Assembly (NCBI GenBank): GCA_964430875.1
Contig: CAYSHP010000006.1
Span: 5,699 to 69,698, forward strand
Length of the DNA: 64,000 nucleotides
Direction: 5' to 3'
Source: an uncultured Halanaerobiales bacterium
GTDB taxonomy: Bacteria > Bacillota > Halanaerobiia > Halanaerobiales > M55B127
Each line of letters begins with the position of its first letter. Positions within the stretch are counted from its first letter, which is position 1. Of this stretch, positions 1-64,000 are shown one piece after another. A program made the position numbers and the translations under genes. Under the pieces are notes generated by a model. That model ran no database searches and was not told the origin of the DNA. It saw only the letters and a program-made list of their open reading frames with translations.

Positions 1-567
1 AATGTTATCAGAACTATCTCCCATCAGACCTTTCATATCTATTAATTGGTCGGGTCTAAGTTCATATTTTTCTTTTACTTTTTCAATATCATATTCAACT
101 ATATCTGTTATACCCTTACGAGTATAAATTACATTTATATATTCATCAATTAACTGTAAAGCATCCCTATCACCAGTTACAATCTTTACATTTATATTTT
201 TTTGTGCAGCTTCTTTAGCCATAGTACCAATTACATCATCTGCTTCATAACCTTCTTTTTCGATGATCGGAATATTTAAAGACCTTAAAACATCTTTAAT
301 TAGATCAATCTGAGGTATTAATTCATCAGGTGTCTTTTTACGACCAGCTTTATAATCCTCATATTCTTCATGACGAAAAGTAGGTCCTTTTAAATCAAAT
401 GCTACAGCTATATGATCAGGTTTTTCTTCATCTATTATTTTAAAAAGCATTCTTGAAAATCCAAAAACAGAATTTGTGTATTCACCGGATTCGGTGGTTA
501 AGAGAGGTAAGGCATAAAAGGCTCTGTGGGCAAGGCTGTGTCCATCTAGTAGATATAATTTCTCCAT
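1..567 (-). CDS. polA: DNA polymerase I, N-terminal 5'-3' exonuclease domain (partial, continues past window start)
   Basis: Reverse-strand ATG at 567 with GAGGAG SD upstream. Translation reads MEKLYLLDGHSLAHRAFYALP..GEYTNSVFGF..GYEADDVIGT.., typical of the Pol I/FEN 5'-nuclease domain. The frame is open to position 1. Cannot distinguish full PolA from a stand-alone exonuclease. Confidence 0.8.
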   Translation of the reverse strand, partial: MEKLYLLDGHSLAHRAFYALPLLTTESGEYTNSVFGFSRMLFKIIDEEKPDHIAVAFDLKGPTFRHEEYEDYKAGRKKTPDELIPQIDLIKDVLRSLNIPIIEKEGYEADDVIGTMAKEAAQKNINVKIVTGDRDALQLIDEYINVIYTRKGITDIVEYDIEKVKEKYELRPDQLIDMKGLMGDSSDNI

Positions 568-933
568 TATATATCATCTCCTCTAAGATATTATATTCCT
601 GAAAGAATAGGAAATCCCTGCTAATATGAGAGAAGAGTAAAAATAATAAGGAATAAATATAATATCTAGGATTTAACTTTATTTTGTATTTATTATTATA
701 TGTTTATTATAAATAATGTATAAAATTTTTATAATTATTTAACTAATTAACAAGCTAAATTATATATATGCCACAAAAAAACCGCTGTTATAAAAATGAA
801 GTATAGCGATTATTTATTACCTCTTATAACTTTCTGTTATTATGAGTATTTTACTCCATTTAAAATAAAAAGTAAAGTAAATTTCTTAATTTCTAATCTT
901 TATAAAATTCTGAAAAATATGCTTGAAAAACAA

Positions 934-954
934 TTCCCGGCTAAAAGCCGGGAA
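934..954 (-). terminator. Rho-independent terminator after the Cys-rich ORF
   Basis: TTCCCGGC-TAAA-GCCGGGAA hairpin directly after the stop at 961. It is followed by a T-rich tract on the minus strand. Confidence 0.7.
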
Positions 955-960
955 TAATTC

Positions 961-1158
961 CTATGAGTGTAATTCCACAAAATATTCAATAGATCTATCA
1001 TATGTCTTTTCAGCTTCATCAGGAAAAAAACAGGCTGGTAATTCATTCATCTTTTTATGATACCTTATACATTCACAACATTTTCCTTTACGGGGACATG
1101 GTTCATATGTACAGTTACAATAATCCATATTTGCTTCATGATTTTCACAAGTTGCCAT
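961..1158 (-). CDS. Small Cys-rich protein (65 aa), function unknown
   Basis: Intact ORF with a dense Cys pattern ([25 protein letters not shown]) suggesting metal or cluster binding. It has its own terminator. Probably a conserved DUF of anaerobic Firmicutes, unverified. Confidence 0.55.
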
Positions 1159-1223
1159 ATAACCACCTCTTGATTTATTAAAGTATTTCTATAGTTTAAA
1201 TTTATAACTTTAATATTAATCTG

Positions 1224-1466
1224 TCAAGAATTGTCCATATCTTCTAAGCATTTTTTGCAAACCTGTTTTCCCATATAGTTGATAGTATTATCAGTATTAT
1301 CACAGAATAAACAACCTGGTTCATATTTCTGTAACACTATCATATCTTCTTCTATAAATATTTCTATAGAATCTTCACTTTTTAAATTTAATGAATTTCT
1401 TAATTTTTTTGGAATTACAACTCTACCCATTTCATCAATTCTTCTTAAATTACCTGTTGCTTTCAT
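1224..1466 (-). CDS. AbrB/SpoVT-family DNA-binding protein with C-terminal CxxC..CxxC zinc-ribbon-like tail
   Basis: N-terminus TGNLRRIDEMGRVVIPKKLR is the SpoVT-AbrB swapped-hairpin motif. C-terminus has CLFC..CKKC. Start moved to the Met at 1466, 6 nt after GGAGTG. Confidence 0.75.
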   Translation of the reverse strand: MKATGNLRRIDEMGRVVIPKKLRNSLNLKSEDSIEIFIEEDMIVLQKYEPGCLFCDNTDNTINYMGKQVCKKCLEDMDNS

Positions 1467-1583
1467 TACCATCACTCCAATTCTTTCTACATACTAACAT
1501 CTGATGGTAATCTCTGCAATAGAAAAATATCATTTAAAACTACAAATCAATATTTTTTGAATTAGATCATAAATTTTCTTATA

Positions 1584-2027
1584 TTATTTGTCGATTTTTA
1601 TCGGATCTCCTGCTTTAATAGTACCTCCTTTAATTACTTTAGTGAAGATACCTTCTTCAGGCATAATACATTTACCAACCTGTTTAAGTATCTCACAACC
1701 GTGATGGCATTCTTTACCAATCTGTGTTACTTCTAACTTTACTTCATTACCTATATTTAAAATAGTACCAATTGGTAATTCATATAATGTAATACCTTCA
1801 GTTGTTATATTTTCTGCAAAATCACCAAAATCAAGATTAAAGTCTAATCCCATTTCTTCCATTTTATTAATGCTTTCTATACCTAATAAACTTACTTGCC
1901 GATGCCATTTGCCGGCATGAGCATCTTCTTTTATTCCAAAATTTTCTATTAATTCCGCTTCTTTAATATCTTCCTTTTTAGTACCTTTTTCACGGCTAAT
2001 ACATACTGCTTTTACTTTTCCATCCAT
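1584..2027 (-). CDS. MOSC domain protein (molybdenum cofactor sulfurase C-terminal-like)
   Basis: Sequence VKAVCIS..GIKEDAHAG.WHRQVSLL plus position at the end of the moa operon. Start chosen at the Met immediately after the moaC stop (TAAaATG). Confidence 0.7.
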   Translation of the reverse strand: MDGKVKAVCISREKGTKKEDIKEAELIENFGIKEDAHAGKWHRQVSLLGIESINKMEEMGLDFNLDFGDFAENITTEGITLYELPIGTILNIGNEVKLEVTQIGKECHHGCEILKQVGKCIMPEEGIFTKVIKGGTIKAGDPIKIDK

Positions 2028-2028
2028 T

Positions 2029-2514
2029 TTATCTCTCACCTTCTTTTCTGATATAATGACCACTTTTCCCACCAGATTTTTCAATTAATCGAATGTCCCC
2101 TATTACCATATTTTTTTCTACAGCTTTACACATGTCATATATGGTCAAAGCAGCTGTAGATACACCATTTAAAGCTTCCATTTCTACACCAGTTTTATCA
2201 TAAGTTTTTACCGTCACTGTAATTTCAATACTATTTATCGTTTTATACTCAAAATCAACTTTTATACCACCTATAGAAATCGGATGACACATTGGAATTG
2301 TATTAGCAGTATTTTTGACAGCCATTATTGCTGCAATCTTAGCAGTATCTAAAACCGGTCCTTTTTTAATGTCATTATTTTTAATTAAATTAAGTGTTTT
2401 TTCATTCATATTTATGATACCTTTTGCAGTTGCTTTACGATTTGTCTTTGTTTTATTAGTAACATCAACCATCTGAGGATTACCATCTTTATCGATATGA
2501 CTAAACCCGCTCAT
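2029..2514 (-). CDS. moaC: Cyclic pyranopterin monophosphate synthase MoaC
   Basis: FSHID..GNPQMVDV..K..T.R.A.A, MCHP and GVEMEAL motifs typical of MoaC. GGAGG SD 8 nt before the ATG at 2514. Confidence 0.9.
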   Translation of the reverse strand: MSGFSHIDKDGNPQMVDVTNKTKTNRKATAKGIINMNEKTLNLIKNNDIKKGPVLDTAKIAAIMAVKNTANTIPMCHPISIGGIKVDFEYKTINSIEITVTVKTYDKTGVEMEALNGVSTAALTIYDMCKAVEKNMVIGDIRLIEKSGGKSGHYIRKEGER

Positions 2515-2518
2515 TGAC

Positions 2519-3466
2519 TTAACCTCCAATACTGTTCATATTTTTCTTGCTATTTTCGAAAACTTCCTCATATCCATAATGAGGGCTCTTTATTTTTATA
2601 GAATTCAATAACACTTCTTTAATTTTATCCTTATTATAAAGACCTTTATTATCATAAAGTGAAGTTTCTTCTTCTTTGAGTAAACAAGAACGAATATTCC
2701 CATCAGCAGTTAATCTTAATCGATTACAATTTTCACAAATGTTATGACTAAAAGCAGATATAAAACCTAACCGACCTTTTAGCCCTTTCACTTTATAATA
2801 GATAGCAGGTCCATTGCCTTTAACTTGCTCTGGAATTAATTTTTGATCTTTTGATATAACATTTTTTATTTCATCAATTGAGATATGATTTCCTTCTCTT
2901 TTCCCACTCCCAATAGGCATATATTCAATAAATCTTAGTATAATATCTTTTTTATTCATAAAAGATAAAAACTTATTTATATTTTTATCATTAATACCTT
3001 TAATCAATACTGTATTTACTTTAACAGGGCTTAAATTTAGTTCTTTTGCTTTATCTATACTTTTTATAACATTATCTAATTGGTCCAGGCCGGTAATTTG
3101 CTTATACTGACTTCTATCTAAGGTATCTAAACTTATATTAACACGATCTAATCCTTTTTCTTTTAATATTTTAGCTTTTTTATAAAAATTGACTCCATTA
3201 GTCGTAAGACTAATTTCTTGAATCTTATCAATTGAATTTATTCTTTCAATAAGATCTTCTAAACCCAATCTTACCAGGGGTTCTCCACCTGTGATTCTTA
3301 CCTTGGTAATTCCGATTTCAGAAGCTACTTTAGTTACTTTATAAATATCTTCATAACTCATGATATCATCATGTTTTTTTAACTGGATACCATTTTTTGG
3401 CATACAGTAAAAACACCTTAAATTACATCTATCTGTTATAGATATTCTCAGATAATTTACATCCAT
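2519..3466 (-). CDS. moaA: GTP 3',8-cyclase MoaA (radical SAM)
   Basis: YLRISITDRCNLRCFYCMP radical-SAM CxxxCxxC motif. C-terminal CxxCNRLRLTADG second-cluster motif. Confidence 0.92.
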   Translation of the reverse strand: MDVNYLRISITDRCNLRCFYCMPKNGIQLKKHDDIMSYEDIYKVTKVASEIGITKVRITGGEPLVRLGLEDLIERINSIDKIQEISLTTNGVNFYKKAKILKEKGLDRVNISLDTLDRSQYKQITGLDQLDNVIKSIDKAKELNLSPVKVNTVLIKGINDKNINKFLSFMNKKDIILRFIEYMPIGSGKREGNHISIDEIKNVISKDQKLIPEQVKGNGPAIYYKVKGLKGRLGFISAFSHNICENCNRLRLTADGNIRSCLLKEEETSLYDNKGLYNKDKIKEVLLNSIKIKSPHYGYEEVFENSKKNMNSIGG

Positions 3467-3479
3467 AATATCTTCCTTT

Positions 3480-4508
3480 CTAATCTACTTTACCAAAAGA
3501 ACAATGTGGATACTGACAAACTGGACAATTATGGCATAATCCTCCATAAGATAATTGAATTAATTTATTTTTGGTGAATTTTTCACCAGCAAGTATTCTC
3601 GGATAAACTATATCAAATACAGTTACCTCTTCAAATATTACACAAGCTGGTAAACCTAAAATGGGAATGTCATCTAAGTATGCAACCATTAATTTATTAC
3701 CTGGTAAAACAGGTACCCCATATTTTATAACATTCGCTTTAGTTTTCCTAATTCCTGCTGGAGTTACATCATCTGGATCTACTGACATACCTCCTCCAGT
3801 CAATATCACTTCTGCTCCTTGTTTTTTTAAATCAATTATTGCATCTTTAATCATATCTGGATTGTCAGGAACATATTTATGATCCAGTAATTTACCGCCC
3901 CATCTACTAAACTTTCTTTTTAAAGTAGGTAAAAACTTATCTTCTATACGACCTTTATAGACCTCATTTCCTGTAACTACTACTCCCACTTTATAATCAT
4001 TAAAAGGAATGATTTTAAACAATCTGCTGTTATTTAATATTTTTTCTACTCGCGTTATCTTCTCTTTTTCTATGGTTAAAGGATTAATTCTTACTCCTGC
4101 AATTATTTCATCTTTTTTGACTGGTACTTTATTTTGACCAGTTGTAATTAATATATCATCCTCAGTATTTGCTTTAAATAGAATACTCTTATCTATTTTT
4201 AAAATTCCATCAACTTTTGATATTAATGAAATCTTACCTTCTTGTGGTTCACTTAGTTTAATATATTTACTTTTTAATTTTTCTGCCATAATTTCAGCTG
4301 CTTCATCTTCATGTAAATTATTGTCATCAAGCTCTAATACATATATATTTTCTTTACCCATATCTTTTAATGTTTCAATATCTTCTATTTTTATTACATC
4401 GCCTTTTTTAAATCTTACCCCCTTAAATTCATCAGGGATAATCTGGGTCATATCGTGTACTATAACCTTACCAACGGCTTTATCAACTGATATTTTCTTT
4501 ATATTCAT
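3480..4508 (-). CDS. Molybdopterin-binding protein (MoCF-biosynthesis domain, MoeA/MogA-related) with C-terminal Cys cluster
   Basis: VVVTGNEV..LTGGGMSVDPDDVTPAG matches the MoaB/MogA/MoeA-domain-III signature. C-terminus has CHNCPVCQYPHC. Start set at MNIKK (GAGGTGG SD). Confidence 0.65.
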   Translation of the reverse strand: MNIKKISVDKAVGKVIVHDMTQIIPDEFKGVRFKKGDVIKIEDIETLKDMGKENIYVLELDDNNLHEDEAAEIMAEKLKSKYIKLSEPQEGKISLISKVDGILKIDKSILFKANTEDDILITTGQNKVPVKKDEIIAGVRINPLTIEKEKITRVEKILNNSRLFKIIPFNDYKVGVVVTGNEVYKGRIEDKFLPTLKRKFSRWGGKLLDHKYVPDNPDMIKDAIIDLKKQGAEVILTGGGMSVDPDDVTPAGIRKTKANVIKYGVPVLPGNKLMVAYLDDIPILGLPACVIFEEVTVFDIVYPRILAGEKFTKNKLIQLSYGGLCHNCPVCQYPHCSFGKVD

Positions 4509-5145
4509 TAATTTCCACCTCTTTTTCATTTTTAAAACTTAAAAATTGATTTCCTAAAAACCTAGCTTCTTTTATACTATGAGTTACATAAATAAAAGGA
4601 ATATCCCATTCTTTTTGTATCATTTTAATTTCTCGCATTAATTTATTTTTTAGATTATAATCTACAGAGGATAATGGTTCATCTAATAATAATAATTCAG
4701 GTTCTATCATTAATGCTCTTGCTAAAGCCACCCTTTGTTTTTCTCCTCCAGATAATGTGGTGGGATATCTATCTTTTAATTCAGATATATGAAATTTTTC
4801 CATTAACTGAACTATTTTATGAATATCTTTTGCTTTATCCCTTTTTCCATAAATTATATTTTCAAATACATTGAGGTGGGGAAAAAGAGCATAATCCTGA
4901 AATATGTAGCCTATTTTTCTTTTAAATGTTTTAACATTTATGTTTTGCTTTGCAGAATAAAGTACCTTATTATTTAGTTTTATATACCCTCTATCCGGTG
5001 TATCTAATCCCGCTAAACAGTTTAAGATAGTTGTCTTACCGGAACCAGAGGGGCCAAAGAAAACTAATATATCATTATCTAATTGAAATTTTTTATCTAT
5101 CTTTTTACATCCAAAATCTTTTATTAGTTTAAAATCAAGGACCAT
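4483..5145 (-). CDS. modC: Molybdate/tungstate ABC transporter ATP-binding protein (short form, no TOBE domain)
   Basis: Walker A GPSGSGKTT, signature LSGGEKQRVALARAL, Walker B LLLLDEP. Sits downstream of modB. Confidence 0.8.
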   Translation of the reverse strand: MVLDFKLIKDFGCKKIDKKFQLDNDILVFFGPSGSGKTTILNCLAGLDTPDRGYIKLNNKVLYSAKQNINVKTFKRKIGYIFQDYALFPHLNVFENIIYGKRDKAKDIHKIVQLMEKFHISELKDRYPTTLSGGEKQRVALARALMIEPELLLLDEPLSSVDYNLKNKLMREIKMIQKEWDIPFIYVTHSIKEARFLGNQFLSFKNEKEVEINEYKENIS

Positions 5146-5945
5146 TAATTAATCCCTCCATATTTATATAAACTTTTATTATAAAACTGTAAAATACCCA
5201 TTATTAAGATAGAAAAAATGATCATAACAATAGATACTGTAACTGCCATTTCTAAGTCCCCTGTGGTCATATTCAGATAAACAGCAACCGGTAGAGTTTC
5301 AGTTTTAAATCTAGTCGCTCCTGCTAACATTACTGTTGCTCCAAATTCCCCCATAGCCCTTGCCCAGGCTGTGGTTATACCCGTAATAATTCCATCTTTT
5401 GATAAAGGAAGTGTAATATTTTTAAAGACTTGAAAATGATTATCCCCTAATGTCATAGCAGCTTTTTCTAGTTTTGGGTCAATATTAGAAAATGCAATCT
5501 TTAAACTTCTAATTAATAATGGTGCAGCTACCACAAACTGAGCCATTACTATACCTAACCTTGTAAAAACAAAGTTTAAACCTAATTTTGCTAATTGGTT
5601 GCCCCCAATTGGGCCTAATAGTACTAAAAGGCTCAAGCCTAAAATTATCGGTGGCAATACTAAAGGTATATCTAATATGATGTCTATTAATTTTTTAAAT
5701 TTAAATTCATAACGAGACAGTACATAGGCGGTTGGTAAACCAAACAAAACAGCTAATATTACTGCACTAATTGAAGTGGTAATACTTAAAATCAATGAAA
5801 AAGTTACTTCTCGACTGTGTAATAACAGATTTAATAAATTTGTAGTTTTAATATAAAGAGTTGGTGAAATCAACACCAAAATAATAAAAATAACAAATAA
5901 AGTAAAAATTCCTGACATAATTAATTTAAAAATATTATATCTCAT
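5145..5945 (-). CDS. modB: Molybdate ABC transporter permease
   Basis: Polytopic membrane protein with the EAA-type loop (EKAAMTLG). Lies between modA and modC. Confidence 0.8.
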   Translation of the reverse strand: MRYNIFKLIMSGIFTLFVIFIILVLISPTLYIKTTNLLNLLLHSREVTFSLILSITTSISAVILAVLFGLPTAYVLSRYEFKFKKLIDIILDIPLVLPPIILGLSLLVLLGPIGGNQLAKLGLNFVFTRLGIVMAQFVVAAPLLIRSLKIAFSNIDPKLEKAAMTLGDNHFQVFKNITLPLSKDGIITGITTAWARAMGEFGATVMLAGATRFKTETLPVAVYLNMTTGDLEMAVTVSIVMIIFSILIMGILQFYNKSLYKYGGIN

Positions 5946-6712
5946 GGTTTTACCTGCTCTATTTTTATATTATAACCCCAGTTTTCAAATATTTTTCTTG
6001 ATTTTTCACTTAATACAAAATTTATGAACTTTTCAGCTAATTCTTTATTATCACTGAACTTTAATTTTCCAATACTAATTTTTTTAATAACATTTTTCTC
6101 CTTTGGAATATCAACCAAACGTAGTTTCTCTTTGCTTTCATGATAATTCGCCTTCCATACTATACCAGCTTGCGCTTGATTCATTATAATATACATTCTT
6201 ACTTTATTGACAGTTTCAGCTTTTGATATTATATTATGTTCAATCTCAGACTTTATGTTATTTTTTTGAAATATTTCTTCAGTTGTTTTACCAATAGCAG
6301 CACTGGGATCAGCTACTATTAACTTTTTATCTGGTTTTAAAAGGTCTTTAAATTTATTTATATTACCAGGATTACTTTCCGGAACTATAATCACTGGAGT
6401 ATGTTCCGCTATATTATGATAAGATTTAATAATACTTTTTTTATATAGATCACTTAAATACCAATTATCTGCAGCTATATATATATCACCTTTTTTTAGG
6501 GTTTCAATCTGGTTTTTTAATACACCTGATCCATTAAACTGTAGATGCATATCAATACCATATTCTTTTTGAAAATTGTCAGTTATCTCTTCCATTGGTT
6601 TGATTAAGCCTGCTGCTGAATATATTAATAATTTCTCATCAGCATATGTATTAGTAGTAATTAATGATAAGCTTAAAATAATAAGAACAGAAATCAATAA
6701 TTTATTCTTCAT
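5942..6712 (-). CDS. modA: Molybdate ABC transporter substrate-binding protein
   Basis: Signal peptide MKNKLLISVLIILSLSL. YSAAGL...FNGSG matches the ModA-type anion-binding pattern. Start set at 6712 (AGGAG SD). Confidence 0.8.
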   Translation of the reverse strand: MKNKLLISVLIILSLSLITTNTYADEKLLIYSAAGLIKPMEEITDNFQKEYGIDMHLQFNGSGVLKNQIETLKKGDIYIAADNWYLSDLYKKSIIKSYHNIAEHTPVIIVPESNPGNINKFKDLLKPDKKLIVADPSAAIGKTTEEIFQKNNIKSEIEHNIISKAETVNKVRMYIIMNQAQAGIVWKANYHESKEKLRLVDIPKEKNVIKKISIGKLKFSDNKELAEKFINFVLSEKSRKIFENWGYNIKIEQVKP

Positions 6713-6730
6713 ATTATTATATCTCCTTTT

Positions 6731-6762
6731 ATTCGTTATTCCCGACCACATATAGCGATATC
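6731..6762 (-). promoter_or_regulatory. Candidate ModE-type molybdate-responsive operator
   Basis: Minus strand reads ATCGCTATAT-GTGGTCGGGA-ATAACGAAT, an inverted repeat CGCTAT..ATAACG. It lies between the predicted -10 and the modA SD. It resembles the E. coli modA operator half-sites as I remember them. No modE gene is in the window. Confidence 0.35.
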
Positions 6763-6788
6763 AAAAAAATATGACTAACTTGATAAAC

Positions 6789-6817
6789 ATTATAACATAT
6801 ATAACTCAATTTATCAT
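6789..6817 (-). promoter_or_regulatory. SigA-type promoter of the mod-moa operon
   Basis: Minus strand: ATGATA, 17-nt spacer, TGtTATAAT (extended -10). About 75 nt upstream of modA. Confidence 0.5.
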
Positions 6818-6905
6818 TATATAATTAACACAAAATATCATATATATATTTAATACATTCCTATAATAAATATTATATCTGTATATTTGAATGTATAAAT
6901 AACTA

Positions 6906-6934
6906 TTGACAGGTATTAAAGGGTGTGTTAAAAT
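6906..6934 (+). promoter_or_regulatory. SigA-type promoter of nifS-nifU-mnmA
   Basis: TTGACA, 17-nt spacer, TGtTAAAAT. About 65 nt upstream of the nifS ATG. Confidence 0.55.
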
Positions 6935-7000
6935 TCAACTGTAATTCTGATTATTTTACTCAAGTTTATGTTTTGGATTATTTTAATTGGAGGTCTAAAA

Positions 7001-8170
7001 ATGAATGATATTTATTTTGATCATGCAGCAACAACCCCTATGCATCCTGAAGTCATTGAAACAGTTAATAAATATATGAAAGATTATTATGGTAACCCTT
7101 CTAGCATATATCAAACCGGCCAACAGGCTCAAAATGAAATTAGAAAAGCCAGACAAGAAATAGCTGATTATATTAATGCTGAGGATTTTAGGAAAATTAT
7201 ATTTACTAGTGGGGGTACTGAATCAGATAATCTTGCAATTAAGGGAATTGCTTTAGCCAATAAAAATAAAGGTAATCATATTATTACATCAAAAATTGAA
7301 CATCATGCTGTTTTACATACTTGTGAGTATCTAGAGAAATATCATGATTTTAATATAACTTATATAGATGTAAATGAAAAAGGTTTTATTAGTTTAGAAA
7401 ATATTAAAAATGCTGTAAATGACCAGACTATATTAGTTTCAATTATGGCTGCCAATAATGAAATTGGTAGTATTCAACCCATTAGAAAAATCGGTCATTA
7501 TTTAAATGAGAAAGAAATCTATTTCCATACTGATGCTGTCCAGGCTTTTGGCCAACTTGATATTGATGTACAAAAGATGAATATAGATCTTTTATCAGCC
7601 TCAGCTCATAAGGTAAATGGTCCCAAAGGAATTGGATTACTTTATCTTAAAAAAGGATCGAAATTAGTTCCCCAGATGAACGGTGGATCTCAAGAAAGAA
7701 ATCGTAGAGCTGGAACAGAAAACTTACCTGGTATAATGGGGTTTAAAAAGTCTGTAGAAATTTTAAAAGAAACTAAAGAAAAGAAAGTTAAAAATAATAC
7801 TTATCTACGAGACAAAATAATCAAGGGTATTGAAGAGAATATTGAGAATGTACTTTTAAATGGCCCACGAGGAGATAAACGCTTATCTAATAATATAAGC
7901 TTTTGTTTTAAAAATGTTGAAGGTGAATCTTTATTGTTGAATTTAGATATGATAGGTATTGCTTCTTCAAGTGGTTCTGCTTGTGCTTCAGGATCCGTAG
8001 ATCCTTCTCATGTCCTTTTAGCGATAGGACGCGATAAAAATACTGCACGTGGTTCACTAAGACTTTCATTAGGTATTAATAATTCAGAAAAAGAAGTAAA
8101 CATTTTAATTGATAAATTACCCGATATAATAGAGAGAATTAGAAAAATGTCACCTTTAGGTGAAAATTAA
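7001..8170 (+). CDS. nifS: Cysteine desulfurase (NifS/IscS type)
   Basis: YFDHAATTP, PLP-lysine motif SASAHKVNGPKG, active-site SSGSACASG. Start set at MNDIY (GGAGG SD). Confidence 0.92.
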   Translation: MNDIYFDHAATTPMHPEVIETVNKYMKDYYGNPSSIYQTGQQAQNEIRKARQEIADYINAEDFRKIIFTSGGTESDNLAIKGIALANKNKGNHIITSKIEHHAVLHTCEYLEKYHDFNITYIDVNEKGFISLENIKNAVNDQTILVSIMAANNEIGSIQPIRKIGHYLNEKEIYFHTDAVQAFGQLDIDVQKMNIDLLSASAHKVNGPKGIGLLYLKKGSKLVPQMNGGSQERNRRAGTENLPGIMGFKKSVEILKETKEKKVKNNTYLRDKIIKGIEENIENVLLNGPRGDKRLSNNISFCFKNVEGESLLLNLDMIGIASSSGSACASGSVDPSHVLLAIGRDKNTARGSLRLSLGINNSEKEVNILIDKLPDIIERIRKMSPLGEN

Positions 8171-8194
8171 TCTTAAAAAGGAGTTTACATAGAT

Positions 8195-8545
8195 ATGTAT
8201 ACCAAAGAAGTTATGGAACATTTTCAAAATCCTAGAAATGTTGGAGAGTTAGATAATCCAGATCTAATAGGAGAAGCAAGCAATGATTCACACGGTGATA
8301 TTATAAAATTATATATAAATACAAAAGATAATATTATTACTGATATTCGTTTTAAAACATTTGGCTGTGCAGCTGCTGTCGCGACCAGCAGTATGTTTAC
8401 AGTTTTAGCAAAAGGCAAAAAAATTAATGAAGCATTAGAAATAAGTAAACAGGATATAGCAGATGCTTTAGGAGAACTACCGAATAACAAGATGGAATGT
8501 TCCAATCTTGCACCAGATGCTTTTAAAAAAGCAGTTGAAGATTAA
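8195..8545 (+). CDS. nifU: Fe-S cluster assembly scaffold NifU/IscU
   Basis: HFQNPRNVG, conserved cluster-ligand Cys (FGCAAA.., ECSNLA). Confidence 0.9.
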   Translation: MYTKEVMEHFQNPRNVGELDNPDLIGEASNDSHGDIIKLYINTKDNIITDIRFKTFGCAAAVATSSMFTVLAKGKKINEALEISKQDIADALGELPNNKMECSNLAPDAFKKAVED

Positions 8546-8591
8546 AGAAATAAATATAAAAAAAATAAATTTAAAAGGATGAAATGTATTT

Positions 8592-9665
8592 ATGAAAAGA
8601 GTTTTAGCAGCAATGAGTGGTGGTGTGGATAGTTCTGTTACCGCTGCCTTATTAAAAGAAAAAGGTTATGAAGTAGTTGGGGGAACAATGGAAATATTTC
8701 CAGACTATGAACAAAAACCCCTTGTTGAAGGAGGTTGCTGTTCATTATCTTCTATTGAAGATGCAAAAATGGTAGCCTCTAAAATCGGCATACCCCATTA
8801 TACTTTTAATTTAAAAGATGTTTTTCAAAAAGAAGTTATAAATAATTTTGTAAATGAATATAGTCAGGGAAATACCCCTAATCCCTGTATAGTTTGTAAT
8901 AAAGAAATTAAATTTAAAGCCCTTTTAACTAAGGCTTTTCAAATTGGAGCAGATTATATTGCAACTGGTCATTATGCAAAGATAAAAAAACATGGAAATA
9001 GATATTTCCTTAAAAAAGCACTAGATAGTTATAAGGACCAAACATATATGCTGTATGGCTTTACACAACATCAATTGAAACACACATTAATGCCACTTGG
9101 TAATTATTCTAAAAAAAGAATCCGTAAGTTAGCAAAGCAAATGAATTTTTCTGTTCATAATAAACCTGATAGTCAGGAAATATGTTTTGTTGCAGATAAT
9201 GATTATACTAGATTTTTAGATGAAAATTATCCAGGAACGGGAGATAAAGGACCTATTTTAGATACTGAAGGTAATCAATTGGGAACCCATAATGGCTTAT
9301 ATAATTATACAATAGGTCAAAGAAGGGGATTAGGTATTTCTGCTTCTTATCCCCTATATGTTATCAAATTGGATAATAAAAACAATGCCGTTATAGTTGG
9401 TAAAGATAAAGATGTTTACTTTAATGGTTTGATCGCAGAAAATATTAATTATATTTCTGTTACAAAGTTAACTCAAAAAATAAATGCAAATGTTAAGATT
9501 AGATATAACAGCCCTGAATTTAAAGCAAAATTAATTCCAATAACAGAACAAAAAATTAAAGTCAAATTCGACAAAAAACAACGAGCAGTTACTCCTGGTC
9601 AATCAATAGTATTTTATGATAATGATAATGTACTAGGTGGTGGGATAATTAAAACTGCTATCTAG
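8592..9665 (+). CDS. mnmA: tRNA 2-thiouridine(34) synthase MnmA
   Basis: PP-loop AMSGGVDSS, NPCIVCN, ATGHYA, DQTYML motifs. Confidence 0.92.
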   Translation: MKRVLAAMSGGVDSSVTAALLKEKGYEVVGGTMEIFPDYEQKPLVEGGCCSLSSIEDAKMVASKIGIPHYTFNLKDVFQKEVINNFVNEYSQGNTPNPCIVCNKEIKFKALLTKAFQIGADYIATGHYAKIKKHGNRYFLKKALDSYKDQTYMLYGFTQHQLKHTLMPLGNYSKKRIRKLAKQMNFSVHNKPDSQEICFVADNDYTRFLDENYPGTGDKGPILDTEGNQLGTHNGLYNYTIGQRRGLGISASYPLYVIKLDNKNNAVIVGKDKDVYFNGLIAENINYISVTKLTQKINANVKIRYNSPEFKAKLIPITEQKIKVKFDKKQRAVTPGQSIVFYDNDNVLGGGIIKTAI

Positions 9666-9667
9666 TA

Positions 9668-10039
9668 TTAACTATCTTCTAAAATATGTTTTAGACCCTG
9701 ACCTAAAAAACAAATAACATGATCATCATCAAGGGAATAATAAACTGATCTTCCTTCCTTTCTAAATTTAACCAGTTTATTATTCCTTAATACTCTTAAT
9801 TGATGTGATATAGCTGAAGAACTCATATCCAATAACTCAGACAATTCACATACGCATAATTCACTTTCCTTGAGTGCATATAATATTTTAATTCTGGTGG
9901 GATCCCCCAGCACCTTGAATGTTTCAGCTAAGTCATATATAACCTCTTCTTTTAATTTCTGTCGTTCTAATCTTTTTACAACTTCATTGTTGGGATCAAA
10001 TACTTCACATACATCACAATATTTTTTTACTTTTCCCAT
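9668..10039 (-). CDS. ArsR/SmtB-family metalloregulator (CadC-like)
   Basis: FKVLGDPTRIKIL..ELCVCEL..SSSAISHQLRVLR wHTH motif with a CVC metal site. Start set at 10039 (GAGGAG SD). Immediately downstream of the ATPase gene. Confidence 0.85.
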   Translation of the reverse strand: MGKVKKYCDVCEVFDPNNEVVKRLERQKLKEEVIYDLAETFKVLGDPTRIKILYALKESELCVCELSELLDMSSSAISHQLRVLRNNKLVKFRKEGRSVYYSLDDDHVICFLGQGLKHILEDS

Positions 10040-10040
10040 A

Positions 10041-12416
10041 TTATTTCTCCTCATTATTTATAATTCTTGTTGAGTTCAATACAGCCAACAAGGCCACACC
10101 TACATCTGCAAACACAGCACTCCACATAGAAGCAAGACCGATTGTACCAAGAGAAAGTACTGCTATTTTCACTGTTAATGCCAAGATAATATTTTGCCAA
10201 ACAATTTTATTAGTCAATATGCTATTATCAAAGGCTGTTTTTATCTTTTCTAAGTTATCATTCATTATTACCACATCAGCAGCTTCAATTGCTGCATCAG
10301 AACCTAAGCCTCCCATTGCTATTCCTATATCAGCGCGGGCCAATACCGGTGCATCATTTATTCCATCTCCTACATAAGCGACACTACCCTCTTTTTCTTT
10401 TTTTAATATATCTTCAAACACATGAACTTTTTCATCTGGTAACATACTATAATAATATTCATCAATATTTAGCTTATCAGCAACCAGTTCGGCTTTTTTA
10501 TGATTATCACCGGTTAGCATTATTGTTGTTATATTCTGAAGTTGATCCATCAATTTATAAGAACTATCCTTAATTTTTTCAGTCACTACAAGATAACCAA
10601 CATATTTACCATCTACTGCCACGTAATTTACATTATCAATATTGTCTTGTTTTAGAGGGATTTTAATATTTTCTTTTTTAAATAACTTTTTATTACCAAT
10701 TATTACTTTTTCATCATCAACCTGAGCCTTTATACCTTCACCTGCAATTTCTTTATAATTGGCAATCTTCTCAGTAACCAACTCTCCCTGATAATATTCT
10801 CGAAGGGCTCGTGCAATTGGATGATTAGAAAAGTTTTCAACAGAGGCCACTAACTTAACTAACTTCTTTTCATTGTATTCATTTGCTGCTACTAATTCTT
10901 GAACTTTTAATTTGCCTTCTGTTAATGTACCGGATTTATCAAACACAATAGTTTTTACCTTTTTTAATTCCTCTAAATAATTACTCCCTTTCACCAATAT
11001 ACCATTTTTTGATGATTTACCAATTCCACCAAAAAATCCTAATGGAATTGAAATCATTAAAGCACAAGGACATGAGATTACAAGGAAGATTAAAGATCTA
11101 TAAAACCAAACTTTTAAAGATCCATTCAAAAACAGGACAGGTATAACTGTTACCATGACTGATAATATTACAATTATAGGAGTATATACCTTTGCAAACT
11201 TAGTTATAAACTTTTCGGTTTTTGCTTTCTTTTCAGCTGATTTTTCTACCAAATTTAAAATTTTAGCAACTGTAGAATCTTCATATTCATTGCTTACTTT
11301 TATATATAATAACCCTTCTATATTTATAACTCCACTACTAATCTCATCCCCTTTTTTTACTCTTTGCAAGGCAGATTCACCTGTTAAAGAGGAGGTATCT
11401 AAAACAGAAAAACCTTTTGTTATAATACCATCTAAAGGGACTTTTTCACCCGGTTTTACTAAAATTATTTCACCTTTTTTTATCTCGTTTGGATTAACTT
11501 TTATTATCTTATTATTTTTTGAAATATTCACATAATCAGGTTTGATATCCATTAAATCCTTAATAGATTTTCTTGAATTATCAACTGCTTTATCCTGAAA
11601 CAATTCGCCTATTCTATAAAATAACATTACGGTAACTGCTTCCGGGTATTCACCAATTATTATTGCCCCAATTGTAGCAATACTCATTAAAAAATATTCA
11701 TCAAACCAAAAACCATTTATTATATTATTGATTGCTTTTTTAATTACTACTTGCCCAATTAATATATAAGTTACTAAAAATAAAAATATACTAATAGTTT
11801 TATAATATAATCCTATATTTTCTATAAAAGCAAGATTTGCATATAAGATAGAAAATAAAAAGAGTATAGAACCAAATAATAAATTAAATAGTCTTTTCTT
11901 ATTTTGGGTTATGAAACTATTTGTTTTTCCTTTTGCCTTTTCTGATAATAACTCTGTCTTCTCTTTAACAAGCACATCATTTTCAATTCTTTTTACAATT
12001 TTTTGAATATCGTTTATATGATTATTTTCACTTTTCACTAAAAGTTTATTGCTACTAAAGTTTATATTTACATCTTTAACTCCAGGTAATTTTAGTATCT
12101 CTTTTTCAATCTTTTTACTACAATTAACACAACTTAAATTTTCAAGTTTATACTTAAATTCTTTTGATTTAGAAAACTGCGAATCAGATATCTCTAAACC
12201 TGGTTCAATCTCTTTAACTATCTTTTTAATCTTACTTTCTAAGTTTTTATTATAACTATCAATAATTAATATTAATCTTTTTGTCATTAAATTAAGGTCT
12301 GCATCTATGATTTGTGGCAGCTGAATTAATCTCTCTTCAATTTTCAAAGCACAACTAGCACAGCCAATACCATCTATTTTAAATACCAATTCATTATCAT
12401 CTTTTTTTGTGTTCAT
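10041..12416 (-). CDS. Heavy-metal-translocating P1B-type ATPase (Cd/Zn/Co-type)
   Basis: Two N-terminal HMA domains ([10 protein letters not shown]; CVNCSKKIE). CPC transmembrane motif, phosphorylation site [19 protein letters not shown]. Confidence 0.92.
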
Positions 12417-12469
12417 CGAAAACTGCCTCCTTTGTATGAATATATGTATAATTGTTCATATATTTGTTA

Positions 12470-12501
12470 AATAAATAATGGTACCTCTTATTGATACCAT
12501 T
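12470..12501 (-). terminator. Possible terminator after the M23 peptidase gene
   Basis: AATGGTA..(11 nt)..TACCATT hairpin followed by a T-rich tract on the minus strand. Confidence 0.4.
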
Positions 12502-12525
12502 ATTTTATATATTAAAATTTATCTA

Positions 12526-13476
12526 TCATCTTAAATAGTTTAAGGGGTTTACAGCCCTACTGTTTATTTGCACTTCAAAATGTAAGTGTGGCCCAGTACT
12601 ATTACCGGTGTTTCCAGATTTAGATATTACTTCATTTCTTTCAACAAATTCACCAACACTTACTAATAATTGTGAGTTATGGGCATATAGGGTTCTTAAA
12701 CCTTTACGATGTTCTATAATAACGGCTTTTCCATAACCACTTGCCCATCCACTGTAAACTACTCGACCGGCTCCGGCTGCTCTGATAGAAGTCCCAATAT
12801 AAACTGCATAGTCAACTCCCTCATGCATTCTACCCCATCTTCTTCCATAATAAGAAGAAATACGAGCATTTACAGGCGCTATCAGCATTTTTTCAAGCCT
12901 ATCCTGATAACCAAATTCAGGTTTTACACCAGGTAATAAAACTAATCGCCCTGATTCTACTTTTTCATTGAAACCGATATTATTAGAATTTCTTATGGCT
13001 GAACTTTCAATATCAAAATTATTAGCTAAACTATCAATACTCTGACCAGGACCTATTTTATAAAGTATACCTTTGATCGGAAGAATTGATAAACTATCTC
13101 CAGGTTTGATCCTATTCATATTGTCTATATTATTTGCCCCAATTAATGTATCAATATTAATATTGTGCTTTTGAGCAATTGACCAAAGCGTTTCTCCAGG
13201 TTGTACAATATGAAACTCAATCTGCTCCATCAAGCAGGGATCTAGATTATGTTCTTTTAGATAATAATTCCTTATTTTTATATCAAATATAAATTGATCA
13301 TCATTTTTATAATGTTTTTGATTATATATTTCATTAACTCTAGTGTACTTTAAATCCGTTTTATATGTATTGGTAGTTCTAACTCTTTCATTACCTAATA
13401 TCATATTAGAACTCATTATAAATACTATACTAATAATTAAAATCAAAAACATTGAAAACACATGTGTTCTACTCAA
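12526..13476 (-). CDS. LysM-domain M23 family metallopeptidase
   Basis: N-terminal membrane anchor. Two LysM repeats (HIVQPGETLWSIAQKH; YKIGPGQSIDSLANNF). M23 motifs HEGVDYA and GPHLHFEV. Confidence 0.9.
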   Translation of the reverse strand: MSRTHVFSMFLILIISIVFIMSSNMILGNERVRTTNTYKTDLKYTRVNEIYNQKHYKNDDQFIFDIKIRNYYLKEHNLDPCLMEQIEFHIVQPGETLWSIAQKHNINIDTLIGANNIDNMNRIKPGDSLSILPIKGILYKIGPGQSIDSLANNFDIESSAIRNSNNIGFNEKVESGRLVLLPGVKPEFGYQDRLEKMLIAPVNARISSYYGRRWGRMHEGVDYAVYIGTSIRAAGAGRVVYSGWASGYGKAVIIEHRKGLRTLYAHNSQLLVSVGEFVERNEVISKSGNTGNSTGPHLHFEVQINSRAVNPLNYLR

Positions 13477-13518
13477 TTTAATCCTCCTATAATTATATAA
13501 ATAAAGTAACTCTTAGCA

Positions 13519-14082
13519 TTAAATTTCTATATATTTTGGATTTACATACTCAGTTAAAATAATTTCACTATTTGTTTTGAAAAATGATTTACCGTCTTCA
13601 TACATTTGCTTTGCTAAAATTTTCAATATTATTGGAGATTCAGTACGTCTTTCACCTACTCTTCTTGCTTGTTTTTTATTTTTACTTAAATGAACATAAT
13701 TTCTCCCCATCTTTTTTATACCATCTTTTAAAATTTTTTGATAAACCTCATTTGTAGTACCATGGTATAAATAGCGAGGAGGGATTATCTCTTCATAATC
13801 TAAATTAATCCATTTAATACTATGACCATAATTCGCTTTTATACTTTTCCCGTTTTTACTATCAACGATACTAAACCTATTCTTCTTATCACTTGCAGCT
13901 AATTCTTTAATATCCCGTAATTCAATATTATTAAATCTATTGTCCTCTTTTAAAGCTTCTATTAAATCTTTTAATTTGATAGTACCATCAATTTTCATTT
14001 TAAGTTCAAAATCTTCTGGATTGTGTCTTAAAATATATGATAGGGTCTTAGATAAAGAAGTTATATATTTTTCTTTAATCAA
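13519..14082 (-). CDS. kptA: RNA 2'-phosphotransferase (Tpt1/KptA family)
   Basis: LSKTLSYILRHNPE, LYHGT, YVHLS motifs of Tpt1/KptA. Confidence 0.85.
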   Translation of the reverse strand: MIKEKYITSLSKTLSYILRHNPEDFELKMKIDGTIKLKDLIEALKEDNRFNNIELRDIKELAASDKKNRFSIVDSKNGKSIKANYGHSIKWINLDYEEIIPPRYLYHGTTNEVYQKILKDGIKKMGRNYVHLSKNKKQARRVGERRTESPIILKILAKQMYEDGKSFFKTNSEIILTEYVNPKYIEI

Positions 14083-14100
14083 ATATATGCACCTCTTATT

Positions 14101-14673
14101 TTAAGAGACTTCCTCAGCTAATTTATTATTTATTATAATATTATTGATTAAGATTGGAGATAATTTTAATGTATAAATAAAGTCATTCTCAGGTTTTTTC
14201 CAATTTTTAATATATTTTTTGTGGCTATATATTAAATATTCTAATAGGTCTTCACTATCATTGAGAATTATATTGCTTTCTGTAAAATCATTATTAAAAA
14301 AATCTTTAAATCTTGATAATTTTTTGTGAGCTTTCATTTCATAAATAAAATGTTCACCCAGATTTTCTTTGAAAAAGTCTGTGTTATGGGCATAACAAAA
14401 GAAATCAGCAATATAATGGAAAAATTCACCTAATCTCACTGCATAATCCTTGTTATTACCATAATTAAAGTTGTTCAATTCTTTAAACATTTTAACAGCT
14501 TCTTTTAAGTTTCTGTCAATATAATGTAACTTTTTATCTTTTTTAAAGTCAGGTTTTATATTACCCCAAACAAAGGTTTTTAATGGAATATCTATTTCAT
14601 AGTTTTGCTTTATATAATAGTGGATTTCTTTAGCAATTTTTACATGAGTAAAGGGATTCAAATTTTGTTCCAC
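14101..14673 (-). CDS. Hypothetical protein, His-rich (possibly zinc-dependent phospholipase C-like fold)
   Basis: Intact 190-aa ORF (GTG start) with THVKIA, GNIKPDF and FFHYIADFFCYAHN motifs. The family assignment is a guess. Confidence 0.4.
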   Translation of the reverse strand: MEQNLNPFTHVKIAKEIHYYIKQNYEIDIPLKTFVWGNIKPDFKKDKKLHYIDRNLKEAVKMFKELNNFNYGNNKDYAVRLGEFFHYIADFFCYAHNTDFFKENLGEHFIYEMKAHKKLSRFKDFFNNDFTESNIILNDSEDLLEYLIYSHKKYIKNWKKPENDFIYTLKLSPILINNIIINNKLAEEVS

Positions 14674-14879
14674 CTCTTCATTTTTTTCCTTTTTTTATTT
14701 TTTAAACATTAGTTTTTTCTATTATACCATTATTTGACCCAAAAAATCCAATATTATATATTAAAATTTAAACAATTCTATAGGGTACATTATTATAATA
14801 AGCCCACAAAAGAAAATCAATTATTAATTTTTATTGATAAAAAAGTAAATACAAATTAAATATTACATGTTTTTCTACT

Positions 14880-14908
14880 TTGACTTAAAAAACCATTTTA
14901 GATATAAT
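14880..14908 (+). promoter_or_regulatory. SigA-type promoter upstream of the ABC sugar/glycerol-phosphate importer
   Basis: TTGACT, 17-nt spacer, TATAAT. Leaves a leader of about 220 nt before the ATG at 15135. Confidence 0.5.
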
Positions 14909-15134
14909 TAAAGTGTAAATAGTTGCTCAATTATTTACTCTTTATATTATCTTAGATAATTTAACTATATACTAATTTTATTTCTTTCCTTATAGTTGAA
15001 ATATACTTATAAATATTCTTTTTCAATTCACTTAATTTATCATAATTTTTAAAATAACAAATAAATGGAGGTGGTATCCTCAACTAAATAATGGTCTGTA
15101 TAATGATCTAATAAAAAACAGGGGGTATTATTAA

Positions 15135-16439
15135 ATGAAAAAGTTAATGTCAGTTGTGTTTATTTTTGCCTTAGCATTTTCTTTTATGTTTACTTTTAAT
15201 ACTGTGCAAGCACAGAATGTTGAAATTACCTGGTGGCATGCAATGAGTGGTGGCCGTTTAGAACCTGTAAAACATTTAGTTGAAGAATTTAATAAATCAC
15301 ATCCAAATATTACTGTAAATGCTACCTTTACTGGTTCCTATCAAGAAACATTAAATAAAGCTATTACTGCTGCTAAAGCTGGAAATCCACCTAATATTAT
15401 TCAAACATATGAAGTAGGAACACAGATGATGTGGGACAGCCCTTATATTGTGCCCATTGAAGATTTAGCTGAGCCTGGTGAAGTTGATTGGGGTGACTAT
15501 TTATCTGTGGTGAGAAGGTACTATACAAACCCAGATGGCAAATTAGTTTCAATGCCCTTTAATTCTTCCACAGCTATTCTATACTATAACAAAGATATGT
15601 TTGAAAAGGCTGGCCTTGATCCAGATGATCCGCCAACAACATATGCTGAACTTACTGAAGTAGGTAATAAATTATTAGAATCAGGTGTAGTAGACCATGG
15701 TATTACTTATGGTTGGCCAACTTGGGTATTTGAACAAACCCATTACTGGACAGATAATAATTATGTAAATAATGGTAATGGTAGAGAAAAAAGAGCTACA
15801 AAAGTTTTATTCAATGAAGAACCCGGTATGAAAATTATGAAACAGTGGGCTGAATGGGAAGATGAAGGCATCTTAGTATATGGTGGACGTGAATATGAGC
15901 CAGATGCTGCTTTCATCTCTCAAAATACAGCTATGTTAGTTCAATCTACTTCTCACTTGAAAGATATTATTGAAACTTCTCCATTTGAAGTAGGAACTTC
16001 TTTCCTACCAAGACCTGAATGGGCAAATCGTGGTGGAACAACAATTGGTGGAGCTTCCTTATATATCTTTAAAGATGACCAAGAGAAAATGGATGCTGCT
16101 TGGGAATTTGTAAAATGGTTAAGCAGTACTGAGAATGCAGTTTATTGGCATAAACAAACTGGATACTTCCCAATTAGATATAGTGCTTTAACTAAACTTA
16201 TGAACCAAGGTTGGTTCTCTGAAAATCCAAACTTCTTAACTGCATTTATGCAAGTTCTAACCTCAAAAGAAAATGATGCAACAGGTGGTGCAGTAGTTGG
16301 TAGATTCCCACAAATCAGAGATATTGTGGATGAAGCTGTAACCAATATATTTGGCGATCAAATGACTGTTGAAGAAGCCCTCAACTCAGCTGCTGAAGAA
16401 GCAAATAATGTTATTGGACAATATAACGAATCACAATAA
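15135..16439 (+). CDS. ABC transporter extracellular solute-binding protein (UgpB-like, family 1)
   Basis: Signal peptide. ITWWHAMSGG..L...V..FN and YYNKDMFEKAG are typical of CUT1/UgpB-type binding proteins. Confidence 0.8.
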   Translation: MKKLMSVVFIFALAFSFMFTFNTVQAQNVEITWWHAMSGGRLEPVKHLVEEFNKSHPNITVNATFTGSYQETLNKAITAAKAGNPPNIIQTYEVGTQMMWDSPYIVPIEDLAEPGEVDWGDYLSVVRRYYTNPDGKLVSMPFNSSTAILYYNKDMFEKAGLDPDDPPTTYAELTEVGNKLLESGVVDHGITYGWPTWVFEQTHYWTDNNYVNNGNGREKRATKVLFNEEPGMKIMKQWAEWEDEGILVYGGREYEPDAAFISQNTAMLVQSTSHLKDIIETSPFEVGTSFLPRPEWANRGGTTIGGASLYIFKDDQEKMDAAWEFVKWLSSTENAVYWHKQTGYFPIRYSALTKLMNQGWFSENPNFLTAFMQVLTSKENDATGGAVVGRFPQIRDIVDEAVTNIFGDQMTVEEALNSAAEEANNVIGQYNESQ

Positions 16440-16513
16440 TTAAATAATATACAGGTGAGGTGGAGACACCTCACCTCTTAACAATATAGGAGAGCAAAAA
16501 AGGAGTTTTTATT

Positions 16514-17398
16514 ATGAATAAAAGCTATTTCAAAGAAAAAATATTACCTTATTTACTAGTTTCACCTTCAATATTAGTAATTGTAATATTTTTGGTATAT
16601 CCATTTTATCAAGCATTTAAACTTAGCTTTTTTCGTGGTGGAGCTTGGGGAACAAATCAAGTTTTTGTAGGATTAGAAAACTACATAGAACTATTTTCTT
16701 CCCCAAAATATTTAGCTAGTTTGGGACGCACCCTCCTTTTTGCAACTTTTGTAACATTAATAGGTATGGGAGTTTCCTTAGGCCTAGCCGTACTTTTAAA
16801 CCAAAAAATAAAAGGAAGATTATTTTATAGAACTGCAATAATTTGGCCTTATGCTTTATCAACTGTTATTGCAGGTGTTTTATGGGCATTACTTTTTGAC
16901 CCATCTATTGGACTTATAACCTATGTTGTAGAAGTATTAACTGGTATAGAAATTAACTGGAGAACAAATGGTAATTTAGCTTTTGTTATAATTACAATTG
17001 CTGCTGCCTGGCGTAACATTGGTTACAATGTTATTTTCTTTTTATCAGCCTTACAAAATATACCTAAACAGGTTTTAGAATCAGCTGAAATAGATGGGGC
17101 AAGTCCCTTTCAAAAATTCTTTAGGATTTCTATACCACTTATTACACCTACAATGTTCTTTTTGCTTATAATGAATTATCTTTATGCCTTCTTTAGAACA
17201 TTTGGATTAGTTGATGTTGCTACTCAAGGAGGCCCCGGGACATCAACAGAAATATTAACTTATAAACTATATAAAGATGCCTTTGTTTTCTTTGATGCTG
17301 GATCAGCTAATGCACAGTCTGTCCTACTATTCGCATTTATAGTTGGATTCACTTATCTACAATTTAAATATACTCAAAGGGGGGTCTTCTATGGCTAG
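16514..17398 (+). CDS. ABC transporter permease (UgpA-like)
   Basis: Six-TM MalF/UgpA-type permease with the EAA loop (ESAEIDGASPFQKFFRI..P). Confidence 0.85.
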   Translation: MNKSYFKEKILPYLLVSPSILVIVIFLVYPFYQAFKLSFFRGGAWGTNQVFVGLENYIELFSSPKYLASLGRTLLFATFVTLIGMGVSLGLAVLLNQKIKGRLFYRTAIIWPYALSTVIAGVLWALLFDPSIGLITYVVEVLTGIEINWRTNGNLAFVIITIAAAWRNIGYNVIFFLSALQNIPKQVLESAEIDGASPFQKFFRISIPLITPTMFFLLIMNYLYAFFRTFGLVDVATQGGPGTSTEILTYKLYKDAFVFFDAGSANAQSVLLFAFIVGFTYLQFKYTQRGVFYG

Positions 17399-18218
17399 GA
17401 AAGAAAAAATTAAAAAAATACTAATACATATTGCAATTTGGATTTCAATATTTATTATCTGCTTACCTTTAATATATGCGATAATAATTAGTACAAGAGA
17501 TCTGCAAGGTACTTTCATATCTCCCCCTAATTTGAAATTCGGGTCCAGTGCAATAAAAACATATAAGACTGCTTGGAATTCAGTTAATATGGGTAGATTA
17601 CTTATTAATTCAGGCATAGTAGCAATAACAACCAGTATAGTGAAGATAATACTAGCTATTATGGCAGCATTTGCTATTGTATTTTTTGATTTCAAAGGAA
17701 AATATGTTGCATTTGCAGCTGTCTTTTTAACACAACTATTACCAGTTCCTGTTAAAATAGTTCCAACTTTTGAATTGATGAAAACCTTTAATTGGATAGA
17801 TTCTTACTATGCTTTAACATTTCCTTACTTTGCAACAGCTACAGGAACCTTTTTGTTCCGGCAATTTTTCATGACCGTTCCAGATGATTTGGTAGATGCT
17901 GCTCGTATTGATGGATGTTCACCGATGACTTTTTTAAGAAAAGTATTAATACCTCTATCTTGGAATAATATTGGGGCTTTATTTTTAGTTGAATTTGTGT
18001 ATATGTGGAACAGATATTTATGGCCTTTAATAGTTACCAATTCAGAAGATATGAGAGTAGCTCAAATAGGTATAAAAATGCTTATGACTACCGGTTCGAT
18101 TAATAAGTGGAATATAATAATGGCAGGAGCTATTATTACACTAATTCCACCTCTTATTGTTTTACTTATTTTACAAAAAACCTTTATAGAAGGATTTGTA
18201 ATGAGAACAGGTAAATAA
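17391..18218 (+). CDS. ABC transporter permease (UgpE-like)
   Basis: EAA loop DAARIDGCSPMTFLRKVLIP. Start set at the ATG at 17391, which overlaps the upstream stop (ATGGCTAG). Confidence 0.85.
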   Translation: MARKEKIKKILIHIAIWISIFIICLPLIYAIIISTRDLQGTFISPPNLKFGSSAIKTYKTAWNSVNMGRLLINSGIVAITTSIVKIILAIMAAFAIVFFDFKGKYVAFAAVFLTQLLPVPVKIVPTFELMKTFNWIDSYYALTFPYFATATGTFLFRQFFMTVPDDLVDAARIDGCSPMTFLRKVLIPLSWNNIGALFLVEFVYMWNRYLWPLIVTNSEDMRVAQIGIKMLMTTGSINKWNIIMAGAIITLIPPLIVLLILQKTFIEGFVMRTGK

Positions 18219-18231
18219 GTAGATATTAAAT

Positions 18232-18266
18232 AAACCCCTACCACTTTATGGTAGGGGTTTATCTTG
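18232..18266 (+). terminator. Rho-independent terminator of the ugp-like operon
   Basis: AAACCCCTACC-(7 nt)-GGTAGGGGTTT hairpin followed by a T-rich run. Confidence 0.8.
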
Positions 18267-18293
18267 TTTACGTTATTAATTTTTATTTTTATT

Positions 18294-19436
18294 TTAATAT
18301 CTATTTATTGCTTCAATATTAACACCATCAGGAACTTCTTCATCAAAGACATAAACATCTCCACCATTTCTTAATGTTAATATAGCTGCATAGTTAAACA
18401 AATCATAAGTTTCATTACCGTTTTTTAGCAGGTGAACTTCCTTATTTTGTATATCAAAATATCCCTGCAATTTCTTTGAACCGTCAATTAATAATGAATA
18501 GACTTTACTATACAGTGCATCCGGAATTATTAACTTGATATCTAAAGAAGTTTTTGATGTACCTTTTAATTCCATAAATTCTTCAATAATCTCTTCTTTT
18601 TGATTTTGGATATATTCTTTTAAACTTTCCCAGGTTTTTTCATGAATTTCACTCATTTTTAGATTTTCTGGGTTTCCATTGATAAATTTATCAAAAAGGT
18701 TATTATATGAATTTACCTTTTTATAATGATGGAATAGACCTTCATCACAGTATAGTAATAAAGGAACCTCTTTATTTTTTAATTCATTTTTTATACTTTT
18801 ATCAATTCTCCTCAAATACTTTAATAAGTCTTCTTTTTCTTCTTCCATTACTATACCGCGTCCATGATAGACTGTATTTGAAGCTGATACTTTATGAGAA
18901 TGATGTTGAATATTAGTATTTTCCCCTTCATAATCAACATAATCATCCAGACTTTCTTCAACCTCATATTTTTTCAGACGAGTTATATTATCACTATTGG
19001 CTTTATAAAACTTATTAGAATGTTTACTTAAAGCCAATATATAGTATTGACTATTAAGCATCAGTTGGTTTAAAAGTGGAATAATATAGAAATGTTTACT
19101 GACTGAAACCTGATCATTAACACTATGATTAAACCTTAAATACTCAAATTTATTTTTACTAATAAACAATACCAGTCCAATTTCATGGTGATGTAGGAAA
19201 TTAATATCATTTATAAGCTCATATGCTGGTTGTAAAAATTCATCCACTTCGGACGATTTAAATCCCCATTCATTTTCAAGTTTTTTAGCGGTTTTAGATA
19301 GATGATTTTTTAGTTTGATTTCAACTTTGTGAAAGTTACCTTCTCTAGCTGCTTCGGTGGATAGATATATTGATACACAGGGCTCATCAGCTTCATTGGC
19401 CAATTCCATAACAAAATCCTTATTAACAATGGTCAT
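18294..19436 (-). CDS. Hypothetical protein, possibly bacterial eRF1-like (baeRF) family
   Basis: 380-aa ORF. The N-terminus (ANEADEPCVSIYLST..) resembles the PxVSIYxPT opening I associate with baeRF-family proteins. Unverified. Confidence 0.4.
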   Translation of the reverse strand: MTIVNKDFVMELANEADEPCVSIYLSTEAAREGNFHKVEIKLKNHLSKTAKKLENEWGFKSSEVDEFLQPAYELINDINFLHHHEIGLVLFISKNKFEYLRFNHSVNDQVSVSKHFYIIPLLNQLMLNSQYYILALSKHSNKFYKANSDNITRLKKYEVEESLDDYVDYEGENTNIQHHSHKVSASNTVYHGRGIVMEEEKEDLLKYLRRIDKSIKNELKNKEVPLLLYCDEGLFHHYKKVNSYNNLFDKFINGNPENLKMSEIHEKTWESLKEYIQNQKEEIIEEFMELKGTSKTSLDIKLIIPDALYSKVYSLLIDGSKKLQGYFDIQNKEVHLLKNGNETYDLFNYAAILTLRNGGDVYVFDEEVPDGVNIEAINRY

Positions 19437-19557
19437 TTATACCCCTCCCAATATATTTATCTAAACATCTCTTTGTATTATTATTATAACAAATTTTATT
19501 ATTTATTAACATACCAAAATATATTTAAACAGCAAAAGGGCCATTTGGCCCTTTTAA

Positions 19558-20757
19558 TTAAATATTATTATCAATAGCTAATACAGAACTATACAATACC
19601 TCAGTCCCCTTATAACAATCTTTAAGTTCAGTCCATTCATCTCTACAATGGCTTTTACCCTCTACACTTGGAACAAAAATCATACCAGTTGGAATGCTTT
19701 TAGCCATCACTTTCGCATCATGACCAGCTCCACTAGTTAAGTTCATATAATCAGTATCCATATTATTACAACTTCTCTGCAGGATATTAATTATATTTTT
19801 ATCTAATTGTATTGGTGGTTTAATAACTATTTTATCAAATTCAAATTTAATATTTTTTATCTTTTGAGTAAATTTTTTTGTTTGTTTTAAAGCATCTTCT
19901 ATTCTGTCTTGTTTGGCATCTCTAAACTCTAATAATAATTCAACCTTTTCCGGAATAACATTGACTGCTCCCGGAAACACCTTTAAATCTCCAATAGTTG
20001 CAACAAATGGTTCACCAACTTCATGAGCATATTTTTCTATTAAATTTATTAATTTAACAGCTCCTGTTAAAGCATCTTTTCGATTTAACATTGAAGTGGT
20101 ACCAGCATGATCGGATTCTCCCCAAACGGTAATTTTATAACGCATTATACCTGCTATTTTATCCACTATACCAATTTGAAAATTATTATCAATCAAATTC
20201 AGTCCTTGTTCAATATGTAATTCTAAATAAGATGCTATACTACCTTTATCACGTTTTACTTCTTTAAGATCTTCTGTTTTTAAATCATACTTCTTTAAAT
20301 TTTCTTTCAGCTTGTTATCTTTTAAATTGACATTCCCCATCATTGCTCTACTTCCGAAAGTACCACCCATGTCACTACCTTCTTCTGCATTAAAAGCTAT
20401 TATCTCAATTGGATGTTCTGTTTTTATATTATTATCATTTAGAATATTTACACATTCTAGCCCTGCTATTACACCCAAATTGCCATCAAATAGACCACCA
20501 TTGGGAACTGTATCAAGATGAGAACCAATTATTATTGAAGGCAAAGAATTATTTTCACCTTTTTTCTTTGCTATAATATTCCCTATTTTATCTATCTTTA
20601 CATCCATTTTTGCTTTAACCATTAAATTTTTTAATTCATCTGCAGCTGCATAATAGCTTTCACTAAAAGCTATCCTATCAATACCACCGTTTTCATTTTC
20701 TCCAATTTTTCCTATGTGAAAAAGATTTTCTTTAAACCTGCTTTTATTAACCAACAT
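19558..20757 (-). CDS. M20-family amidase: N-carbamoyl-L-amino-acid hydrolase / allantoate amidohydrolase
   Basis: IIGSHLDTVPNGGLFDGNLGV and ELHIEQG are signatures of the hydantoinase/carbamoylase amidase family. Confidence 0.8.
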   Translation of the reverse strand: MLVNKSRFKENLFHIGKIGENENGGIDRIAFSESYYAAADELKNLMVKAKMDVKIDKIGNIIAKKKGENNSLPSIIIGSHLDTVPNGGLFDGNLGVIAGLECVNILNDNNIKTEHPIEIIAFNAEEGSDMGGTFGSRAMMGNVNLKDNKLKENLKKYDLKTEDLKEVKRDKGSIASYLELHIEQGLNLIDNNFQIGIVDKIAGIMRYKITVWGESDHAGTTSMLNRKDALTGAVKLINLIEKYAHEVGEPFVATIGDLKVFPGAVNVIPEKVELLLEFRDAKQDRIEDALKQTKKFTQKIKNIKFEFDKIVIKPPIQLDKNIINILQRSCNNMDTDYMNLTSGAGHDAKVMAKSIPTGMIFVPSVEGKSHCRDEWTELKDCYKGTEVLYSSVLAIDNNI

Positions 20758-20787
20758 ATTGTCAACATCCCCTCAAATCCAATTAAT

Positions 20788-22167
20788 TTATTTAATACTT
20801 ACTAATTTACCCCAATCAAAATCACTATTAACATTATTATTACAATAAACTATGTTACCTCTAACTATCGTATATTTAATTTCCCCTTTTAAATTTGTAT
20901 TATCATAAAGATGAGCAATGTTTTTAGCTTTTGTATAAAAGTTTTCTTTTTTAATTACATATTTTTCATTTAAATCCAAAATTACTAAGTCCGCATCACT
21001 TCCAGTTTCTATTAAACCTTTCTGGGGATACATATTAAATATTTTAGCAGGATTTTCAGATAATAATTCAATACATCTAGAAAATTCTAATTTCCCTTCT
21101 AATACTGCATTTAGCATTAAGGGTAATCTCATTTCTATACCTGGAAAACCAGCAGGTGCATTAAAAATGTTATCTAAACCTTTTTCTTTTTCTTCTAACA
21201 GATAAGGAGCATGGTCACTACCTATAATATCAATAGTCCCATCATTTATGTACTTCCATAAATTGTCTCTATTTTCTATAGATCTCAAAGGCGGATTGCA
21301 ATTTGCATAAGGTCCTAATTTTTTTAAGTCTTCCTCTGATTTAAAAAGATAATGAGGACATGTTTCTAAAATTATGTCTTGACCTTTTTGTTTAGCGCTT
21401 TTAATTAATCTTACTGCCTCAACCGTAGAAATATGGACAAATTCTATTTGTAAATCAAAATAATCTGCCAATCTAATCAGTTTTTCTACTGTTAAAATTT
21501 CTGTAATAGGAGGTCTAGCTAATGCATGAGAAAAATAATCTGTTTTGTTATCTTTAAGTAAACTTCTTATATTATACTTTATTATCTCATTGTTTTCTGC
21601 ATGAAAAGCACAAACCTTATTAGTTTTAGCTAGTTTTTCAAATCCAGCCCAAATTTCACCATCATTTCTCATAGTTAAACCAATAAATTCTTTTTCTCTA
21701 CCTGGTTGTGGATCTTGCAAAAATGTTTTAAAGGCAACAATATTGCTTTTAGCAATTTCTTCAATACAATCTAACCTATCGAAACCAGCTGCACCATAAA
21801 AAGCAAAATCAACAATAGAATTATTCTCAGCTAAATTAATACGTTTGTTTAAGATCTCTGATGAATATGGGGGTGGAGTTGAAATTGGATGTTCAATAAA
21901 AGTTGTAACTCCTCCAGCAGCCGCTGCTTTAGAACCAGTTCTGAAATCTTCTCTTTCTGTATGGCCTGGATCTCTAAAATGCACATGGGGGTCAATAGTG
22001 CCGGGGATAATATATTTATTTTTTGCATCTATTACATTTTTAGTTTTTTCCCCTTGATAACTATTTTTAATAGCTTTTATTTTACCTTTATCTACTAAAA
22101 TATCTTTGCGGATAAATTTATCATCATAATAGATATATGCATCTTTTATATGTAAATCAATAGTCAT
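20788..22167 (-). CDS. Cyclic amidohydrolase (allantoinase/hydantoinase/dihydroorotase family)
   Basis: PGTIDPHVHFRDPG..AAAAGGVTT metal-binding motif. AFKTF is the site of the carboxylated Lys. GSDHAP present. Start set at MTIDL (GGGGGT SD). Confidence 0.8.
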   Translation of the reverse strand: MTIDLHIKDAYIYYDDKFIRKDILVDKGKIKAIKNSYQGEKTKNVIDAKNKYIIPGTIDPHVHFRDPGHTEREDFRTGSKAAAAGGVTTFIEHPISTPPPYSSEILNKRINLAENNSIVDFAFYGAAGFDRLDCIEEIAKSNIVAFKTFLQDPQPGREKEFIGLTMRNDGEIWAGFEKLAKTNKVCAFHAENNEIIKYNIRSLLKDNKTDYFSHALARPPITEILTVEKLIRLADYFDLQIEFVHISTVEAVRLIKSAKQKGQDIILETCPHYLFKSEEDLKKLGPYANCNPPLRSIENRDNLWKYINDGTIDIIGSDHAPYLLEEKEKGLDNIFNAPAGFPGIEMRLPLMLNAVLEGKLEFSRCIELLSENPAKIFNMYPQKGLIETGSDADLVILDLNEKYVIKKENFYTKAKNIAHLYDNTNLKGEIKYTIVRGNIVYCNNNVNSDFDWGKLVSIK

Positions 22168-22187
22168 AATGTAACCCCCATGCAAAT

Positions 22188-23444
22188 CTAATTTGTATCT
22201 TTAACAATATCACCATCTTTTATTATCATCATTATATTTTCAGTTTTTGTTAATGTTTCTATATTTTCGATGGGATTTTCCTTAACTATAATAATATCCG
22301 CTAATTTCCCTTCTGAAACTGTACCAATTTTATCTTCTAAGCCTAAGGCTTCAGCTGCCATTCGTGTAGAGGAATCTATTACTTCCATTTCATCCATGCC
22401 AGCTTTAACAAATTCAACTAACTCCCTAGCATTAGTTCCATGGTCTACCATAGGCATACCAGCATCTGAACCGGCAGCTATCTTAACTCCCGCTCGATAA
22501 GCACGTTTAAAACTATCCAGCCTCTTTTCTCTACTTATAAGCGCCTTTTTAATAATATAATCTGGTAATGGACAATTATCACCTAATTCTATTATTTTAC
22601 CACTATATGAAAATGTCGGTATTAAAAATATTCCTTTTTTTAACATAAACTCAATATCAGTATCTTCTAACTCTGTTCCGTGTTCCAAAGTATCACAACC
22701 ACTTTGTAAGGCTAATTTCACTCCTTTTGTTCCATGAGCATGGGCGGAAACCTTTAAACCTAAGTTATGAGCTTCAGATACAACTACTTTCATCTCTTCA
22801 TTTGTATAGGTCTGTGAATCGGGTGAAGAAGATTTTCTAAATGTTCTTCCACTTGTCATCACCTTAATTAAATCAACTCCGAGGGTAGATAATTCCCTAA
22901 TAGCTCTTCTTATTTCAGCTGGTGAATCCATTGTATGACGGCTTTTTATTTCTACACCAGGAGGGTAGACTTTAAAATCGGCCCCGGTTGGTATAACTTT
23001 ATAGCCACTAACAATCATACGGGGGCCTTCAATAAAACCTTCATTGATTCCATCTCTTATTCCTAAATCAATTAGGTTTTCAGCACCTAAATCTCTTATT
23101 GTAGTATAACCTGACATTAATGTTCTTTTAGCATTATACTGAGCCTTTACTGTTTGATAAGGCACTGGAACTGATATTAATTCCAACTCTCCTTCACCTT
23201 GATTTAATTGAATATGAGTGTGAGCATCTATTAAGCCAGGCATAACGTATTTATTTTCAGCATGAATAAATAATGTATTATTTTCATTTGGTATTTCAAC
23301 TTCATCTTTTAATCCAACTTTAGTTATTTTGTTATTTTTTATAACAATAACTGCTCCTTCAATATTATTACCATTTCCATCAAGTAAATGACCGGCATAT
23401 ATAACCTTATACTGTTTTTCATTCAACTTGATCACATCTGTCAT
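22188..23444 (-). CDS. Amidohydrolase-superfamily metal-dependent hydrolase
   Basis: PGLIDAHTHI, SAHAHG and AAGSDAG motifs. Overlaps the upstream gene by 26 nt. Confidence 0.75.
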   Translation of the reverse strand: MTDVIKLNEKQYKVIYAGHLLDGNGNNIEGAVIVIKNNKITKVGLKDEVEIPNENNTLFIHAENKYVMPGLIDAHTHIQLNQGEGELELISVPVPYQTVKAQYNAKRTLMSGYTTIRDLGAENLIDLGIRDGINEGFIEGPRMIVSGYKVIPTGADFKVYPPGVEIKSRHTMDSPAEIRRAIRELSTLGVDLIKVMTSGRTFRKSSSPDSQTYTNEEMKVVVSEAHNLGLKVSAHAHGTKGVKLALQSGCDTLEHGTELEDTDIEFMLKKGIFLIPTFSYSGKIIELGDNCPLPDYIIKKALISREKRLDSFKRAYRAGVKIAAGSDAGMPMVDHGTNARELVEFVKAGMDEMEVIDSSTRMAAEALGLEDKIGTVSEGKLADIIIVKENPIENIETLTKTENIMMIIKDGDIVKDTN

Positions 23445-24627
23445 TTAGAAGTTCTAAAGCTGTATTTACAAAAACTTTTACGCCTTGTTTTAATACCGTA
23501 TCATCAAAATCAAAGTAAGGGCTGTGTAACTGTTTTTCTTCTCCTTTTTTGCCTGTACCTAGCCACATAAAACAGGCAGGTTTTTTCTTGGCAAAGAAAG
23601 CAAAATCTTCACCAGTAGGGGCTGGTCTAACGAGTTCAACAAAATTATTTTCTCCAAGTGAGTTAATTATAGCCTTTTTTGCGCTTAAAAAAACCTTTTC
23701 ATTATTTATTAAAGGAGGATAACTAAAAATGTAATCTAATACTGCTTTCCCACCTAAACCCGAAGCAGTTTTTTCCGTTATATTCCTTAACTTTTCATAT
23801 ATTATTTCTCTTATAGAATCATCAAAGGTTCTCACTGTTCCTTCTAATGTAACGGTTTCTGGTATTGCATTATATCTTGTCCCCCCTTTGAAGACTCCGA
23901 TTGAAATAACAGCTTGTTCAAAAGGGTCAATGTTTCTACTAACGATAGTTTGTATATTACTGATTATCTCAGCTCCAATAACAATTGGATCTATACCAAG
24001 ATAGGGCTGTGAAGCATGAACCCCCTTACCTGTTATATTAATTGTAAATGGGTCAGAAGCCCCCATGATAACTCCACTTTTAGTTGCTACTTTTCCAAAT
24101 TCTAAATTAGGCCAAAGGTGCATACCTATAATAGCATCAACATCAGGTGCTTTAAGTACTTCTTCTTCTATCATATATTGAGCACCACCGCCATTAGGAG
24201 CATCTTCTTCTGCTGGTTGAAATATAATTTTAATATTACCTTTAAATTTATCTTTCATCTCATTTAAAACTTTAGCAGCCCCTAATCCCATGGCTATATG
24301 ACCATCATGACCACATGCATGCATTAGACCTTTTTCTTTAGAAGCATATTCTACATTATTTTTTTCTCCTATTTCAAGCGCATCAATATCACATCTTATT
24401 GCTATTGTTTTACAATTATTTTTTTTACCTCTTATTAATCCCACTACCCCAGTATTATAATAACCAGATTGATATTCTATGTCTAGTTCATCTAATATTT
24501 TAACTATCTTTTTAGATGTATTATGTTCTTTTCTACTAGGCTCAGGATGAGCATGAAAATACCTTCTTTTCTCTATAATCCATTTCTCATTTTCTTCAAT
24601 TAATTTATTAAATTTTTTATCCATCAC
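23419..24627 (-). CDS. M20D amidohydrolase (N-acyl-amino-acid amidohydrolase/hippuricase-like)
   Basis: YFHAHPE, MHACGHDGH and FQPAEE motifs. Confidence 0.8.
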   Translation of the reverse strand: MMDKKFNKLIEENEKWIIEKRRYFHAHPEPSRKEHNTSKKIVKILDELDIEYQSGYYNTGVVGLIRGKKNNCKTIAIRCDIDALEIGEKNNVEYASKEKGLMHACGHDGHIAMGLGAAKVLNEMKDKFKGNIKIIFQPAEEDAPNGGGAQYMIEEEVLKAPDVDAIIGMHLWPNLEFGKVATKSGVIMGASDPFTINITGKGVHASQPYLGIDPIVIGAEIISNIQTIVSRNIDPFEQAVISIGVFKGGTRYNAIPETVTLEGTVRTFDDSIREIIYEKLRNITEKTASGLGGKAVLDYIFSYPPLINNEKVFLSAKKAIINSLGENNFVELVRPAPTGEDFAFFAKKKPACFMWLGTGKKGEEKQLHSPYFDFDDTVLKQGVKVFVNTALELLNDRCDQVE

Positions 24628-24652
24628 AACCCCCTATTTTTTAATAAGAGAA

Positions 24653-26602
24653 TTATATTTCTTGATTTACCATCTGTTCTTCCTCGCTTTGTTCTAATTG
24701 ATAATCTTTAGCTTTTCTTCTGTGGTATATATATACAACTGCCCCTATTATTAATCCAGGTATCCTAAAATAAGGTTCAGGTGTGATTAATAGAAAAGCA
24801 ACTACTCCAAAAATTCCTCTTTCTATTAAAGAAAGTGGTTTTTTTAACATCCCGATTATTGTTATTGCAGCAAAGTATAATCCTATTGCTAAACTGATAG
24901 CTGAATATATATAATTACCGAGAGTAAAATCAATCATCAAAATAACAGGATTATATATAAACATATACGGTAATAATAAGCCGGCTGCACCTAATAAGAA
25001 ACCATATTGAGCAATCTTATTTGTATCTGCATTAGCAATTGCTCCCGCTGTAAAGGAAGTAAGTGCAACAGGTGGAATTACAGCTGACATAATCCCAAAA
25101 TAAAATGAGAAGAAGTGAGCAGATAAAACTGGTACACCTAATAACATTAAGGCCGGTGCTGCAATTGTAGAAGTTACTATATAACAAGCAGGTCCTGGTA
25201 ATCCCATACCTAAAATAATAGCCACTACCATTGATAAAATAGCCGTAAGTGCTAAGCTGCCACCTGCCATATCAACGATATTATAACCAATTACCTGTCC
25301 AATTCCAGTCATTCCAACCGATCCAATAATAAAGCCTACTATACCACAAATAATAGCAATTGAAGCTGCATTTCTTGCACCTTCACTTAAAGCTTGTATG
25401 ATTTGATTAAAAGACAATCTGGTTTCTTTTCTAATAGCTGCAACAGCTATGTTAGAAATTATACCAATAAATGCTGCCATTACTGGACTATAACCGATAA
25501 GTAATGAACCGATTATTAAAACTAGGGGAAGTATCAAGTGTCCTCTTTTCAAAAGGACTTCTTTTAATTTAGGTAACTTATCTTCATCTATACCCAACAA
25601 GCCCATTTTAGCTGCCCTTAAGTCTACCATATGATAAAGAGTAAAATAATAAAGTATCGAGGGAGTAATCGCAGCAATAATTATTCTATTATAAGAGATT
25701 CCGATCAAAGAACTCATTATAAAAGCTGCTGCTCCCATAATGGGCGGCATAAGAACTCCACCAGTAGAAGCAATCGCTTCAACGGCTCCAGCAAAATATG
25801 GTTTATATCCGGTTCTTTTCATGAGAGGTATAGTAAAAGAGCCTGTGGTGGCTACATTTGCCTGTGAACTTCCATTAATAGTTCCGGTCAGAGCACTTGC
25901 AAATATAGCTACTTTGGCTGGGCCTCCTCTTGCTTTTCCAGCTAATGCTGTAGCAAAGTCATTAAAAAATTCAGAAGCACCTGTTGCTTTTAAGAAACTG
26001 GCAAATAATATGAACATGAATATATAGGAGGCAGATACCATTACTGCAACTCCCAAGATTCCTTCTGAAGTCATGGTCATCCTTACTAAAATTCTTTCTA
26101 AACCAAAGCCTCTATGAGCAAAATCACCAGGCATATAAGGTCCGAAATATACATAAAATAAAAATAACACCGATAACATAGTTAAGGGTAAGCCAACAGT
26201 TCTTCTGGCTGCTTCAATTAATAATATAGCTATTACTATCCCATATAAAAAATCATATGGATTAGGTTGCATCATAGACTCTACTAATCTCATATAAGAG
26301 AAGAAAAAATAGGCTCCACAGGCTAATGCAAGTCCAAATAGTATCCAATCAATTGATGATGGCCTATTTTGAGGAGATTTTTTTGTAGCTGGTCTTGTTA
26401 AAAAAACTAATCCCATTAATAAAGTCAAATGCATAATGTTTTTCTGCACGACTCCTAAAAGACCAAAACTATTATACCAAATATGTAATAAGGAAATTAC
26501 TACAGAAAATACTAAAACAAATAATGCAATTTTACCTGAAAATTTTCTTATATTTCTTGATTCTTCTTTTGTTTTTTTCTTTTTTTTGTCTTTTTTTGCC
26601 AT
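24653..26602 (-). CDS. TRAP transporter fused permease (TAXI-type)
   Basis: About 650-aa polytopic membrane protein with a Lys-rich N-terminus. Located next to the TAXI binding protein. Start set at MAKKDKK (GGAGGG SD). Confidence 0.8.
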   Translation of the reverse strand: MAKKDKKKKKTKEESRNIRKFSGKIALFVLVFSVVISLLHIWYNSFGLLGVVQKNIMHLTLLMGLVFLTRPATKKSPQNRPSSIDWILFGLALACGAYFFFSYMRLVESMMQPNPYDFLYGIVIAILLIEAARRTVGLPLTMLSVLFLFYVYFGPYMPGDFAHRGFGLERILVRMTMTSEGILGVAVMVSASYIFMFILFASFLKATGASEFFNDFATALAGKARGGPAKVAIFASALTGTINGSSQANVATTGSFTIPLMKRTGYKPYFAGAVEAIASTGGVLMPPIMGAAAFIMSSLIGISYNRIIIAAITPSILYYFTLYHMVDLRAAKMGLLGIDEDKLPKLKEVLLKRGHLILPLVLIIGSLLIGYSPVMAAFIGIISNIAVAAIRKETRLSFNQIIQALSEGARNAASIAIICGIVGFIIGSVGMTGIGQVIGYNIVDMAGGSLALTAILSMVVAIILGMGLPGPACYIVTSTIAAPALMLLGVPVLSAHFFSFYFGIMSAVIPPVALTSFTAGAIANADTNKIAQYGFLLGAAGLLLPYMFIYNPVILMIDFTLGNYIYSAISLAIGLYFAAITIIGMLKKPLSLIERGIFGVVAFLLITPEPYFRIPGLIIGAVVYIYHRRKAKDYQLEQSEEEQMVNQEI

Positions 26603-26691
26603 CAATATCCCTCCACTAAGGGTAATATTCATAATCTAATATAAATCAATAGGACCTGATCAATTAGCTGATCAGGCCCCTATGTTATTAA

Positions 26692-27699
26692 CTACATCAT
26701 TTCTGGTGGAACTAATTCATCCGGTACATCAATACCTTGGTCTCTGTAAAATCTAACTGCACCTGCATGTAAAGGTGCTCCAGAAAGACCATTTATAGCT
26801 TCTCCAACAGTCATTACTTCCAAAGCAGCCTGTCTTTGTTTTAATTCATCTAGTTTTTCAAGATAGATTACTTCTAACATCTTATAAACTAAGTCTTCAT
26901 CAATACTCTTTTCTGCAATTAAGGAACTTTTGAATCCTACTAGGTTTAAATCTTCGTCCTGTCCAGGATACGTACCCGCAGAAATTACGATTCTAGCATA
27001 ATATGGTGCTACCTCTCTTAATTTTGCTAAATCTTCATCGGTAAATTCTACCATGCCAACTTCAGTAGGACTAGCATAAACTTGTGATACTGCTGAAGTA
27101 GGATAGCTAGCACCTAAATAACAGGCATCTATAAGATTATTTTGTAAAGCCTGTACTGAATTACTATAACCTAAATACTGATTATTAAAGTCATCAAATG
27201 TAATTCCACCTACAACTTCAAATATTGTTGGGCAGTAAAAACTTCCTCCCCCACCTGGTGGACCTACAGCAATCTTTTTGCCTGCAAAATCTGAAATCGT
27301 TTTAATTCCTGAATCTGCTCTATATACTAACTGTACAACCTCTGGATATAAAGCTGTTATATACCTTATATTTGTTATTTCATTGCCTTCATAGTTTCCC
27401 ACTCCACGGTAAGCTTGAGAAGCAGGTACACTACCGGCAATTGCCATTTTGATTTCCTGATTTTTAAGCATCTCTAGATTTTCAGCACTTCCTCCAGATG
27501 TGTGTGCTGAAAATTGAACACCTGTACTTTCTGAGAGTTGATTATCTAATACAGTAGCTATAGCTACACCGGCTGGATAAAAAGTACCACCTGTAGAACC
27601 TGTGGCAATTCCTATAAATTCCTTACCTGATACCATTGGTACTGCTAATAATATTACCAAAATACTTATTAATAAAACTTTAATTAATCTATTATTCAC
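26692..27699 (-). CDS. TAXI-family TRAP transporter solute-binding protein
   Basis: Signal peptide plus the TGSTGGTFYPAGVAIA hallmark of TAXI proteins. Confidence 0.85.
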   Translation of the reverse strand: MNNRLIKVLLISILVILLAVPMVSGKEFIGIATGSTGGTFYPAGVAIATVLDNQLSESTGVQFSAHTSGGSAENLEMLKNQEIKMAIAGSVPASQAYRGVGNYEGNEITNIRYITALYPEVVQLVYRADSGIKTISDFAGKKIAVGPPGGGGSFYCPTIFEVVGGITFDDFNNQYLGYSNSVQALQNNLIDACYLGASYPTSAVSQVYASPTEVGMVEFTDEDLAKLREVAPYYARIVISAGTYPGQDEDLNLVGFKSSLIAEKSIDEDLVYKMLEVIYLEKLDELKQRQAALEVMTVGEAINGLSGAPLHAGAVRFYRDQGIDVPDELVPPEMM

Positions 27700-27794
27700 T
27701 ACTCAATTCCTCCTTTGATTTTTAACATAAATATTTTCAAATAACTTCTTTAATGCTCTCTACTCTCTAAGAATCACCTCCCAAAATAATATTA

Positions 27795-28571
27795 TTAGGA
27801 AATTTCTAATAAACTTATTTTATTTGAAATCTTTTCAGCTGTTTCTTTTACATCTTTAATTATTTTATCCAAACCAAATTTTTTAATCCGTTCTTCTGGC
27901 CCGGCTAGACTTAAACCATAGTTTAAACTACCATCTTGATCTAAAATTGGAGCTCCAATCCCTATTGCACCTTTATCTACTTCACCCCAGCTTATTATAT
28001 AACCCTTTTCTCTTATATCTTTTAGCTGTTTTTTTAAGATATCTGGATCAGTTATAGTATTTTCTGTATAATTTTTAAGTCTGTTAGATAAAACCTTTTC
28101 TATCTCCTCTTCACCTGCAAAAGCCAAAAGTATTTTGCCTGTAGCACCAGCATGTAAAGGAGTAGTATGTCCAGCTTTAGATGATAATTTTATTTTGTTT
28201 TTAGTTTCAACTTTTTCTATACAAACTCCGCCTATATTAGTATAAACAGATAAAAGAACAGCTTCACCTGTTTTGTCTCTTAATTTTTCCATTTCTTCAA
28301 TTGCAATATCTTTATGATTATATTGTTTTCTCATCTTGTGGGCAATTTCTAGAACCCTATATCCTAATTTATATTTTTGACTTTCACTATCTTGTATTAA
28401 TATTTCTTCTTTTTTTAATGTTTTTACTATTCGATGAACTGTACTTTTATTTAAATTAAGTGCTCTCGCTATTTCTGATATTCCTAGATACTTAATATTT
28501 TCTTCATATAAATCTAAAATCTTAAATGCTCTTTTTATGGAGTTAATATAATTTCTTTTACCACTATCCAA
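27795..28571 (-). CDS. IclR-family transcriptional regulator
   Basis: N-terminal wHTH (SIKRAFKILD..ISEIARALNLNKSTVHRIVKTL) and a C-terminal IclR effector domain. Confidence 0.88.
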   Translation of the reverse strand: MDSGKRNYINSIKRAFKILDLYEENIKYLGISEIARALNLNKSTVHRIVKTLKKEEILIQDSESQKYKLGYRVLEIAHKMRKQYNHKDIAIEEMEKLRDKTGEAVLLSVYTNIGGVCIEKVETKNKIKLSSKAGHTTPLHAGATGKILLAFAGEEEIEKVLSNRLKNYTENTITDPDILKKQLKDIREKGYIISWGEVDKGAIGIGAPILDQDGSLNYGLSLAGPEERIKKFGLDKIIKDVKETAEKISNKISLLEIS

Positions 28572-28671
28572 AATATCACCCCTGTTTATAATAATGGAAC
28601 GGTGTTTATATATTATATACTACACAAAATCACTTATTCCTCCTTATAATTATAAATTTTTTTAATAATAT

Positions 28672-28706
28672 AAAAAAAGCCCCTTTCAGATATTTAAAAA
28701 GGGACT
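28672..28706 (-). terminator. Rho-independent terminator after alaX-like gene
   Basis: Minus strand: CCCTTT-(loop)-AAAGGG hairpin followed by GCTTTTTTTAT. Confidence 0.6.
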
Positions 28707-28736
28707 CGCAAAAAAGGTTATTTTATTGTATGTTTT

Positions 28737-29936
28737 TTATAATATATTTTTAACTATTTCAAAACCTTTATCTACAGCTTCTTTAACTTTTTTTACTTTA
28801 TTTCCCCCACCTTGAGCTTTTATACTATTTCCTCCACCACGTCCATCAATATATTCTAAAGGTGTCTTTATTATTTCATTCATCTTAATTTCTGCAATAT
28901 TTTCTGATTTTGAGAATAAAAGTCGAGCAGTAGATGCTTCTTGTTGTCCAAAAATACATATAATATCATCATTTTTTGTTATTATATCAGATAACCACTG
29001 TACATCATTATAGGTAGTATCTTTAAATACCTCTTTTATTACCTTTTTGTCTTTAATTATATCTGCTTTATTTAATAAATCATCAGCCTTAAATGCTAGA
29101 AGTTTTTTGTTCATATCTTTAATTTTTTCATCTTTTTCATCTAATTCAGCCTTGATTCTTTTTATTTCACTAATTAATTCTTCATTAGGGACAGAGGTAA
29201 TATCTCTTAACTTTGTAATTATATCATTCTTAAAGTTATAGTCCTTTAAGGCTCTATTACCACAAACAAAGTCTATTCTTAGTCCACCTTTATAGTTATC
29301 AACATTTACTATCTTAATCATACCTAATTCTGCCGTACTCTTAAGATGGGTCCCACCACAAGGAGAATAATCCATCTCACCGATCTTAATTACCCTGATA
29401 TTTTCATTTACTGTTGGTTCTTTTCTTAAATTTAAGTCTTTTAAATCATCAGAATTGGGATATAAAGTTTCAACTTCTTTGTTATTATAAATATAATCAT
29501 TTACCATTTTTTCAACCAGATCAATTTTGTTTTTATTAATCTGCTGATCTAAATCTATACGCAAACTATCTTTAGATAAATTAAAGCCAACGGTATTTAA
29601 GTTGAATTGATTTTTGAAAACTGCTGATAAAAGATGTTGACCTGTATGCTGCTGCATAAAATCAAACCTTCTAGTCCAATCCACTTTACAGGCTAAGCCT
29701 TTTTTCTTTTGTGGCTTTTTGCTCAGTACATGTATTACTTCATCATTATCTTTATAAACCATATTGACATCTATTCCAGCAATTTCACCTTTGTCAGAAG
29801 GTTGACCTCCCCCTTCGGGATAAAAGCAAGTTTGGTTTAAGATAACATGGTATTTATCTTCTTTTTTTTCAATTGATAAGACATCTGCTTTAAATTCTGC
29901 CTGGTAAGGGTTTTTTTCATATAATTTTTCTGTCAT
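28737..29936 (-). CDS. Alanyl-tRNA editing protein AlaX-L (AlaRS second-additional domain + DHHA1)
   Basis: HTGQHLLS and CGGTHL zinc/editing motifs. C-terminal GGGN..AQGGG is DHHA1-like. Start set at MTEKLY (AGGTGA SD). Confidence 0.85.
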   Translation of the reverse strand: MTEKLYEKNPYQAEFKADVLSIEKKEDKYHVILNQTCFYPEGGGQPSDKGEIAGIDVNMVYKDNDEVIHVLSKKPQKKKGLACKVDWTRRFDFMQQHTGQHLLSAVFKNQFNLNTVGFNLSKDSLRIDLDQQINKNKIDLVEKMVNDYIYNNKEVETLYPNSDDLKDLNLRKEPTVNENIRVIKIGEMDYSPCGGTHLKSTAELGMIKIVNVDNYKGGLRIDFVCGNRALKDYNFKNDIITKLRDITSVPNEELISEIKRIKAELDEKDEKIKDMNKKLLAFKADDLLNKADIIKDKKVIKEVFKDTTYNDVQWLSDIITKNDDIICIFGQQEASTARLLFSKSENIAEIKMNEIIKTPLEYIDGRGGGNSIKAQGGGNKVKKVKEAVDKGFEIVKNIL

Positions 29937-29946
29937 AATATCACCT

Positions 29947-30450
29947 TTATTTATTATTTTTGTCATTATCATTGACATCTTCGAATTCTACATCTACATA
30001 ATCATCATTTTTATTATCTTTCTCATTTTTAAAGTCTGAATGAAATTGGAAATTACCAGTAGTTTTAAATTGATTGCTATTAATATATTTTTTAAATAGA
30101 TTTGTAGCTAAACGAGCAAAAATTGGTCTAGTAAAAGGTATTATTAATAAGAAACCTGTAATATCTGTAATAACCCCCGGAGTTAATAGGGTCACTCCCC
30201 CTATTAGAATTAATAATGCTTCCACCATATCACTGGTCGGAATCTGTCCTCTTGCTAATTTTTCCCTTAGTTTAGTTACTACAATTAAACCCTGATTCCG
30301 GGCTAAGGTAACTCCTACTATGCCGGTAATAGCTACTAAAGCAATTGTGGGAAGCACTCCAATATAACTACCAATTTCAATTAATAATGCTAATTCTATA
30401 ATTGGAACAATTGTAAATATTAAAAGTAATCTTATAAAAATATTTATCAC
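29947..30450 (-). CDS. fxsA: FxsA-family membrane protein
   Basis: LLIFTIVPIIELALLIEIGSYIG N-terminus typical of FxsA, with an acidic C-terminal tail. Confidence 0.8.
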   Translation of the reverse strand: MINIFIRLLLIFTIVPIIELALLIEIGSYIGVLPTIALVAITGIVGVTLARNQGLIVVTKLREKLARGQIPTSDMVEALLILIGGVTLLTPGVITDITGFLLIIPFTRPIFARLATNLFKKYINSNQFKTTGNFQFHSDFKNEKDNKNDDYVDVEFEDVNDNDKNNK

Positions 30451-30466
30451 CTTCTAATTATTTATA

Positions 30467-31723
30467 TTAAAATTCTCTTAACGCTTCTGTAGGTTCTAAT
30501 TTAGCTGCTCGACGGGCAGGAATTACACATGCTATTGTAACAACAATCAATCCTAATATAAAGCCAAATAACATGTTTTGATAAGTAAATACCGGATACA
30601 TAGTGGAACTAATGAAGATATCAGAACTGAATCCCTCTAGGGTGGAACCAAAATCAATACCTATCTTACTCATTACATTAGTTATGATCCCCCCCATAAC
30701 AGCTCCAATAAAACTTCCTATTCCTCCCATGATAGCTCCTTCTATTAGAAATAGATACAAAATTTCTCTTTTTTCAAGCCCTAGAGCACTCATCATACCT
30801 ATTTCTCTGGTTCTTTCATTTACAATCATAATCATTGTATTTATTATAACAACACTTGCTAAGATAACCAAGAAAATATAGATAAAATTATAAATGTTTT
30901 TTGCTAATTCTAGCCAACCAATTATACCACCGACTGCATTATAAGGTGAAATTATATACTTACTAACATTTTCTTGTGTAAATATTTGTTCTATATTACT
31001 TACTATTTGCGGAGTATTATCACGATGGTCAGCAAATACTAATAGCTCTGTGGTCTGTCCCTGTAATAATAGTAACCGTTGGGCCTGATCAAAGGGAATA
31101 TAAAACAAAGTTTCATTTAACTTTTGTAATGGACTATTTATTTGACCTACAATCTGAAAAGTTGCACCATTAAAGGAGTTAAAAGAATTATTAAATACTA
31201 AGGTAACTTTTTCTCCTACTTCTTTATTTAATTTATTTATTAAATCTGCACCCATGATTACTTCCATTTTACCCATTTCAACCATTCTGCCTTTATCTAT
31301 CTGTTTATCTATATCTGTTTCTTTTATTTCCTTTTGGGGATCTACTCCCCAGCCAATCATGTTTATTAATTCATCTTCAGAAGTAGTAATTGCTCCAAAT
31401 TTAATTCTAGGAACTACAGTCTCAGCATGTTCAATTTCATATATGTTTTGTATCATTTCATTTAAACTTTTATCTCCATAACCATCAACTGTATCAGTGA
31501 GTGATAAAATTCTACCCTCTAACTGATAGTCCTGTTCAATTATTTTAATATGACCGGTATCATATTGAATAGTATCTGAATAGGTTTCATTAACCATCCC
31601 CAAGATAAAACCGCGAGCAAATATTACCACCATTACTGCAAATGCAATTGCAATTATAGAAACTAGAGTTCTCAATCGATGTCGGGCTAAATTTTTATAT
31701 GCTAATCTTAAAAAATATTTCAT
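30467..31723 (-). CDS. ABC transporter permease, FtsX/MacB/LolE-like
   Basis: N-terminal TM, large extracytoplasmic domain, C-terminal FtsX 3-TM bundle, ending PARRAAKLEPTEALR. Confidence 0.85.
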   Translation of the reverse strand: MKYFLRLAYKNLARHRLRTLVSIIAIAFAVMVVIFARGFILGMVNETYSDTIQYDTGHIKIIEQDYQLEGRILSLTDTVDGYGDKSLNEMIQNIYEIEHAETVVPRIKFGAITTSEDELINMIGWGVDPQKEIKETDIDKQIDKGRMVEMGKMEVIMGADLINKLNKEVGEKVTLVFNNSFNSFNGATFQIVGQINSPLQKLNETLFYIPFDQAQRLLLLQGQTTELLVFADHRDNTPQIVSNIEQIFTQENVSKYIISPYNAVGGIIGWLELAKNIYNFIYIFLVILASVVIINTMIMIVNERTREIGMMSALGLEKREILYLFLIEGAIMGGIGSFIGAVMGGIITNVMSKIGIDFGSTLEGFSSDIFISSTMYPVFTYQNMLFGFILGLIVVTIACVIPARRAAKLEPTEALREF

Positions 31724-31733
31724 TTATGTACAC

Positions 31734-32972
31734 CTACCTTCTATAAATTGCCTGAACAGGATCTTTTTTAGCGGCCCATCTAGCAGGCAATATACTTGCT
31801 AACATAGAACCGAAAATTGCAAAGAAAAACATATATACAAATGTTCCAATATTCCAACCACCATATATAGTACTAATTATTGGAATACCATATTCAGAAA
31901 TATCCATATTCATTATAGCTCCGAAATCTAGTCCATATATTGACATTAGATATACAGAAATAGCTCCTAAGATTACTCCTAAAGTACCCCCAATTAGTCC
32001 AATCCAGGTCGATTCCAGCACAAAAGAAAATATTATTTCTCTTTCTTTTAAACCTAATGCTTTCATCATTCCTATTTCTTCCATTCTTTCTAAAGCTGAT
32101 AAAATCACAATATTTATTATGCCTATTGCTGCAATTGTTAGTACTATTATCAAAATCAAAGCATTACCAGACTGTTTAGCCTTTGTTATACTGACCTCAT
32201 CAAGGTCTTTCCAGGAATATACACTTAAATTACTGTTAAAATCATTTAATTCACTCTGAAAATTACTAATTATAGAATTGTTGAAATTTTGAGTATTCAA
32301 TCTCATTATATAATGAGTAACTTTATTATCTACATTTAAGGTATCTTGGGCTATATCTAAAGGAACAAATACTATATTTTGATTAATATTGGGATTAGGT
32401 GTATTAATTAAACCGCTTATTTCTGCATCAATGGTGTTAAAGGTATCATTTTCTGTTCTAGTTAATAATGTTATATAATCACCCAATTCTAATTTCATAA
32501 TCTCTGCTAATCTTTTCCCGATTACAGTCTTATTTTCTCCCATTTGAAACATTTCACCTTCAACTATATAATCTTCATAATTTAAGACACTAAATGTTTT
32601 ATCAGGTTCAATTCCTCTCCCCATCACAGGAGTTTCATTTACTCCATCATTTAGTCTTACTTGAAAGTTAAGCTGGGGAGCATGGTCCTGATATCCTTCA
32701 ATTTCTCTCAATTTTTGATTCAACTTTTCATTATTATTAATCATATTTTCTAAAGGTAGTTCTTCCTTTTCAGACCAATAATTAGGGTTAGCAACCTGCA
32801 CATGTCCATATTCATAGTCTATAATATTTTGAAAAACCATATCGTTCATACCAATCAACATAGAATCAAAGGTAATATAAAAGAAGATAGCCCATGCTAT
32901 AATAGCAGCGGTAATTAAGGTCCTTCTTTTATGCCTCCATAAATTTTTTAAAGAAAGTTTAACTAAAAACAT
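31734..32972 (-). CDS. ABC transporter permease, FtsX/MacB/LolC-like
   Basis: Same architecture as its neighbour, ending PARWAAKKDPVQAI. Confidence 0.85.
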   Translation of the reverse strand: MFLVKLSLKNLWRHKRRTLITAAIIAWAIFFYITFDSMLIGMNDMVFQNIIDYEYGHVQVANPNYWSEKEELPLENMINNNEKLNQKLREIEGYQDHAPQLNFQVRLNDGVNETPVMGRGIEPDKTFSVLNYEDYIVEGEMFQMGENKTVIGKRLAEIMKLELGDYITLLTRTENDTFNTIDAEISGLINTPNPNINQNIVFVPLDIAQDTLNVDNKVTHYIMRLNTQNFNNSIISNFQSELNDFNSNLSVYSWKDLDEVSITKAKQSGNALILIIVLTIAAIGIINIVILSALERMEEIGMMKALGLKEREIIFSFVLESTWIGLIGGTLGVILGAISVYLMSIYGLDFGAIMNMDISEYGIPIISTIYGGWNIGTFVYMFFFAIFGSMLASILPARWAAKKDPVQAIYRR

Positions 32973-33666
32973 TCACCTCTTCCCTCCTTTCATCCTTAGT
33001 AATCAGACCATCTTTTAATTCAATCTCTCTTTTAGCATAATCCATTACTAAGGGGTCATGGGTTGAAAACAAAAAGGTGGTATGTAGTTCATCATTCATT
33101 TTTAACATTACTTTTAATACATCTTCACTGGTTTTAGAATCAAGATTGGCTGATGGTTCATCTGCTAATACTAATTTAGGTTCTTTGACTAGAGCTCTAG
33201 CAATAGCGACTCTTTGCTTTTGACCACCCGAAAGTTCGTTAGGCATCCTATCTTCTAAATCAGCTAAACCTACTAAATCTAATATATGCATTACTTTTTC
33301 ATGAATCTCATTTTTAGAAAGATGTTCTAATATTTTTATAGCAAATTCCACATTTTCATAAGCAGTAAGGACTGGTATAAGATTATAACTTTGAAAGACA
33401 AAGCCTATATTTTCCCTTCTAATTGTAGATAATTCTTTTTTGCTAAGATCTGCTATATTATTATCATTAAAGATTATATCTCCTTCTGTTGGTTTATCTA
33501 AACATCCAATCACATTTAATAAAGTCGTTTTACCTGAACCCGAAGGTCCAAATACAGTTGTAAATTCACTCTTTTCAATCTCTAAATTTATGCCTCTTAA
33601 AGCCGGCACGTTGATCTCTCCTTGATGATAAATCTTGGTAATATCCTTTAATTTTAATAAACTCAT
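32959..33666 (-). CDS. ABC transporter ATP-binding protein (MacB/LolD type)
   Basis: GPSGSGKTTLLN, LSGGQKQRVAIARAL, LVLADEP. Start set at MSLLKL (GAGGTGA SD). Confidence 0.88.
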   Translation of the reverse strand: MSLLKLKDITKIYHQGEINVPALRGINLEIEKSEFTTVFGPSGSGKTTLLNVIGCLDKPTEGDIIFNDNNIADLSKKELSTIRRENIGFVFQSYNLIPVLTAYENVEFAIKILEHLSKNEIHEKVMHILDLVGLADLEDRMPNELSGGQKQRVAIARALVKEPKLVLADEPSANLDSKTSEDVLKVMLKMNDELHTTFLFSTHDPLVMDYAKREIELKDGLITKDERREEVNVFS

Positions 33667-33667
33667 T

Positions 33668-34303
33668 TTATTTATCACCTCTCTTGGCTTTAATGCCATT
33701 CTCAATAATCTCTATTAAAACATCAATCACTTCCATTATATCCTCATTTAAACCTTCCTCAGCATAAATAAAATCACTTAAAGAATAATTAATATTTGTT
33801 AAAAATTTAGCAGTAAATTCAGGGTCAATGTCTTCTTTGACATCGCCTCTTTTAATTGCATCTTTTAGTATCTTTTTAAAAAAATGATTACTTTGTGGCT
33901 TTAAATCTTCTTTAATTTTATTACAAACCTCACAGTTACTATTCATTAAATCATTACCAATAGAAACAAGATTAGGGTTTTCTTTTGCAAACTTAATACC
34001 ACCTTCATATAATTTTTTTAAAAACTCAAAAAAATTGAGTTGTGAAGGTTTTTTAAGAACTTTTTGGTCGATATATTTTAATTTTCTTTGACTTATAATT
34101 TCAATTATATATTTGTATAAATCCCCTTTACCTGTAAAATATTGATAAAAGCTACCACTAGCAATATCGGCTTTATTGATAATACTGGTAACACTAGCTT
34201 TATGAAATGTATTTTGGGAAAACTCATCTATAGCTGCTTCAATTATTCTATTTTGTTTTTCTTTATCTAAATTATAAAATGTACTTTTAGGCATTTTAAC
34301 CAC
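33668..34303 (-). CDS. TetR/AcrR-family transcriptional regulator
   Basis: N-terminal HTH (IIEAAIDEFSQNTFHKASVTSIINKADIASGSFYQYF). Confidence 0.85.
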   Translation of the reverse strand: MVKMPKSTFYNLDKEKQNRIIEAAIDEFSQNTFHKASVTSIINKADIASGSFYQYFTGKGDLYKYIIEIISQRKLKYIDQKVLKKPSQLNFFEFLKKLYEGGIKFAKENPNLVSIGNDLMNSNCEVCNKIKEDLKPQSNHFFKKILKDAIKRGDVKEDIDPEFTAKFLTNINYSLSDFIYAEEGLNEDIMEVIDVLIEIIENGIKAKRGDK

Positions 34304-34441
34304 CTCCGCATGAATGTGAATTCATCTTCATGTGACTTTATATTCATTATACACCCAAAAAAATATAAAAGCAAATAAAAAAAACCCTATCCAATAAAAG
34401 ATTATTAAAGCCTTTTTAATTGAATAAGAGTAAAAAATTAT

Positions 34442-35857
34442 TTATTTTTTTACCCAAATAGACCAACCTTTATCTTCTTGAGCTTTCACTTTAAAGTTTC
34501 CAATTCCATTTTCATTAGTTTTTATCTCATCTTTAAAATGACCGGTAATATCATAATAAACAGTATTTTCATTTTTGGCATCAATCTCTTTTTTTATAAC
34601 ATCACCCTTATCTGATAATGTCATTAACATTACTAAACCTGTATCTTCATCTTCACCTTCACGCACATAACAATAGGTCCTTTTATCAGTTGCATCACTT
34701 TCATATCCTTGACCATAAGCATATCTATGTCTGGCGTTAATGATTGGTTTTATACCCTCTGACATCTTTCTAGTGTAAAAGTCTTTCCAATATACAGTGG
34801 GTATACCTTCTTCTCTTAATAAAATATAAGCATAAGCCTGATATTTATAATGTGATATTGATTCTACACCTTTGTCTTGATTATCACGGTCCGTATCATG
34901 AGTATCAATAAAAGTAACCGCTCTATCTTTATATCCCTCTTGGTTTACAAGCCCACTTGATTTAAACTCGTTCATATCTATATTATCATTTTTCATCTTT
35001 ACAAAGCTAGACCTTAAAGGATAATCAAAAACTTTTAATTTATCACTATCAATTTCATTTAGATATTCGATTAATTTTTTTTCATCCTCTATCCAAGCTT
35101 CTCCTCCAAAAAATATATTACGATCATTACTTGTATCAACTTCACTAATGAAATAATTAACGAATTCATTATCAATATGTTTGATAGCATCGAGTCTAAA
35201 CCCATCAAACTTTAAATCATTTATAACCCATTTACCCCATCTGAATACATCTTTTCTAACATTTTCATTATTATAGTCTAAGTCAGCTCCCATTAAAAAA
35301 TCTCCACCATAGGCCCAATCCCAATCTTTGCCTTCAAAAAGATACTTGCCAATCTCATCAGATCTTTCATTCCAATCAACACCATCAAAAGATTTCCAAT
35401 TTAATTTATAATCACTATATTTACCATCACGTCCGGCAAAGTTAAATTTTGTCCAGACTTCAGCTTCACTACCATTTTTAAGTTTTACCGTCTCTGTCTC
35501 ATCTGCTCCAAATCTATGGTTTAAAACAGCATCAAAGTATACCTTAATATCACTATTATGTAAAGATTCAATTGCTGCCATCAGCTCATCTTTTGTCCCA
35601 TATTTAGTACGAACTGTACCTTTTTGCTCAAATTCACCTAAATCCCAAAGATCATATACTCCATAACCTACATCAAAGGTGCCAGCATTGCCTTTAGTAG
35701 CAGGCGGAATCCACACCGAAGTAAAACCACATTCTTTTAACTCTTTAGCTTTTTCATTTAATAATTTCCACAAATCACATTCTTCTGGAAACTTCTCTTT
35801 ATATTCGCCTTCACACATTTCCCAATAAAAAGCCTGCAGCAGAGTTTCATTTTCCAT
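34442..35857 (-). CDS. Cytoplasmic alpha-amylase (GH13)
   Basis: LLQAFYWE, DAVLNHR, GFRLDAIKH, GEAW and FIDTHD conserved GH13 regions. No signal peptide. Confidence 0.88.
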   Translation of the reverse strand: MENETLLQAFYWEMCEGEYKEKFPEECDLWKLLNEKAKELKECGFTSVWIPPATKGNAGTFDVGYGVYDLWDLGEFEQKGTVRTKYGTKDELMAAIESLHNSDIKVYFDAVLNHRFGADETETVKLKNGSEAEVWTKFNFAGRDGKYSDYKLNWKSFDGVDWNERSDEIGKYLFEGKDWDWAYGGDFLMGADLDYNNENVRKDVFRWGKWVINDLKFDGFRLDAIKHIDNEFVNYFISEVDTSNDRNIFFGGEAWIEDEKKLIEYLNEIDSDKLKVFDYPLRSSFVKMKNDNIDMNEFKSSGLVNQEGYKDRAVTFIDTHDTDRDNQDKGVESISHYKYQAYAYILLREEGIPTVYWKDFYTRKMSEGIKPIINARHRYAYGQGYESDATDKRTYCYVREGEDEDTGLVMLMTLSDKGDVIKKEIDAKNENTVYYDITGHFKDEIKTNENGIGNFKVKAQEDKGWSIWVKK

Positions 35858-35872
35858 ATATATCACCTACAA

Positions 35873-37015
35873 TTAAAATAGATTATAGCCCTGAATAGTT
35901 CTTGTTATTTTATCATGAAAATACTTAGACCCAAGCCTTACCAATAAATTTTGTATAAATTTTGGTGAGGACCATAAAATTGTCCGATACAATTTTGCTC
36001 GCTTTAAATTGCTATTTATTTCATGATTAATTCTTCTTTTATATAAATTAGTATTATCAGTACCTTTTTGAAATAACTCATCTATTACTTCACTAACAAT
36101 TAGAGCACTTTTATGAGCATAATAGATCCCTTCTCCTGTTAAAGGATCCACAAAATTAGCGGCGTCTCCGATTAAAAAAGTGTTTTTATAAACCGGTTTT
36201 TCCAGATAATTACCAAAAGGTAAAGGCCACCCTTTAATATTTGACTCTGTTATCTCTAAATTAATAAGTTTTAGATAACTTTGGAATAATTTTTTAAAAT
36301 TACTATTTTTTCTTTTTAATCCCCCTAAACCAACTGTAATATTATCTTGTTTGGGAAATACCCATCCATATCCCCAATTTATAACTCCAAAGTATAAAAT
36401 GGGTTCTTTTAAATCAAAATTAAATTTTTCTCTAGGTACTTCAATTTCAAGTGTAATACTTTGATTGTTTTTTATAAAACTAGATTTTTTCAATTTTCTT
36501 TTAGTTAATAATTTATTGCGTATTTTGCTATTTGCACCATCTGCGGCTATTATATAATTTGCTCTTAACTTTTCTTTTTTATCAGTAATTATGGTATTTT
36601 TTTTGAAATCAATATCATTCACTTTAGTATTTTCTTTTATCTTAATATTTTTCTTTTTTATAGATCTTAAAAGATAATTATCATAAACATTTCTCTTTAC
36701 AAGATGAAATTTGTCCTTCATATTATTATTTGTAATAAGTTTATCCTTAAAGTATATTTTATAGGAATCAGAAATATAATTTATTACTTTATCTTTTTTT
36801 AAATCTTTTACATTAAAATTATAAATATCCGATAATATATTTAATGTTTTTTTAGTTAATAACCCCCCACATAACTTATTTCTCGGAAATTTTTTCTTAT
36901 CAATTATCAAGACCTCATAACCTTTCTTATCTAATAGATAAGCGGCCGTAGTTCCAGCTGGACCTCCCCCTACTATTATCACATCATAATTATATTCTAT
37001 TTTATTATATTTCAT
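35873..37015 (-). CDS. FAD-dependent oxidoreductase, geranylgeranyl reductase family
   Basis: YDVIIVGGGPAGTTAA dinucleotide fold, LCGG, and GDAANFVDPLTGEGI. Confidence 0.75.
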   Translation of the reverse strand: MKYNKIEYNYDVIIVGGGPAGTTAAYLLDKKGYEVLIIDKKKFPRNKLCGGLLTKKTLNILSDIYNFNVKDLKKDKVINYISDSYKIYFKDKLITNNNMKDKFHLVKRNVYDNYLLRSIKKKNIKIKENTKVNDIDFKKNTIITDKKEKLRANYIIAADGANSKIRNKLLTKRKLKKSSFIKNNQSITLEIEVPREKFNFDLKEPILYFGVINWGYGWVFPKQDNITVGLGGLKRKNSNFKKLFQSYLKLINLEITESNIKGWPLPFGNYLEKPVYKNTFLIGDAANFVDPLTGEGIYYAHKSALIVSEVIDELFQKGTDNTNLYKRRINHEINSNLKRAKLYRTILWSSPKFIQNLLVRLGSKYFHDKITRTIQGYNLF

Positions 37016-37173
37016 GAAAATCACCCTATTTAATTATGTGTTTAATATTCCATTTATATTTAAACTTTGAGATTTAATAATGAATTCCTTTTTAATTTAT
37101 CATAAATTTTAATCTAATTAAAATATTTTTATATCTATTAAAAAAAAGACCCCCATTGGGGTCACTATATAAA

Positions 37174-38670
37174 CTAACTATTATGCTTTGCAAAGTCATC
37201 CTTGAGACTATAATATATACTTTTATATCTCTCATAATTGTTTTTGTAGATATCGTGATTATCTCTATGTGGTTTAACAATTTTTTTAATTTTTATAAAC
37301 CTTTTTTCTGCTTTTTCAAAACTAGCAAAAACACCTGTTCCAATACCGGCCAATAAGGCAGCTCCGAAGGCAGGTCCTTCTTCAATATTTATCAAAAATA
37401 TCTCTTTTTGGATAACATCAGCTAAAATTTGACACCATAAACTACTTTTTGCCCCTCCACCTATTACTCTTATTTCATCAATATTAGCCACTTTACTTTT
37501 AATCAGTTCATAAGAATCTCTTAATCCAAAAGTTACACCTTCCATAGTACTCCGCACAATATGCCTTATATCATGTTTGTTTGATAAACCAAAATATACT
37601 CCTCTGGCATTCGAATCAGCATGAGGTGTCCTTTCTCCATTTAGATAAGGTAAAAATATTACTCCTTCACTCCCAGGCGGAGAGCTTTTAGCTAGTTCAT
37701 TTAATTTTTTGATACTATATTTACCATCATACATCTTATCTTTCAACCAATTAAAGGAACCAGCCGCTGAAAGCATAACACCCATCATATAGTATTTATC
37801 TGGATAGGCATGATTGAATAGGTGAATTCTTCCTTTTTTATCGGGAGTAGGTTTATCATTTTGAGCTAAAACAACACCCGAAGTACCTATACTAAACATC
37901 AGTCTACCATCTTTTATTATTCCACTGCCGACTGCCCCACATGCATTATCAGCCCCTCCAGCTACAACTGGTGTACCTTCTTTTAAACCGGTTAATATTT
38001 CAACATCCTTTGTTATATATCCAGCAATATCAGTGGAATTAAGTACTTCTGGTAATATTTCTGGGCTTATATCTAATAATTTCAATAGTTTTTTTGACCA
38101 CACTTTTTTCTTTACATTTAGTAGTAATGTGCCAGCATCATCTGATACTTCACTTTTTATTTGACCGGTTAATTTATATCGAATATAATCTTTTGGCAGC
38201 ATTATATGTCTTATCTTTTTATAATTTTCTGGTTCATTTTTCCTTATCCATAGTAACTTTGGGGCAGTGAAACCTTCTAAGGCAGGATTAGATACAAGTC
38301 CAATTAGATTAGTAAGACCATCAATTTTTTCATAAATTTGCTCACACTGTCTAGTTGTTCTGGTATCATTCCATAAAATAGCTGGTCTTATTACCTTTTT
38401 ATTTTCATCTAACATAACCAAACTATGCATCTGTCCGGATAGGCTAAGCCCTTTTATCTTAGAAGCATCTAAAGAATTTTTTTCTATAATAGTTTTCAAA
38501 GCCTGCTGAGTAGATTGCCACCAATCATTAGGCTCTTGTTCAGACCAACCTTGTTTAGGTGAATATAGTGGATATGAGTTTGTTTCACTAGCAATAATTC
38601 TTCCATCAGAAGATAATATGATAACTTTTACATTGCTTGTTCCAATATCAATACCAATTACATAAGACAT
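37174..38670 (-). CDS. xylB: Xylulokinase
   Basis: FGGY kinase motifs (GIDIGTSNVK, GGGAKS). Immediately downstream of xylA. Start set at MSYVIG. Confidence 0.88.
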   Translation of the reverse strand: MSYVIGIDIGTSNVKVIILSSDGRIIASETNSYPLYSPKQGWSEQEPNDWWQSTQQALKTIIEKNSLDASKIKGLSLSGQMHSLVMLDENKKVIRPAILWNDTRTTRQCEQIYEKIDGLTNLIGLVSNPALEGFTAPKLLWIRKNEPENYKKIRHIMLPKDYIRYKLTGQIKSEVSDDAGTLLLNVKKKVWSKKLLKLLDISPEILPEVLNSTDIAGYITKDVEILTGLKEGTPVVAGGADNACGAVGSGIIKDGRLMFSIGTSGVVLAQNDKPTPDKKGRIHLFNHAYPDKYYMMGVMLSAAGSFNWLKDKMYDGKYSIKKLNELAKSSPPGSEGVIFLPYLNGERTPHADSNARGVYFGLSNKHDIRHIVRSTMEGVTFGLRDSYELIKSKVANIDEIRVIGGGAKSSLWCQILADVIQKEIFLINIEEGPAFGAALLAGIGTGVFASFEKAEKRFIKIKKIVKPHRDNHDIYKNNYERYKSIYYSLKDDFAKHNS

Positions 38671-38692
38671 ATTATATCCTTCCTTCTTAAAT

Positions 38693-40018
38693 TTAATCAC
38701 TTTCAAAAAGATAATGGTTCAAGATGGATTCTAACATTTCTTGTCTACCTGAACTAGTTTTAACTTCTGTTTCCTGTTTTAATATATAATTATTTAAAGT
38801 ATCAAAATCTTCTTTACCGTTTTTAATCTTAAGCCCTATACCCTTATTATAACTTTGATATCTCTTATCAATAAAATCCTCAAAAACCCGCTCTTTTAAC
38901 ATTTTATCGGCAATTTTTAAGCCTTTAGCATAACTATCCATACCCAGGATATGTCCATAAAATAAATCAACTGGATCTTTGGAAGGCCTTCTAACTTTTG
39001 CATCAAAGTTTAAACCACCAGGACTAATACCCCCATTTTTTAATATCTCATACATAGCTAAAATAGTCATATAAATGTTAGATGGATATTGATCAGTATC
39101 CCATCCCAATAAAGAGTCACCTTGATTTATATCAATACTACCCAATAAATTATTAATCCGAGCTAATCTTAATTCGTGCTGAAAGTTATGCCCAGCTAAA
39201 GTTGCATGGTTTGCTTCAATATTAATTTTAAAGTACTTTTCTAAGTTATATTTTCTTAAAAAAGCTATTACATTAGCTACATCAAAGTCATATTGATGTT
39301 TAGTTGGCTCTTTAGGTTTTGGTTCTATTAAAAATTGCCCTTTAAAACCTATTTTTGCAGCATGTTCTACTGCCATTTCAAAAAAACGAGCCATATTATC
39401 CTGTTCTAACTTCATATTTGTATTTAAGAGGGTCTCATATCCTTCTCGTCCACCCCAAAATACATAGTTTTCTCCTCCCAGATATTTTGTTATTTCAATT
39501 GCTTTTTTTACCTGAGCAGCAGCATATGCAAATACATCAGCATCACAAGAAGTAGCAGCTCCATTTGCATAGCGAGGATGACTAAATAAATTAGCAGTCC
39601 CCCATAGAAGTTTTATGTTAGTTTCTTCCATTAAACTTTTAATCTTTTCTACTACCTTGTCTAAGTTATAATTAGTTTCTTTTAAGTTATCACCAGCTGG
39701 AGCAATATCTCTATCGTGAAAACAAAAATAGTTTACACCTAATTTATCCATAAATTCAAATGCTCCATCTGCTTTAATTTGAGCCGCTTCCATAGGATCC
39801 TTAATACCATTCCATGGTTTTTTTAAAGTCCCATTACCAAAAGGGTCGCTCCCATCATGACAAAATGTATGCCAATAAGCAACAGCAAATCTTAAAATGT
39901 CTTTCATCTTTTGGCCTCTTACTTCTTCTTCAGGGTTATAATATTTATATGATAATAGGTTGTTGCTTTTTTTGCCTTCATACTTTATTCTTGGTAATTC
40001 AGGAAATATTTCACCCAT
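38693..40018 (-). CDS. xylA: Xylose isomerase (class II)
   Basis: [25 protein letters not shown] and [12 protein letters not shown] signatures. Confidence 0.93.
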
Positions 40019-40110
40019 AATAATCCTCCTTTACATATTATATTCATTTAAATTTTTACTATTGTATTGTATTTTTTATAATATATTCTGTATAATAGAA
40101 GTGTGGAAAG

Positions 40111-40136
40111 GGGCACTTAGTTTTTACTAAGTGCCC
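40111..40136 (-). terminator. Hairpin between sugar-ABC operon and xylA
   Basis: 11-bp perfect stem GGGCACTTAGT/ACTAAGTGCCC. The U-tract on the minus strand is weak, while the T-run is on the plus strand. Orientation and function uncertain. Confidence 0.4.
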
Positions 40137-40160
40137 TTCTTTTTTATGTTAATTTCCTTT

Positions 40161-41132
40161 TTAGAATACTGAATCTGGGAAATAATAATTTTCTGCATTT
40201 TCTTCAGTTACTAATTCTGCTCTTAGTATTACTTCAGAAGGTAATTCATTTTGGTAAAATCCGTCTAATGTTTCATTTTGCATTGCTTTTACAGCCATAC
40301 TAACACCTGTAGCTATCATTGATGGGGGATATGTTACATCTGCTCTTACAAGTGGGTGGCCTTCCATTACCATTTTAACTATATCTTTGGAACCAGCTCC
40401 ACCTAAGAACAATTTAATGTCATCTCTACCAGACTCTTCATAGGCCTGTAAAACACCCTTTAAGACGTCATCATCTTGAGCCCAAACTGCATCAATTTTG
40501 TCATACTTTTGTAAGTAATTTTCCATTATTTCTAAACCTTTTTGTGTTGACCAGTTAGCAGGTTGTGAATCCATTATAGTAATACCGGGATATTGTTCCA
40601 TTACTTTTTCAAAAGCCTCTACCCTTTGAGTATTAATTACACAGGGAATACCTTCTAATACAACAATATCTCCTTCACCGCTTAATTCTTTAGCCATCCA
40701 TTCGGCACTAACTCTACCTAAACCAGGATTATCTCCAGCTACATAAATATCAGCAACAGGTTCGGTTAAACCCCTATCAACTGATACTACATAGATCCCC
40801 TCTTCTGAGGCTTGTTTTACAATAGGTGTTAAAGGAGCAGAATCATGTGCTAATATTACAAGAGCATCTATTTCTTTGATCATTAAGTCCTCAACAACAC
40901 TCACCTGAGTAGCAGGTGAATCAGCGGTTTCTAAAAAGAATTTAACATTATCAGTCTTTGCCTCCCAATCTTCAATAGCCTGTTGTGCCCAATATACCAC
41001 TCCACCGGTCCAACCATGGTCAGCTGAAGGAATAGTAACACCAATTCTAATTTCATCCTGAGCAAAAGATACAACAGTTAAACTTAATGAAAAGACCAAT
41101 ACTAGAGTTAAAATTAATGCTAATTTTTTCAT
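40161..41132 (-). CDS. Sugar ABC transporter substrate-binding protein (RbsB/periplasmic-binding-protein type I)
   Basis: Signal peptide followed by a PBP-I fold pattern (IGVTIPSADHGW.., VSVDRG). Confidence 0.8.
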   Translation of the reverse strand: MKKLALILTLVLVFSLSLTVVSFAQDEIRIGVTIPSADHGWTGGVVYWAQQAIEDWEAKTDNVKFFLETADSPATQVSVVEDLMIKEIDALVILAHDSAPLTPIVKQASEEGIYVVSVDRGLTEPVADIYVAGDNPGLGRVSAEWMAKELSGEGDIVVLEGIPCVINTQRVEAFEKVMEQYPGITIMDSQPANWSTQKGLEIMENYLQKYDKIDAVWAQDDDVLKGVLQAYEESGRDDIKLFLGGAGSKDIVKMVMEGHPLVRADVTYPPSMIATGVSMAVKAMQNETLDGFYQNELPSEVILRAELVTEENAENYYFPDSVF

Positions 41133-41206
41133 TTTAATCTTTTACCTCCCTTTTTTTATTAAAAAAATATTTTCATTCATACCCCCTTTTTAAAATGATT
41201 ATAAAA

Positions 41207-42187
41207 CTATTCTTTTTTCCTTTGAATTAAGACAGCACCAATAATTACCAGTCCTTTGACAGTACCTTGTAAATAAGGTGAAACTCCCATCATATTAAGC
41301 ATATTATTGACAATACCTAATATGATAGCACCAATTAATGTTCCGACCACAGAACCACTTCCACCAGACATAGCCGTGCCGCCAATTATTACAGCTGCAA
41401 TGGCATCTAATTCATAACCAGTACCAGCCCCCGAGGAACTAATGGAATTCAGACGAGAAGATAATAAAATAGCTGTAATTCCAACATTGATCCCCACTAT
41501 TACATAGGCAAAAAACTTTGTTAATTTAACTTTAATAGCTGAATAGCGAGCAACTTTTTGATTAGAGCCTACTGCACATATGTATCTACCATATTTGGTA
41601 TGATTGAGTACTATACTGTAAAGTATAGTTAATCCAAAAAATATCCAGACCGGAATTGGTAGTTTTAATAAATAACCCATACCTAGTTCCGGGAAGATAG
41701 TGCTGGTGGACCTAAATTCACTTGCATCACTAATATATAAGGTTAGCGATCTAAAAATAGACATAGTACCAAGGGTCACAATGAAGGGAGCAACATTCCA
41801 TTTTGTTATTATTACACCATTTATTGCACCTAAAACTAGTCCAAATAGGATACCAGCTATTATTGCCATGAAAATTGCAAATATACCACCACCAAAATAA
41901 TTAAGTGTCATAATCACAATTCCGCCCACTAATGCTGTCATGGAACCAACTGATAAATCAATTCCAGCCGAAATAATTACAAAAGTCATACCTAAGGCAA
42001 TAATACCGGTATAGGAAACCTGTCTTAATATATTAGTTAAGTTTCTAAACTTTAAAAAATAAGGACTGGCAAAAGAAGAAATAATAAAAAGTACAACCAA
42101 AGCTATTAAAGGGCCATATTTTTCAAAGTTTATTTTTTTTAATAAATCCCAGAAGTTCTTCTTTTCTTTTTCTATTTTATTTTTCAA
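41207..42187 (-). CDS. Sugar ABC transporter permease (RbsC/AraH family)
   Basis: Polytopic membrane protein with the GIDLSVGS motif. Confidence 0.85.
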   Translation of the reverse strand: MKNKIEKEKKNFWDLLKKINFEKYGPLIALVVLFIISSFASPYFLKFRNLTNILRQVSYTGIIALGMTFVIISAGIDLSVGSMTALVGGIVIMTLNYFGGGIFAIFMAIIAGILFGLVLGAINGVIITKWNVAPFIVTLGTMSIFRSLTLYISDASEFRSTSTIFPELGMGYLLKLPIPVWIFFGLTILYSIVLNHTKYGRYICAVGSNQKVARYSAIKVKLTKFFAYVIVGINVGITAILLSSRLNSISSSGAGTGYELDAIAAVIIGGTAMSGGSGSVVGTLIGAIILGIVNNMLNMMGVSPYLQGTVKGLVIIGAVLIQRKKE

Positions 42188-42189
42188 TT

Positions 42190-43695
42190 TTAAATAGCAC
42201 CTCTCTTTACACCTGTAGCATGATACATTATTTCTTCTTCATTTATATGTTCATCTTCTAATATACCAGTAATAGAACCTGATCTCATAACAACCACACG
42301 TGTGCACATTCCAATTATTTCTTCTAATTCAGAAGAAATAAATATTACTGAAATTCCTGATTGAACTAATTCATGAATGAAATTAAATATTTCCATCTTG
42401 GCATTTACATCAATACCTCGAGTTGGTTCATCAAATATGAAAATATTAGGTTCAGTATCTAAACTCTTTGCTAAAGATACTTTCTGCTGATTGCCACCAC
42501 TTAAATACTCTAATGCAATATCCAAGGAAGGTGCTTGTATATTAAATTCATCTACATAATATCTTGCTTTCTCTTTTACTTTTTTGTGATTAATTAAAAT
42601 TTTAGTATAATTTTTAAGTGATATTAATGTTATATTACTAGGAACATTAAAATTAGTTAAGATGCCTACTCCCTGTCTATCTTCTGGTAAATAAGCTATA
42701 TCATTTTTTACCGCTTTAGAAGGAGAATCTATAATTACCTTTTCCCCGTTTATAAATATTTCACCACTACTTTTTTCTCTAATCCCAATAATAGTTTCTG
42801 CTAATTCTGTTCTACCTGCTCCTACTAAGCCTGAAAATCCTAATATTTCACCTTTTTTTAAATCAAAGTTGATATTTTCTAATAGACCCTCTACATTTAG
42901 GTTTTTTACTTCTAAAACTTTCTCTTCACCTGCTTTTACTTTAGAGGGAAACATCTGATTTAACTCTCTACCCACCATTCTATTGGCCATTTCTTTTTCA
43001 TCTAAGTCATCCGCCTCTTCTAGACAGATAAATTCACCATCTCTTAACACCATAACACGATCACAAATTTCTTTAACTTCTTTTAAGTTATGAGAGATGT
43101 ATATTATAGTAATATCTTGACTTACTAAATCCTTCATCAATTTAAAGAGAGTTTTTACTTCAAAGGGAGTTAAGACTGTAGTAGGTTCATCCATTATTAA
43201 AAGTTTAGAATTATAGGCAACTGCTTTGGCAATTTCAACCATTTGTTTTTGAGCTACACTTAAATTACTAATTTTTTCATTAGGATCAATTTCTGTTTCT
43301 AAGACTTTTAAAAATTTATTGGTTTCTTTACGCATTTTATCCTTATCTAATAGAAATCTATTTTTTTGATACTCTTTACCTAAAAATATATTTTCATAAA
43401 CATTTAAATCATTGATTAAGTTAAACTCCTGAGGAATTGTATTAATACCAATATTTTTGGCTTTTTGTACATCCATATCTACCTTTTTACCTTGAAAAAA
43501 CACTTCTCCTTTGGTCTGTTGATATATACCATTTAATATTTTGATAAAGGTAGATTTGCCAGCTCCATTTTCCCCAATAATACCGAATATTTCGCCTTTT
43601 TTGATTTCAATATTTATATCATCTAATACTCTGACACCAGAAAATTCTTTGGCAATATTTTTTGTTTTAACTAAAACTTCATGCAAGTTAATCAC
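42190..43695 (-). CDS. Sugar ABC transporter ATP-binding protein (tandem ATPase, RbsA type)
   Basis: Two nucleotide-binding halves (GENGAGKST; second signature LSGGNQQKV). Confidence 0.88.
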   Translation of the reverse strand: MINLHEVLVKTKNIAKEFSGVRVLDDINIEIKKGEIFGIIGENGAGKSTFIKILNGIYQQTKGEVFFQGKKVDMDVQKAKNIGINTIPQEFNLINDLNVYENIFLGKEYQKNRFLLDKDKMRKETNKFLKVLETEIDPNEKISNLSVAQKQMVEIAKAVAYNSKLLIMDEPTTVLTPFEVKTLFKLMKDLVSQDITIIYISHNLKEVKEICDRVMVLRDGEFICLEEADDLDEKEMANRMVGRELNQMFPSKVKAGEEKVLEVKNLNVEGLLENINFDLKKGEILGFSGLVGAGRTELAETIIGIREKSSGEIFINGEKVIIDSPSKAVKNDIAYLPEDRQGVGILTNFNVPSNITLISLKNYTKILINHKKVKEKARYYVDEFNIQAPSLDIALEYLSGGNQQKVSLAKSLDTEPNIFIFDEPTRGIDVNAKMEIFNFIHELVQSGISVIFISSELEEIIGMCTRVVVMRSGSITGILEDEHINEEEIMYHATGVKRGAI

Positions 43696-43732
43696 CTACT
43701 CTCTGCGGTAATTAGCAATTTTATTATTATAT

Positions 43733-44722
43733 TTAACCCTTCATTGCATCATCAAAGGCTGCTTCATTAGGTTTGAAATCAACACTTCTTACAAACTCTA
43801 AGGCTTCTTGTGCACCGTAAATTCTATCCATTCCAGAATCTTCCCATTCTACTGATAAAGGTCCATTATAGCCAATATTATTTAACTCTCTAATAATATC
43901 TTCAAAATTAACGTCCCCATGTCCTAAAGACCTAAAGTTCCAACCCCTTTTAGTATCCCCAAAGGGTAAATGCGATCCTAGTATACCCGCTTTACCATCT
44001 AAGGTAACAGCAGCGTCTTTCATATGAACATGATAAATTTTATCTGGAAAATCTCTAATTAAAAGATGTGGTGTAACTCCCTGCCAGATTAAATGACTGG
44101 GATCAAAATTAATACCTAAGGTTTTTCTATGATTAAATACTTTAAATAATTTTTCTGTTGTGTAATAATCATAAGCAATTTCAGTAGGATGTATTTCAAG
44201 AGCAAACTTAACTTCATTTTCATCAAAAACATCAAATATTGGTGACCAAAGTTCTACTATTTCCTGATAAGCATTTTCAACTATTTCTTCTGATGTCTGT
44301 GGAAAAGAATAAAAGTACTTCCACACCGGTGATCCAGTAAAACCATTTACTACTTTTACGCCCATATTTTTAGCAGCTTTAGCTGTATATTTCATTTCCT
44401 GGATTGCCCAATCTTTAATTGCTTTAGAGTCTCCTTTTACTTCATCGGGCACAAAATTATCTAGCCTGGGATCATATAAAGCCCCTACACACTGTCCTGC
44501 CAAATGTGCTCCCAAAGCATGACATTCTAAATCATATTTTTTAAGTAACTCTTTTTTCTTTTTAACATATTCTTTATCTTCGGCTGCTTTTTTTACCTCC
44601 ATATGGTCTCCCCAACAAGCAATTTCCAATCCATCGTATCCTAGATCACTCATTAATTTACATACTTCTTCAAATTCCAAATCTGCCCATTGTCCGGTAA
44701 AGATTGTAACTGGTCTTCCCAT
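43733..44722 (-). CDS. Sugar phosphate isomerase/epimerase (xylose isomerase-like TIM barrel)
   Basis: YDGLEI.., EIHP, HVHMKD and WEDSG motifs typical of the AP-endonuclease-2/TIM family. Confidence 0.75.
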   Translation of the reverse strand: MGRPVTIFTGQWADLEFEEVCKLMSDLGYDGLEIACWGDHMEVKKAAEDKEYVKKKKELLKKYDLECHALGAHLAGQCVGALYDPRLDNFVPDEVKGDSKAIKDWAIQEMKYTAKAAKNMGVKVVNGFTGSPVWKYFYSFPQTSEEIVENAYQEIVELWSPIFDVFDENEVKFALEIHPTEIAYDYYTTEKLFKVFNHRKTLGINFDPSHLIWQGVTPHLLIRDFPDKIYHVHMKDAAVTLDGKAGILGSHLPFGDTKRGWNFRSLGHGDVNFEDIIRELNNIGYNGPLSVEWEDSGMDRIYGAQEALEFVRSVDFKPNEAAFDDAMKG

Positions 44723-44754
44723 TATTTATTCCTCCTCATATAAATGGTTAAATA

Positions 44755-45927
44755 TTAGAATTTAATCCAAGTAGAATCTGCTTCATCACTATCCACAGTC
44801 TTATTTATAAATCTAACCCCCTGTGCTCCTTCACGCGCTGTTGGAAACTTAATATTGAGATCTTTATAATCAGTTCCACTTTTTTTGTCCAATAAAGTAT
44901 CTTCAAAACTTGTGTAAATGTTAGAAAACGCTTCATAATAACCTTCAGGATGTCCAGCTGGTATTCTAGGTAAATCATTAGCTAAAGGATAAAGTTCATC
45001 CCTACCTCTTGATAATATTTCAGTTGGTTTATTTAGATAAGATACCTTTAATTCATTTGGATGTTCCTGATGCCATTCAATAGATCCTTTCGTACCATAA
45101 ATTCTTACTTTTAAATCATTATCATGACCAACCGCAACCTGAGAACACCAATAAACTCCCGTTGCACCACCTTTATATTTAATTAAAATTTCAGCATTAT
45201 CATCTAACTCTCTACCTTTTCCAAATCTATCAAGATTAGCACATAAAGTATCAATATTAAGGTCGGTTATATAAGAAACCATATTTTCTAAATGACTTCC
45301 AATATCGCCCACACAATTAGCCCGGCCGGCCATTTTGGGATCAGTTCGCCAAGAAGCCTGCTTATTACCCGCTTTTTCAGCTAAAGTAGCCAACCAATCT
45401 TGTGAATATTCACCAATTACTACTCTAATATCTCCGATGTCACCTCTTTTGACCATTTCCCTGGCATGTTTAACCATTGGATAACCTGTATAAGTATATG
45501 TAACACAAAATAATAGTTCGTTTTTCTTAGCTATTTCATCTAGTTCATCTGCTTCTTCGTAAGTGAAGGTAAGTGGCTTATCACAAACAACATTGATTCC
45601 TTTTTCTAAAAATAACTTAGCTATTTCATAATGTAAGTAATTAGGAGTTACTATCGAAACAAAGTCAATAGGATCTTCTCTTTTAGATTCTTTTTCAGCC
45701 ATATCTTCATATGTTTTATAAAGCCTATCCTCCGTTAGACCAAGACTTTTCCCTGTGTTCTTGGTATTTTCATAATCTCTTGAAAAACAACCTGTTACAA
45801 GACATGCTTTTTTATCAAAGACTGCTGCTTTGCGATGTACTTCACCAATAAAAGAACCTGAGCCTCCACCCACCATACCATACCTTAAAACTTTTGAAGA
45901 CTTGACACTTTCCTTACCTTCAATCAT
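44755..45927 (-). CDS. Gfo/Idh/MocA-family NAD(P)-dependent oxidoreductase
   Basis: N-terminal Rossmann motif RYGMVGGGSGSFIG and EKP-like CDKPL motif. Confidence 0.8.
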   Translation of the reverse strand: MIEGKESVKSSKVLRYGMVGGGSGSFIGEVHRKAAVFDKKACLVTGCFSRDYENTKNTGKSLGLTEDRLYKTYEDMAEKESKREDPIDFVSIVTPNYLHYEIAKLFLEKGINVVCDKPLTFTYEEADELDEIAKKNELLFCVTYTYTGYPMVKHAREMVKRGDIGDIRVVIGEYSQDWLATLAEKAGNKQASWRTDPKMAGRANCVGDIGSHLENMVSYITDLNIDTLCANLDRFGKGRELDDNAEILIKYKGGATGVYWCSQVAVGHDNDLKVRIYGTKGSIEWHQEHPNELKVSYLNKPTEILSRGRDELYPLANDLPRIPAGHPEGYYEAFSNIYTSFEDTLLDKKSGTDYKDLNIKFPTAREGAQGVRFINKTVDSDEADSTWIKF

Positions 45928-46011
45928 CTTAATCCTCCTTTGTAATATTTAAAATTATTTTGCCAATTTTTTAATATTTATTAATTTTCTGAAATTTATA
46001 TTAATAAAAAG

Positions 46012-47196
46012 TTAACTTCTGTTTTCTACTAACATATTTTTATTAAATATTATCTTAGCAAGTCCATACACAGTTGCTAATTCTCCTAATTTACTATATT
46101 TAACTTCAACCTTATCATAGTTTAGAGCTAAAGTTTTCTCATTTATTGTTTTCTTTATTTCTGGATCTAAATACTCTTTTATCTTTAAAATATTTCCCCC
46201 AATAACCATTAAGTCTGGACTTAAACTATTAATTATATTTGCTAATCCAATTCCTATATTCTCCCCTACATTTTTGAAAAGTTTAATTATCTCTTCATTT
46301 TGTTTATTATCTTTGATTTTTTCATAAATTTGATCAATATTTAAAGATTTATCTGCTGTAATTTCAACATATCGGTCATATATATAATTTTCTGATGCTA
46401 GAGTTTCCCAACAACCTTTATTTCCACAATGACAGCTTCTTTGAGATTCACTTTCTATAATGATATGGCCAAATTCACCTGCATTGCCAGAAGCACCTCG
46501 ATAAAGTTTACCATTAAATATTAAGCCACACCCTATACCTTCATTAATTGATACATAAACCATATTAATTTCTTTATCATAATTAAATTCTTTCTCCCCA
46601 ATTCCCGCTGCATTCGCTTCATTTTCAACAAAAATGGGAACTTTAAATTTTTCATTCATATATTCACTTATTTTTTCTTCTTTCCAGCCTAAATTAGGAG
46701 CAAATTCAAGCAAATCTCTATCTTTATTAACAAGACCAGGTACTGCAAAGCCAATACCTAATAGATCATACTCATCTATATTTCTTTTATCCATTATCTT
46801 TTTTATATTATCAACAATTTTTTCTAAAATATCATCTGGAGTGTTTTTCTTCTCAATATAGAATTCAATTTTTTGTTCAACCTTTAATTTTAAGTTAAAC
46901 GAGACAATTCTAACCTTACTTACCTCTATATCTACTCCTATAATGTAACCCTTATTGGGATTGATTGTTAAAAATACTGGTTTTCTCCCACCTGATGAAA
47001 GGCCTTTTTCTTTTTCTATTACAAACCCTTCTTCAATTAAGGTTTTTACATGGTTAGATATTGTAGCAGCACTATATTCTGTTTTTTCTGACAATTCTTT
47101 ACGAGAAATTGGTCCATATTCATTGATCAGTCTCAATATACTAGACTGATTTAAGTTTTTAATAAATTTAGAATTTCCTATTTTAATCTTATCCAT
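46012..47196 (-). CDS. ROK-family transcriptional regulator (XylR-like)
   Basis: N-terminal wHTH (ILRLINEYGPISRKELSEKT.YSAATISNHVKTL) and ROK zinc motif CHCGNKGCWE. Start set at MDKIK. Confidence 0.85.
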   Translation of the reverse strand: MDKIKIGNSKFIKNLNQSSILRLINEYGPISRKELSEKTEYSAATISNHVKTLIEEGFVIEKEKGLSSGGRKPVFLTINPNKGYIIGVDIEVSKVRIVSFNLKLKVEQKIEFYIEKKNTPDDILEKIVDNIKKIMDKRNIDEYDLLGIGFAVPGLVNKDRDLLEFAPNLGWKEEKISEYMNEKFKVPIFVENEANAAGIGEKEFNYDKEINMVYVSINEGIGCGLIFNGKLYRGASGNAGEFGHIIIESESQRSCHCGNKGCWETLASENYIYDRYVEITADKSLNIDQIYEKIKDNKQNEEIIKLFKNVGENIGIGLANIINSLSPDLMVIGGNILKIKEYLDPEIKKTINEKTLALNYDKVEVKYSKLGELATVYGLAKIIFNKNMLVENRS

Positions 47197-47405
47197 AGTT
47201 ATTACCCTTTCAAAACTTAATTTAATACTTAATTTAACACTTAAAATAACTAACATATGTATATTTCTTTTTATTTCATTATTTTCCTGCATAAATTTCA
47301 AATTTTTTTATTTTTTTTAGTTTTTAACATAAAAAAACCCTTATAGTAAATAGATTATTAATATTCAATCTCTCTACCATAAGGGGAGTATGTCATATTT
47401 TATTA

Positions 47406-48344
47406 TTAGCTTTTATATTTTTTTATTTTTTCAAATATTTCTTTAACAGATAAAATTTCATCAACTTTCCATAAACCTTCACCTGTAAAAAATACACCTT
47501 CTTCTAAATCACCTTTTCTACCTTTCAACAAAGCATCTCTAATACAAAATTCTTTAGTACATTTCTTTAAACAGTTGTCACAATTTACCGGTTCAGGGGC
47601 TACACCATTTTTTATTAATTCTGTAAATCTAGTTTTTATTGCATTAGCAGGTAATCCAACCGAACTCATGATTTGAACTATATCCTTCTTTTGAGCTTCT
47701 ACACATAACTTCTTGAAATTATCTGCTATATTAGCTTCTTCACTTGCTAAAAATCTTGTTCCCATCTGCACACCATCAAGCCCTAATTTAAACATATTAT
47801 CTACATCTTCTGGTGTCACAATATCACCGGCTCCAATAACCGGTATACTAATTTTATCTTTTATCCTTTTTATAAGGGGTAAGGCATCTTCATCTGTACC
47901 GAGGTGTCCGCCTGCATCTCCCCCTTCTATAACAATTGCATCTGCACCTAGTTTTTCAGAAATTTTAGCTAATCTAAGTGATGAAACAATTGGTATTATG
48001 GGTATATCATATTTTTTTCCAATCGTAAACATATCTCTTGAAAAACCTGCTCCAGAAATTATTACATCAATACCTGCTTCTACAGAAGCAGTTATTAACT
48101 TTTTGAACTCTTTAGCAGCAAACATTATGTTAACACCTAATATGCCATCTGTCATACTCTTTGCTTTTTTAATTTCGGCTTTTAATTCATCTACCGGTAA
48201 GGCAGTTCCAGCTATAACACCGATACCACCTTCATTAGCTACTGCACTTGCTAGTTTAGCCATAGATATTCTAATGGCCATACCGCCCTGTATAATAGGG
48301 TATTTAGGAACCAAATCTCCTATCTTTAATTTTGGAAATTTCAT
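47406..48344 (-). CDS. Nitronate monooxygenase / FabK-like FMN oxidoreductase
   Basis: PIIQGGMA, GGIGVIAG and GADAIVIEG..AGGH motifs. Confidence 0.8.
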   Translation of the reverse strand: MKFPKLKIGDLVPKYPIIQGGMAIRISMAKLASAVANEGGIGVIAGTALPVDELKAEIKKAKSMTDGILGVNIMFAAKEFKKLITASVEAGIDVIISGAGFSRDMFTIGKKYDIPIIPIVSSLRLAKISEKLGADAIVIEGGDAGGHLGTDEDALPLIKRIKDKISIPVIGAGDIVTPEDVDNMFKLGLDGVQMGTRFLASEEANIADNFKKLCVEAQKKDIVQIMSSVGLPANAIKTRFTELIKNGVAPEPVNCDNCLKKCTKEFCIRDALLKGRKGDLEEGVFFTGEGLWKVDEILSVKEIFEKIKKYKS

Positions 48345-48480
48345 TATTTATTCTCCTTGTTTAAAATAATAATCAAACCTTAATACTGATTAATTATAAC
48401 ATATATATAATTATTATCAATGTTATCAAGTTTTTCTAATTTTTATTAATGCTGATTTTTTGATTAATTATACACCTAAT

Positions 48481-48509
48481 AAAAATTAAACAGCTTTAAA
48501 GCTGTTTAA
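48481..48509 (-). terminator. Terminator after regulator R1 (core CAGCTTTAAAGCTG)
   Basis: 24-nt perfect palindrome TTAAACAGCTTTAAAGCTGTTTAA, 6 nt after the stop. Followed by TTTTT on the minus strand. Confidence 0.75.
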
Positions 48510-48515
48510 TTTAAT

Positions 48516-49661
48516 TTATACATTTTGAAAATTAATTTGTAACTCTTTTTCATCTATTCCAGTCTCTGAACAAATCGAATCACATACTCTTTTTAATACT
48601 TTAGAAGCATTAGATTTAGTTAATTCTAATAACAACATCAAATATTGATCTTTGTCCCATTTTGTTATTATATCTCCCTTTCTTAATTCAGTCTCTAATG
48701 TTTTCTCAATATAATATATGTTATTATTTATAAAATTTTGATTATCAAATTTTATATATGCCAAAAATATTGACTTATTATTTCTTTCTGCTCTTCTTTT
48801 TTCTAATTTATAAATCATTCTAAAGATATCATTAGAACATATAAATGCTCCCCTAATATTATCTCTTTCATTTAATTTATCTTGTATTATATTTAGATAA
48901 TTCTTATCAAAATTTTTATTATATAACTCTTCTAACTTTGGCATATTACTCAAATCTAAATTTTTATTAAATAATTCTTTTGCATATTTATAATGAGATC
49001 TAGCATGTCCAATTTTACCAAGCTCTAATAGAGAAGACATATAAATGGTGTGTATTTCTTCTTCTAATGGTTCAATATTAAAACTTTTTTCACAGACCTC
49101 TATTATTTTTTCATGCCGGTCATATTCTTTTAATAGTTTAATATATTCTATTACATTTTCAATATAATACCAGTGATAATTATTTCTACTGGGTATAACC
49201 CAATCATAGTACGGTATCTCGGGCAAATAATCTCCATTATACATATTAAAGGCTTGTTCATAATATTCAAACGCTTCTATTGGTTTTTCTTTACTGACTA
49301 AATTTGCTTTTTTACATAAGTTGATAAACTCTTCAATATCTAACCAATATTCTGATTCTTTATTAAAAAAACATCTTCCCTGACAGTTTATAATGTATTG
49401 GCAATCTTTTTCTTTTGAATTTAAATTTTTCCTTAACCTATACACAAGATTTGTTACTGTATGTGTAGGGTTTTTTATATTCTGGTCAGGCCAAAGATTA
49501 TTCATAATAATTTCAGGATGTATATTTTTCCCTCTTTCTGTTATTAAGTATTTAAATAATAGCCATGGTTTATCATTTGATCTATTATGCGGAGATAATA
49601 GATTACCATTACATTTAACCTTGAATTCACCTAAAGTATAAATCCTTAAAGGTTCATCCAT
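48516..49661 (-). CDS. Regulator R1: SARP/BTAD-type transcriptional activator with C-terminal degenerate GGDEF-like domain
   Basis: N-terminal OmpR/PhoB-type wHTH (YTLGEFKV..KPWLLFKYL..VTNLVYRLRKNL). BTAD-like helical repeat (WLDIEEF..YNGDYLPE..W...R). C-terminal LRKGDIITKWDKDQYLMLL aligns to RxxD-x5-GGDEF-xxLL. Start set at MDEPL (49661, GGGGTGA SD), matching paralog R2. Confidence 0.7.
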   Translation of the reverse strand: MDEPLRIYTLGEFKVKCNGNLLSPHNRSNDKPWLLFKYLITERGKNIHPEIIMNNLWPDQNIKNPTHTVTNLVYRLRKNLNSKEKDCQYIINCQGRCFFNKESEYWLDIEEFINLCKKANLVSKEKPIEAFEYYEQAFNMYNGDYLPEIPYYDWVIPSRNNYHWYYIENVIEYIKLLKEYDRHEKIIEVCEKSFNIEPLEEEIHTIYMSSLLELGKIGHARSHYKYAKELFNKNLDLSNMPKLEELYNKNFDKNYLNIIQDKLNERDNIRGAFICSNDIFRMIYKLEKRRAERNNKSIFLAYIKFDNQNFINNNIYYIEKTLETELRKGDIITKWDKDQYLMLLLELTKSNASKVLKRVCDSICSETGIDEKELQINFQNV

Positions 49662-49926
49662 AAAATCACCCCTTTCAGTGGTTTTTGGGGTAACTGTATA
49701 TGGTATAGAAATGAGAGTTAATAAATTAATAAAAGCTATAGTAAATACAATGAAAAAACATTGCAAGAAAAATTTATCATTATCTTTACCATAGCTTAAA
49801 TTTAAATATATATATTTTTAATTCTCTTTTATAAGTTAACTTTAATTATATCACGAAATTTTTATTTAATCAATATAAATATACTAAATTTTGTTAATTA
49901 TACATTCGATATAAGATTAACTTGTG

Positions 49927-49942
49927 ATAATCATATGATTAT
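49927..49942. promoter_or_regulatory. 16-bp perfect palindrome ATAATCATATGATTAT, preceded by CTTGTGAT
   Basis: Read directly in the R1/A1 divergent intergenic region. Function unknown. Confidence 0.3.
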
Positions 49943-50025
49943 TTTTACTATTAATATATTAAGAACTTCTATATATACAATCTAATTACTTTTATGGAAA
50001 ATATTTATTAAAAAAATTAATTTAT

Positions 50026-50040
50026 TTGTGATTATCACAA
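50026..50040. promoter_or_regulatory. Palindrome TTGTGAT-T-ATCACAA, candidate operator about 180 bp upstream of gene A1
   Basis: 15-bp palindrome. The 9-mer TTTGTGATT recurs at the equivalent distance upstream of gene B1 (54555). Confidence 0.35.
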
Positions 50041-50206
50041 GACATAGAAATGATACCTAAGTGCTATTATTAAAACAAGCAGGGAATTTATAAAAATATA
50101 AAAAAAGGAGGGGGTTGAAAAATAAGTTTTATGCCGGTGATTATTGGGCGGACCGAATTAAGTAGTTTGGTATCTTAAAATAAAAAAACATAAGGAGTGT
50201 TAAATA

Positions 50207-50839
50207 ATGAAAAAATTAGGTATTGGTATATTTGTTTTGATGTTTATTGTATTGGTAGCTATGCCAGTTTTAGCTCTTAATGAGTTAGTTGATATTGATG
50301 ATTCTACTTTATGCTATCCTGATTTCTGGACATGGGTAGACGACCGTGATGATAATAGTGTTGACAAAGACTTATTTGATGATAAAGATATGGTTGATTT
50401 TGATGTAAAATTCTGTGGTTTAGGTCAAGGTTTAGGTGGCCAAAGTGTAAATGGTGTAATGTTTATGGAAAAAAATTATGAAAGATCCGATGTAATTAAT
50501 GGTGGTTCATATGCAAATGCTCATGGCATAGTAACCACTCAAATGTCATCTGGTAATTCAAATTTACAATCTGCTGCTATTTATGCAGATGTTAAATACT
50601 TGGGTGATATTGACCTAGTACCAGTAGGACAAAGTGTTAATGGAGTATTATTCCTAGAAAAAGGTTATATGAGATATGATATGATAGGTGGCGGCGCATT
50701 CGCTAATGCTGTTGGTATTATAACAACTCAACTATCCTCAGGTAATGCAAATCTACAACAAGCTATTGTTGATATAGAAGTAAATCCATCTGTTTTCTGT
50801 CATCCAGCTCCAGCTCCAATTTGCCCATGTAGCAAATAG
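50207..50839 (+). CDS. A1: secreted two-repeat N/Q/G-rich protein (candidate fibre subunit)
   Basis: Signal peptide ..AMPVLA|LNE. Acidic Asp-rich linker. Two 52-aa repeats with 63-aa period (GQSVNGV.F.EK.Y.R.D.I.GG.[YF]ANA.GI.TTQ.SSGN.NLQ). Cys-rich tail CHPAPAPICPCSK. AAGGAG SD. Confidence 0.8.
   Translation: MKKLGIGIFVLMFIVLVAMPVLALNELVDIDDSTLCYPDFWTWVDDRDDNSVDKDLFDDKDMVDFDVKFCGLGQGLGGQSVNGVMFMEKNYERSDVINGGSYANAHGIVTTQMSSGNSNLQSAAIYADVKYLGDIDLVPVGQSVNGVLFLEKGYMRYDMIGGGAFANAVGIITTQLSSGNANLQQAIVDIEVNPSVFCHPAPAPICPCSK
50438..50782 (+). repeat. Tandem coding repeat in A1 (2 x about 156 nt, period 189 nt)
   Basis: Residues 78-129 and 141-192 align with more than 60% identity. Confidence 0.85.
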
Positions 50840-50852
50840 TTTGATATAAAAT

Positions 50853-50885
50853 GCAGGGTATTTGATATACCCTGCTCTAGTTTCC
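50853..50885 (+). terminator. Intra-operon hairpin/attenuator after A1
   Basis: GCAGGGTAT-TTGAT-ATACCCTGC located 14 nt after the stop. Weak T tract. The counterpart after B1 has the same GCAGGGT/ACCCTGC core. Confidence 0.55.
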
Positions 50886-50927
50886 TTGTTAAGTATAGTA
50901 GAATAATTCTTATAAGGAGGAAAATTT

Positions 50928-51626
50928 ATGAAAGTTGATAAAATAATATTTATAAACATCTTAATAATATTATTGGTTTTCAGTATAAGTGGATTTACCT
51001 TTGCTGACAACGTTAGCTTTAGGATTTTTTCCTCCGGTATGAGAATTAATACTACTGTTGAAAGTATCGCTGAATTAAGGTTTAAAAATGTCGTCAAACA
51101 AAAATATGATATAAGCTGTGGATCAGCCGCCTTAGCTACTATATTTCAATTTAATTATAACGATGAGGTAAGTGAACAAGAAATCATCGATATGATTTTG
51201 GGAATTAAAAATATTAGTAGTCTAAAAAATGAATCTGGTTTTAATCTGCTAGATTTAAAAATGGCTGCAGAGTTTTTTGGATACACAGCTCATGGTTTAA
51301 AAGGTAGTCTTGCAGCTATTAGTAAAATTAATTTGCCAATGATTGTTCTCTTAGAAGCACCTCAGGGTCCTCATTTTGTAGTAGTTAGAAAAATCAATGA
51401 AGACTCTGTACAAGTGGCTGACCCTGCTTTGGGTAATCAGTCCATTAAAATTGATAAGTTTGAAAAACAATGGAATAATATATTATTGGCAATTGAAAGC
51501 CGAAATAAAGTCTTAAATGATAATCTTGAAGTTTATGAAATACCTCTTATAACAGGAGGAAAAGATATTATGAGGACTTTAAATGATAGTTGGACAAGAA
51601 TACCTTTTAACCATATAGAATTTTAG
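50928..51626 (+). CDS. A2: periplasmic C39-family cysteine peptidase
   Basis: Signal peptide ..FTFA|DNV. Q58-x5-C64 (KQKYDISCGSAALATIFQ), and H149 (GPHFVVV) with D165 exactly 16 residues later (VADPALG). These are the C39 catalytic set and spacing. AGGAGG SD. Confidence 0.85.
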   Translation: MKVDKIIFINILIILLVFSISGFTFADNVSFRIFSSGMRINTTVESIAELRFKNVVKQKYDISCGSAALATIFQFNYNDEVSEQEIIDMILGIKNISSLKNESGFNLLDLKMAAEFFGYTAHGLKGSLAAISKINLPMIVLLEAPQGPHFVVVRKINEDSVQVADPALGNQSIKIDKFEKQWNNILLAIESRNKVLNDNLEVYEIPLITGGKDIMRTLNDSWTRIPFNHIEF

Positions 51627-51673
51627 ACTAGGATATATTATAATAATCTCTTTAAAAGTTAAGGAGGGGGATA

Positions 51674-52051
51674 ATGAAAAACACATTTAAAATCAGTGGT
51701 TTGTTGTTTATGATTCTTATGTTAATACTCTTATCACCTTCTATAACAGCTGCTGATTTCCCCGCAGAATTTGAAAAGGTTTCTGATTCTGAATTGGCTG
51801 CTATAGAAGGAATGGGAAATATATTTGAAATTGTCGAAATTGCAGAAAACGGTTATGAGTTTAGCTATAGTGGAAATAGAGACAATGCTTTCCAAAATGC
51901 CTCAGGTATTATTAGTGTCAGCAATGTTTCTGGTAATGGTAATACAGTTCAAAATATCATAGACCTAAAAGTATGGATTATGAATATTAATGGAAACATA
52001 AATATTGATATTGATGATCTTGGACAATATCTTCAAGAAATGAATTTATAA
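51674..52051 (+). CDS. A3: small secreted one-repeat protein with double-glycine-type leader motif after the signal peptide
   Basis: Signal peptide ..SITA|ADFP. VSDSELAAIEGMG resembles LSxxELxxIxGG. One copy of the NAFxNAxGI..V.N.SGN.N..QN repeat. GGAGGGGG SD. Confidence 0.8.
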   Translation: MKNTFKISGLLFMILMLILLSPSITAADFPAEFEKVSDSELAAIEGMGNIFEIVEIAENGYEFSYSGNRDNAFQNASGIISVSNVSGNGNTVQNIIDLKVWIMNINGNINIDIDDLGQYLQEMNL

Positions 52052-52067
52052 ATAAAGAATGTTTTCA

Positions 52068-52101
52068 ACCCTCCATTTTTAAGGATGGAGGGTCCTTTTT
52101 T
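52068..52101 (+). terminator. Intra-operon terminator/attenuator between A3 and A4
   Basis: ACCCTCCAT-(8 nt)-ATGGAGGGT followed by CCTTTTTTAC. A similar CCTCCAT/ATGGRGG hairpin sits between B3 and B4. Confidence 0.7.
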
Positions 52102-52171
52102 ACTATAATTAAAAAGGATTAATAATATTAATAGCGAATTATAATTTATAAAATTGAGAGGAGTATAACTT

Positions 52172-53059
52172 ATGAAAAAAATATTAGTCTTTTTATTTAC
52201 TTTGCTTCTTTTTTTAATTTTTATTAATTTTAGTATAGGAGAAATAGTACAGGCCAAAAGTCCCTTTGAAATAGATGTCAGTTTATCTTATTTACATAGT
52301 TCAAATAATAGATTAGCGGTATCAGGTTATAGTGTAATTGAAGTATTAAATGTAGGAAAATTTGAAGTTAGAAAAATAAATAGAGATATACTATCAACAA
52401 ATATAAGATTAAGACACACCACACCTGAAACTAGTGTCGAATTGATAATACCTTATACCTTTAGAAGAGATGAAATTATTAAGTATGCAGATGTGGATTC
52501 TGACACAAATGAACCGACTAGAGAAGTATTAAGCGGGAATGGTTTGGGTGATATACTTTTAAATATACAAACAGATATCAAATATGGTGATGTACATCTG
52601 CAAAATACTCAAGTAAATCTAGGATTGAAAACTTCTACGGGTAAATGGTATGATCCTAAATCAGGTATGTCATTTACATCTGGTCATTATGGATTCAAAT
52701 TGGGTATATCACATATGATACCTATTGATCCCATAGTACTATTTGGAAGTACTAATTATTTTTGGAATATAAAACAATATAATGTAGATCCTGGAGATTC
52801 AATACAATATTCAATGGGGGTAGCCTATGCATTAACACAAAATTTCTCTGTTAATGCCCGCTTTGAGCATACTTTAACAGGAAGTACAGTAAATAATGGA
52901 AGAACAGTTATAGAATCAAGTTCTAATTCTGCAACTTTATATATGGGAGGAAGTTATGTTTCACAAAAAGGTGTTCCCTTTGATGTAATAATAGGTACTG
53001 GTTTAACTGAAGATGCTGCCGATTTCTCTTTTCAACTTAGTAGACCATTTTATTTCTAA
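52172..53059 (+). CDS. A4: small outer-membrane beta-barrel protein (candidate export pore)
   Basis: Signal peptide ..IVQA|KSP. Alternating amphipathic strands throughout. C-terminal beta-signal ..FQLSRPFYF ends in Phe. Size and pattern recall the 'MetA-pathway/transporter' OM barrel family (unverified). Confidence 0.75.
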   Translation: MKKILVFLFTLLLFLIFINFSIGEIVQAKSPFEIDVSLSYLHSSNNRLAVSGYSVIEVLNVGKFEVRKINRDILSTNIRLRHTTPETSVELIIPYTFRRDEIIKYADVDSDTNEPTREVLSGNGLGDILLNIQTDIKYGDVHLQNTQVNLGLKTSTGKWYDPKSGMSFTSGHYGFKLGISHMIPIDPIVLFGSTNYFWNIKQYNVDPGDSIQYSMGVAYALTQNFSVNARFEHTLTGSTVNNGRTVIESSSNSATLYMGGSYVSQKGVPFDVIIGTGLTEDAADFSFQLSRPFYF

Positions 53060-53093
53060 CTTTGTATAGATTGATAATTAAATATCTTTAGAT

Positions 53094-53121
53094 AAAAAGC
53101 AGCTTTAAAGCTGCTTTTTTT
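53094..53121. terminator. Bidirectional terminator shared by A4 (+) and regulator R2 (-)
   Basis: 18-nt palindrome AGCAGCTTTAAAGCTGCT flanked by an A-run and a T-run. Same CAGCTTTAAAGCTG core as the hairpin at 48486-48509. Confidence 0.8.
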
Positions 53122-54277
53122 ATATGCTATCAAAATTATATCTAATATCTTCCTTATTTATTTTAAGTTCTTCTTTAATCTCTTCTTTCAATCTTTTTAT
53201 AACTTTATTTACATCTGCTCTAGACATATCCTTAAGTAACATTAAATACTTATCAAAATCCCACCGAGTAATAACATCTCCTTTTCTTAATTCTTTTTCA
53301 ATAATATTTTCTACAATATAATCATTTTGTTTTAAAATATTTTCATTTTCAAATTTTAAATAACTAATAAAAACCGGTTTATCTCTCCTTTCATTCCGTC
53401 TCTCTTCTAATTCGTAAATCATTCTAAATATATCATTTTTACAACTAAAGGCCCCTTTGATATTATTTCTATTTTTTAGTTCTCCTTGAATATCATTAAT
53501 AAAATTATTATTTTTCTTATTATTTTCCGTAAAAATATTATTAAGTTTAGGTGATTTACTTATATCTAAATTTTCACTGAAAAGATTATTGGCATAATTA
53601 TAATGTGATCTAGCATGTGCATGCTCTCCTAACTTAATTAAAGCATCTAAATAATTACTATGAAGTTCTTCTTCATAAGATTCTATATTTAAAGCTTTTT
53701 CAGCTATTGACTCTATTTCTCTATATCTTTCATATTTTTTCAATAAATTAATGAATTCTAGAACTTTTTCAACAAATAACCAGTGGTAATTATTTCGATA
53801 AGGTATAACCCACTCTTGATAAGGTATTTCTGGTAAATAATCTCCTTGATATAAGTTTAAGGCCTCTTTATATAAAGGTATCGCTTGGGCTGGATTATTC
53901 TTTTTTAACTTAGTTGCTTTTTTACTCATTGCAATAAATTCTTCGATATCTAACCAATAGTTTGCATCCTGATTAAAAAAGCAGTTCCCATTAGAGTTGA
54001 TTATATATTGATCACTTTCTTCATTATTAAATAAATTTAGTTGTTTTCTTAATCTGTATACTAAATTTGTAATAGCATGTTTGGGTTTTTTAATATTCTT
54101 TTTAGGCCAAAGATCATTACTAATAACTTCAGAATGTAAGTTTTTTTCTTTTCCAGTAATTAAATATTTGAAAAATAACCACGGTTTTGAATTAAATTTT
54201 TCTTTGGGAGATAATATTTTGCCCTTATATTCAACTTTAAACTTACCTAAGGTATAAATTTCTAATATGTTATCCAT
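53120..54277 (-). CDS. Regulator R2: SARP/BTAD-type activator with degenerate GGDEF-like C-terminus (paralog of R1)
   Basis: YTLGKFKV..KPWLFFKYL..ITNLVYRLRKQL, then WLDIEEF..YQGDYLPE. C-terminal LRKGDVITRWDFDKYLMLL. GGTGGGG SD. Confidence 0.7.
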   Translation of the reverse strand: MDNILEIYTLGKFKVEYKGKILSPKEKFNSKPWLFFKYLITGKEKNLHSEVISNDLWPKKNIKKPKHAITNLVYRLRKQLNLFNNEESDQYIINSNGNCFFNQDANYWLDIEEFIAMSKKATKLKKNNPAQAIPLYKEALNLYQGDYLPEIPYQEWVIPYRNNYHWLFVEKVLEFINLLKKYERYREIESIAEKALNIESYEEELHSNYLDALIKLGEHAHARSHYNYANNLFSENLDISKSPKLNNIFTENNKKNNNFINDIQGELKNRNNIKGAFSCKNDIFRMIYELEERRNERRDKPVFISYLKFENENILKQNDYIVENIIEKELRKGDVITRWDFDKYLMLLKDMSRADVNKVIKRLKEEIKEELKINKEDIRYNFDSI

Positions 54278-54554
54278 AATACCCCACCAATTTATCTTTT
54301 TGGATAACTAATGTCTAGAATAATAATTACTTTTTAAAAATAAATAATATAAATTTCTTGTGAATACCTATCTTCATTTCTTTTAAATTAATTTTAACAA
54401 ACCTTAGTAATTTTATCAAGTTTTATTATCATATGTTATCTTATAAATCTAATAATGATTTTTTCATGAGTATTTTATGATTAAATAAATAATTTATCCC
54501 ACTATAAGTATATTAAAACTTATAATTACCATATTTTAAATTCATCTGTTAAAT

Positions 54555-54573
54555 TTTGTGATTTTCATGTGAG
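54555..54573. promoter_or_regulatory. TTTGTGATT-containing element (TGTGA-N6-TGTGA) about 190 bp upstream of B1
   Basis: Shares the 9-mer TTTGTGATT with the locus-A palindrome, at a similar distance from the start codon. Confidence 0.3.
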
Positions 54574-54659
54574 TTTGTTGTAATTATTTTCTGATAAGTG
54601 GTTGTTATGATATAAGCAAGCTGAATTGAAAACAAAATAATTAACTCGAAAGGTAGAAA

Positions 54660-54722
54660 CAAAAATATTTAATTACTTCCTTTTGGAATTATTGAGTTTT
54701 CAATTCAAAAATATTTAATTAC
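54660..54722 (+). repeat. 17-bp perfect direct repeat CAAAAATATTTAATTAC (x2, 46 bp apart) in the B1 leader
   Basis: Copies at 54660-54676 and 54706-54722. A 12-bp inverted repeat TGAATTGAAAAC / GTTTTCAATTCA (54622-54633 / 54696-54707) brackets the first copy. Confidence 0.5.
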
Positions 54723-54744
54723 AAAAACTTAGGAGGGTTTTAAA

Positions 54745-55257
54745 ATGAGAAAATTGTTAGGTATTGGCACTGCATTGATGGTTCTGATGGTATTAGTCGC
54801 TGTTCCAGCTGTAGCCCAGGAGGCATTTAATAATGAAGAAATGCCCGGCTATTATTATGGGGAAGATGTAATCTTTGATGATGCTGAGACTGAAGAAATT
54901 TATATCGGAGAAGAAATCTATTACAGAGATGATCTTATTACCAATAATGCCTTCCGAGATGCACTAGGTATAACAACCGTTCAACAAGCTGCTGGTAATG
55001 CTAGTGTTTTAGAAAGTAATGTTACTATTGAAGGCTTAGAAGAAGCAGATGAATTTGAATTAAGCGCTCAGGAAGTTGAAGTAGAAGAAGTACTAATTAT
55101 GGAAAGAGACTATACCAGAGTTGATACAATATCTGGTAACGCTTTCCGTAATGCAACTGGTATTACTACTGTTCAACAAGCTGCTGGTAATGCAAATGTC
55201 GTTCAATCTAATGTAGAGGTAAATATTGGAGCAGCCTTTGCAGCTCCCGAACTATAA
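54745..55257 (+). CDS. B1: secreted two-repeat N/Q/G-rich protein (paralogous role to A1)
   Basis: Signal peptide ..VPAVA|QEA. Highly acidic. Two repeats (..D.I..NAFR[DN]A.GITTVQQAAGNA.V..SNV) with 64-aa period. AGGAGGG SD. Confidence 0.8.
   Translation: MRKLLGIGTALMVLMVLVAVPAVAQEAFNNEEMPGYYYGEDVIFDDAETEEIYIGEEIYYRDDLITNNAFRDALGITTVQQAAGNASVLESNVTIEGLEEADEFELSAQEVEVEEVLIMERDYTRVDTISGNAFRNATGITTVQQAAGNANVVQSNVEVNIGAAFAAPEL
54916..55221 (+). repeat. Tandem coding repeat in B1
   Basis: Residues about 58-95 and 117-159. The core NAFR.A.GITTVQQAAGNA is identical in both copies. Confidence 0.85.
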
Positions 55258-55270
55258 CAAGAACAAATAA

Positions 55271-55300
55271 AGCAGGGTGTAATCACCCTGCTTTTCTATT
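55271..55300 (+). terminator. Intra-operon terminator/attenuator after B1
   Basis: AGCAGGGTG-TAAT-CACCCTGCT followed by TTTTCTATTTAT. Confidence 0.7.
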
Positions 55301-55327
55301 TATCAATGTAAAAGGGGAGAATTTAAA

Positions 55328-56023
55328 ATGAAAAACAAAAAACCTTTAATTATTATTATCATTTTATTTTTAATATTCAGTACAGTTGGTTTAGTCAAAG
55401 CAGGAAATGTAAAATTTCAGGTGTTCTCCTCTGGCCCTACAATAACTAGAAATATAAAAAGTAAAACTGAAATTAAATTTCATAAAATAGTTAAACAGAA
55501 ATATGATGTAAGTTGTGGCTCAGCTTCATTAGCAACCATATTTCAATATTACTATAATGATGAAATTTCAGAACAAGAAATAATAAATATAATAAAAAAC
55601 ATTAAAAATATTGACACTTTAAAAAATAGTGCTGGTTTTACTTTATTAGATTTAAAGATGGCTGCTGAGTTTTTAGGTTATAAAGCTTATGGTCTAAAAG
55701 GAGATATTAAAGCCATAAGAAAATTAGATCTACCAATAATTGTGCTTCTTAATTCCCCTAAAGGACCTCACTTTGTAGTTATTAAAGAAGTTAAAACCAA
55801 TTCTGTAAAAATAGCGGATCCAGCTCTTGGAAATTTAAATCTTAGTATTGAAAAATTTAAATCACAATGGAATAAAACATTACTAGCAATAGAAAGTAAA
55901 AATAGTATTGGAAATAATAATTTCAGCAGTTTTGAAAAGCCTAATTTACCACAAGAAAATCATATATTTAATTTAATTGAAAATAATTGGACTAGATTAC
56001 CAAAAGATCATAAAGAATTTTAA
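55328..56023 (+). CDS. B2: periplasmic C39-family cysteine peptidase (paralog of A2)
   Basis: Signal peptide ..LVKA|GNV. Q57-x5-C63 (KQKYDVSCGSASLATIFQ). GPHFVVI with Asp 16 residues after His (IADPALG). Confidence 0.85.
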   Translation: MKNKKPLIIIIILFLIFSTVGLVKAGNVKFQVFSSGPTITRNIKSKTEIKFHKIVKQKYDVSCGSASLATIFQYYYNDEISEQEIINIIKNIKNIDTLKNSAGFTLLDLKMAAEFLGYKAYGLKGDIKAIRKLDLPIIVLLNSPKGPHFVVIKEVKTNSVKIADPALGNLNLSIEKFKSQWNKTLLAIESKNSIGNNNFSSFEKPNLPQENHIFNLIENNWTRLPKDHKEF

Positions 56024-56069
56024 TTTATCTGGTTTTTAAATTGTAAAAATGAAAGGTAGGAGGGAGATC

Positions 56070-56441
56070 ATGCATAAAAAATTAATTGTTAAATTGATTA
56101 TGTCGGTATTAATGGTCTCAATTATTATAACTCCTATTTCAGCTGCCGAAATTCCCGAAGGGTTAAATAGTTTAAATGAAAAGGAATTATCAGGTATTAG
56201 AGGTATGGGGCAAAATTTTAGTATAGAACAAATAAATTCATCAAATGTAAAATTTAGATACAGTAGTAATAAAGATAACGCCTTTAAACATGCCTCAGGA
56301 GTTATGAATATAACAAATGTTTCCGGAAATGAAAATACAATAAATAATGTAGTAGACCTAAAGATTAATATCTATAATATTGAAGAAGTTGAAAATCTTG
56401 AACTATCTGATATTAAAAATATGGTCAATCTTAAAAATTAA
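56070..56441 (+). CDS. B3: small secreted one-repeat protein with double-glycine-type leader motif (paralog of A3)
   Basis: Start set at MHKKL (GGAGGGAG SD). Signal peptide ..PISA|AEIP. LNEKELSGIRGMG motif. Repeat DNAFKHASGVMNITNVSGNENTINN. Confidence 0.78.
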   Translation: MHKKLIVKLIMSVLMVSIIITPISAAEIPEGLNSLNEKELSGIRGMGQNFSIEQINSSNVKFRYSSNKDNAFKHASGVMNITNVSGNENTINNVVDLKINIYNIEEVENLELSDIKNMVNLKN

Positions 56442-56455
56442 TGGTTAATAAAAGA

Positions 56456-56486
56456 ATATCCTCCATTAATATGGGGGATATTTTTA
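56456..56486 (+). terminator. Intra-operon terminator/attenuator between B3 and B4
   Basis: ATATCCTCCAT-TAAT-ATGGGGGATAT (one G.U/mismatch) followed by TTTTTAC. Confidence 0.7.
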
Positions 56487-56521
56487 CTTAGTATTTAATA
56501 AATGATCTGGGGGTAAACAAA

Positions 56522-57391
56522 ATGAAAAAGCATATAATAATTTTTTCTTTATTAATAATGTTTTTATTCTCAAGCTTTATTTTGCAAACAAACTTTAGTC
56601 AAGCAAAAAGTCCCTTTGAAATAGAAATAGGTACTTCTTATTCGCATAGTTCTAATAACAGATTAAATGTGAGTGGATATAGTGTAGTTGAAGTGGTAAA
56701 TATAGGAAAGCTGGAAGTTAGAAAAATCAGAAGGGATATTTTGACTTCCAATTTAAAATTAAGATATAAAAATCAAAGATCAAGTTTTGAAATAGTAATA
56801 CCTTATAAAGTACAAAGAAAAAGTGTAATAAAATATGCGGACACTACTGAAAATGGAGAACCCACTGAAAAAATAAAAACTTCTCATGGTTTAGGCGATG
56901 TTATGATCAATTTAAATACAAATATTAAAAGCAAAAATACTAAATTTAATATAGGAGTTAAAACAACTACCGGGCAGGAATATGGTAATGAAACCGATAT
57001 GAATTTTGGTTCTAATTATTATGGTTTAAAATTAGGCATAAGTCATATAAAACAATTAGATCCTGTAGTCTTTTTTGGCAGTGTAAATTACTTTTGGAAT
57101 ATAGAAAAAGATAATTATAATCCAGGTGATACATTACAATATTCTTTAGGCTTAGCATATGCTTTAAGTCAAAACTTATCTTTAAACACTAGAATCGAAC
57201 AGTCTATAACTTCTAGTTCATATCAAAATAATGACAAAATAATTGGTACCAGTATAAATGCATCCTCCTTATATTTAGGAACTAATTATACAAATCAAAG
57301 TGGCTCTTCCTTTAATTTTCTTATTGGTCTTGGTCTATCTGAAGATTCTGTTGATTATTCTCTACAAATAAATAAGCCATATTATTTTTAA
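56522..57391 (+). CDS. B4: small outer-membrane beta-barrel protein (paralog of A4)
   Basis: Signal peptide ..FSQA|KSP. Same N-terminal KSPFEI.. block as A4. C-terminus ..LQINKPYYF. Confidence 0.75.
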   Translation: MKKHIIIFSLLIMFLFSSFILQTNFSQAKSPFEIEIGTSYSHSSNNRLNVSGYSVVEVVNIGKLEVRKIRRDILTSNLKLRYKNQRSSFEIVIPYKVQRKSVIKYADTTENGEPTEKIKTSHGLGDVMINLNTNIKSKNTKFNIGVKTTTGQEYGNETDMNFGSNYYGLKLGISHIKQLDPVVFFGSVNYFWNIEKDNYNPGDTLQYSLGLAYALSQNLSLNTRIEQSITSSSYQNNDKIIGTSINASSLYLGTNYTNQSGSSFNFLIGLGLSEDSVDYSLQINKPYYF

Positions 57392-57410
57392 CAAATAATA
57401 TGGCTAAAGA

Positions 57411-59195
57411 TCAATTTCTGTTTTTCATTTCATACATGAAGTAATCAGCTTCTTTAAAGACCTCTTCAAGTTCTGTTTTGTGATCCTTTTTTACTCCGAA
57501 ACCAGTAGATATACTAATCGGAAACTCATATTTTTCATCTAATTTATTAACATTGGTTTGTATCCTTTGTTCTATTTTTTTAACTTCATCTTCGTCTGTT
57601 TGAGGGAGTAAAATTGCAAATTCATCTCCTCCCACCCGAGCAAGTATATCTTCTTGTCTTACTGCATTGTCTATCTCACTAGCAACTAGATTAATATATT
57701 TATCGCCTCTGGCATGACCAAATTTATCATTTACTTTTTTCAAACCATCAATATCAGACATAATAATACTAATTGGTAGTAACCTTGAATTATCTAACCT
57801 TTCCATTTCACTTTCGAAATATCTTCTATTATATAATCCAGTCATTTGATCATGAAAAGATAAGTATTTAATCTCTTCTTCTTCTTTTTTTCTTTGGGTA
57901 ATATCATTATAAATTGCATATAAGCCAATTTGACCTTCTTTTAAACTAATTGGGAAAGCATGTATTGTAACATCTACTGTTTTACCTTCTTTTGTTTTGC
58001 GAACCGATTCTTTTTCAATGTCCTGATTATTTAAGACTTTTTTAGTATAATTTTGTCCTTCTTCTTTTTTAGTTTCAGGCACTATTAGATCATCTATGTT
58101 TTTATCTTTTGCTTCTGATTGTGAATAACCAAATAAATTCTCAAAACTTTTATTTATCTTAAGGATTTGATTTTCATTATCTAAAAGAGCAATTGCCTCA
58201 GTTGACTCATCGAATAATTGTTGAAAGAATGCTTTTTGTCTTCTTAACTTTCTTTCAGTTTCTTTTCTTTCAGTTATGTCATTATATATGGCATATATCC
58301 CTATTTGGCCTTTACCTAATTTTATGGGAAAAGAATGCATGGAAACAAAAATTCTTTTACCCTCTTTTGTCTTTCTAATTGTTTCTAACTTCACTTCTTT
58401 GCCTGCAATATTTTTTTTGGTATTATTAATGCCTTCTTCTATTTTTTCTTCGGGAGTTATCAGATCATCTATGTTCTTCCCTTTAATCTCTTTTGCCTGA
58501 TAACCAAATACTTTTTCAAAACTTTTATTTACTTTAATAATCTTGCTTTTATTATCTAAGAGAGCAATTGCTTCGGTTGACTCATTAAACAATTGTTGGA
58601 AATATGCTTGATGTTCTTTTAATCTTTTTTCAACATCTTTTCTATAAAAGGCTTCTGTGATATTCAAAAGATAATTTAATACTTTTTTATCTTCTTTACT
58701 AAAATTAACATCTCTATTTTCATCAATATCTAAAGTTATGCCACCTACTGCTTGCTCTTTAAAGTATAAATCAAAAGTAATGGAATCTTTAATTGGTTTT
58801 GATGCCTCTTCTAATTTTGAATAAGTATTATTATCGGTTGAGTCTTTTGTAATATCTATTACTTCACTAATAATAGAGACTTGATTTTTGCGGTCAGACA
58901 GCTGAAATACACTCTCATCTATTGCAATCTGTTTAAGCACAGCAAGATTATGTCCAACAGTATCTAAAAATTTTACTTTACCATCTACATATTTATAAAC
59001 ACTACCATAATCAGCCTTTTTGATTAAATTCATAGCTGTCTTTAAGAGTTTTGACCAAAATATTTTTTCATCTTCAATACTTATTTCATTGAGTTTATTA
59101 GAAAAATTGATAATTCTTTCAAAACTCTTGTTTAATTCATTAACTCTCTTATTTAGCTGTTTAATTTTCTCTTTTAATTCAGCAATTTCATGCAT
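57411..59195 (-). CDS. Diguanylate cyclase: coiled-coil/GAF-like N-terminus, tandem PAS, GGDEF with I-site
   Basis: Two roughly 113-aa PAS units (QQLF[ND]ESTEAIALLDN..). LTGLYNRRYF, DIDGLKKVNDKFGH, and RQED-x5-GGDEF (active A-site plus RxxD I-site). Confidence 0.9.
   Translation of the reverse strand: MHEIAELKEKIKQLNKRVNELNKSFERIINFSNKLNEISIEDEKIFWSKLLKTAMNLIKKADYGSVYKYVDGKVKFLDTVGHNLAVLKQIAIDESVFQLSDRKNQVSIISEVIDITKDSTDNNTYSKLEEASKPIKDSITFDLYFKEQAVGGITLDIDENRDVNFSKEDKKVLNYLLNITEAFYRKDVEKRLKEHQAYFQQLFNESTEAIALLDNKSKIIKVNKSFEKVFGYQAKEIKGKNIDDLITPEEKIEEGINNTKKNIAGKEVKLETIRKTKEGKRIFVSMHSFPIKLGKGQIGIYAIYNDITERKETERKLRRQKAFFQQLFDESTEAIALLDNENQILKINKSFENLFGYSQSEAKDKNIDDLIVPETKKEEGQNYTKKVLNNQDIEKESVRKTKEGKTVDVTIHAFPISLKEGQIGLYAIYNDITQRKKEEEEIKYLSFHDQMTGLYNRRYFESEMERLDNSRLLPISIIMSDIDGLKKVNDKFGHARGDKYINLVASEIDNAVRQEDILARVGGDEFAILLPQTDEDEVKKIEQRIQTNVNKLDEKYEFPISISTGFGVKKDHKTELEEVFKEADYFMYEMKNRN
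57888..58601 (-). repeat. Tandem PAS-domain duplication inside the cyclase gene (period 125 aa)
   Basis: Residues 199-311 and 324-436 are about 60% identical. Confidence 0.8.
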
Positions 59196-59301
59196 ACGAT
59201 GGGCTCCTAATTAGTGAAGTTAATATCATTATAAATTTAATGAATTCTAATTTCAAGAATTTACATTATTTTCTAGTTATAAATTATAAATAAATCTTAC
59301 T

Positions 59302-59886
59302 TTATTTAAGTATAGATCTAAATAGTTTAAGGTTGTTTTCCAATTTATTTACCTTCATTAAATCTTTTAAAGCATTAATATAGTCTTCTTTTTTAATACC
59401 TGATAAGATATCTTGTTTTAAAATCTCTGCTAATAATACAACATTTTGCATTCTTGTGTCATCAAGGTCTTCTTTATAGACTTCAATTACCTCTGCGTTT
59501 AACTTTTCCGCTGCTTTATTAATATCCACTTTTTTTACTTCATTAGTATTTTCTAATCTTACATCTAAAGTTTGCCAGGAAGTATTATAATATATTAAAG
59601 TTCCAGCCTCTTTTAAATAACTTTGTAAACCTCTTAAAGCTTCTGTTCTTTCTAAAGCTATAACAATATCAGCAGTACCTTTTTGAATTAAAGGTGAATA
59701 TATGCCTTTTCCTACCCTAAGGTGAGATTGAACAGTCCCGCCTCTTTGGGCTAAACCATGTGTATCTACACCTCTAACATTTAATTTAGCATAATCTGCT
59801 GCTCTTATTAGAACTTCACTCAATAGGCCAATTCCTTGACCACCTACTCCAATCATGTAAATATTTATTCTATCCTTATTTTCCAT
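59302..59886 (-). CDS. iorB: Indolepyruvate:ferredoxin oxidoreductase subunit beta
   Basis: IGVGGQGIGL N-terminus, about 190 aa, directly downstream of iorA. Confidence 0.85.
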   Translation of the reverse strand: MENKDRINIYMIGVGGQGIGLLSEVLIRAADYAKLNVRGVDTHGLAQRGGTVQSHLRVGKGIYSPLIQKGTADIVIALERTEALRGLQSYLKEAGTLIYYNTSWQTLDVRLENTNEVKKVDINKAAEKLNAEVIEVYKEDLDDTRMQNVVLLAEILKQDILSGIKKEDYINALKDLMKVNKLENNLKLFRSILK

Positions 59887-59889
59887 TAT

Positions 59890-61770
59890 TTACTTCCCTC
59901 CTTTTTGTTTTATACCAATAGCATCTGTTGGACAGGTTTGTAAACAAGATCCATCTCCAATACAAAGATCCTCATTTACAGTAACTCTACCCTCTTCATC
60001 TATACTAAAGGAAGGACAACCAAATTCTTGTACACACTCATGGATTTGCCTGCATATTTCTTGGTCAATATTAGCCTTATTATCCTTATATGAACCGTCC
60101 CTTCTGGCTACCCTGGTAAACTTTAACATACAAGGATGAGTAGCAATCACAACACTAAAGCCTTTTTCATTTACCGCTTTTTTCATGATTTCAGTTAATT
60201 TAGATTGAGCATAAGTATCTATTCGATATACATTTTCTACCCCAAAACCTTCCAACATTTCTTTAATTGAAACTGGTTTTACCTCTTCATTGAAGTTTTC
60301 ACCGGTTCCAGGATGGTTTTGATGGCCCGTCATAGCTGTAGTTCCATTTTCCATTATTACTAATGTTAAATTATGATCATTAAATACAGCATTTACAATA
60401 CCCGGTAATCCTGCATGGAACATAGTAGAATCACCTAAAAATGATACTACTTTTCTATCTTCATTAAATAATGATAGACCTGTACCAGTTGAAGTGGAAT
60501 GTCCCATAGAAAGTAAGACTTCTCCCATCTCATAAGGCGGTAAAAATCCGAGGGTATGACACCCTATATCAGCTACAGTTATATCTTCATCAGATAAAGC
60601 TTTTTTAATTGCATAAAAAGCGGATCTATGTCCACAGCCCGGACATAATTGAGCCGGACGATTTTCTACATCTTCTGAAAATCTGATTAAATCCTTTTCT
60701 TTAAAAGTGTCTGGCCAGGTCTTAGCCATCACTTCTTGTACTTTATCAGGGGTATATTCATTAATCCAATCTTCTATATCAACTTTTCCAATTATATTAC
60801 TTTTAACTCCTTCTTCAAAGGCAATAACCTTAATTTCTTTTTCTAATACATTATCTAATTCCTCTAATACTTTTACTTCTTTATGCTCTCTTAAAAATTC
60901 AGTTATTACTTTTCTAGGTAAAGGATATATTATACCGAGTTTCAATATATCTGCTTTATCATCCATATCTTCCATTACATCACGTAATGATAGATATGGT
61001 ACTCCCATTGTAATAATACCTCTCTTTTTATTATTATTATCTATTATTTCGTTTAGATTAGATTGGTCAGCATAATCTTTAAATTCTTCTATCCTTTTTA
61101 AGGCTCTCCTTTTCATCGGAAAAACTTTAGAAGTTATCGGAACATAATTTTCATTATTACTAGAAAATCTAGGCGTTTTATCAAAATCCTTTTGTGTATA
61201 ATCACTAAATTTAACTTTTTGTTTTGCGTGACAGACATGTGTACTTAATCTTAATATGACCGGCATTTCTCTTTCTTGGGAAAGAGCCGCTGCTTCTTTA
61301 TAATATTCATAAACCTCTTGTGGATTAGATGGTTCAAAAATTGGCATATAGGAAAGATGGCCATAATGTCTGTTATCCTGTTCATTTTGTGATGAATTAG
61401 CTCCTGGGTCATCACCAATAACCACTACCATTCCTCCCTTTAATTTCATCAAAGGAAGCTGAACAAAGCTATCTGCAGCCACATTTAATCCTACACTTTT
61501 AAAAAATACAGTAGAAAAATGTCCATTTACAGCCGCCCCAAAAGCAATCTCAGTAGCTACCTTTTCATTTGTTGAAAATTCAAAGTAAAATGGACGCTTT
61601 TCTTTAGGTATACTTCTGATTGCCTCAGCCGTTTCTGGCATTGGTGAGCCGGGATAAGAAGTAACAACTCTAGTACCTGATTCAACCATAGCTCTAACAA
61701 GGGCAGTATTACCAATCACAATTTCTGAAAATGCATCTCCTTTTAATAATATATCTCCCATCGTTTTCAT
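59890..61770 (-). CDS. iorA: Indolepyruvate:ferredoxin oxidoreductase subunit alpha
   Basis: TPP-binding GDSTMFHAG, CPGCGH, and C-terminal ferredoxin-type Cys clusters (..CIGDGSCLQTCP). Confidence 0.88.
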   Translation of the reverse strand: MKTMGDILLKGDAFSEIVIGNTALVRAMVESGTRVVTSYPGSPMPETAEAIRSIPKEKRPFYFEFSTNEKVATEIAFGAAVNGHFSTVFFKSVGLNVAADSFVQLPLMKLKGGMVVVIGDDPGANSSQNEQDNRHYGHLSYMPIFEPSNPQEVYEYYKEAAALSQEREMPVILRLSTHVCHAKQKVKFSDYTQKDFDKTPRFSSNNENYVPITSKVFPMKRRALKRIEEFKDYADQSNLNEIIDNNNKKRGIITMGVPYLSLRDVMEDMDDKADILKLGIIYPLPRKVITEFLREHKEVKVLEELDNVLEKEIKVIAFEEGVKSNIIGKVDIEDWINEYTPDKVQEVMAKTWPDTFKEKDLIRFSEDVENRPAQLCPGCGHRSAFYAIKKALSDEDITVADIGCHTLGFLPPYEMGEVLLSMGHSTSTGTGLSLFNEDRKVVSFLGDSTMFHAGLPGIVNAVFNDHNLTLVIMENGTTAMTGHQNHPGTGENFNEEVKPVSIKEMLEGFGVENVYRIDTYAQSKLTEIMKKAVNEKGFSVVIATHPCMLKFTRVARRDGSYKDNKANIDQEICRQIHECVQEFGCPSFSIDEEGRVTVNEDLCIGDGSCLQTCPTDAIGIKQKGGK

Positions 61771-62035
61771 CTAATCACTCCCCCTTAGATATTAAAGTAA
61801 AATGGGTATATTATTTCACTTACATCTTATATATTATTTATTCTTTTACACTTCTATTATTCCTTTAAAAATATATGATAAGAAAATAATTTGCAATATT
61901 TGTTTGTCCAAAAGGTAATTCTATTGTATAATAAAAAATATAAAGAATCTTTATTAATCTACTAACCATTGAATAAGTTATTAATCAAGCAATTATATAT
62001 AATAAAATAATCCCTGATGAAAGGTGATTAATAAT

Positions 62036-63430
62036 ATGAAATCAATAAACAAAAAAGATAAAATAAATCTTTGGAAGAACATAGAAAGCATAGACCTCTT
62101 ATATGAAAAAATTAAAAATATGGAAAGTAATAAAAATATAGAGAGTTTTAATCTAACATTATATTTATTTGACTTTAAAGAACTTAACCTAAGTTACTCT
62201 GATTATATAAAATTATTCAGTAAAATAATATCAATTTTAAAAAATTATTCTAATAAATATGTTGAGTTATACTGTTTGGAGCAAGATAAGATAATTTTGT
62301 TTAATGAAAAACAAACTATAAATTCTAAAATAAAGAATATGTTAAAAAGTAGAAAATTTAATATTGATAATAAAAAATTATCCTTATCTCCTCAAATTGC
62401 AAGTGTTAATTGGCCTCGGGATGGTAATGATTTTGATAGTTTATTAGAAAAATTATTGACAAAAATTAAAAATGATAATTCTGACATTAATTACCCAATT
62501 CTGTCTTCTCGACCAGGAAGTGTATTTATTAATAAAAAGGATGACTTTTTGGACAAAGTTGAAAAAATATCAACTCAGCTTTATCTAATAGATAAAGATA
62601 AAAATATTGAAATAATTAAACAAAATATTATTGCTGATAGAACTTTTCAGGTAAGAGGTGGGGAAAAAGGCAACTTTGAATTATTTTATATACTTGCCGG
62701 AAAAGTAGTTTATGAAGAAGAAAATATAGTTTTAACTAAAGGTGATTCTATAAGTGCCCGAAGTGGTGAACAAGAAAAATATTTTAAAACAATAACAGAT
62801 ACCACTTTACTTTATATAACTTCTAATCCAATCTTTGCTAGTGAGCAAAGAAGAATAAAAGAACTTATATCTCTAAATGAAAAAATTGAAGAAAAAGATG
62901 TAGAAACAAGAGAACACTGTGATCGGCTGCAAAAATTAAGTCGTTTAACAGCTATTGAATTAAGCTTAGAAGAGAAAAAAATATTTAATCTCGGTTTCGC
63001 TTCTTTTTTACATGATATTGGAAAAGCAAAAGTACCTTCCTCATTACTACAAAAACCTGACAAGTTAACTAAAAAAGAATGGGAACTTATGAAAAAACAC
63101 ACTAAATGGGGTAAAGAAATTATTTTAGAACATTTTAATAAAAGTTATTTTCATAAAATAGCTGAAATAATTAATCAACACCATGAAAGGTGGGACGGTT
63201 TCGGTTATCCCAAAGGTTTATCGGGAAATGAAATCTTAATTGAAGCTCAAATTTTAAGTGTAGTTGATGCTTTTGATGCTATGACTTATGAAAGACCCTA
63301 TCAAAGGGCTTTTAGTCGTAAAGAAGCTATCGAAGAAATTAAATTTGAAAAAGAAAAACAATTTTCTCCTAAGGCAGTAGAAGCATTTTTAAAAGCTGAA
63401 CAAAAGTTTTTTGAAAAAAATAGTCAATAG
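62036..63430 (+). CDS. HD-GYP domain protein (c-di-GMP phosphodiesterase-type) with central cupin-like domain
   Basis: HDIGKAKVP and HHERWDGFGYPKGL HD-GYP signatures. Central GGEKGNFELFYILAGKV..GDSI is a cupin-like beta-barrel. Start set at MKSINK (AGGTGA SD 8 nt upstream). Confidence 0.85.
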   Translation: MKSINKKDKINLWKNIESIDLLYEKIKNMESNKNIESFNLTLYLFDFKELNLSYSDYIKLFSKIISILKNYSNKYVELYCLEQDKIILFNEKQTINSKIKNMLKSRKFNIDNKKLSLSPQIASVNWPRDGNDFDSLLEKLLTKIKNDNSDINYPILSSRPGSVFINKKDDFLDKVEKISTQLYLIDKDKNIEIIKQNIIADRTFQVRGGEKGNFELFYILAGKVVYEEENIVLTKGDSISARSGEQEKYFKTITDTTLLYITSNPIFASEQRRIKELISLNEKIEEKDVETREHCDRLQKLSRLTAIELSLEEKKIFNLGFASFLHDIGKAKVPSSLLQKPDKLTKKEWELMKKHTKWGKEIILEHFNKSYFHKIAEIINQHHERWDGFGYPKGLSGNEILIEAQILSVVDAFDAMTYERPYQRAFSRKEAIEEIKFEKEKQFSPKAVEAFLKAEQKFFEKNSQ

Positions 63431-63494
63431 AAAAAATTTTAACCTTTGTTTTAAAATTAGATATAGTCAATATATAGTTTACTATGTATATAGA

Positions 63495-63562
63495 TAAAAA
63501 AATACTTATACTAATCAACCCTTAGAAAAATATATTGGGATGATAGTATAAGTTATTATTTT
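63495..63562. terminator. Bidirectional terminator between the convergent HD-GYP gene and small secreted-protein gene
   Basis: About 17-bp imperfect stem ACTTATACTAATCAACCC/GGGATGATAGTATAAGT, flanked by an A-run and a T-run. Confidence 0.6.
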
Positions 63563-63583
63563 AATTTCCACCTTAAATTAATG

Positions 63584-63826
63584 TTATTTTCCGGCTACCA
63601 CTATTGGATTATCAGCATTACCATTTTCAGCAGCATCTGGCAATATTTGCAGAAATAAGATTACTAATTCTCCTAAATATTCAGTTATTGAACCATCGTA
63701 CTCAACCAAAACTTTTACACCAGCTGAATTTTGGGGAGCCTTTCCCTCAACTTCTGCAAAAGCTACAGCAGAAAAGGAAATTAGTAATGCAATCATCATT
63801 AAAAAAATTATCGAGTGTTTTAACAT
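63584..63826 (-). CDS. Small secreted protein (80 aa), function unknown, riboswitch-controlled
   Basis: Strong SD AAAGGAGGG 6 nt before the ATG. Signal peptide ..SAVAFA|EVE. Sits directly behind a GEMM-I aptamer. Confidence 0.7.
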   Translation of the reverse strand: MLKHSIIFLMMIALLISFSAVAFAEVEGKAPQNSAGVKVLVEYDGSITEYLGELVILFLQILPDAAENGNADNPIVVAGK

Positions 63827-63831
63827 TTTTT

Positions 63832-63920
63832 CCCTCCTTTATAACCCGGCTATCTGTTTTAATCAGACCCGTGGCTTTGTGTCTCCACCTCTCGATGGAT
63901 TTACCCTACTGGAGGAACAG
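63832..63920 (-). promoter_or_regulatory. c-di-GMP-I (GEMM-I) riboswitch
   Basis: Minus strand: ..CCUCCAGUAGGGUAAAUCCAUCGAGAGGUGGAGACACAAAGCCACGGGUCUGAUUAAAACAGAUAGCCGGGUUAUAAAGGAGG. This aligns block-for-block with the Vc2 aptamer as I remember it (CAGGGCAAACC-stem-GAAA-stem-GGGACGCAAAGCC-hairpin-GUAGCGGGGUUACC). It includes a GNRA loop (GAGA). Confidence 0.75.
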
Positions 63921-63923
63921 AAT

Positions 63924-63948
63924 AAAAAAATGCCTCTTAAAAAGAGAC
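63924..63948 (-). terminator. Terminator hairpin upstream of the GEMM-I aptamer, with a competing antiterminator
   Basis: Minus strand: GUCUCUU-UUU-AAGAGGC followed by AUUUUUUUAUU. The CUCUU arm can alternatively pair with an upstream AAGAG (63942-63972 region). Confidence 0.6.
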
Positions 63949-64000
63949 AGGTATAAAATCCTGTTCCCTCTTCGGCAACTCAGGCAACCATAACCTTTAT

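What the first reader, a model, noticed from the sequence alone, without database searches (positions are those of the whole stretch)
51779..51817. Sec signal peptide followed by a double-glycine-type leader (ELxxIxGMG) in A3/B3, paired with a signal-peptide-bearing C39 peptidase
**Seen in the sequence.**
- A3 reads ..SITA|ADFPAEFEKVSDSELAAIEGMG-NIF.
- B3 (56172-56210) reads ..PISA|AEIPEGLNSLNEKELSGIRGMG-QNF.
- Both place an L/V-S-x-x-E-L-x-x-I-x-G-M-G block about 10-20 residues after the predicted signal-peptidase site.
- A2/B2 have Q-x5-C ... H-x15-D with the spacing of bacteriocin-exporter C39 domains. However, they are stand-alone and carry their own signal peptides (Cys codons at 51117-51119 and 55514-55516).

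**Established knowledge.** C39 domains cleave after GG/GA/GS in LSxxELxxIxGG leaders, normally in the cytoplasm as part of ABC exporters.

**Inference.** Here the cleavage would occur in the periplasm after Sec export. That two-step maturation is unusual and would give FapD-like peptidases a defined substrate. The G-M-G variant leaves the exact scissile bond ambiguous.
Basis: partly seen in the sequence, partly recalled or inferred. Interest (0 to 1): 0.8.

Follow-up and report, generated by a model that had tools for sequence, protein, structure and literature searches.

The report
Double-glycine leader after a signal peptide
Two small secreted fibre-subunit proteins of a Halanaerobiales bacterium carry, just behind their export signal, a second 21-residue tag of the type that bacteriocin-exporter proteases remove; the same tag lies next to the same kind of periplasmic protease in at least 20 distant lineages, including Pseudomonas FapE, so it points to the undefined substrate and cut site of the amyloid-secretion protease FapD.

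Summary
A3 (51674-52051) and B3 (true start 56070, to 56441) each have a Sec-type signal peptide followed by a 21-residue segment that matches the double-glycine leader position by position. Hydrophobic residues sit at -12, -7 and -4, Glu at -8 and Gly at -2. Each gene lies 25-47 nt downstream of a stand-alone C39 peptidase (A2, B2) that has its own signal peptide and an intact Gln/Cys/His/Asp set.

In 88 related loci, 73 of 91 FapD-type C39 genes have this leader 40-330 nt downstream. These fall into 20 C39 clusters at 50% identity. Gly(-2) is invariant in 63 distinct leaders. P1 is Gly (24), Arg/Lys (33), Met (4) or Ala (2).

Genuine Pseudomonas FapE carries the same leader (KDSELAELRG-R|F). 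Published UK4 mass spectrometry lacks exactly the leader peptides.

"GMG" is therefore Gly(-2)-Met(-1)|Gly(+1), not a stretched GG.

The locus is a minimal, duplicated Fap-like cassette: FapB/C-like, FapD-like, FapE-like and FapF-like barrel. Periplasmic cleavage is inferred, not shown.

Periplasmic FapD and suspected FapE processing were already known. The defined leader, its register and its generality were not found in the literature I could search.

The parts
48516..49766 (-). Divergent regulator of cassette A: winged-helix (Trans_reg_C) + BTAD + degenerate GGDEF-like C-terminus
   Evidence: Pfam BTAD 3e-14 and Trans_reg_C 4.5e-8. The same regulator type lies upstream of the cassette in L002.
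50207..50839 (+). A1: signal peptide + two FapB/C-type repeats (..NAHGIVTTQMSSGNSNLQ.., ..NAVGIITTQLSSGNANLQ..). Putative major fibre subunit. No leader motif.
   Evidence: Translation. Paralogue B1 hits NCBIfam FapB at 1e-5. The equivalent gene in L002 and L006 carries Pfam FapBC. No leader-profile hit.
50928..51626 (+). A2: stand-alone FapD-type C39 cysteine peptidase with its own signal peptide. Q58, C64 (51117-51119), H149 (51372-51374), D165 (51420-51422).
   Evidence: Pfam Peptidase_C39 2.3e-24. NCBIfam FapD 7e-38, below the equivalog cut-off. phmmer match to the PCAT1 peptidase domain. AF2 core pLDDT about 90. Foldseek to 6mpz, 3k8u and 7n87: TM-score on the target 0.75-0.84; rmsd about 2.5 A for 6mpz and 3k8u, 5.3 A for the 7n87 NMR model.
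51674..51751 (+). A3 Sec-type signal peptide (residues 1-26, MKNTFKISGLLFMILMLILLSPSITA)
   Evidence: Sequence. All 63 distinct family members have a hydrophobic N-terminal segment; 62 have K/R before it. The cleavage site is a (-3,-1)-rule estimate, not a tool prediction.
51752..51814 (+). A3 double-glycine-type leader (residues 27-47, ADFPAEFEKVSDSELAAIEGM): V36(-12) S(-11) E40(-8) L41(-7) I44(-4) G46(-2) M47(-1). Predicted scissile bond M47|G48 (51814|51815).
   Evidence: Family profile. TIGR01847 positions 1-14 align to residues 33-46. Conserved in orthologues.
51815..52051 (+). A3 predicted mature part (77 residues): one FapB/C-type repeat (NAFQNASGIISVSNVSGNGNTVQN) plus a C-terminal tail. 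FapE-like minor subunit.
   Evidence: Alignments. Faint NCBIfam FapE hit over residues 76-111. AF2 confidence is low, which is compatible with disorder but equally with the shallow 21-sequence alignment.
52172..53059 (+). A4: FapF-type 12-strand outer-membrane barrel with signal peptide and terminal ..RPFYF. Lacks the coiled-coil and linker of Pseudomonas FapF.
   Evidence: NCBIfam FapF 4.7e-15, covering profile positions 122-420 only. PDB 5o65/5o67 FapF 1.5e-10. Pfam Phenol_MetA_deg.
53120..54277 (-). Divergent regulator of cassette B (paralogue of 48516-49766)
   Evidence: Pfam BTAD 1.9e-15
54745..55257 (+). B1: signal peptide + two FapB/C-type repeats
   Evidence: NCBIfam FapB 1.1e-5
55328..56023 (+). 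B2: FapD-type C39 peptidase with signal peptide. Q57, C63 (55514-55516), H148 (55769-55771), D164 (55817-55819).
   Evidence: Pfam C39 4.4e-26. NCBIfam FapD 2.3e-34. Identical to HKL12163.1, 'C39 family peptidase', Halanaerobiales MAG. Coordinates.
56070..56441 (+). B3: FapE-like protein (start corrected to 56070). Signal peptide to 56144. Leader 56145-56207 (AEIPEGLNSLNEKELSGIRGM). Predicted cut M|G at 56207|56208. One FapB/C-type repeat.
   Evidence: Leader-profile hit of 15.8 bits.
56522..57391 (+). B4: FapF-type outer-membrane barrel
   Evidence: NCBIfam FapF 1.8e-20. PDB FapF 5e-15, aligned from B4 residue 29 to residue 33 of the crystal construct.

Best explanation
Window 48.5-57.4 kb holds two paralogous, minimal Fap-like fibre-secretion cassettes in a diderm Halanaerobiales bacterium. 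Each has a regulator, a two-repeat FapB/C-like subunit, a FapD-like C39 peptidase, a one-repeat FapE-like subunit and a FapF-like barrel.

Proposed mechanism:
1. A3 and B3 cross the inner membrane by Sec and lose their signal peptide.
2. This exposes a 21-residue double-glycine-type leader at the new N-terminus.
3. The leader forms a short amphipathic helix. Its residues -12 (V/L), -7 (L) and -4 (I) dock in the hydrophobic groove of the periplasmic C39 peptidase A2/B2, as in bacteriocin-exporter peptidase domains.
4. The peptidase cuts after Gly(-2)-Met(-1), that is M47|G48 in A3 and the equivalent M|G in B3.
5. The trimmed subunit is then competent for export through, or activation of, the A4/B4 barrel. 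There it would nucleate, anchor or cap fibres of A1/B1.

The same step most likely applies to Pseudomonas FapD and FapE, with the cut after ..ELAELRG-R(40)|F(41).

What is shown: the sequence architecture, its conservation, the gene linkage and the fold of A2.
What is inferred: leader binding, cleavage, the exact bond, and the role in opening or using the barrel.
For: 1. Leader profile. Across 63 distinct leaders: -12 is L/V/I in 53, -10 is D in 47, -8 is E in 50, -7 is L in 58 and M in 5, -4 is L/M/I/V in 60, -3 is R in 55, -2 is G in 63 of 63. The positions -12, -7 and -4 are the ones shown experimentally to dock in the groove of LahT150, and leaders normally end in GG, GA or GS (PMC6363468).

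2. Canonical members. Twenty-four of the 63 leaders end in a true GG. This fixes the register of the rest.

3. Curated model. TIGR01847 aligns its positions 1-14 to A3 residues 33-46, which leaves M47 at the Gly(-1) position. The L017 leader also hits ComC and lactococcin-G leader models.

4. Linkage. Of 91 FapD-type C39 genes, 73 have the leader 40-330 nt downstream. They form 20 clusters at 50% C39 identity. Only a handful of hits occur elsewhere among about 3,300 ORFs, and most of those I inspected (6 of 10) are further signal-peptide-plus-leader proteins in the same loci.

5. Compartment. All 63 leader proteins, and 81 of 83 C39 proteins, have N-terminal signal-like hydrophobic segments. 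P1 lies 23-46 residues (one outlier at 63) after the hydrophobic core, median 30.

6. The enzyme looks active. Q/C/H/D are invariant. The predicted fold matches leader-bound LahT, ComA and PCAT1 peptidase domains.

7. Experimental data from Pseudomonas.
- The FapD active-site Cys is required for secretion, and FapD acts in the periplasm.
- In UK4 FapE the first peptide detected starts at residue 72.
- Peptides spanning the GG/GA stretch at 97-121 are seen intact (50 spectra).
- The two good-sized tryptic peptides inside the proposed leader (SSAFKPIEMK and DSELAELR; sequences from the 97%-related L008 FapE, whose numbering matches UK4) were never seen.

8. No FapF linker here. A4/B4 lack the coiled-coil and linker that were proposed as an alternative FapD target, which leaves A3/B3 as the only recognisable substrate.
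Against: - No cleavage has been observed for any member of this family.
- P1 is Met here and Arg or Lys in most proteobacterial members. Characterised C39 peptidases cut after Gly, Ala or Ser.
- TIGR01847 scores just below its cut-off, and B3 does not hit it at all.
- The AF2 model of A3 is low-confidence (pLDDT 56), with only a 6-residue helix at 38-43.
- The UK4 data are also compatible with any cut between residues 21 and 71.
- The 80 metagenome loci were chosen by similarity to A2 and are enriched in one proteobacterial Fap clade (24 of 68 distinct C39 proteins).
- The enzyme-substrate covariation I found is confounded by phylogeny.
Confidence: 0.65

Rival explanations
1. The leader is a docking or targeting signal that is bound but not cut at that point. 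The C39 protein, or the FapF-type barrel, uses the helix to capture the unfolded subunit, as C39-like domains of type I exporters bind substrates or CsgE/CsgG recognise CsgA N22. The essential proteolysis happens elsewhere, or on another protein.
For: - P1 is Met, Arg or Lys in most members, which does not fit known C39 specificity.
- Non-catalytic C39-like domains that bind substrates exist; 3zua and the HlyB entries appear among the fold matches.
- Rouse 2017 kept FapF open as a possible target.
Against: - The catalytic Q/C/H/D set is invariant in all 16 aligned relatives.
- The FapD Cys is required for secretion.
- Gly(-2) is invariant in 63 of 63 leaders and 24 end in a canonical GG. Such conservation is expected at a scissile site, not merely at the end of a binding helix.
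- The leader's tryptic peptides are missing from mature UK4 FapE.
- A4/B4 have no linker to cut.
Confidence: 0.17
2. The leader is cut, but in this G-x-G clade the bond lies after the second glycine (G48|N49 in A3). G-M-G would then act as a stretched double-glycine.
For: - Both glycines are nearly invariant within the clade: x is M, L, Q, A, K or R.
- A Gly at P1 would satisfy classical C39 specificity.
Against: - This places Gly at -3 and a variable, often bulky or charged residue at -2, which is the position invariant in all 63 leaders.
- It shifts E, L and I to -9, -8 and -5, out of register with both the family profile and TIGR01847.
- In 55 of 63 leaders the residue after G-x is F, Y, M or L, not G.
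Confidence: 0.12
3. The resemblance to double-glycine leaders is coincidental. The conserved N-terminal block of FapE-like proteins serves something unrelated to the peptidase, for example fibre nucleation or interaction with the major subunit.
For: - The motif is short.
- Hits to curated leader models are below their cut-offs.
Against: - Five separately conserved positions coincide with the canonical leader.
- The block is attached to at least two unrelated mature parts: 125-residue one-repeat proteins and roughly 250-residue FapE. Some loci have a second copy on a different small protein. This is the behaviour of a portable signal.
- It is tightly linked to the C39 gene.
- It is absent from mature FapE in vivo.
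Confidence: 0.06

Closest known systems
Pseudomonas Fap functional-amyloid system (fapABCDEF): FapD periplasmic C39 peptidase, FapE minor subunit, FapF trimeric 12-strand barrel
   Same: - Same gene order: repeat subunit, then C39, then leader-bearing subunit, then barrel.
- A2/B2 hit the FapD model, A4/B4 hit FapF (model and crystal structure), B1 hits FapB, and A3 faintly hits FapE.
- FapE carries the same leader after its signal peptide.
   Different: - All scores are far below the equivalog cut-offs.
- There is no FapA and only one FapB/C-like gene. That gene has two repeats rather than the near-universal three.
- The FapE-like protein is half the size (125 against about 250 residues) and has one repeat.
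- The barrel lacks the coiled-coil and linker.
- P1/P1' is M|G rather than R|Y/F.
- The cassette is duplicated in tandem.
- The host is a diderm Firmicute. Complete Fap operons were reported only in Proteobacteria in 2013-2018; the December 2025 GTDB survey also reports amyloid operons (Fap and/or curli) in other phyla, 'even Bacillota'.
Double-glycine leader processing by peptidase-containing ABC exporters (PCAT/AMS: ComA, LahT, PCAT1, colicin V and class II bacteriocin exporters)
   Same: - Same peptidase fold and catalytic residues.
- Same leader grammar: L(-12) S(-11) x x E(-8) L(-7) x x I(-4) x G(-2).
- Similar leader length, about 20 residues.
   Different: - The peptidase is a free periplasmic protein with its own signal peptide, not the cytoplasmic N-terminal domain of an ABC transporter.
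- The leader is internal until signal peptidase removes the Sec signal.
- Export across the outer membrane uses a FapF-type barrel, not a type I system.
- P1 is relaxed to R, K, M or A.
Curli (Csg) type VIII secretion
   Same: Sec-exported, repeat-containing amyloid subunits, with a minor nucleator and a dedicated outer-membrane channel. One related locus (L006) lies next to csgF/csgG.
   Different: Curli has no protease step and no double-glycine leader. Its channel (CsgG) and accessory proteins are unrelated.
Acinetobacter Fil 'thick pilus' cluster (NCBIfam FilB C39 peptidase, FilC)
   Same: A2/B2 hit FilB (2e-27, 9e-30) and A4/B4 hit FilC (1e-5, 5e-8) as second-best families.
   Different: Scores are far below the cut-offs and always weaker than for FapD/FapF, also in 10 other loci tested. 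I could not fetch a Fil locus to see whether a Fil protein carries the leader.

Membership tests
Double-glycine (GG-type) leader peptide | Hydrophobic residues at -12, -7 and -4 that dock in the peptidase groove, and Glu at -8 | tested here: met
   A3 has V36, L41, I44 and E40. B3 has L, L, I and E. Family profile across 63 leaders. Defining positions taken from PMC6363468.
Double-glycine (GG-type) leader peptide | Gly at -2 | tested here: met
   G46 in A3 and the equivalent G in B3. 63 of 63 distinct leaders.
Double-glycine (GG-type) leader peptide | Gly, Ala or Ser at -1 | tested here: not met
   Met in A3 and B3. In the family, G 24, A 2, R 25, K 8, M 4. So 26 of 63 relatives meet the feature, but this locus does not.
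Double-glycine (GG-type) leader peptide | Match to a curated leader model | tested here: inconclusive
   TIGR01847: A3 scores 14.5 bits against a cut-off of 15.7 (E 0.04). B3 has no hit. The L017 relative scores 13.3 bits and also hits ComC and lactococcin G-beta leader models.
Double-glycine (GG-type) leader peptide | Lies at the extreme N-terminus of a cytoplasmic precursor with no Sec signal | tested here: not met
   A Sec-type signal peptide precedes the leader in A3, B3 and all 63 relatives.
Double-glycine (GG-type) leader peptide | Removed by the cognate C39 peptidase | not testable with these tools
   Indirect only: the leader's tryptic peptides are absent from UK4 FapE in vivo.
Peptidase family C39 (bacteriocin-processing cysteine peptidases) | Profile match above the curated threshold | tested here: met
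   PF03412: A2 86.1 bits and B2 91.7 bits, cut-off 22.
Peptidase family C39 (bacteriocin-processing cysteine peptidases) | Catalytic Cys/His/Asp plus oxyanion Gln | tested here: met
   A2 has Q58, C64, H149 and D165. They align to PCAT1 and are invariant in relatives.
Peptidase family C39 (bacteriocin-processing cysteine peptidases) | Papain-like fold of leader-binding peptidase domains | tested here: met
   AF2 core pLDDT about 90. Foldseek to 6mpz, 3k8u and 7n87: E 1e-8 to 1e-10, TM-score on the target 0.75-0.84.
PCAT/AMS peptidase-containing ABC exporter | C39 domain fused to transmembrane and ATPase domains | tested here: not met
   A2 and B2 are 232 and 231 residues. Related C39 ORFs are mostly 226-290 residues. 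Hits to ABC-exporter models cover only the peptidase domain.
Fap functional-amyloid system (fapABCDEF) | FapD: periplasmic stand-alone C39 peptidase | tested here: inconclusive
   Best NCBIfam family is FapD (130 and 119 bits), but the equivalog cut-off is 330. Signal peptide present. Homologue, not equivalog.
Fap functional-amyloid system (fapABCDEF) | FapF: 12-strand barrel with N-terminal coiled-coil and plug | tested here: inconclusive
   The barrel matches FapF (55 and 73 bits against a cut-off of 700; PDB 5o65/5o67 at 1e-10 to 5e-15). Profile positions 1-121 (coiled-coil and linker) are absent.
Fap functional-amyloid system (fapABCDEF) | FapB and FapC, each with three imperfect repeats | tested here: not met
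   One gene per cassette, with two repeats. FapB model 25 bits against a cut-off of 190. Three repeats are 'almost universal' in canonical operons.
Fap functional-amyloid system (fapABCDEF) | FapE: minor subunit of about 250 residues encoded between fapD and fapF | tested here: inconclusive
   Same position and same leader. Only a faint model hit (14 bits against 250) and half the length.
Fap functional-amyloid system (fapABCDEF) | Forms amyloid fibrils | not testable with these tools
   No experiment possible. The AF2 model of A3 has low confidence.

The most novel reading that the evidence does not exclude
A Sec signal peptide followed by a double-glycine-type leader is the portable address tag of a general two-step secretion route in diderm bacteria: Sec, then a free periplasmic C39 peptidase, then a FapF-type 12-strand barrel.
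- The peptidase has evolved a relaxed P1 pocket (Gly, Arg/Lys, Met).
- Removal of the leader from the FapE-type subunit is the licensing step that opens or primes the barrel for the whole fibre.
- Substrates of such systems could then be found genome-wide from the tag alone.
- The FapD-FapE interaction would become a defined anti-biofilm target in Pseudomonas.
Probability: 0.4. Interest if true: 0.85.

Novelty: new variant of a known kind. Interest (0 to 1): 0.68.

Why it matters
FapD's catalytic Cys has been known since 2017 to be essential for Fap amyloid secretion. Its substrate and recognition sequence are still described as unknown, or only "thought to be" the FapE N-terminus, in reviews up to December 2025. 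The original study stated that Fap proteins lack canonical C39 sequences and pointed to GG/GA motifs near residue 100. Its own peptide table shows those motifs intact.

The comparison here yields a residue-level, immediately testable prediction:
- a classical leader helix directly behind the signal peptide;
- an invariant Gly at -2;
- a cut after the next residue, at R40|F41 in UK4-type FapE and M47|G48 in A3.

It also shows three further things.
- Double-glycine leader recognition operates in the periplasm and downstream of Sec.
- P1 specificity in this branch of C39 must be broader than Gly/Ala/Ser.
- A stripped-down four-gene version of the system exists in diderm Firmicutes. That version could be a simpler model for reconstitution.

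Tried and rejected
- AF2 of A3 alone: pLDDT 56, so uninformative beyond a weak helix at 38-43.
- Covariation between P1 class and C39 columns. The residue two after the oxyanion Gln is Tyr when P1 is Gly or Met, and Thr when P1 is Arg or Lys. An Asp in the C-terminal extension occurs in 33 of 39 Arg/Lys-class enzymes. The Arg/Lys class is essentially one clade, so I do not count this as evidence.
- Word-indexed protein search with A3 found only 8 close relatives. The exhaustive profile search found only 18, because the proteins are short and divergent. Going through the C39 neighbour was far more productive.
- A1 and B1 as further substrates: rejected for this locus, since there is no leader-profile hit. 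Some other lineages do have a second leader-bearing small subunit upstream of the peptidase.
- Cleavage at the GG/GA stretch of FapE, as suggested in 2017: disfavoured, because peptides spanning it are abundant.
- One literature search on 'FapD' alone was wasted on a clinical acronym.
- I could not retrieve an Acinetobacter Fil locus, and the single genome-contig scan returned only one syntenic MAG.
Full report
**1. What is in the window**

Between 48.5 and 57.4 kb lie two paralogous cassettes on the + strand. Each is preceded by a divergently transcribed regulator.
- Cassette A: A1 50207-50839, A2 50928-51626, A3 51674-52051, A4 52172-53059.
- Cassette B: B1 54745-55257, B2 55328-56023, B3 56049/56070-56441, B4 56522-57391.

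Family assignments:
- Pfam and NCBIfam assign A2/B2 to peptidase family C39. The best specific model is the Pseudomonas amyloid peptidase FapD (130 and 119 bits, below the equivalog cut-off of 330).
- A4/B4 match the barrel of the amyloid transporter FapF.
- B1 matches FapB (1e-5).
- A3 matches FapE only faintly.
- A4/B4 also match the FapF crystal structures 5o65/5o67.
- The regulators combine a winged helix, a BTAD domain and a degenerate GGDEF-like end.

The exact proteins exist in NCBI as HKL12157-HKL12164 from a Halanaerobiales MAG. They are annotated only as 'hypothetical protein', 'C39 family peptidase' and 'transporter'. From established knowledge, Halanaerobiales are diderm Firmicutes, so a periplasm and an outer membrane are expected.

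**2.

- 51779-51817 encodes A3 residues 36-48, VSDSELAAIEGMG. 56172-56210 encodes LNEKELSGIRGMG in B3.
- Each block starts 9 residues after a plausible signal-peptidase site.
A2 has Q58-x5-C64 and H149-x15-D165, and B2 has the equivalents. They align to the catalytic residues of PCAT1.
- B3 probably starts at 56070.
- A leader profile scanned across all six frames of the 64-kb window puts A3 and B3 first and second (17.4 and 15.8 bits, next hit 5.8). They remain first and second, weakly (8.5 and 8.0 bits), when every G-x-G-type sequence is removed from the profile.

**3. Conservation in orthologues**

- Eight close homologues and a syntenic Halanaerobiales MAG (L001, which has both cassettes) keep EL-x2-[IV]-x-G-M-G.
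- An exhaustive profile search found only 18 relatives.
- The distant one-repeat proteins among them keep [LV]-[ST]-D-x-E-L-x2-[IV]-x-G-x-G, with x being M, L, Q, A, K or R.
- Their genomic contexts repeat the cassette. L002 has a BTAD regulator, FapBC, C39, the leader protein and a FapF-like barrel. L004 and L006 also have the leader gene directly after the C39 gene.

**4. The motif generalises to the whole FapD family, including real FapE**

I retrieved a Pseudomonas fap operon through the FapF crystal sequence (L008; its FapF is 97% identical to UK4). Its FapE reads MNTYRWLTVLCLAASMPAYA|SSAFKPIEMKDSELAELRGRFVMPGR.... That is a signal peptide followed by the same block.

A metagenome scan with a C39 alignment returned 80 further loci. 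Across all loci:
- 73 of 91 C39 genes have a leader-profile hit 40-330 nt past their stop codon.
- These give 63 distinct sequences, from 20 C39 clusters at 50% identity (31 at 60%, 41 at 70%).
- Most of the remaining cases are contig ends or weaker variants visible by eye, such as L009 IDDTNLAKIQGMG and L031 LAQLSKQRGGF.
- Hits elsewhere among about 3,300 ORFs are few. Most of those I inspected (6 of 10) are additional small proteins with a signal peptide and a leader. Four of them, which also have one FapB/C-type repeat, lie just upstream of the C39 gene.
- Of 57 C39 genes with at least 2.2 kb of downstream sequence, 49 have the leader gene, 46 have a FapF-like barrel gene, and 40 have both.
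- All 63 leader proteins have a hydrophobic N-terminal segment (62 with K/R before it). P1 lies 23-46 residues after it (one outlier at 63), median 30.
- 81 of 83 distinct C39 proteins also have a hydrophobic N-terminal segment.

**5. Register and the 'GMG' question**

The position profile over 63 leaders:

| Position | Residues (count of 63) |
|---|---|
| -12 | L/V/I 53 |
| -11 | S/K/T 43 |
| -10 | D 47 |
| -8 | E 50 |
| -7 | L 58, M 5 |
| -4 | L/M/I/V 60 |
| -3 | R 55 |
| -2 | G 63 |
| -1 | R 25, G 24, K 8, M 4, A 2 |
| +1 | F 27, Y 26, G 8 |

- This is the canonical L(-12)S(-11)xxE(-8)L(-7)xxI(-4)xG(-2)G(-1) leader.
- In the LahT150-leader crystal structure, -4, -7 and -12 dock in a hydrophobic groove and are the residues needed for cleavage. 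Glu(-8) is conserved but dispensable. Leaders normally end in GG, GA or GS (PMC6363468).
- Because 24 members end in a true GG, the alignment fixes A3 as G46 at -2, M47 at -1 and G48 at +1.
- TIGR01847 independently gives the same register: model positions 1-14 align to A3 residues 33-46.
- So the second Gly of 'GMG' is the first residue of the mature protein in this clade. In the other clades that position is F or Y.
- A cut after G48 cannot be excluded, but it would break the register.

**6. The enzyme**

- A2's predicted core (residues about 50-195, pLDDT about 90) superposes on the double-glycine peptidase domains of LahT (6mpz, solved with its leader), ComA (3k8u) and PCAT1 (7n87). TM-score is 0.75-0.84 on the target; rmsd is about 2.5 A over some 140 columns for 6mpz and 3k8u (5.3 A for the 7n87 NMR model).
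- Q, C, H and D are invariant in relatives down to 30% identity.
- No FapD or FapE structure is in the PDB copy.

**7. What is already known, and the fit with published data**

- Rouse et al. 2017 showed that FapD is periplasmic and that its Cys is required for FapC secretion. [quoted passage not shown] They pointed to GG/GA motifs in FapE and to the FapF linker.
- Searches of PMC and bioRxiv found no description of a leader in FapE. Subscription journals are not covered.
- The 2017 peptide table for UK4 FapE is informative:
  - The first peptide seen starts at residue 72.
  - Peptides spanning VVGGAGLGSGQG (97-121) are abundant and intact. Those GG/GA motifs are therefore not the main cut site.
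  - The well-sized tryptic peptides of the proposed leader, SSAFKPIEMK (21-30) and DSELAELR (31-38), are absent (sequences from the 97%-related L008 FapE).
  - After R40|F41 the next tryptic peptides are FVMPGR (6 residues) and a 50-residue peptide. That explains the gap up to residue 72.
- These data are consistent with cleavage at the leader but do not prove it.

**8. Mechanism proposed**

- Steps: Sec export and signal-peptide removal; the leader helix docks on the periplasmic C39; the cut falls after G-x; the trimmed FapE-like subunit engages the FapF-type barrel and nucleates, anchors or caps A1/B1 fibres.
- In this minimal system the barrel has no coiled-coil or linker. The alternative target proposed for FapD therefore does not exist here.
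- Binding, cleavage, the exact bond and the licensing role are all inferences.

**9. Comparison and novelty**

- The locus works like a Fap system but is not a canonical member.
  - It has no FapA.
  - It has one two-repeat subunit instead of FapB plus FapC with three repeats each.
  - Its FapE-like protein is half-size.
  - Its barrel is truncated.
  - All model scores are well below equivalog cut-offs.
- It uses the leader grammar and peptidase fold of PCAT/AMS exporters, but in a different compartment, after Sec, without an ABC transporter, and with a relaxed P1.
- I rate it a new variant of a known kind. The components and the suspicion of FapE processing are known. The defined Sec-then-double-glycine leader, its register, its presence in genuine FapE and in at least 20 lineages, and the minimal diderm-Firmicute cassette were not found in the literature searched.

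**10. Limits**

- No experiment was possible and no complex model could be made.
- The loci were sampled by similarity to A2 and are dominated by one proteobacterial clade.
- Signal-peptide sites are rule-of-thumb estimates.
- The P1-pocket covariation is phylogenetically confounded.

Noticed in passing
window 51510-51626 (A2 C-terminal tail) and 55910-56023 (B2); C39 genes of L002-L088: 58 of 83 distinct FapD-type C39 proteins end in a C-terminal Phe (FF 20, LF 13, EF 12, DF 6). A2 ends ..NHIEF, B2 ..DHKEF and FapD ..SDFF. The roughly 35-residue tail before it has low confidence in the AF2 model. A terminal aromatic residue is typical of outer-membrane beta-signals or docking peptides and is odd for a soluble periplasmic enzyme. 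It might tether the peptidase to the barrel.
   Followed up: partly
window 52172-53059 (A4) and 56522-57391 (B4): The FapF-like barrels align to FapF only from profile position 122, or residue 33 of the crystal construct. The mature protein begins only about 4 residues before the first strand. There is therefore no coiled-coil or linker, and probably no plug helix. What gates the pore here is unclear.
   Followed up: partly
L021 566-961, L022 625-966, L031 3022-3390, L032 1495-1854, L072 7-405; also L063 174-524 and L065 5-364: In several other lineages, a second small protein with a signal peptide and the same leader (..DDELGGQRGG.., ..DQELNAQRGR..) is encoded upstream of the C39 gene, directly upstream or up to about 2 kb away. 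In L021, L031, L032 and L072 it also has one FapB/C-type repeat. Some systems therefore appear to have two leader-bearing substrates.
   Followed up: partly
PMC5557850 Supplementary Data 6 (UK4 FapE peptides): Peptides covering the FapE GG/GA stretch (residues 97-121) are abundant and intact (50 spectra). A peptide starting at residue 72 lies upstream of that stretch. This argues against the GG/GA motifs that the 2017 paper suggested as a possible FapD site.
   Followed up: yes
window 48516-49766 (-), 53120-54277 (-), 57411-59195 (-), 62024-63430 (+): Both cassettes have a wHTH-BTAD regulator with a degenerate GGDEF-like C-terminus. A PAS-PAS-GGDEF diguanylate cyclase lies immediately downstream of cassette B. 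A large ORF 5 kb further on contains an HDxGK motif reminiscent of HD-GYP phosphodiesterases; no domain search was run on it. This hints at c-di-GMP control of the fibres.
   Followed up: no
L006 4387-6286 and L007 2362-4261: In one GC-rich relative, the FapBC/C39/leader-protein/barrel cassette lies directly next to csgF, csgG, a curlin-repeat gene and a secretin gene. Fap-like and curli-like machineries are adjacent there.
   Followed up: no
window 50795-50839 (A1 C-terminus); P0045; L008 5380-5426 (FapC C-terminus): The major-subunit candidates end in Cys- or His-rich tails: A1 ..FCHPAPAPICPCSK, P0045 ..HHHHGGGCK, and Pseudomonas FapC ..GCTVCAAGSGVRF. B1 has no Cys in its tail. This may be a shared C-terminal disulfide or metal-binding motif.
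   Followed up: no
window 56049-56072: The longest ORF for B3 starts at 56049, but a strong GGAGGGAG ribosome-binding site precedes the ATG at 56070, and NCBI calls the 123-residue form. Window coordinates are unaffected.
   Followed up: yes
C39 alignment columns (B2 Y59 and B2 I194 equivalents), loci L002-L088: The residue two positions after the oxyanion Gln is Tyr in enzymes whose neighbour has Gly or Met at P1, and Thr in those with Arg or Lys. An Asp in the C-terminal extension occurs in 33 of 39 Arg/Lys-class enzymes. These are candidate S1-pocket determinants, but they are confounded by phylogeny.
   Followed up: partly

What the first reader, a model, noticed from the sequence alone, without database searches (positions are those of the whole stretch)
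63832..63920. GEMM-I (c-di-GMP-I) riboswitch controlling an 80-aa secreted protein; closing helix appears to use the Shine-Dalgarno
**Seen in the sequence.** The minus-strand sequence matches the conserved GEMM-I blocks: AGGGUAAA, a GNRA-capped hairpin (CCAUC-GAGA-GGUGG), GACACAAAGCC, a second hairpin (GUCUG..CAGAU), and AGCCGGGUUA. The 5' flank CCUCC (63912-63916) is complementary to the GGAGG of the SD (63833-63837).

**Inference.** If these form P1, ligand binding would sequester the SD, giving a translational OFF switch. The regulated ORF encodes a signal-peptide-bearing 80-aa protein with no recognisable family. The ACACAAAGCC variant of the usual ACGCAAAGCC leaves open altered ligand specificity, since GEMM-I variants that sense cGAMP exist.
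Basis: partly seen in the sequence, partly recalled or inferred. Interest (0 to 1): 0.65.

Follow-up and report, generated by a model that had tools for sequence, protein, structure and literature searches.

The report
Tandem c-di-GMP riboswitch, small secreted protein
The flagged RNA is a genuine class-I c-di-GMP riboswitch whose closing helix contains the ribosome-binding site, but it is only the second half of a two-riboswitch leader cut by the window edge, so it is an ordinary member of a well-known family with a few unusual details.

Summary
Confirmed. Window 63915-63837 (-) matches Rfam RF01051 (c-di-GMP-I/GEMM-I) at 60.3 bits (gathering score 35, E 2.7e-9).

The closing helix P1 (UUCCUCC 63917-63911 with GGAGGGA 63837-63831) contains the Shine-Dalgarno, 6 nt before the ATG of an 80-aa signal-peptide protein.

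It is followed by an antiterminator/terminator pair (63972-63924). The leader is therefore a tandem riboswitch, a known and common arrangement for this class.

All 12 distinct related leaders, from Halanaerobiales-type metagenome contigs, have the same tandem layout, an invariant anti-SD and the same synteny: ComFB, leader plus small ORF, convergent HD-GYP.

The 'ACACAAAGCC' variant is a compensated base pair (U63903-A63880). It is not a pocket change.

The real pocket change is U at Vc2 position 92 (63841), where every relative has C. G20 and A47 are kept.

Most likely mechanism: two c-di-GMP OFF switches in series, termination and then SD masking. This is inferred, not tested.

Novelty: new member of a known kind. 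Open points are the ligand affinity or specificity of the U92 pocket, possible strand-exchange coupling of the two aptamers, and the function of the orphan protein.

The parts
63971..64000 (-). 3' part of upstream GEMM-I aptamer 1. It is cut by the window end. The full aptamer is seen in the same-species contig L001 at 4805-4895.
   Evidence: The window is identical to L001-L006 over this stretch. L001 4805-4895 matches RF01051 at 46.3 bits, E 8.6e-8, with a canonical GAAA tetraloop, an 11-nt receptor, G20, A47 and C92.
63963..63974 (-). 3' strand of aptamer 1's P1 (CGAAGAGGGAAC; segment 'b'). It pairs with GUUCCUU..CACG just beyond the window end.
   Evidence: A constrained fold gives a 7-bp lower stem plus CG/CG. 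The same pairing is possible in 6 of 6 group-A leaders.
63941..63972 (-). Antiterminator hairpin H1 (AAGAGGGAACAGG / CCUGUCUCUUU). It shares its 5' arm with P1 of aptamer 1 and its 3' arm with the terminator.
   Evidence: It is the MFE of the nascent transcript at -38.5 kcal/mol, against -38.0 for P1 plus terminator. It is conserved in L008, L010, L011, L032 and L038.
63924..63949 (-). Intrinsic terminator H2 (UGUCUCUU-UUU-AAGAGGCA followed by U7).
   Evidence: The terminator scan finds an 8-bp stem followed by a T run. It is conserved with a U.G to U-A change in L038.
63911..63923 (-). Segment 'f', AUUCUGUUCCUCC. UUCCUCC (63917-63911) is the anti-SD, that is the 5' strand of P1 of aptamer 2. 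UUCUGUUCCUCC is invariant in all relatives and is also complementary to segment b.
   Evidence: These are invariant columns in alignment A3 and in all 12 leaders. The full-length MFE pairs b with f.
63837..63915 (-). GEMM-I aptamer 2, the finding. J1/2 is AGUAGG 63910-63905, with G20 = 63905. The P2 base pairs are G63904-C63879 and U63903-A63880. P2 is 63899-63884 with a GAGA loop. C44 = 63881, A47 = 63878, P3 is 63876-63843, G83 = 63850 and position 92 = U63841.
   Evidence: RF01051 scores 60.3 bits. 98.6% of cells are paired in 11 leaders against 42% or less when slid, and 2 pairs carry compensatory changes. RF03168 (UAU variant) scores 58.5 bits, below its gathering score of 65.9.
63841..63841 (-). 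U at the position equivalent to Vc2 C92, the nucleotide that Watson-Crick pairs with one guanine of c-di-GMP. It is specific to this species.
   Evidence: It is T in the window and in six other assemblies. It is C in all 10 other distinct leaders of the clade and in all 10 curlin-clade aptamers. The role of C92 is taken from PMC5888326 and PMC5049679.
63831..63837 (-). Shine-Dalgarno GGAGG (63837-63833), which is part of the 3' strand of P1 of aptamer 2 (GGAGGGA).
   Evidence: Shown by the sequence and by the folds.
63584..63826 (-). Regulated ORF of 80 aa. It has an N-terminal signal peptide (MLKHSIIFLMMIALLISFSAVAFA|E) and a conserved C-terminal NPIxVAGx. It is an orphan family.
   Evidence: ORF list. 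No Pfam or NCBIfam family. Only 5 remote relatives were found among 1.84 billion cluster representatives. The 12-member alignment is A4. Third-codon-position bias is seen. The AlphaFold model has mean pLDDT 54, with only the signal-peptide helix confident.
62024..63430 (+). Convergent HD-GYP-type phosphodiesterase gene. It is a syntenic partner of the module in all relatives.
   Evidence: Pfam HD_5 at 2.5e-34. The synteny is seen in L001-L013.

Best explanation
The feature is the downstream aptamer of a tandem class-I c-di-GMP (GEMM-I) riboswitch leader.

**Layout.** A promoter lies about 40 nt beyond the window end. Its transcript runs through:
- aptamer 1, which has a canonical pocket;
- an antiterminator/terminator pair;
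- aptamer 2;
- the Shine-Dalgarno and the ATG of an 80-aa secreted protein.

**Step 1, transcription.**
- When c-di-GMP binds aptamer 1, its P1 helix captures GAGGGAAC.
- The antiterminator (63972-63941) then cannot form, so the terminator (63949-63931 plus U7) stops transcription.

**Step 2, translation.**
- In transcripts that read through, c-di-GMP binding to aptamer 2 stabilises P1 (UUCCUCC/GGAGGGA).
- That helix buries the Shine-Dalgarno and blocks initiation.

**Outcome.** Both switches are OFF switches, so the protein is made only at low c-di-GMP, with a steeper response than one switch would give.

**Pocket change in this species.** Aptamer 2 has U instead of C at the guanine-pairing position 92. 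This most likely lowers its c-di-GMP affinity through a G.U wobble rather than changing the ligand.

**Shown here:** family membership, the tandem layout, the complementarities and their conservation.

**Inferred:** ligand identity, the direction of switching and the effect of U92.
For: - **Aptamer 2:** RF01051 at 60.3 bits.
- **Aptamer 1:** RF01051 at 46.3 bits in the same-species contig L001, which is identical to the window over the shared stretch.
- **Tandem layout in relatives:** every relative examined has both aptamers.
- **Helix support:** P2 and P3 are 98.6% paired with compensatory changes in 11 distinct leaders. A population SNP in L006 turns a U.G pair into U-A.
- **P1 and the SD:** the anti-SD UUCUGUUCCUCC and the SD GGAGG are invariant, although the encoded proteins are only 43-55% identical. 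RNAfold closes the aptamer with the SD in 10 of 10 clade leaders, and also in 10 of 10 leaders of an independent curlin-associated clade whose 5' strands differ.
- **Aptamer 1 platform:** the terminator is found by the scan. The antiterminator state and the P1-plus-terminator state differ by 0.5 kcal/mol here and by 0.5-4.7 kcal/mol in six species. The antiterminator is the unliganded MFE in five of the six. This is the usual signature of a ligand-tipped OFF switch.
- **Ligand-stabilised P1:** established for Vc2 (PMC5049679).
- **Pocket:** G20, A47 and the C44-G83 equivalents are present (definitions).
- **Tandem GEMM-I is common:** 347 doublets are reported (PMC9481103).
- **Context:** the neighbours are a ComFB c-di-NMP receptor family protein, an HD-GYP protein and a PAS-GGDEF protein.
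Against: - No experiment supports any step. Ligand binding and switching direction are inferred.
- P1 of aptamer 2 is invariant, so there is no covariation for it within the clade.
- Three extra nucleotides (AAA 63840-63838) separate position 92 from the SD-containing helix. In Vc2, C92 abuts P1, so the exact P1 register is uncertain.
- Equilibrium folding predicts the SD to be 50-95% paired even without ligand. Its partner is either the anti-SD or the 5' strand of aptamer 1's P1, so a clear ON state is not obvious thermodynamically.
- U92 removes a defining ligand contact. In Vc2, C92U markedly weakens the response (bioRxiv 10.1101/617340).
- The curlin-associated clade has the same SD-in-P1 design. 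Repression of a curlin by c-di-GMP would be counter-intuitive, which warns that the simple reading 'P1 equals OFF' may be incomplete.
Confidence: 0.68

Rival explanations
1. Aptamer 2 has changed ligand. With G20 kept and U at position 92, it could bind 3'3'-cGAMP, with the G recognised by G20 and the A Watson-Crick paired to U92. It could also bind another G/A dinucleotide. The leader would then integrate two different signals: c-di-GMP at aptamer 1 and cGAMP at aptamer 2.
For: - U92 is fixed in seven assemblies of this species, while all relatives have C.
- Single pocket substitutions are known to re-target GEMM-I. G20A gives cGAMP binding (PMC6140456). G20A/C92U binds c-di-AMP (PMC7288161, PMC9049102).
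- Rfam holds a separate c-di-GMP-I-UAU variant family. This aptamer scores 58.5 bits against it.
Against: - The score is below the UAU gathering score of 65.9, and position 20 is G, not U.
- From my recollection of Smith et al. 2010, a paper the library does not hold: C92U is one of the common natural GEMM-I variants and still binds c-di-GMP through a wobble.
- The GGDEF protein in the window has the canonical N...D guanine-contact residues by eye, with no Hypr signature. This was not formally tested.
- No cGAMP synthase was seen, and only 64 kb of the genome was available.
- The change is confined to one species, which suits drift or affinity tuning better than a new signalling input.
Confidence: 0.1
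2. In this species aptamer 2 is a weakened or decaying sensor. The SD is masked by the anti-SD more or less constitutively, as a plain translational attenuator, and all real c-di-GMP control comes from aptamer 1 and its terminator.
For: - U92 removes a ligand contact.
- P1 forms in the unliganded MFE of the isolated aptamer.
- The SD is predicted to be mostly paired in all modelled states.
- This species' small protein is also unusually divergent in its middle part, which fits relaxed constraint on the module.
Against: - Apart from position 92, the aptamer is as conserved here as in the relatives. Every other ligand-contacting or tertiary nucleotide is intact, and the Rfam score of 60.3 lies within the range of the relatives, 57.6-63.1.
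- Vc2 C92U still responded partly when c-di-GMP was raised.
Confidence: 0.14
3. Aptamer 2 is an ON switch. Without ligand the SD is held by another partner, namely the 5' strand of aptamer 1's P1 or an extended pyrimidine tract. Ligand binding would re-register P1 so that the ribosome can load.
For: - The full-length MFE pairs the SD with segment a (GUUCCU) rather than with the anti-SD, here and in L007 and L017.
- The curlin-associated clade with the same design would be expected, from the usual link between c-di-GMP and biofilm matrix, to be switched on by c-di-GMP.
- A second possible register (U12-A95, C11-G96, C10-G97...) leaves part of the SD free. This comes from my inspection of the sequence.
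Against: - Every possible P1 register uses at least GGAG of the SD. No sequence other than the SD lies 3' of position 92 that could pair with the 5' flank.
- Aptamer 1 has an OFF architecture, so an ON aptamer 2 sensing the same ligand would give almost no expression window.
Confidence: 0.06

Closest known systems
Vc2 (tfoY) c-di-GMP-I riboswitch of Vibrio cholerae, the structural archetype (PDB 3IRW)
   Same: - Three-helix junction.
- J1/2 of six nucleotides ending in A-G-G20: CACAGG in Vc2, AGUAGG here.
- A47 and the C44-G83 bridge.
- GNRA tetraloop on P2.
- An OFF switch acting on translation.
   Different: - U instead of C at position 92.
- A GAGA loop without the 11-nt receptor ('type 2' docking).
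- Three extra A residues between position 92 and P1.
- The SD lies inside P1 itself. As I recall the title of Inuzuka et al. 2018 (not retrieved here), the Vc2 RBS lies at a distance from the aptamer.
- It is the second of two aptamers.
Tandem c-di-GMP-I riboswitches: 347 doublets and 12 triplets in Sherlock et al. 2022 (PMC9481103), and the Bc3-5 triple tandem of Bacillus thuringiensis (PMC4759541, cited within)
   Same: Two complete GEMM-I aptamers in one leader. They probably sense the same ligand and give a more digital response.
   Different: - The two platforms here are of different kinds: an intrinsic terminator, then SD masking.
- The two P1 helices share sequence, so their strands are cross-complementary.
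- The second pocket differs from the first at position 92.
GEMM-Ib cGAMP riboswitches and the Rfam variant families c-di-GMP-I-UAU (RF03168) and c-di-GMP-I-GGC (RF03167)
   Same: The same fold, with a substitution at a ligand-contacting position.
   Different: - GEMM-Ib changes position 20 (G to A). Here position 20 is G.
- UAU changes both 20 and 92. Here only 92 is changed, and the score is below that family's threshold.
- GGC changes A47. Here A47 is kept.
P1/SD-overlap translational riboswitches of other classes, such as SAM-III (SMK box) and preQ1 types
   Same: The ligand-stabilised helix directly contains the Shine-Dalgarno, so no separate expression platform is needed.
   Different: A different aptamer fold and a different ligand.

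Membership tests
c-di-GMP-I (GEMM-I) riboswitch, Rfam RF01051 | Covariance-model score at or above the curated gathering score of 35 bits | tested here: met
   60.3 bits, E 2.7e-9, full-length model match at 63915-63837 (-).
c-di-GMP-I (GEMM-I) riboswitch, Rfam RF01051 | P2 and P3 helices supported by base-pair conservation or covariation | tested here: met
   20 pairs are 98.6% paired in 11 distinct leaders, against 34-42% when slid. Two P3 pairs carry compensatory changes and two P2 pairs carry one-sided changes.
c-di-GMP-I (GEMM-I) riboswitch, Rfam RF01051 | [quoted passage not shown] | tested here: met
   G63905 aligns to model position 11, the unpaired G before the GC/GU pair. The role is described in PMC5888326.
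c-di-GMP-I (GEMM-I) riboswitch, Rfam RF01051 | A at position 47 (J2/3), which intercalates between the two ligand bases | tested here: met
   A63878 is the first A after the AC of GACAC-AAAGCC. The role is described.
c-di-GMP-I (GEMM-I) riboswitch, Rfam RF01051 | C at position 92 (J3/1), which Watson-Crick pairs with G-beta | tested here: not met
   It is U63841 in the window and in six other assemblies, and C in all relatives. Positions 20 and 92 are reported to be less conserved than A47 across the class (PMC9049102). By my recollection, C92U is a natural variant. I therefore read this as a variant member, not an exclusion.
c-di-GMP-I (GEMM-I) riboswitch, Rfam RF01051 | Inter-helical C44-G83 Watson-Crick pair and a GNRA tetraloop on P2 | tested here: met
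   C63881 lies in GAC after P2, and G63850 lies in the AG bulge of P3. The loop is GAGA. The definitions come from PMC3764141 and PMC4744006.
c-di-GMP-I (GEMM-I) riboswitch, Rfam RF01051 | Binds c-di-GMP and changes structure | not testable with these tools
   This needs in-line probing, ITC or a gel shift.
c-di-GMP-I-UAU variant, Rfam RF03168 | Score at or above the gathering score of 65.9 bits, with U at position 20 and U at position 92 | tested here: not met
   58.5 bits, which is below threshold. Position 20 is G. Only position 92 matches.
GEMM-Ib (3'3'-cGAMP riboswitch) | A at position 20 | tested here: not met
   It is G63905 in both this aptamer and aptamer 1. The definition is in PMC6140456.
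Tandem (pseudo-cooperative) riboswitch arrangement | Two complete aptamers of one class in one leader, each with its own expression platform, between one promoter and one ORF | tested here: met
   In L001 the aptamers lie at 4805-4895 and 4952-5030, with a terminator between them and the SD after the second. The only strong promoter match lies upstream of aptamer 1 (TTGATA-17 nt-TGgTATTAT), from my inspection of the sequence. The layout is conserved in 12 leaders.

The most novel reading that the evidence does not exclude
The two aptamers may not be independent.
- Four strands are mutually cross-complementary: a (GUUCCUU), b (GAGGGAAC), f (GUUCCUCC, the anti-SD) and g (GGAGGGAA, the SD).
- The stretch UUCUGUU just 5' of the anti-SD is invariant although P1 does not need it. 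It completes a 10-11-bp b:f helix.
- The b:f helix would be the ON state, an anti-anti-SD.
- c-di-GMP binding to aptamer 1 (a:b) would release f, so that aptamer 2 could close P1 over the SD, and the reverse would also hold. This would give true cooperativity between two GEMM-I aptamers by strand exchange.
- In group-B relatives, which lack a convincing terminator, this could be the only platform.
- In this species the U92 pocket would add a second affinity, or a second ligand, to the device.
Probability: 0.22. Interest if true: 0.6.

Novelty: new member of a known kind. Interest (0 to 1): 0.33.

Why it matters
The find adds a well-conserved translational GEMM-I design to a class known mostly from terminator platforms.

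- **A compact c-di-GMP module.** It defines a module in Halanaerobiales-type anaerobes: a ComFB receptor, a tandem riboswitch, a 73-85-aa secreted orphan protein and an HD-GYP hydrolase. The output protein is completely uncharacterised.
- **A natural mutant pair.** One lineage carries U and its relatives carry C at a ligand-contacting position, in otherwise near-identical aptamers. This allows a direct test of how position 92 sets affinity or specificity.
- **A possible new class of tandem function.** If the strand-exchange coupling is real, it would be a cooperative two-aptamer c-di-GMP switch. Current catalogues list tandem GEMM-I only as independent, pseudo-cooperative units.

Otherwise the element is ordinary: a correct riboswitch call of a common class in a common arrangement.

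Tried and rejected
- **Word-indexed homologue search.** It returned only the same species. The exhaustive search was needed to find relatives.
- **Family searches for the 80-aa protein.** Pfam gave nothing. NCBIfam gave only a sub-threshold ExtJ match that rests on the signal peptide.
- **Structure prediction.** AlphaFold with a 6-row alignment gave mean pLDDT 54, and the mature part was below 50. No fold search was attempted.
- **Smith et al. 2010 (PMC3146058).** This paper holds the C92U binding data, but the library does not hold it. The affinity statement therefore rests on secondary citations and on memory.
- **Pair count for P1.** MAFFT alignment A3 mis-registers the 3' flank of three leaders that have one extra nucleotide. 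I left P1 out of the formal pair count and judged it from per-sequence folds.
- **Frameshift check.** I looked for a frameshift that could explain the divergent middle of this species' protein. None was found.
- **'ACACAAAGCC' as a specificity variant.** Rejected, because it is a compensated pair.
- **Membership of the UAU and GGC variant families.** Rejected. The UAU score is below threshold. Relatives hit the GGC model only because that model includes P1, and A47 is A, not G.
- **The antisense 129-aa ORF (63604-63993, +).** Rejected as a gene. It overlaps the riboswitch and the conserved ORF.
- **Equilibrium folding of the full leader.** It did not give a clean ON state. The competing states lie within about 4 kcal/mol of one another.
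Full report

Yes. A covariance-model scan of the whole 64-kb window against Rfam 15 returns exactly one hit at gathering threshold. It is RF01051 (c-di-GMP-I), 63915-63837 on the minus strand, at 60.3 bits (gathering score 35, E 2.7e-9), and it matches the whole model.

The SD GGAGG is at 63837-63833, 6 nt before the ATG at 63826. The complementary CCUCC is at 63915-63911, one base off the coordinates given. RNAfold of the 161-nt leader closes the canonical three-way junction with a 7-bp helix UUCCUCC/GGAGGGA. The ORF 63826-63584 encodes 80 aa with a typical Sec signal (K3, a hydrophobic core, AFA|E).

**2.

The 80-aa protein is encoded on 15 public contigs. Six of them, L001-L006, are identical to the window over the shared stretch apart from one SNP, and they extend upstream.

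In L001, about 60 nt upstream of the flagged aptamer, lies a second full GEMM-I aptamer (4805-4895, RF01051 at 46.3 bits, E 8.6e-8). It has a GAAA tetraloop, the CCUAAG/UAUGG receptor and a canonical pocket (G20, A47, C92-C93). Only its last 30 nt (64000-63971) are inside the window.

Upstream of it is a strong sigma-70-type promoter, TTGATA-17 nt-TGgTATTAT (from my inspection of the sequence). Further upstream is a ComFB-domain gene (Pfam 4e-26).

Two overlapping hairpins lie between the two aptamers:
- H1 is AAGAGGGAACAGG/CCUGUCUCUUU (63972-63941).
- H2 is UGUCUCUU/AAGAGGCA followed by U7 (63949-63924). The terminator scan flags it.

**3. Relatives.**

The word-indexed protein search found only the same species. 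The exhaustive search of 1.84 billion representatives found five remote relatives, at E 1e-6 to 8e-5. Their contigs, a scan of GTDB genomes (which gave two loci in one 'uncultured Halanaerobiales' MAG) and a DNA-pattern scan of JGI metagenomes together give 12 distinct leaders.

- All have two RF01051 aptamers in tandem.
- Wherever the contig is long enough, all show the same synteny: ComFB, then leader plus small ORF, then a convergent HD-GYP gene.
- The proteins are 73-85 aa and only 43-55% identical to the window's. They share the signal peptide (MLKRS...SFSA) and an invariant C-terminal NPIxVAG.
- Differences between orthologues fall 1650/978/2565 on codon positions 1/2/3, and indels are in frame. 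It is therefore a real, fast-evolving gene.
- No Pfam or NCBIfam family matches.
- The AlphaFold model is confident only for the signal-peptide helix (mean pLDDT 54).

**4. Anatomy of aptamer 2, in Vc2 numbering.**

The numbering follows PMC5049679: P1 closing pair G14-C93, J1/2 = C15-G20, J3/1 = C92, P2 closing pair G21-C46 and A47 stacked between the ligand bases.

| Element | Window coordinates |
|---|---|
| J1/2 | AGUAGG, 63910-63905 |
| G20 | 63905 |
| P2 base pairs | G63904-C63879 and U63903-A63880 |
| P2 | 63899-63884, GAGA loop |
| C44 | 63881 |
| A47 | 63878 |
| P3 | 63876-63843 |
| G83 | 63850 |
| A91 | 63842 |
| Position 92 | U63841 |

In an alignment of 11 distinct leaders, the 20 P2/P3 pairs are 98.6% paired, against 34-42% when the partner is slid. 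Two pairs carry compensatory changes. In L006 a population SNP converts a U.G pair to U-A.

It pairs with U63903, where the consensus has C22-G45. This U-A pair is present in all 11 aligned leaders. The same motif is present in all 10 curlin-clade aptamers, which have canonical pockets. It is a compensated helix pair, not a pocket change.

The nucleotide that distinguishes cGAMP-sensing GEMM-Ib is position 20 (PMC6140456), and it is G here.

**5. The real pocket variant.**

Position 92, which Watson-Crick pairs with G-beta (PMC5888326), is U in the window and in six other assemblies of this species. It is C in all 10 other distinct leaders of the clade and in all 10 curlin-clade aptamers.

This is why the aptamer also scores 58.5 bits against the Rfam variant family c-di-GMP-I-UAU. 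That score is below the family's gathering score of 65.9, and position 20 does not fit.

What is known about this change:
- Positions 20 and 92 are reported as less conserved than A47 (PMC9049102).
- In Vc2, C92U strongly weakens but does not abolish the in vivo response, and it is partly rescued by raising c-di-GMP (bioRxiv 10.1101/617340).
- G20A/C92U binds c-di-AMP.
- From memory only, because the paper is not held: Smith et al. 2010 describe C92U as a common natural variant that binds c-di-GMP through a G.U wobble.

I therefore read U92 as affinity tuning or drift in one lineage. A cGAMP-accepting pocket (G20 with G, U92 with A) remains a minority possibility.

**6. P1 and the Shine-Dalgarno.**

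On the 3' side of position 92 the only sequence before the ATG is AAAGGAGGGAAAAA. On the 5' side of J1/2 it is ...UUCUGUUCCUCC. Any P1 must therefore use the SD.

- The best register (C63911-G63837 ... U63917-A63831) leaves a 3-nt AAA bulge next to the pocket.
- An alternative contiguous register still uses GGAG.
- In Vc2, C92 abuts P1, and A95 is a bulged residue that makes a base triple with the G14-C93 pair (PMC3764141). The exact geometry here is therefore unresolved.

The anti-SD and the SD are invariant in all 12 leaders. This gives conservation but no covariation. RNAfold closes 10 of 10 leaders with the SD.

Independent support comes from a second clade found in the metagenome scan. 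These are single aptamers of the same subtype, in front of 141-166-aa curlin-repeat proteins (Pfam Curlin_rpt 1.1e-13; NCBIfam CsgB 6.9e-16).
- Their 3' strand is CGAGGAGGAA, which is the SD.
- Their 5' strands differ (UUCUUCUCG, UUCUUCUUG, UUUCCCUCAG) yet stay complementary through C-G to U.G changes. This comes from my inspection of the sequences.
- In 10 of 10, the MFE pairs the SD with the 5' flank.

SD-in-P1 is therefore a recurrent design in this aptamer subtype.

**7. Mechanism.**

*Aptamer 1.* The 3' strand of its P1 (CGAAGAGGGAAC, 63974-63963) is also the 5' arm of H1. The 3' arm of H1 is the 5' arm of terminator H2.

On the nascent transcript, the H1 state has -38.5 kcal/mol and the P1-plus-H2 state has -38.0 kcal/mol. 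In six species the gap is 0.5-4.7 kcal/mol, and H1 is the unliganded MFE in five of them. Ligand energy would tip the balance to P1 plus terminator, which makes a transcriptional OFF switch.

*Aptamer 2.* Ligand-stabilised P1 masks the SD, which makes a translational OFF switch.

Two OFF switches in series sensing one ligand give a steeper response. This is the accepted role of tandem riboswitches, and c-di-GMP-I is the class with the most tandem examples: 347 doublets (PMC9481103) and significant enrichment (PMC12452182).

The steps shown here are the sequences, the complementarities, their conservation and the energies. Ligand identity and switching direction are inferred.

**8. An unresolved wrinkle.**

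The four P1 strands are cross-complementary: a (GUUCCUU), b (GAGGGAAC), f (GUUCCUCC) and g (GGAGGGAA). The full-length MFE of this leader, and of L007 and L017, pairs b with f (10-11 bp) and a with g.

The invariant UUCUGUU just 5' of the anti-SD is not needed for P1, but it completes the b:f helix. Group-B relatives (L007, L009, L017), which lack a convincing terminator, keep the matching CAGGAU/CAGAAU in b.

A b:f helix would be a natural ON state, an anti-anti-SD, and would couple the two aptamers. The evidence is conservation plus thermodynamic prediction only. The states lie within about 4 kcal/mol of each other. Equilibrium folding keeps the SD mostly paired in every state. I rate this reading at about 0.2.

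**9. Context.**

The small ORF is monocistronic and is flanked by c-di-GMP genes:
- a ComFB protein, from a c-di-NMP receptor family (PMC12448109);
- an HD-GYP protein (HD_5 at 2.5e-34);
- a PAS-PAS-GGDEF cyclase at 57411-59195.

**10. Comparison and verdict.**

It works like, and is a member of, the c-di-GMP-I class. All defining features that I tested are met except C92. The tandem arrangement and SD masking are both known principles.

The following are new only in the sense of being undescribed instances:
- the particular gene association with an orphan secreted protein;
- the mixed terminator and SD platforms;
- the lineage-specific U92;
- the possible strand exchange between the aptamers.

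Novelty: new member of a known kind. Interest: about 0.33.

Noticed in passing
window 48516-57391: There are two paralogous cassettes. Each has a BTAD regulator on the minus strand, a 170-210-aa ORF, a Peptidase_C39 gene, a short ORF and a 289-295-aa outer-membrane-barrel-like protein (Phenol_MetA_deg 4e-6). The collection's precomputed Pfam calls the 170-aa ORF FapBC, but the local Pfam copy gives no hit. This looks like Fap-type functional-amyloid loci in a Halanaerobiales-type genome.
   Followed up: partly
L018-L039 (for example L020 7954-8031, L025 1362-1439): A separate metagenomic clade has a single GEMM-I aptamer of the same subtype. The 3' strand of its P1 is the SD (CGAGGAGGAA). It lies directly upstream of 141-166-aa curlin-repeat (CsgA/CsgB-like) proteins with signal peptides. 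If SD-in-P1 means OFF, c-di-GMP would repress a curlin, which is unexpected.
   Followed up: partly
L018 6209-6295 and L033 8779-8864: The curlin-clade contigs also carry c-di-GMP-II-GAG variant hits (RF03169, 50.6 and 41.0 bits against a gathering score of 40) a few kb from the GEMM-I element.
   Followed up: no
window 63870-63852 (P3 pair G63868.U63852); alignment A3 columns 59 and 79: This P3 pair is G.U in nine leaders and A.C in L010 and L011. That is an isosteric wobble swap, and it suggests the wobble geometry itself is selected.
   Followed up: no
L014 and L015 (contigs CAJXKY010000101 and CAJXKY010000019): One Halanaerobiales MAG carries two full copies of the module, each with ComFB-sized ORF, tandem GEMM-I, small ORF and HD-domain gene. 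The small proteins are 76 and 73 aa, and the downstream HD-domain ORFs differ in size: 143 aa against 459 aa.
   Followed up: partly
window 63584-63826 (-), residues 44-66: This species' small protein has a hydrophobic, divergent middle segment (EYLGELVILFLQILPDAA) where relatives have the acidic E-I-H-F-[LM]-D-A-V-N-E-N-A-K. No frameshift explains it. It occurs in the same lineage as the U92 change in the riboswitch.
   Followed up: partly
window 63604-63993 (+): A 129-aa ORF runs antisense across the small gene, the riboswitch and the terminator. It has no support and is best treated as spurious.
   Followed up: no
window 62024-63430 (+): The HD-GYP protein has a roughly 280-aa N-terminal region with no family beyond a sub-threshold cupin match. 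It may be the sensor domain of the module.
   Followed up: no
window 53120-54277 (-): The BTAD regulator next to the Fap-like cassette has a weak C-terminal GGDEF-like match (E 4.8e-4, below the Pfam cut-off). It may be a degenerate GGDEF receptor domain.
   Followed up: no
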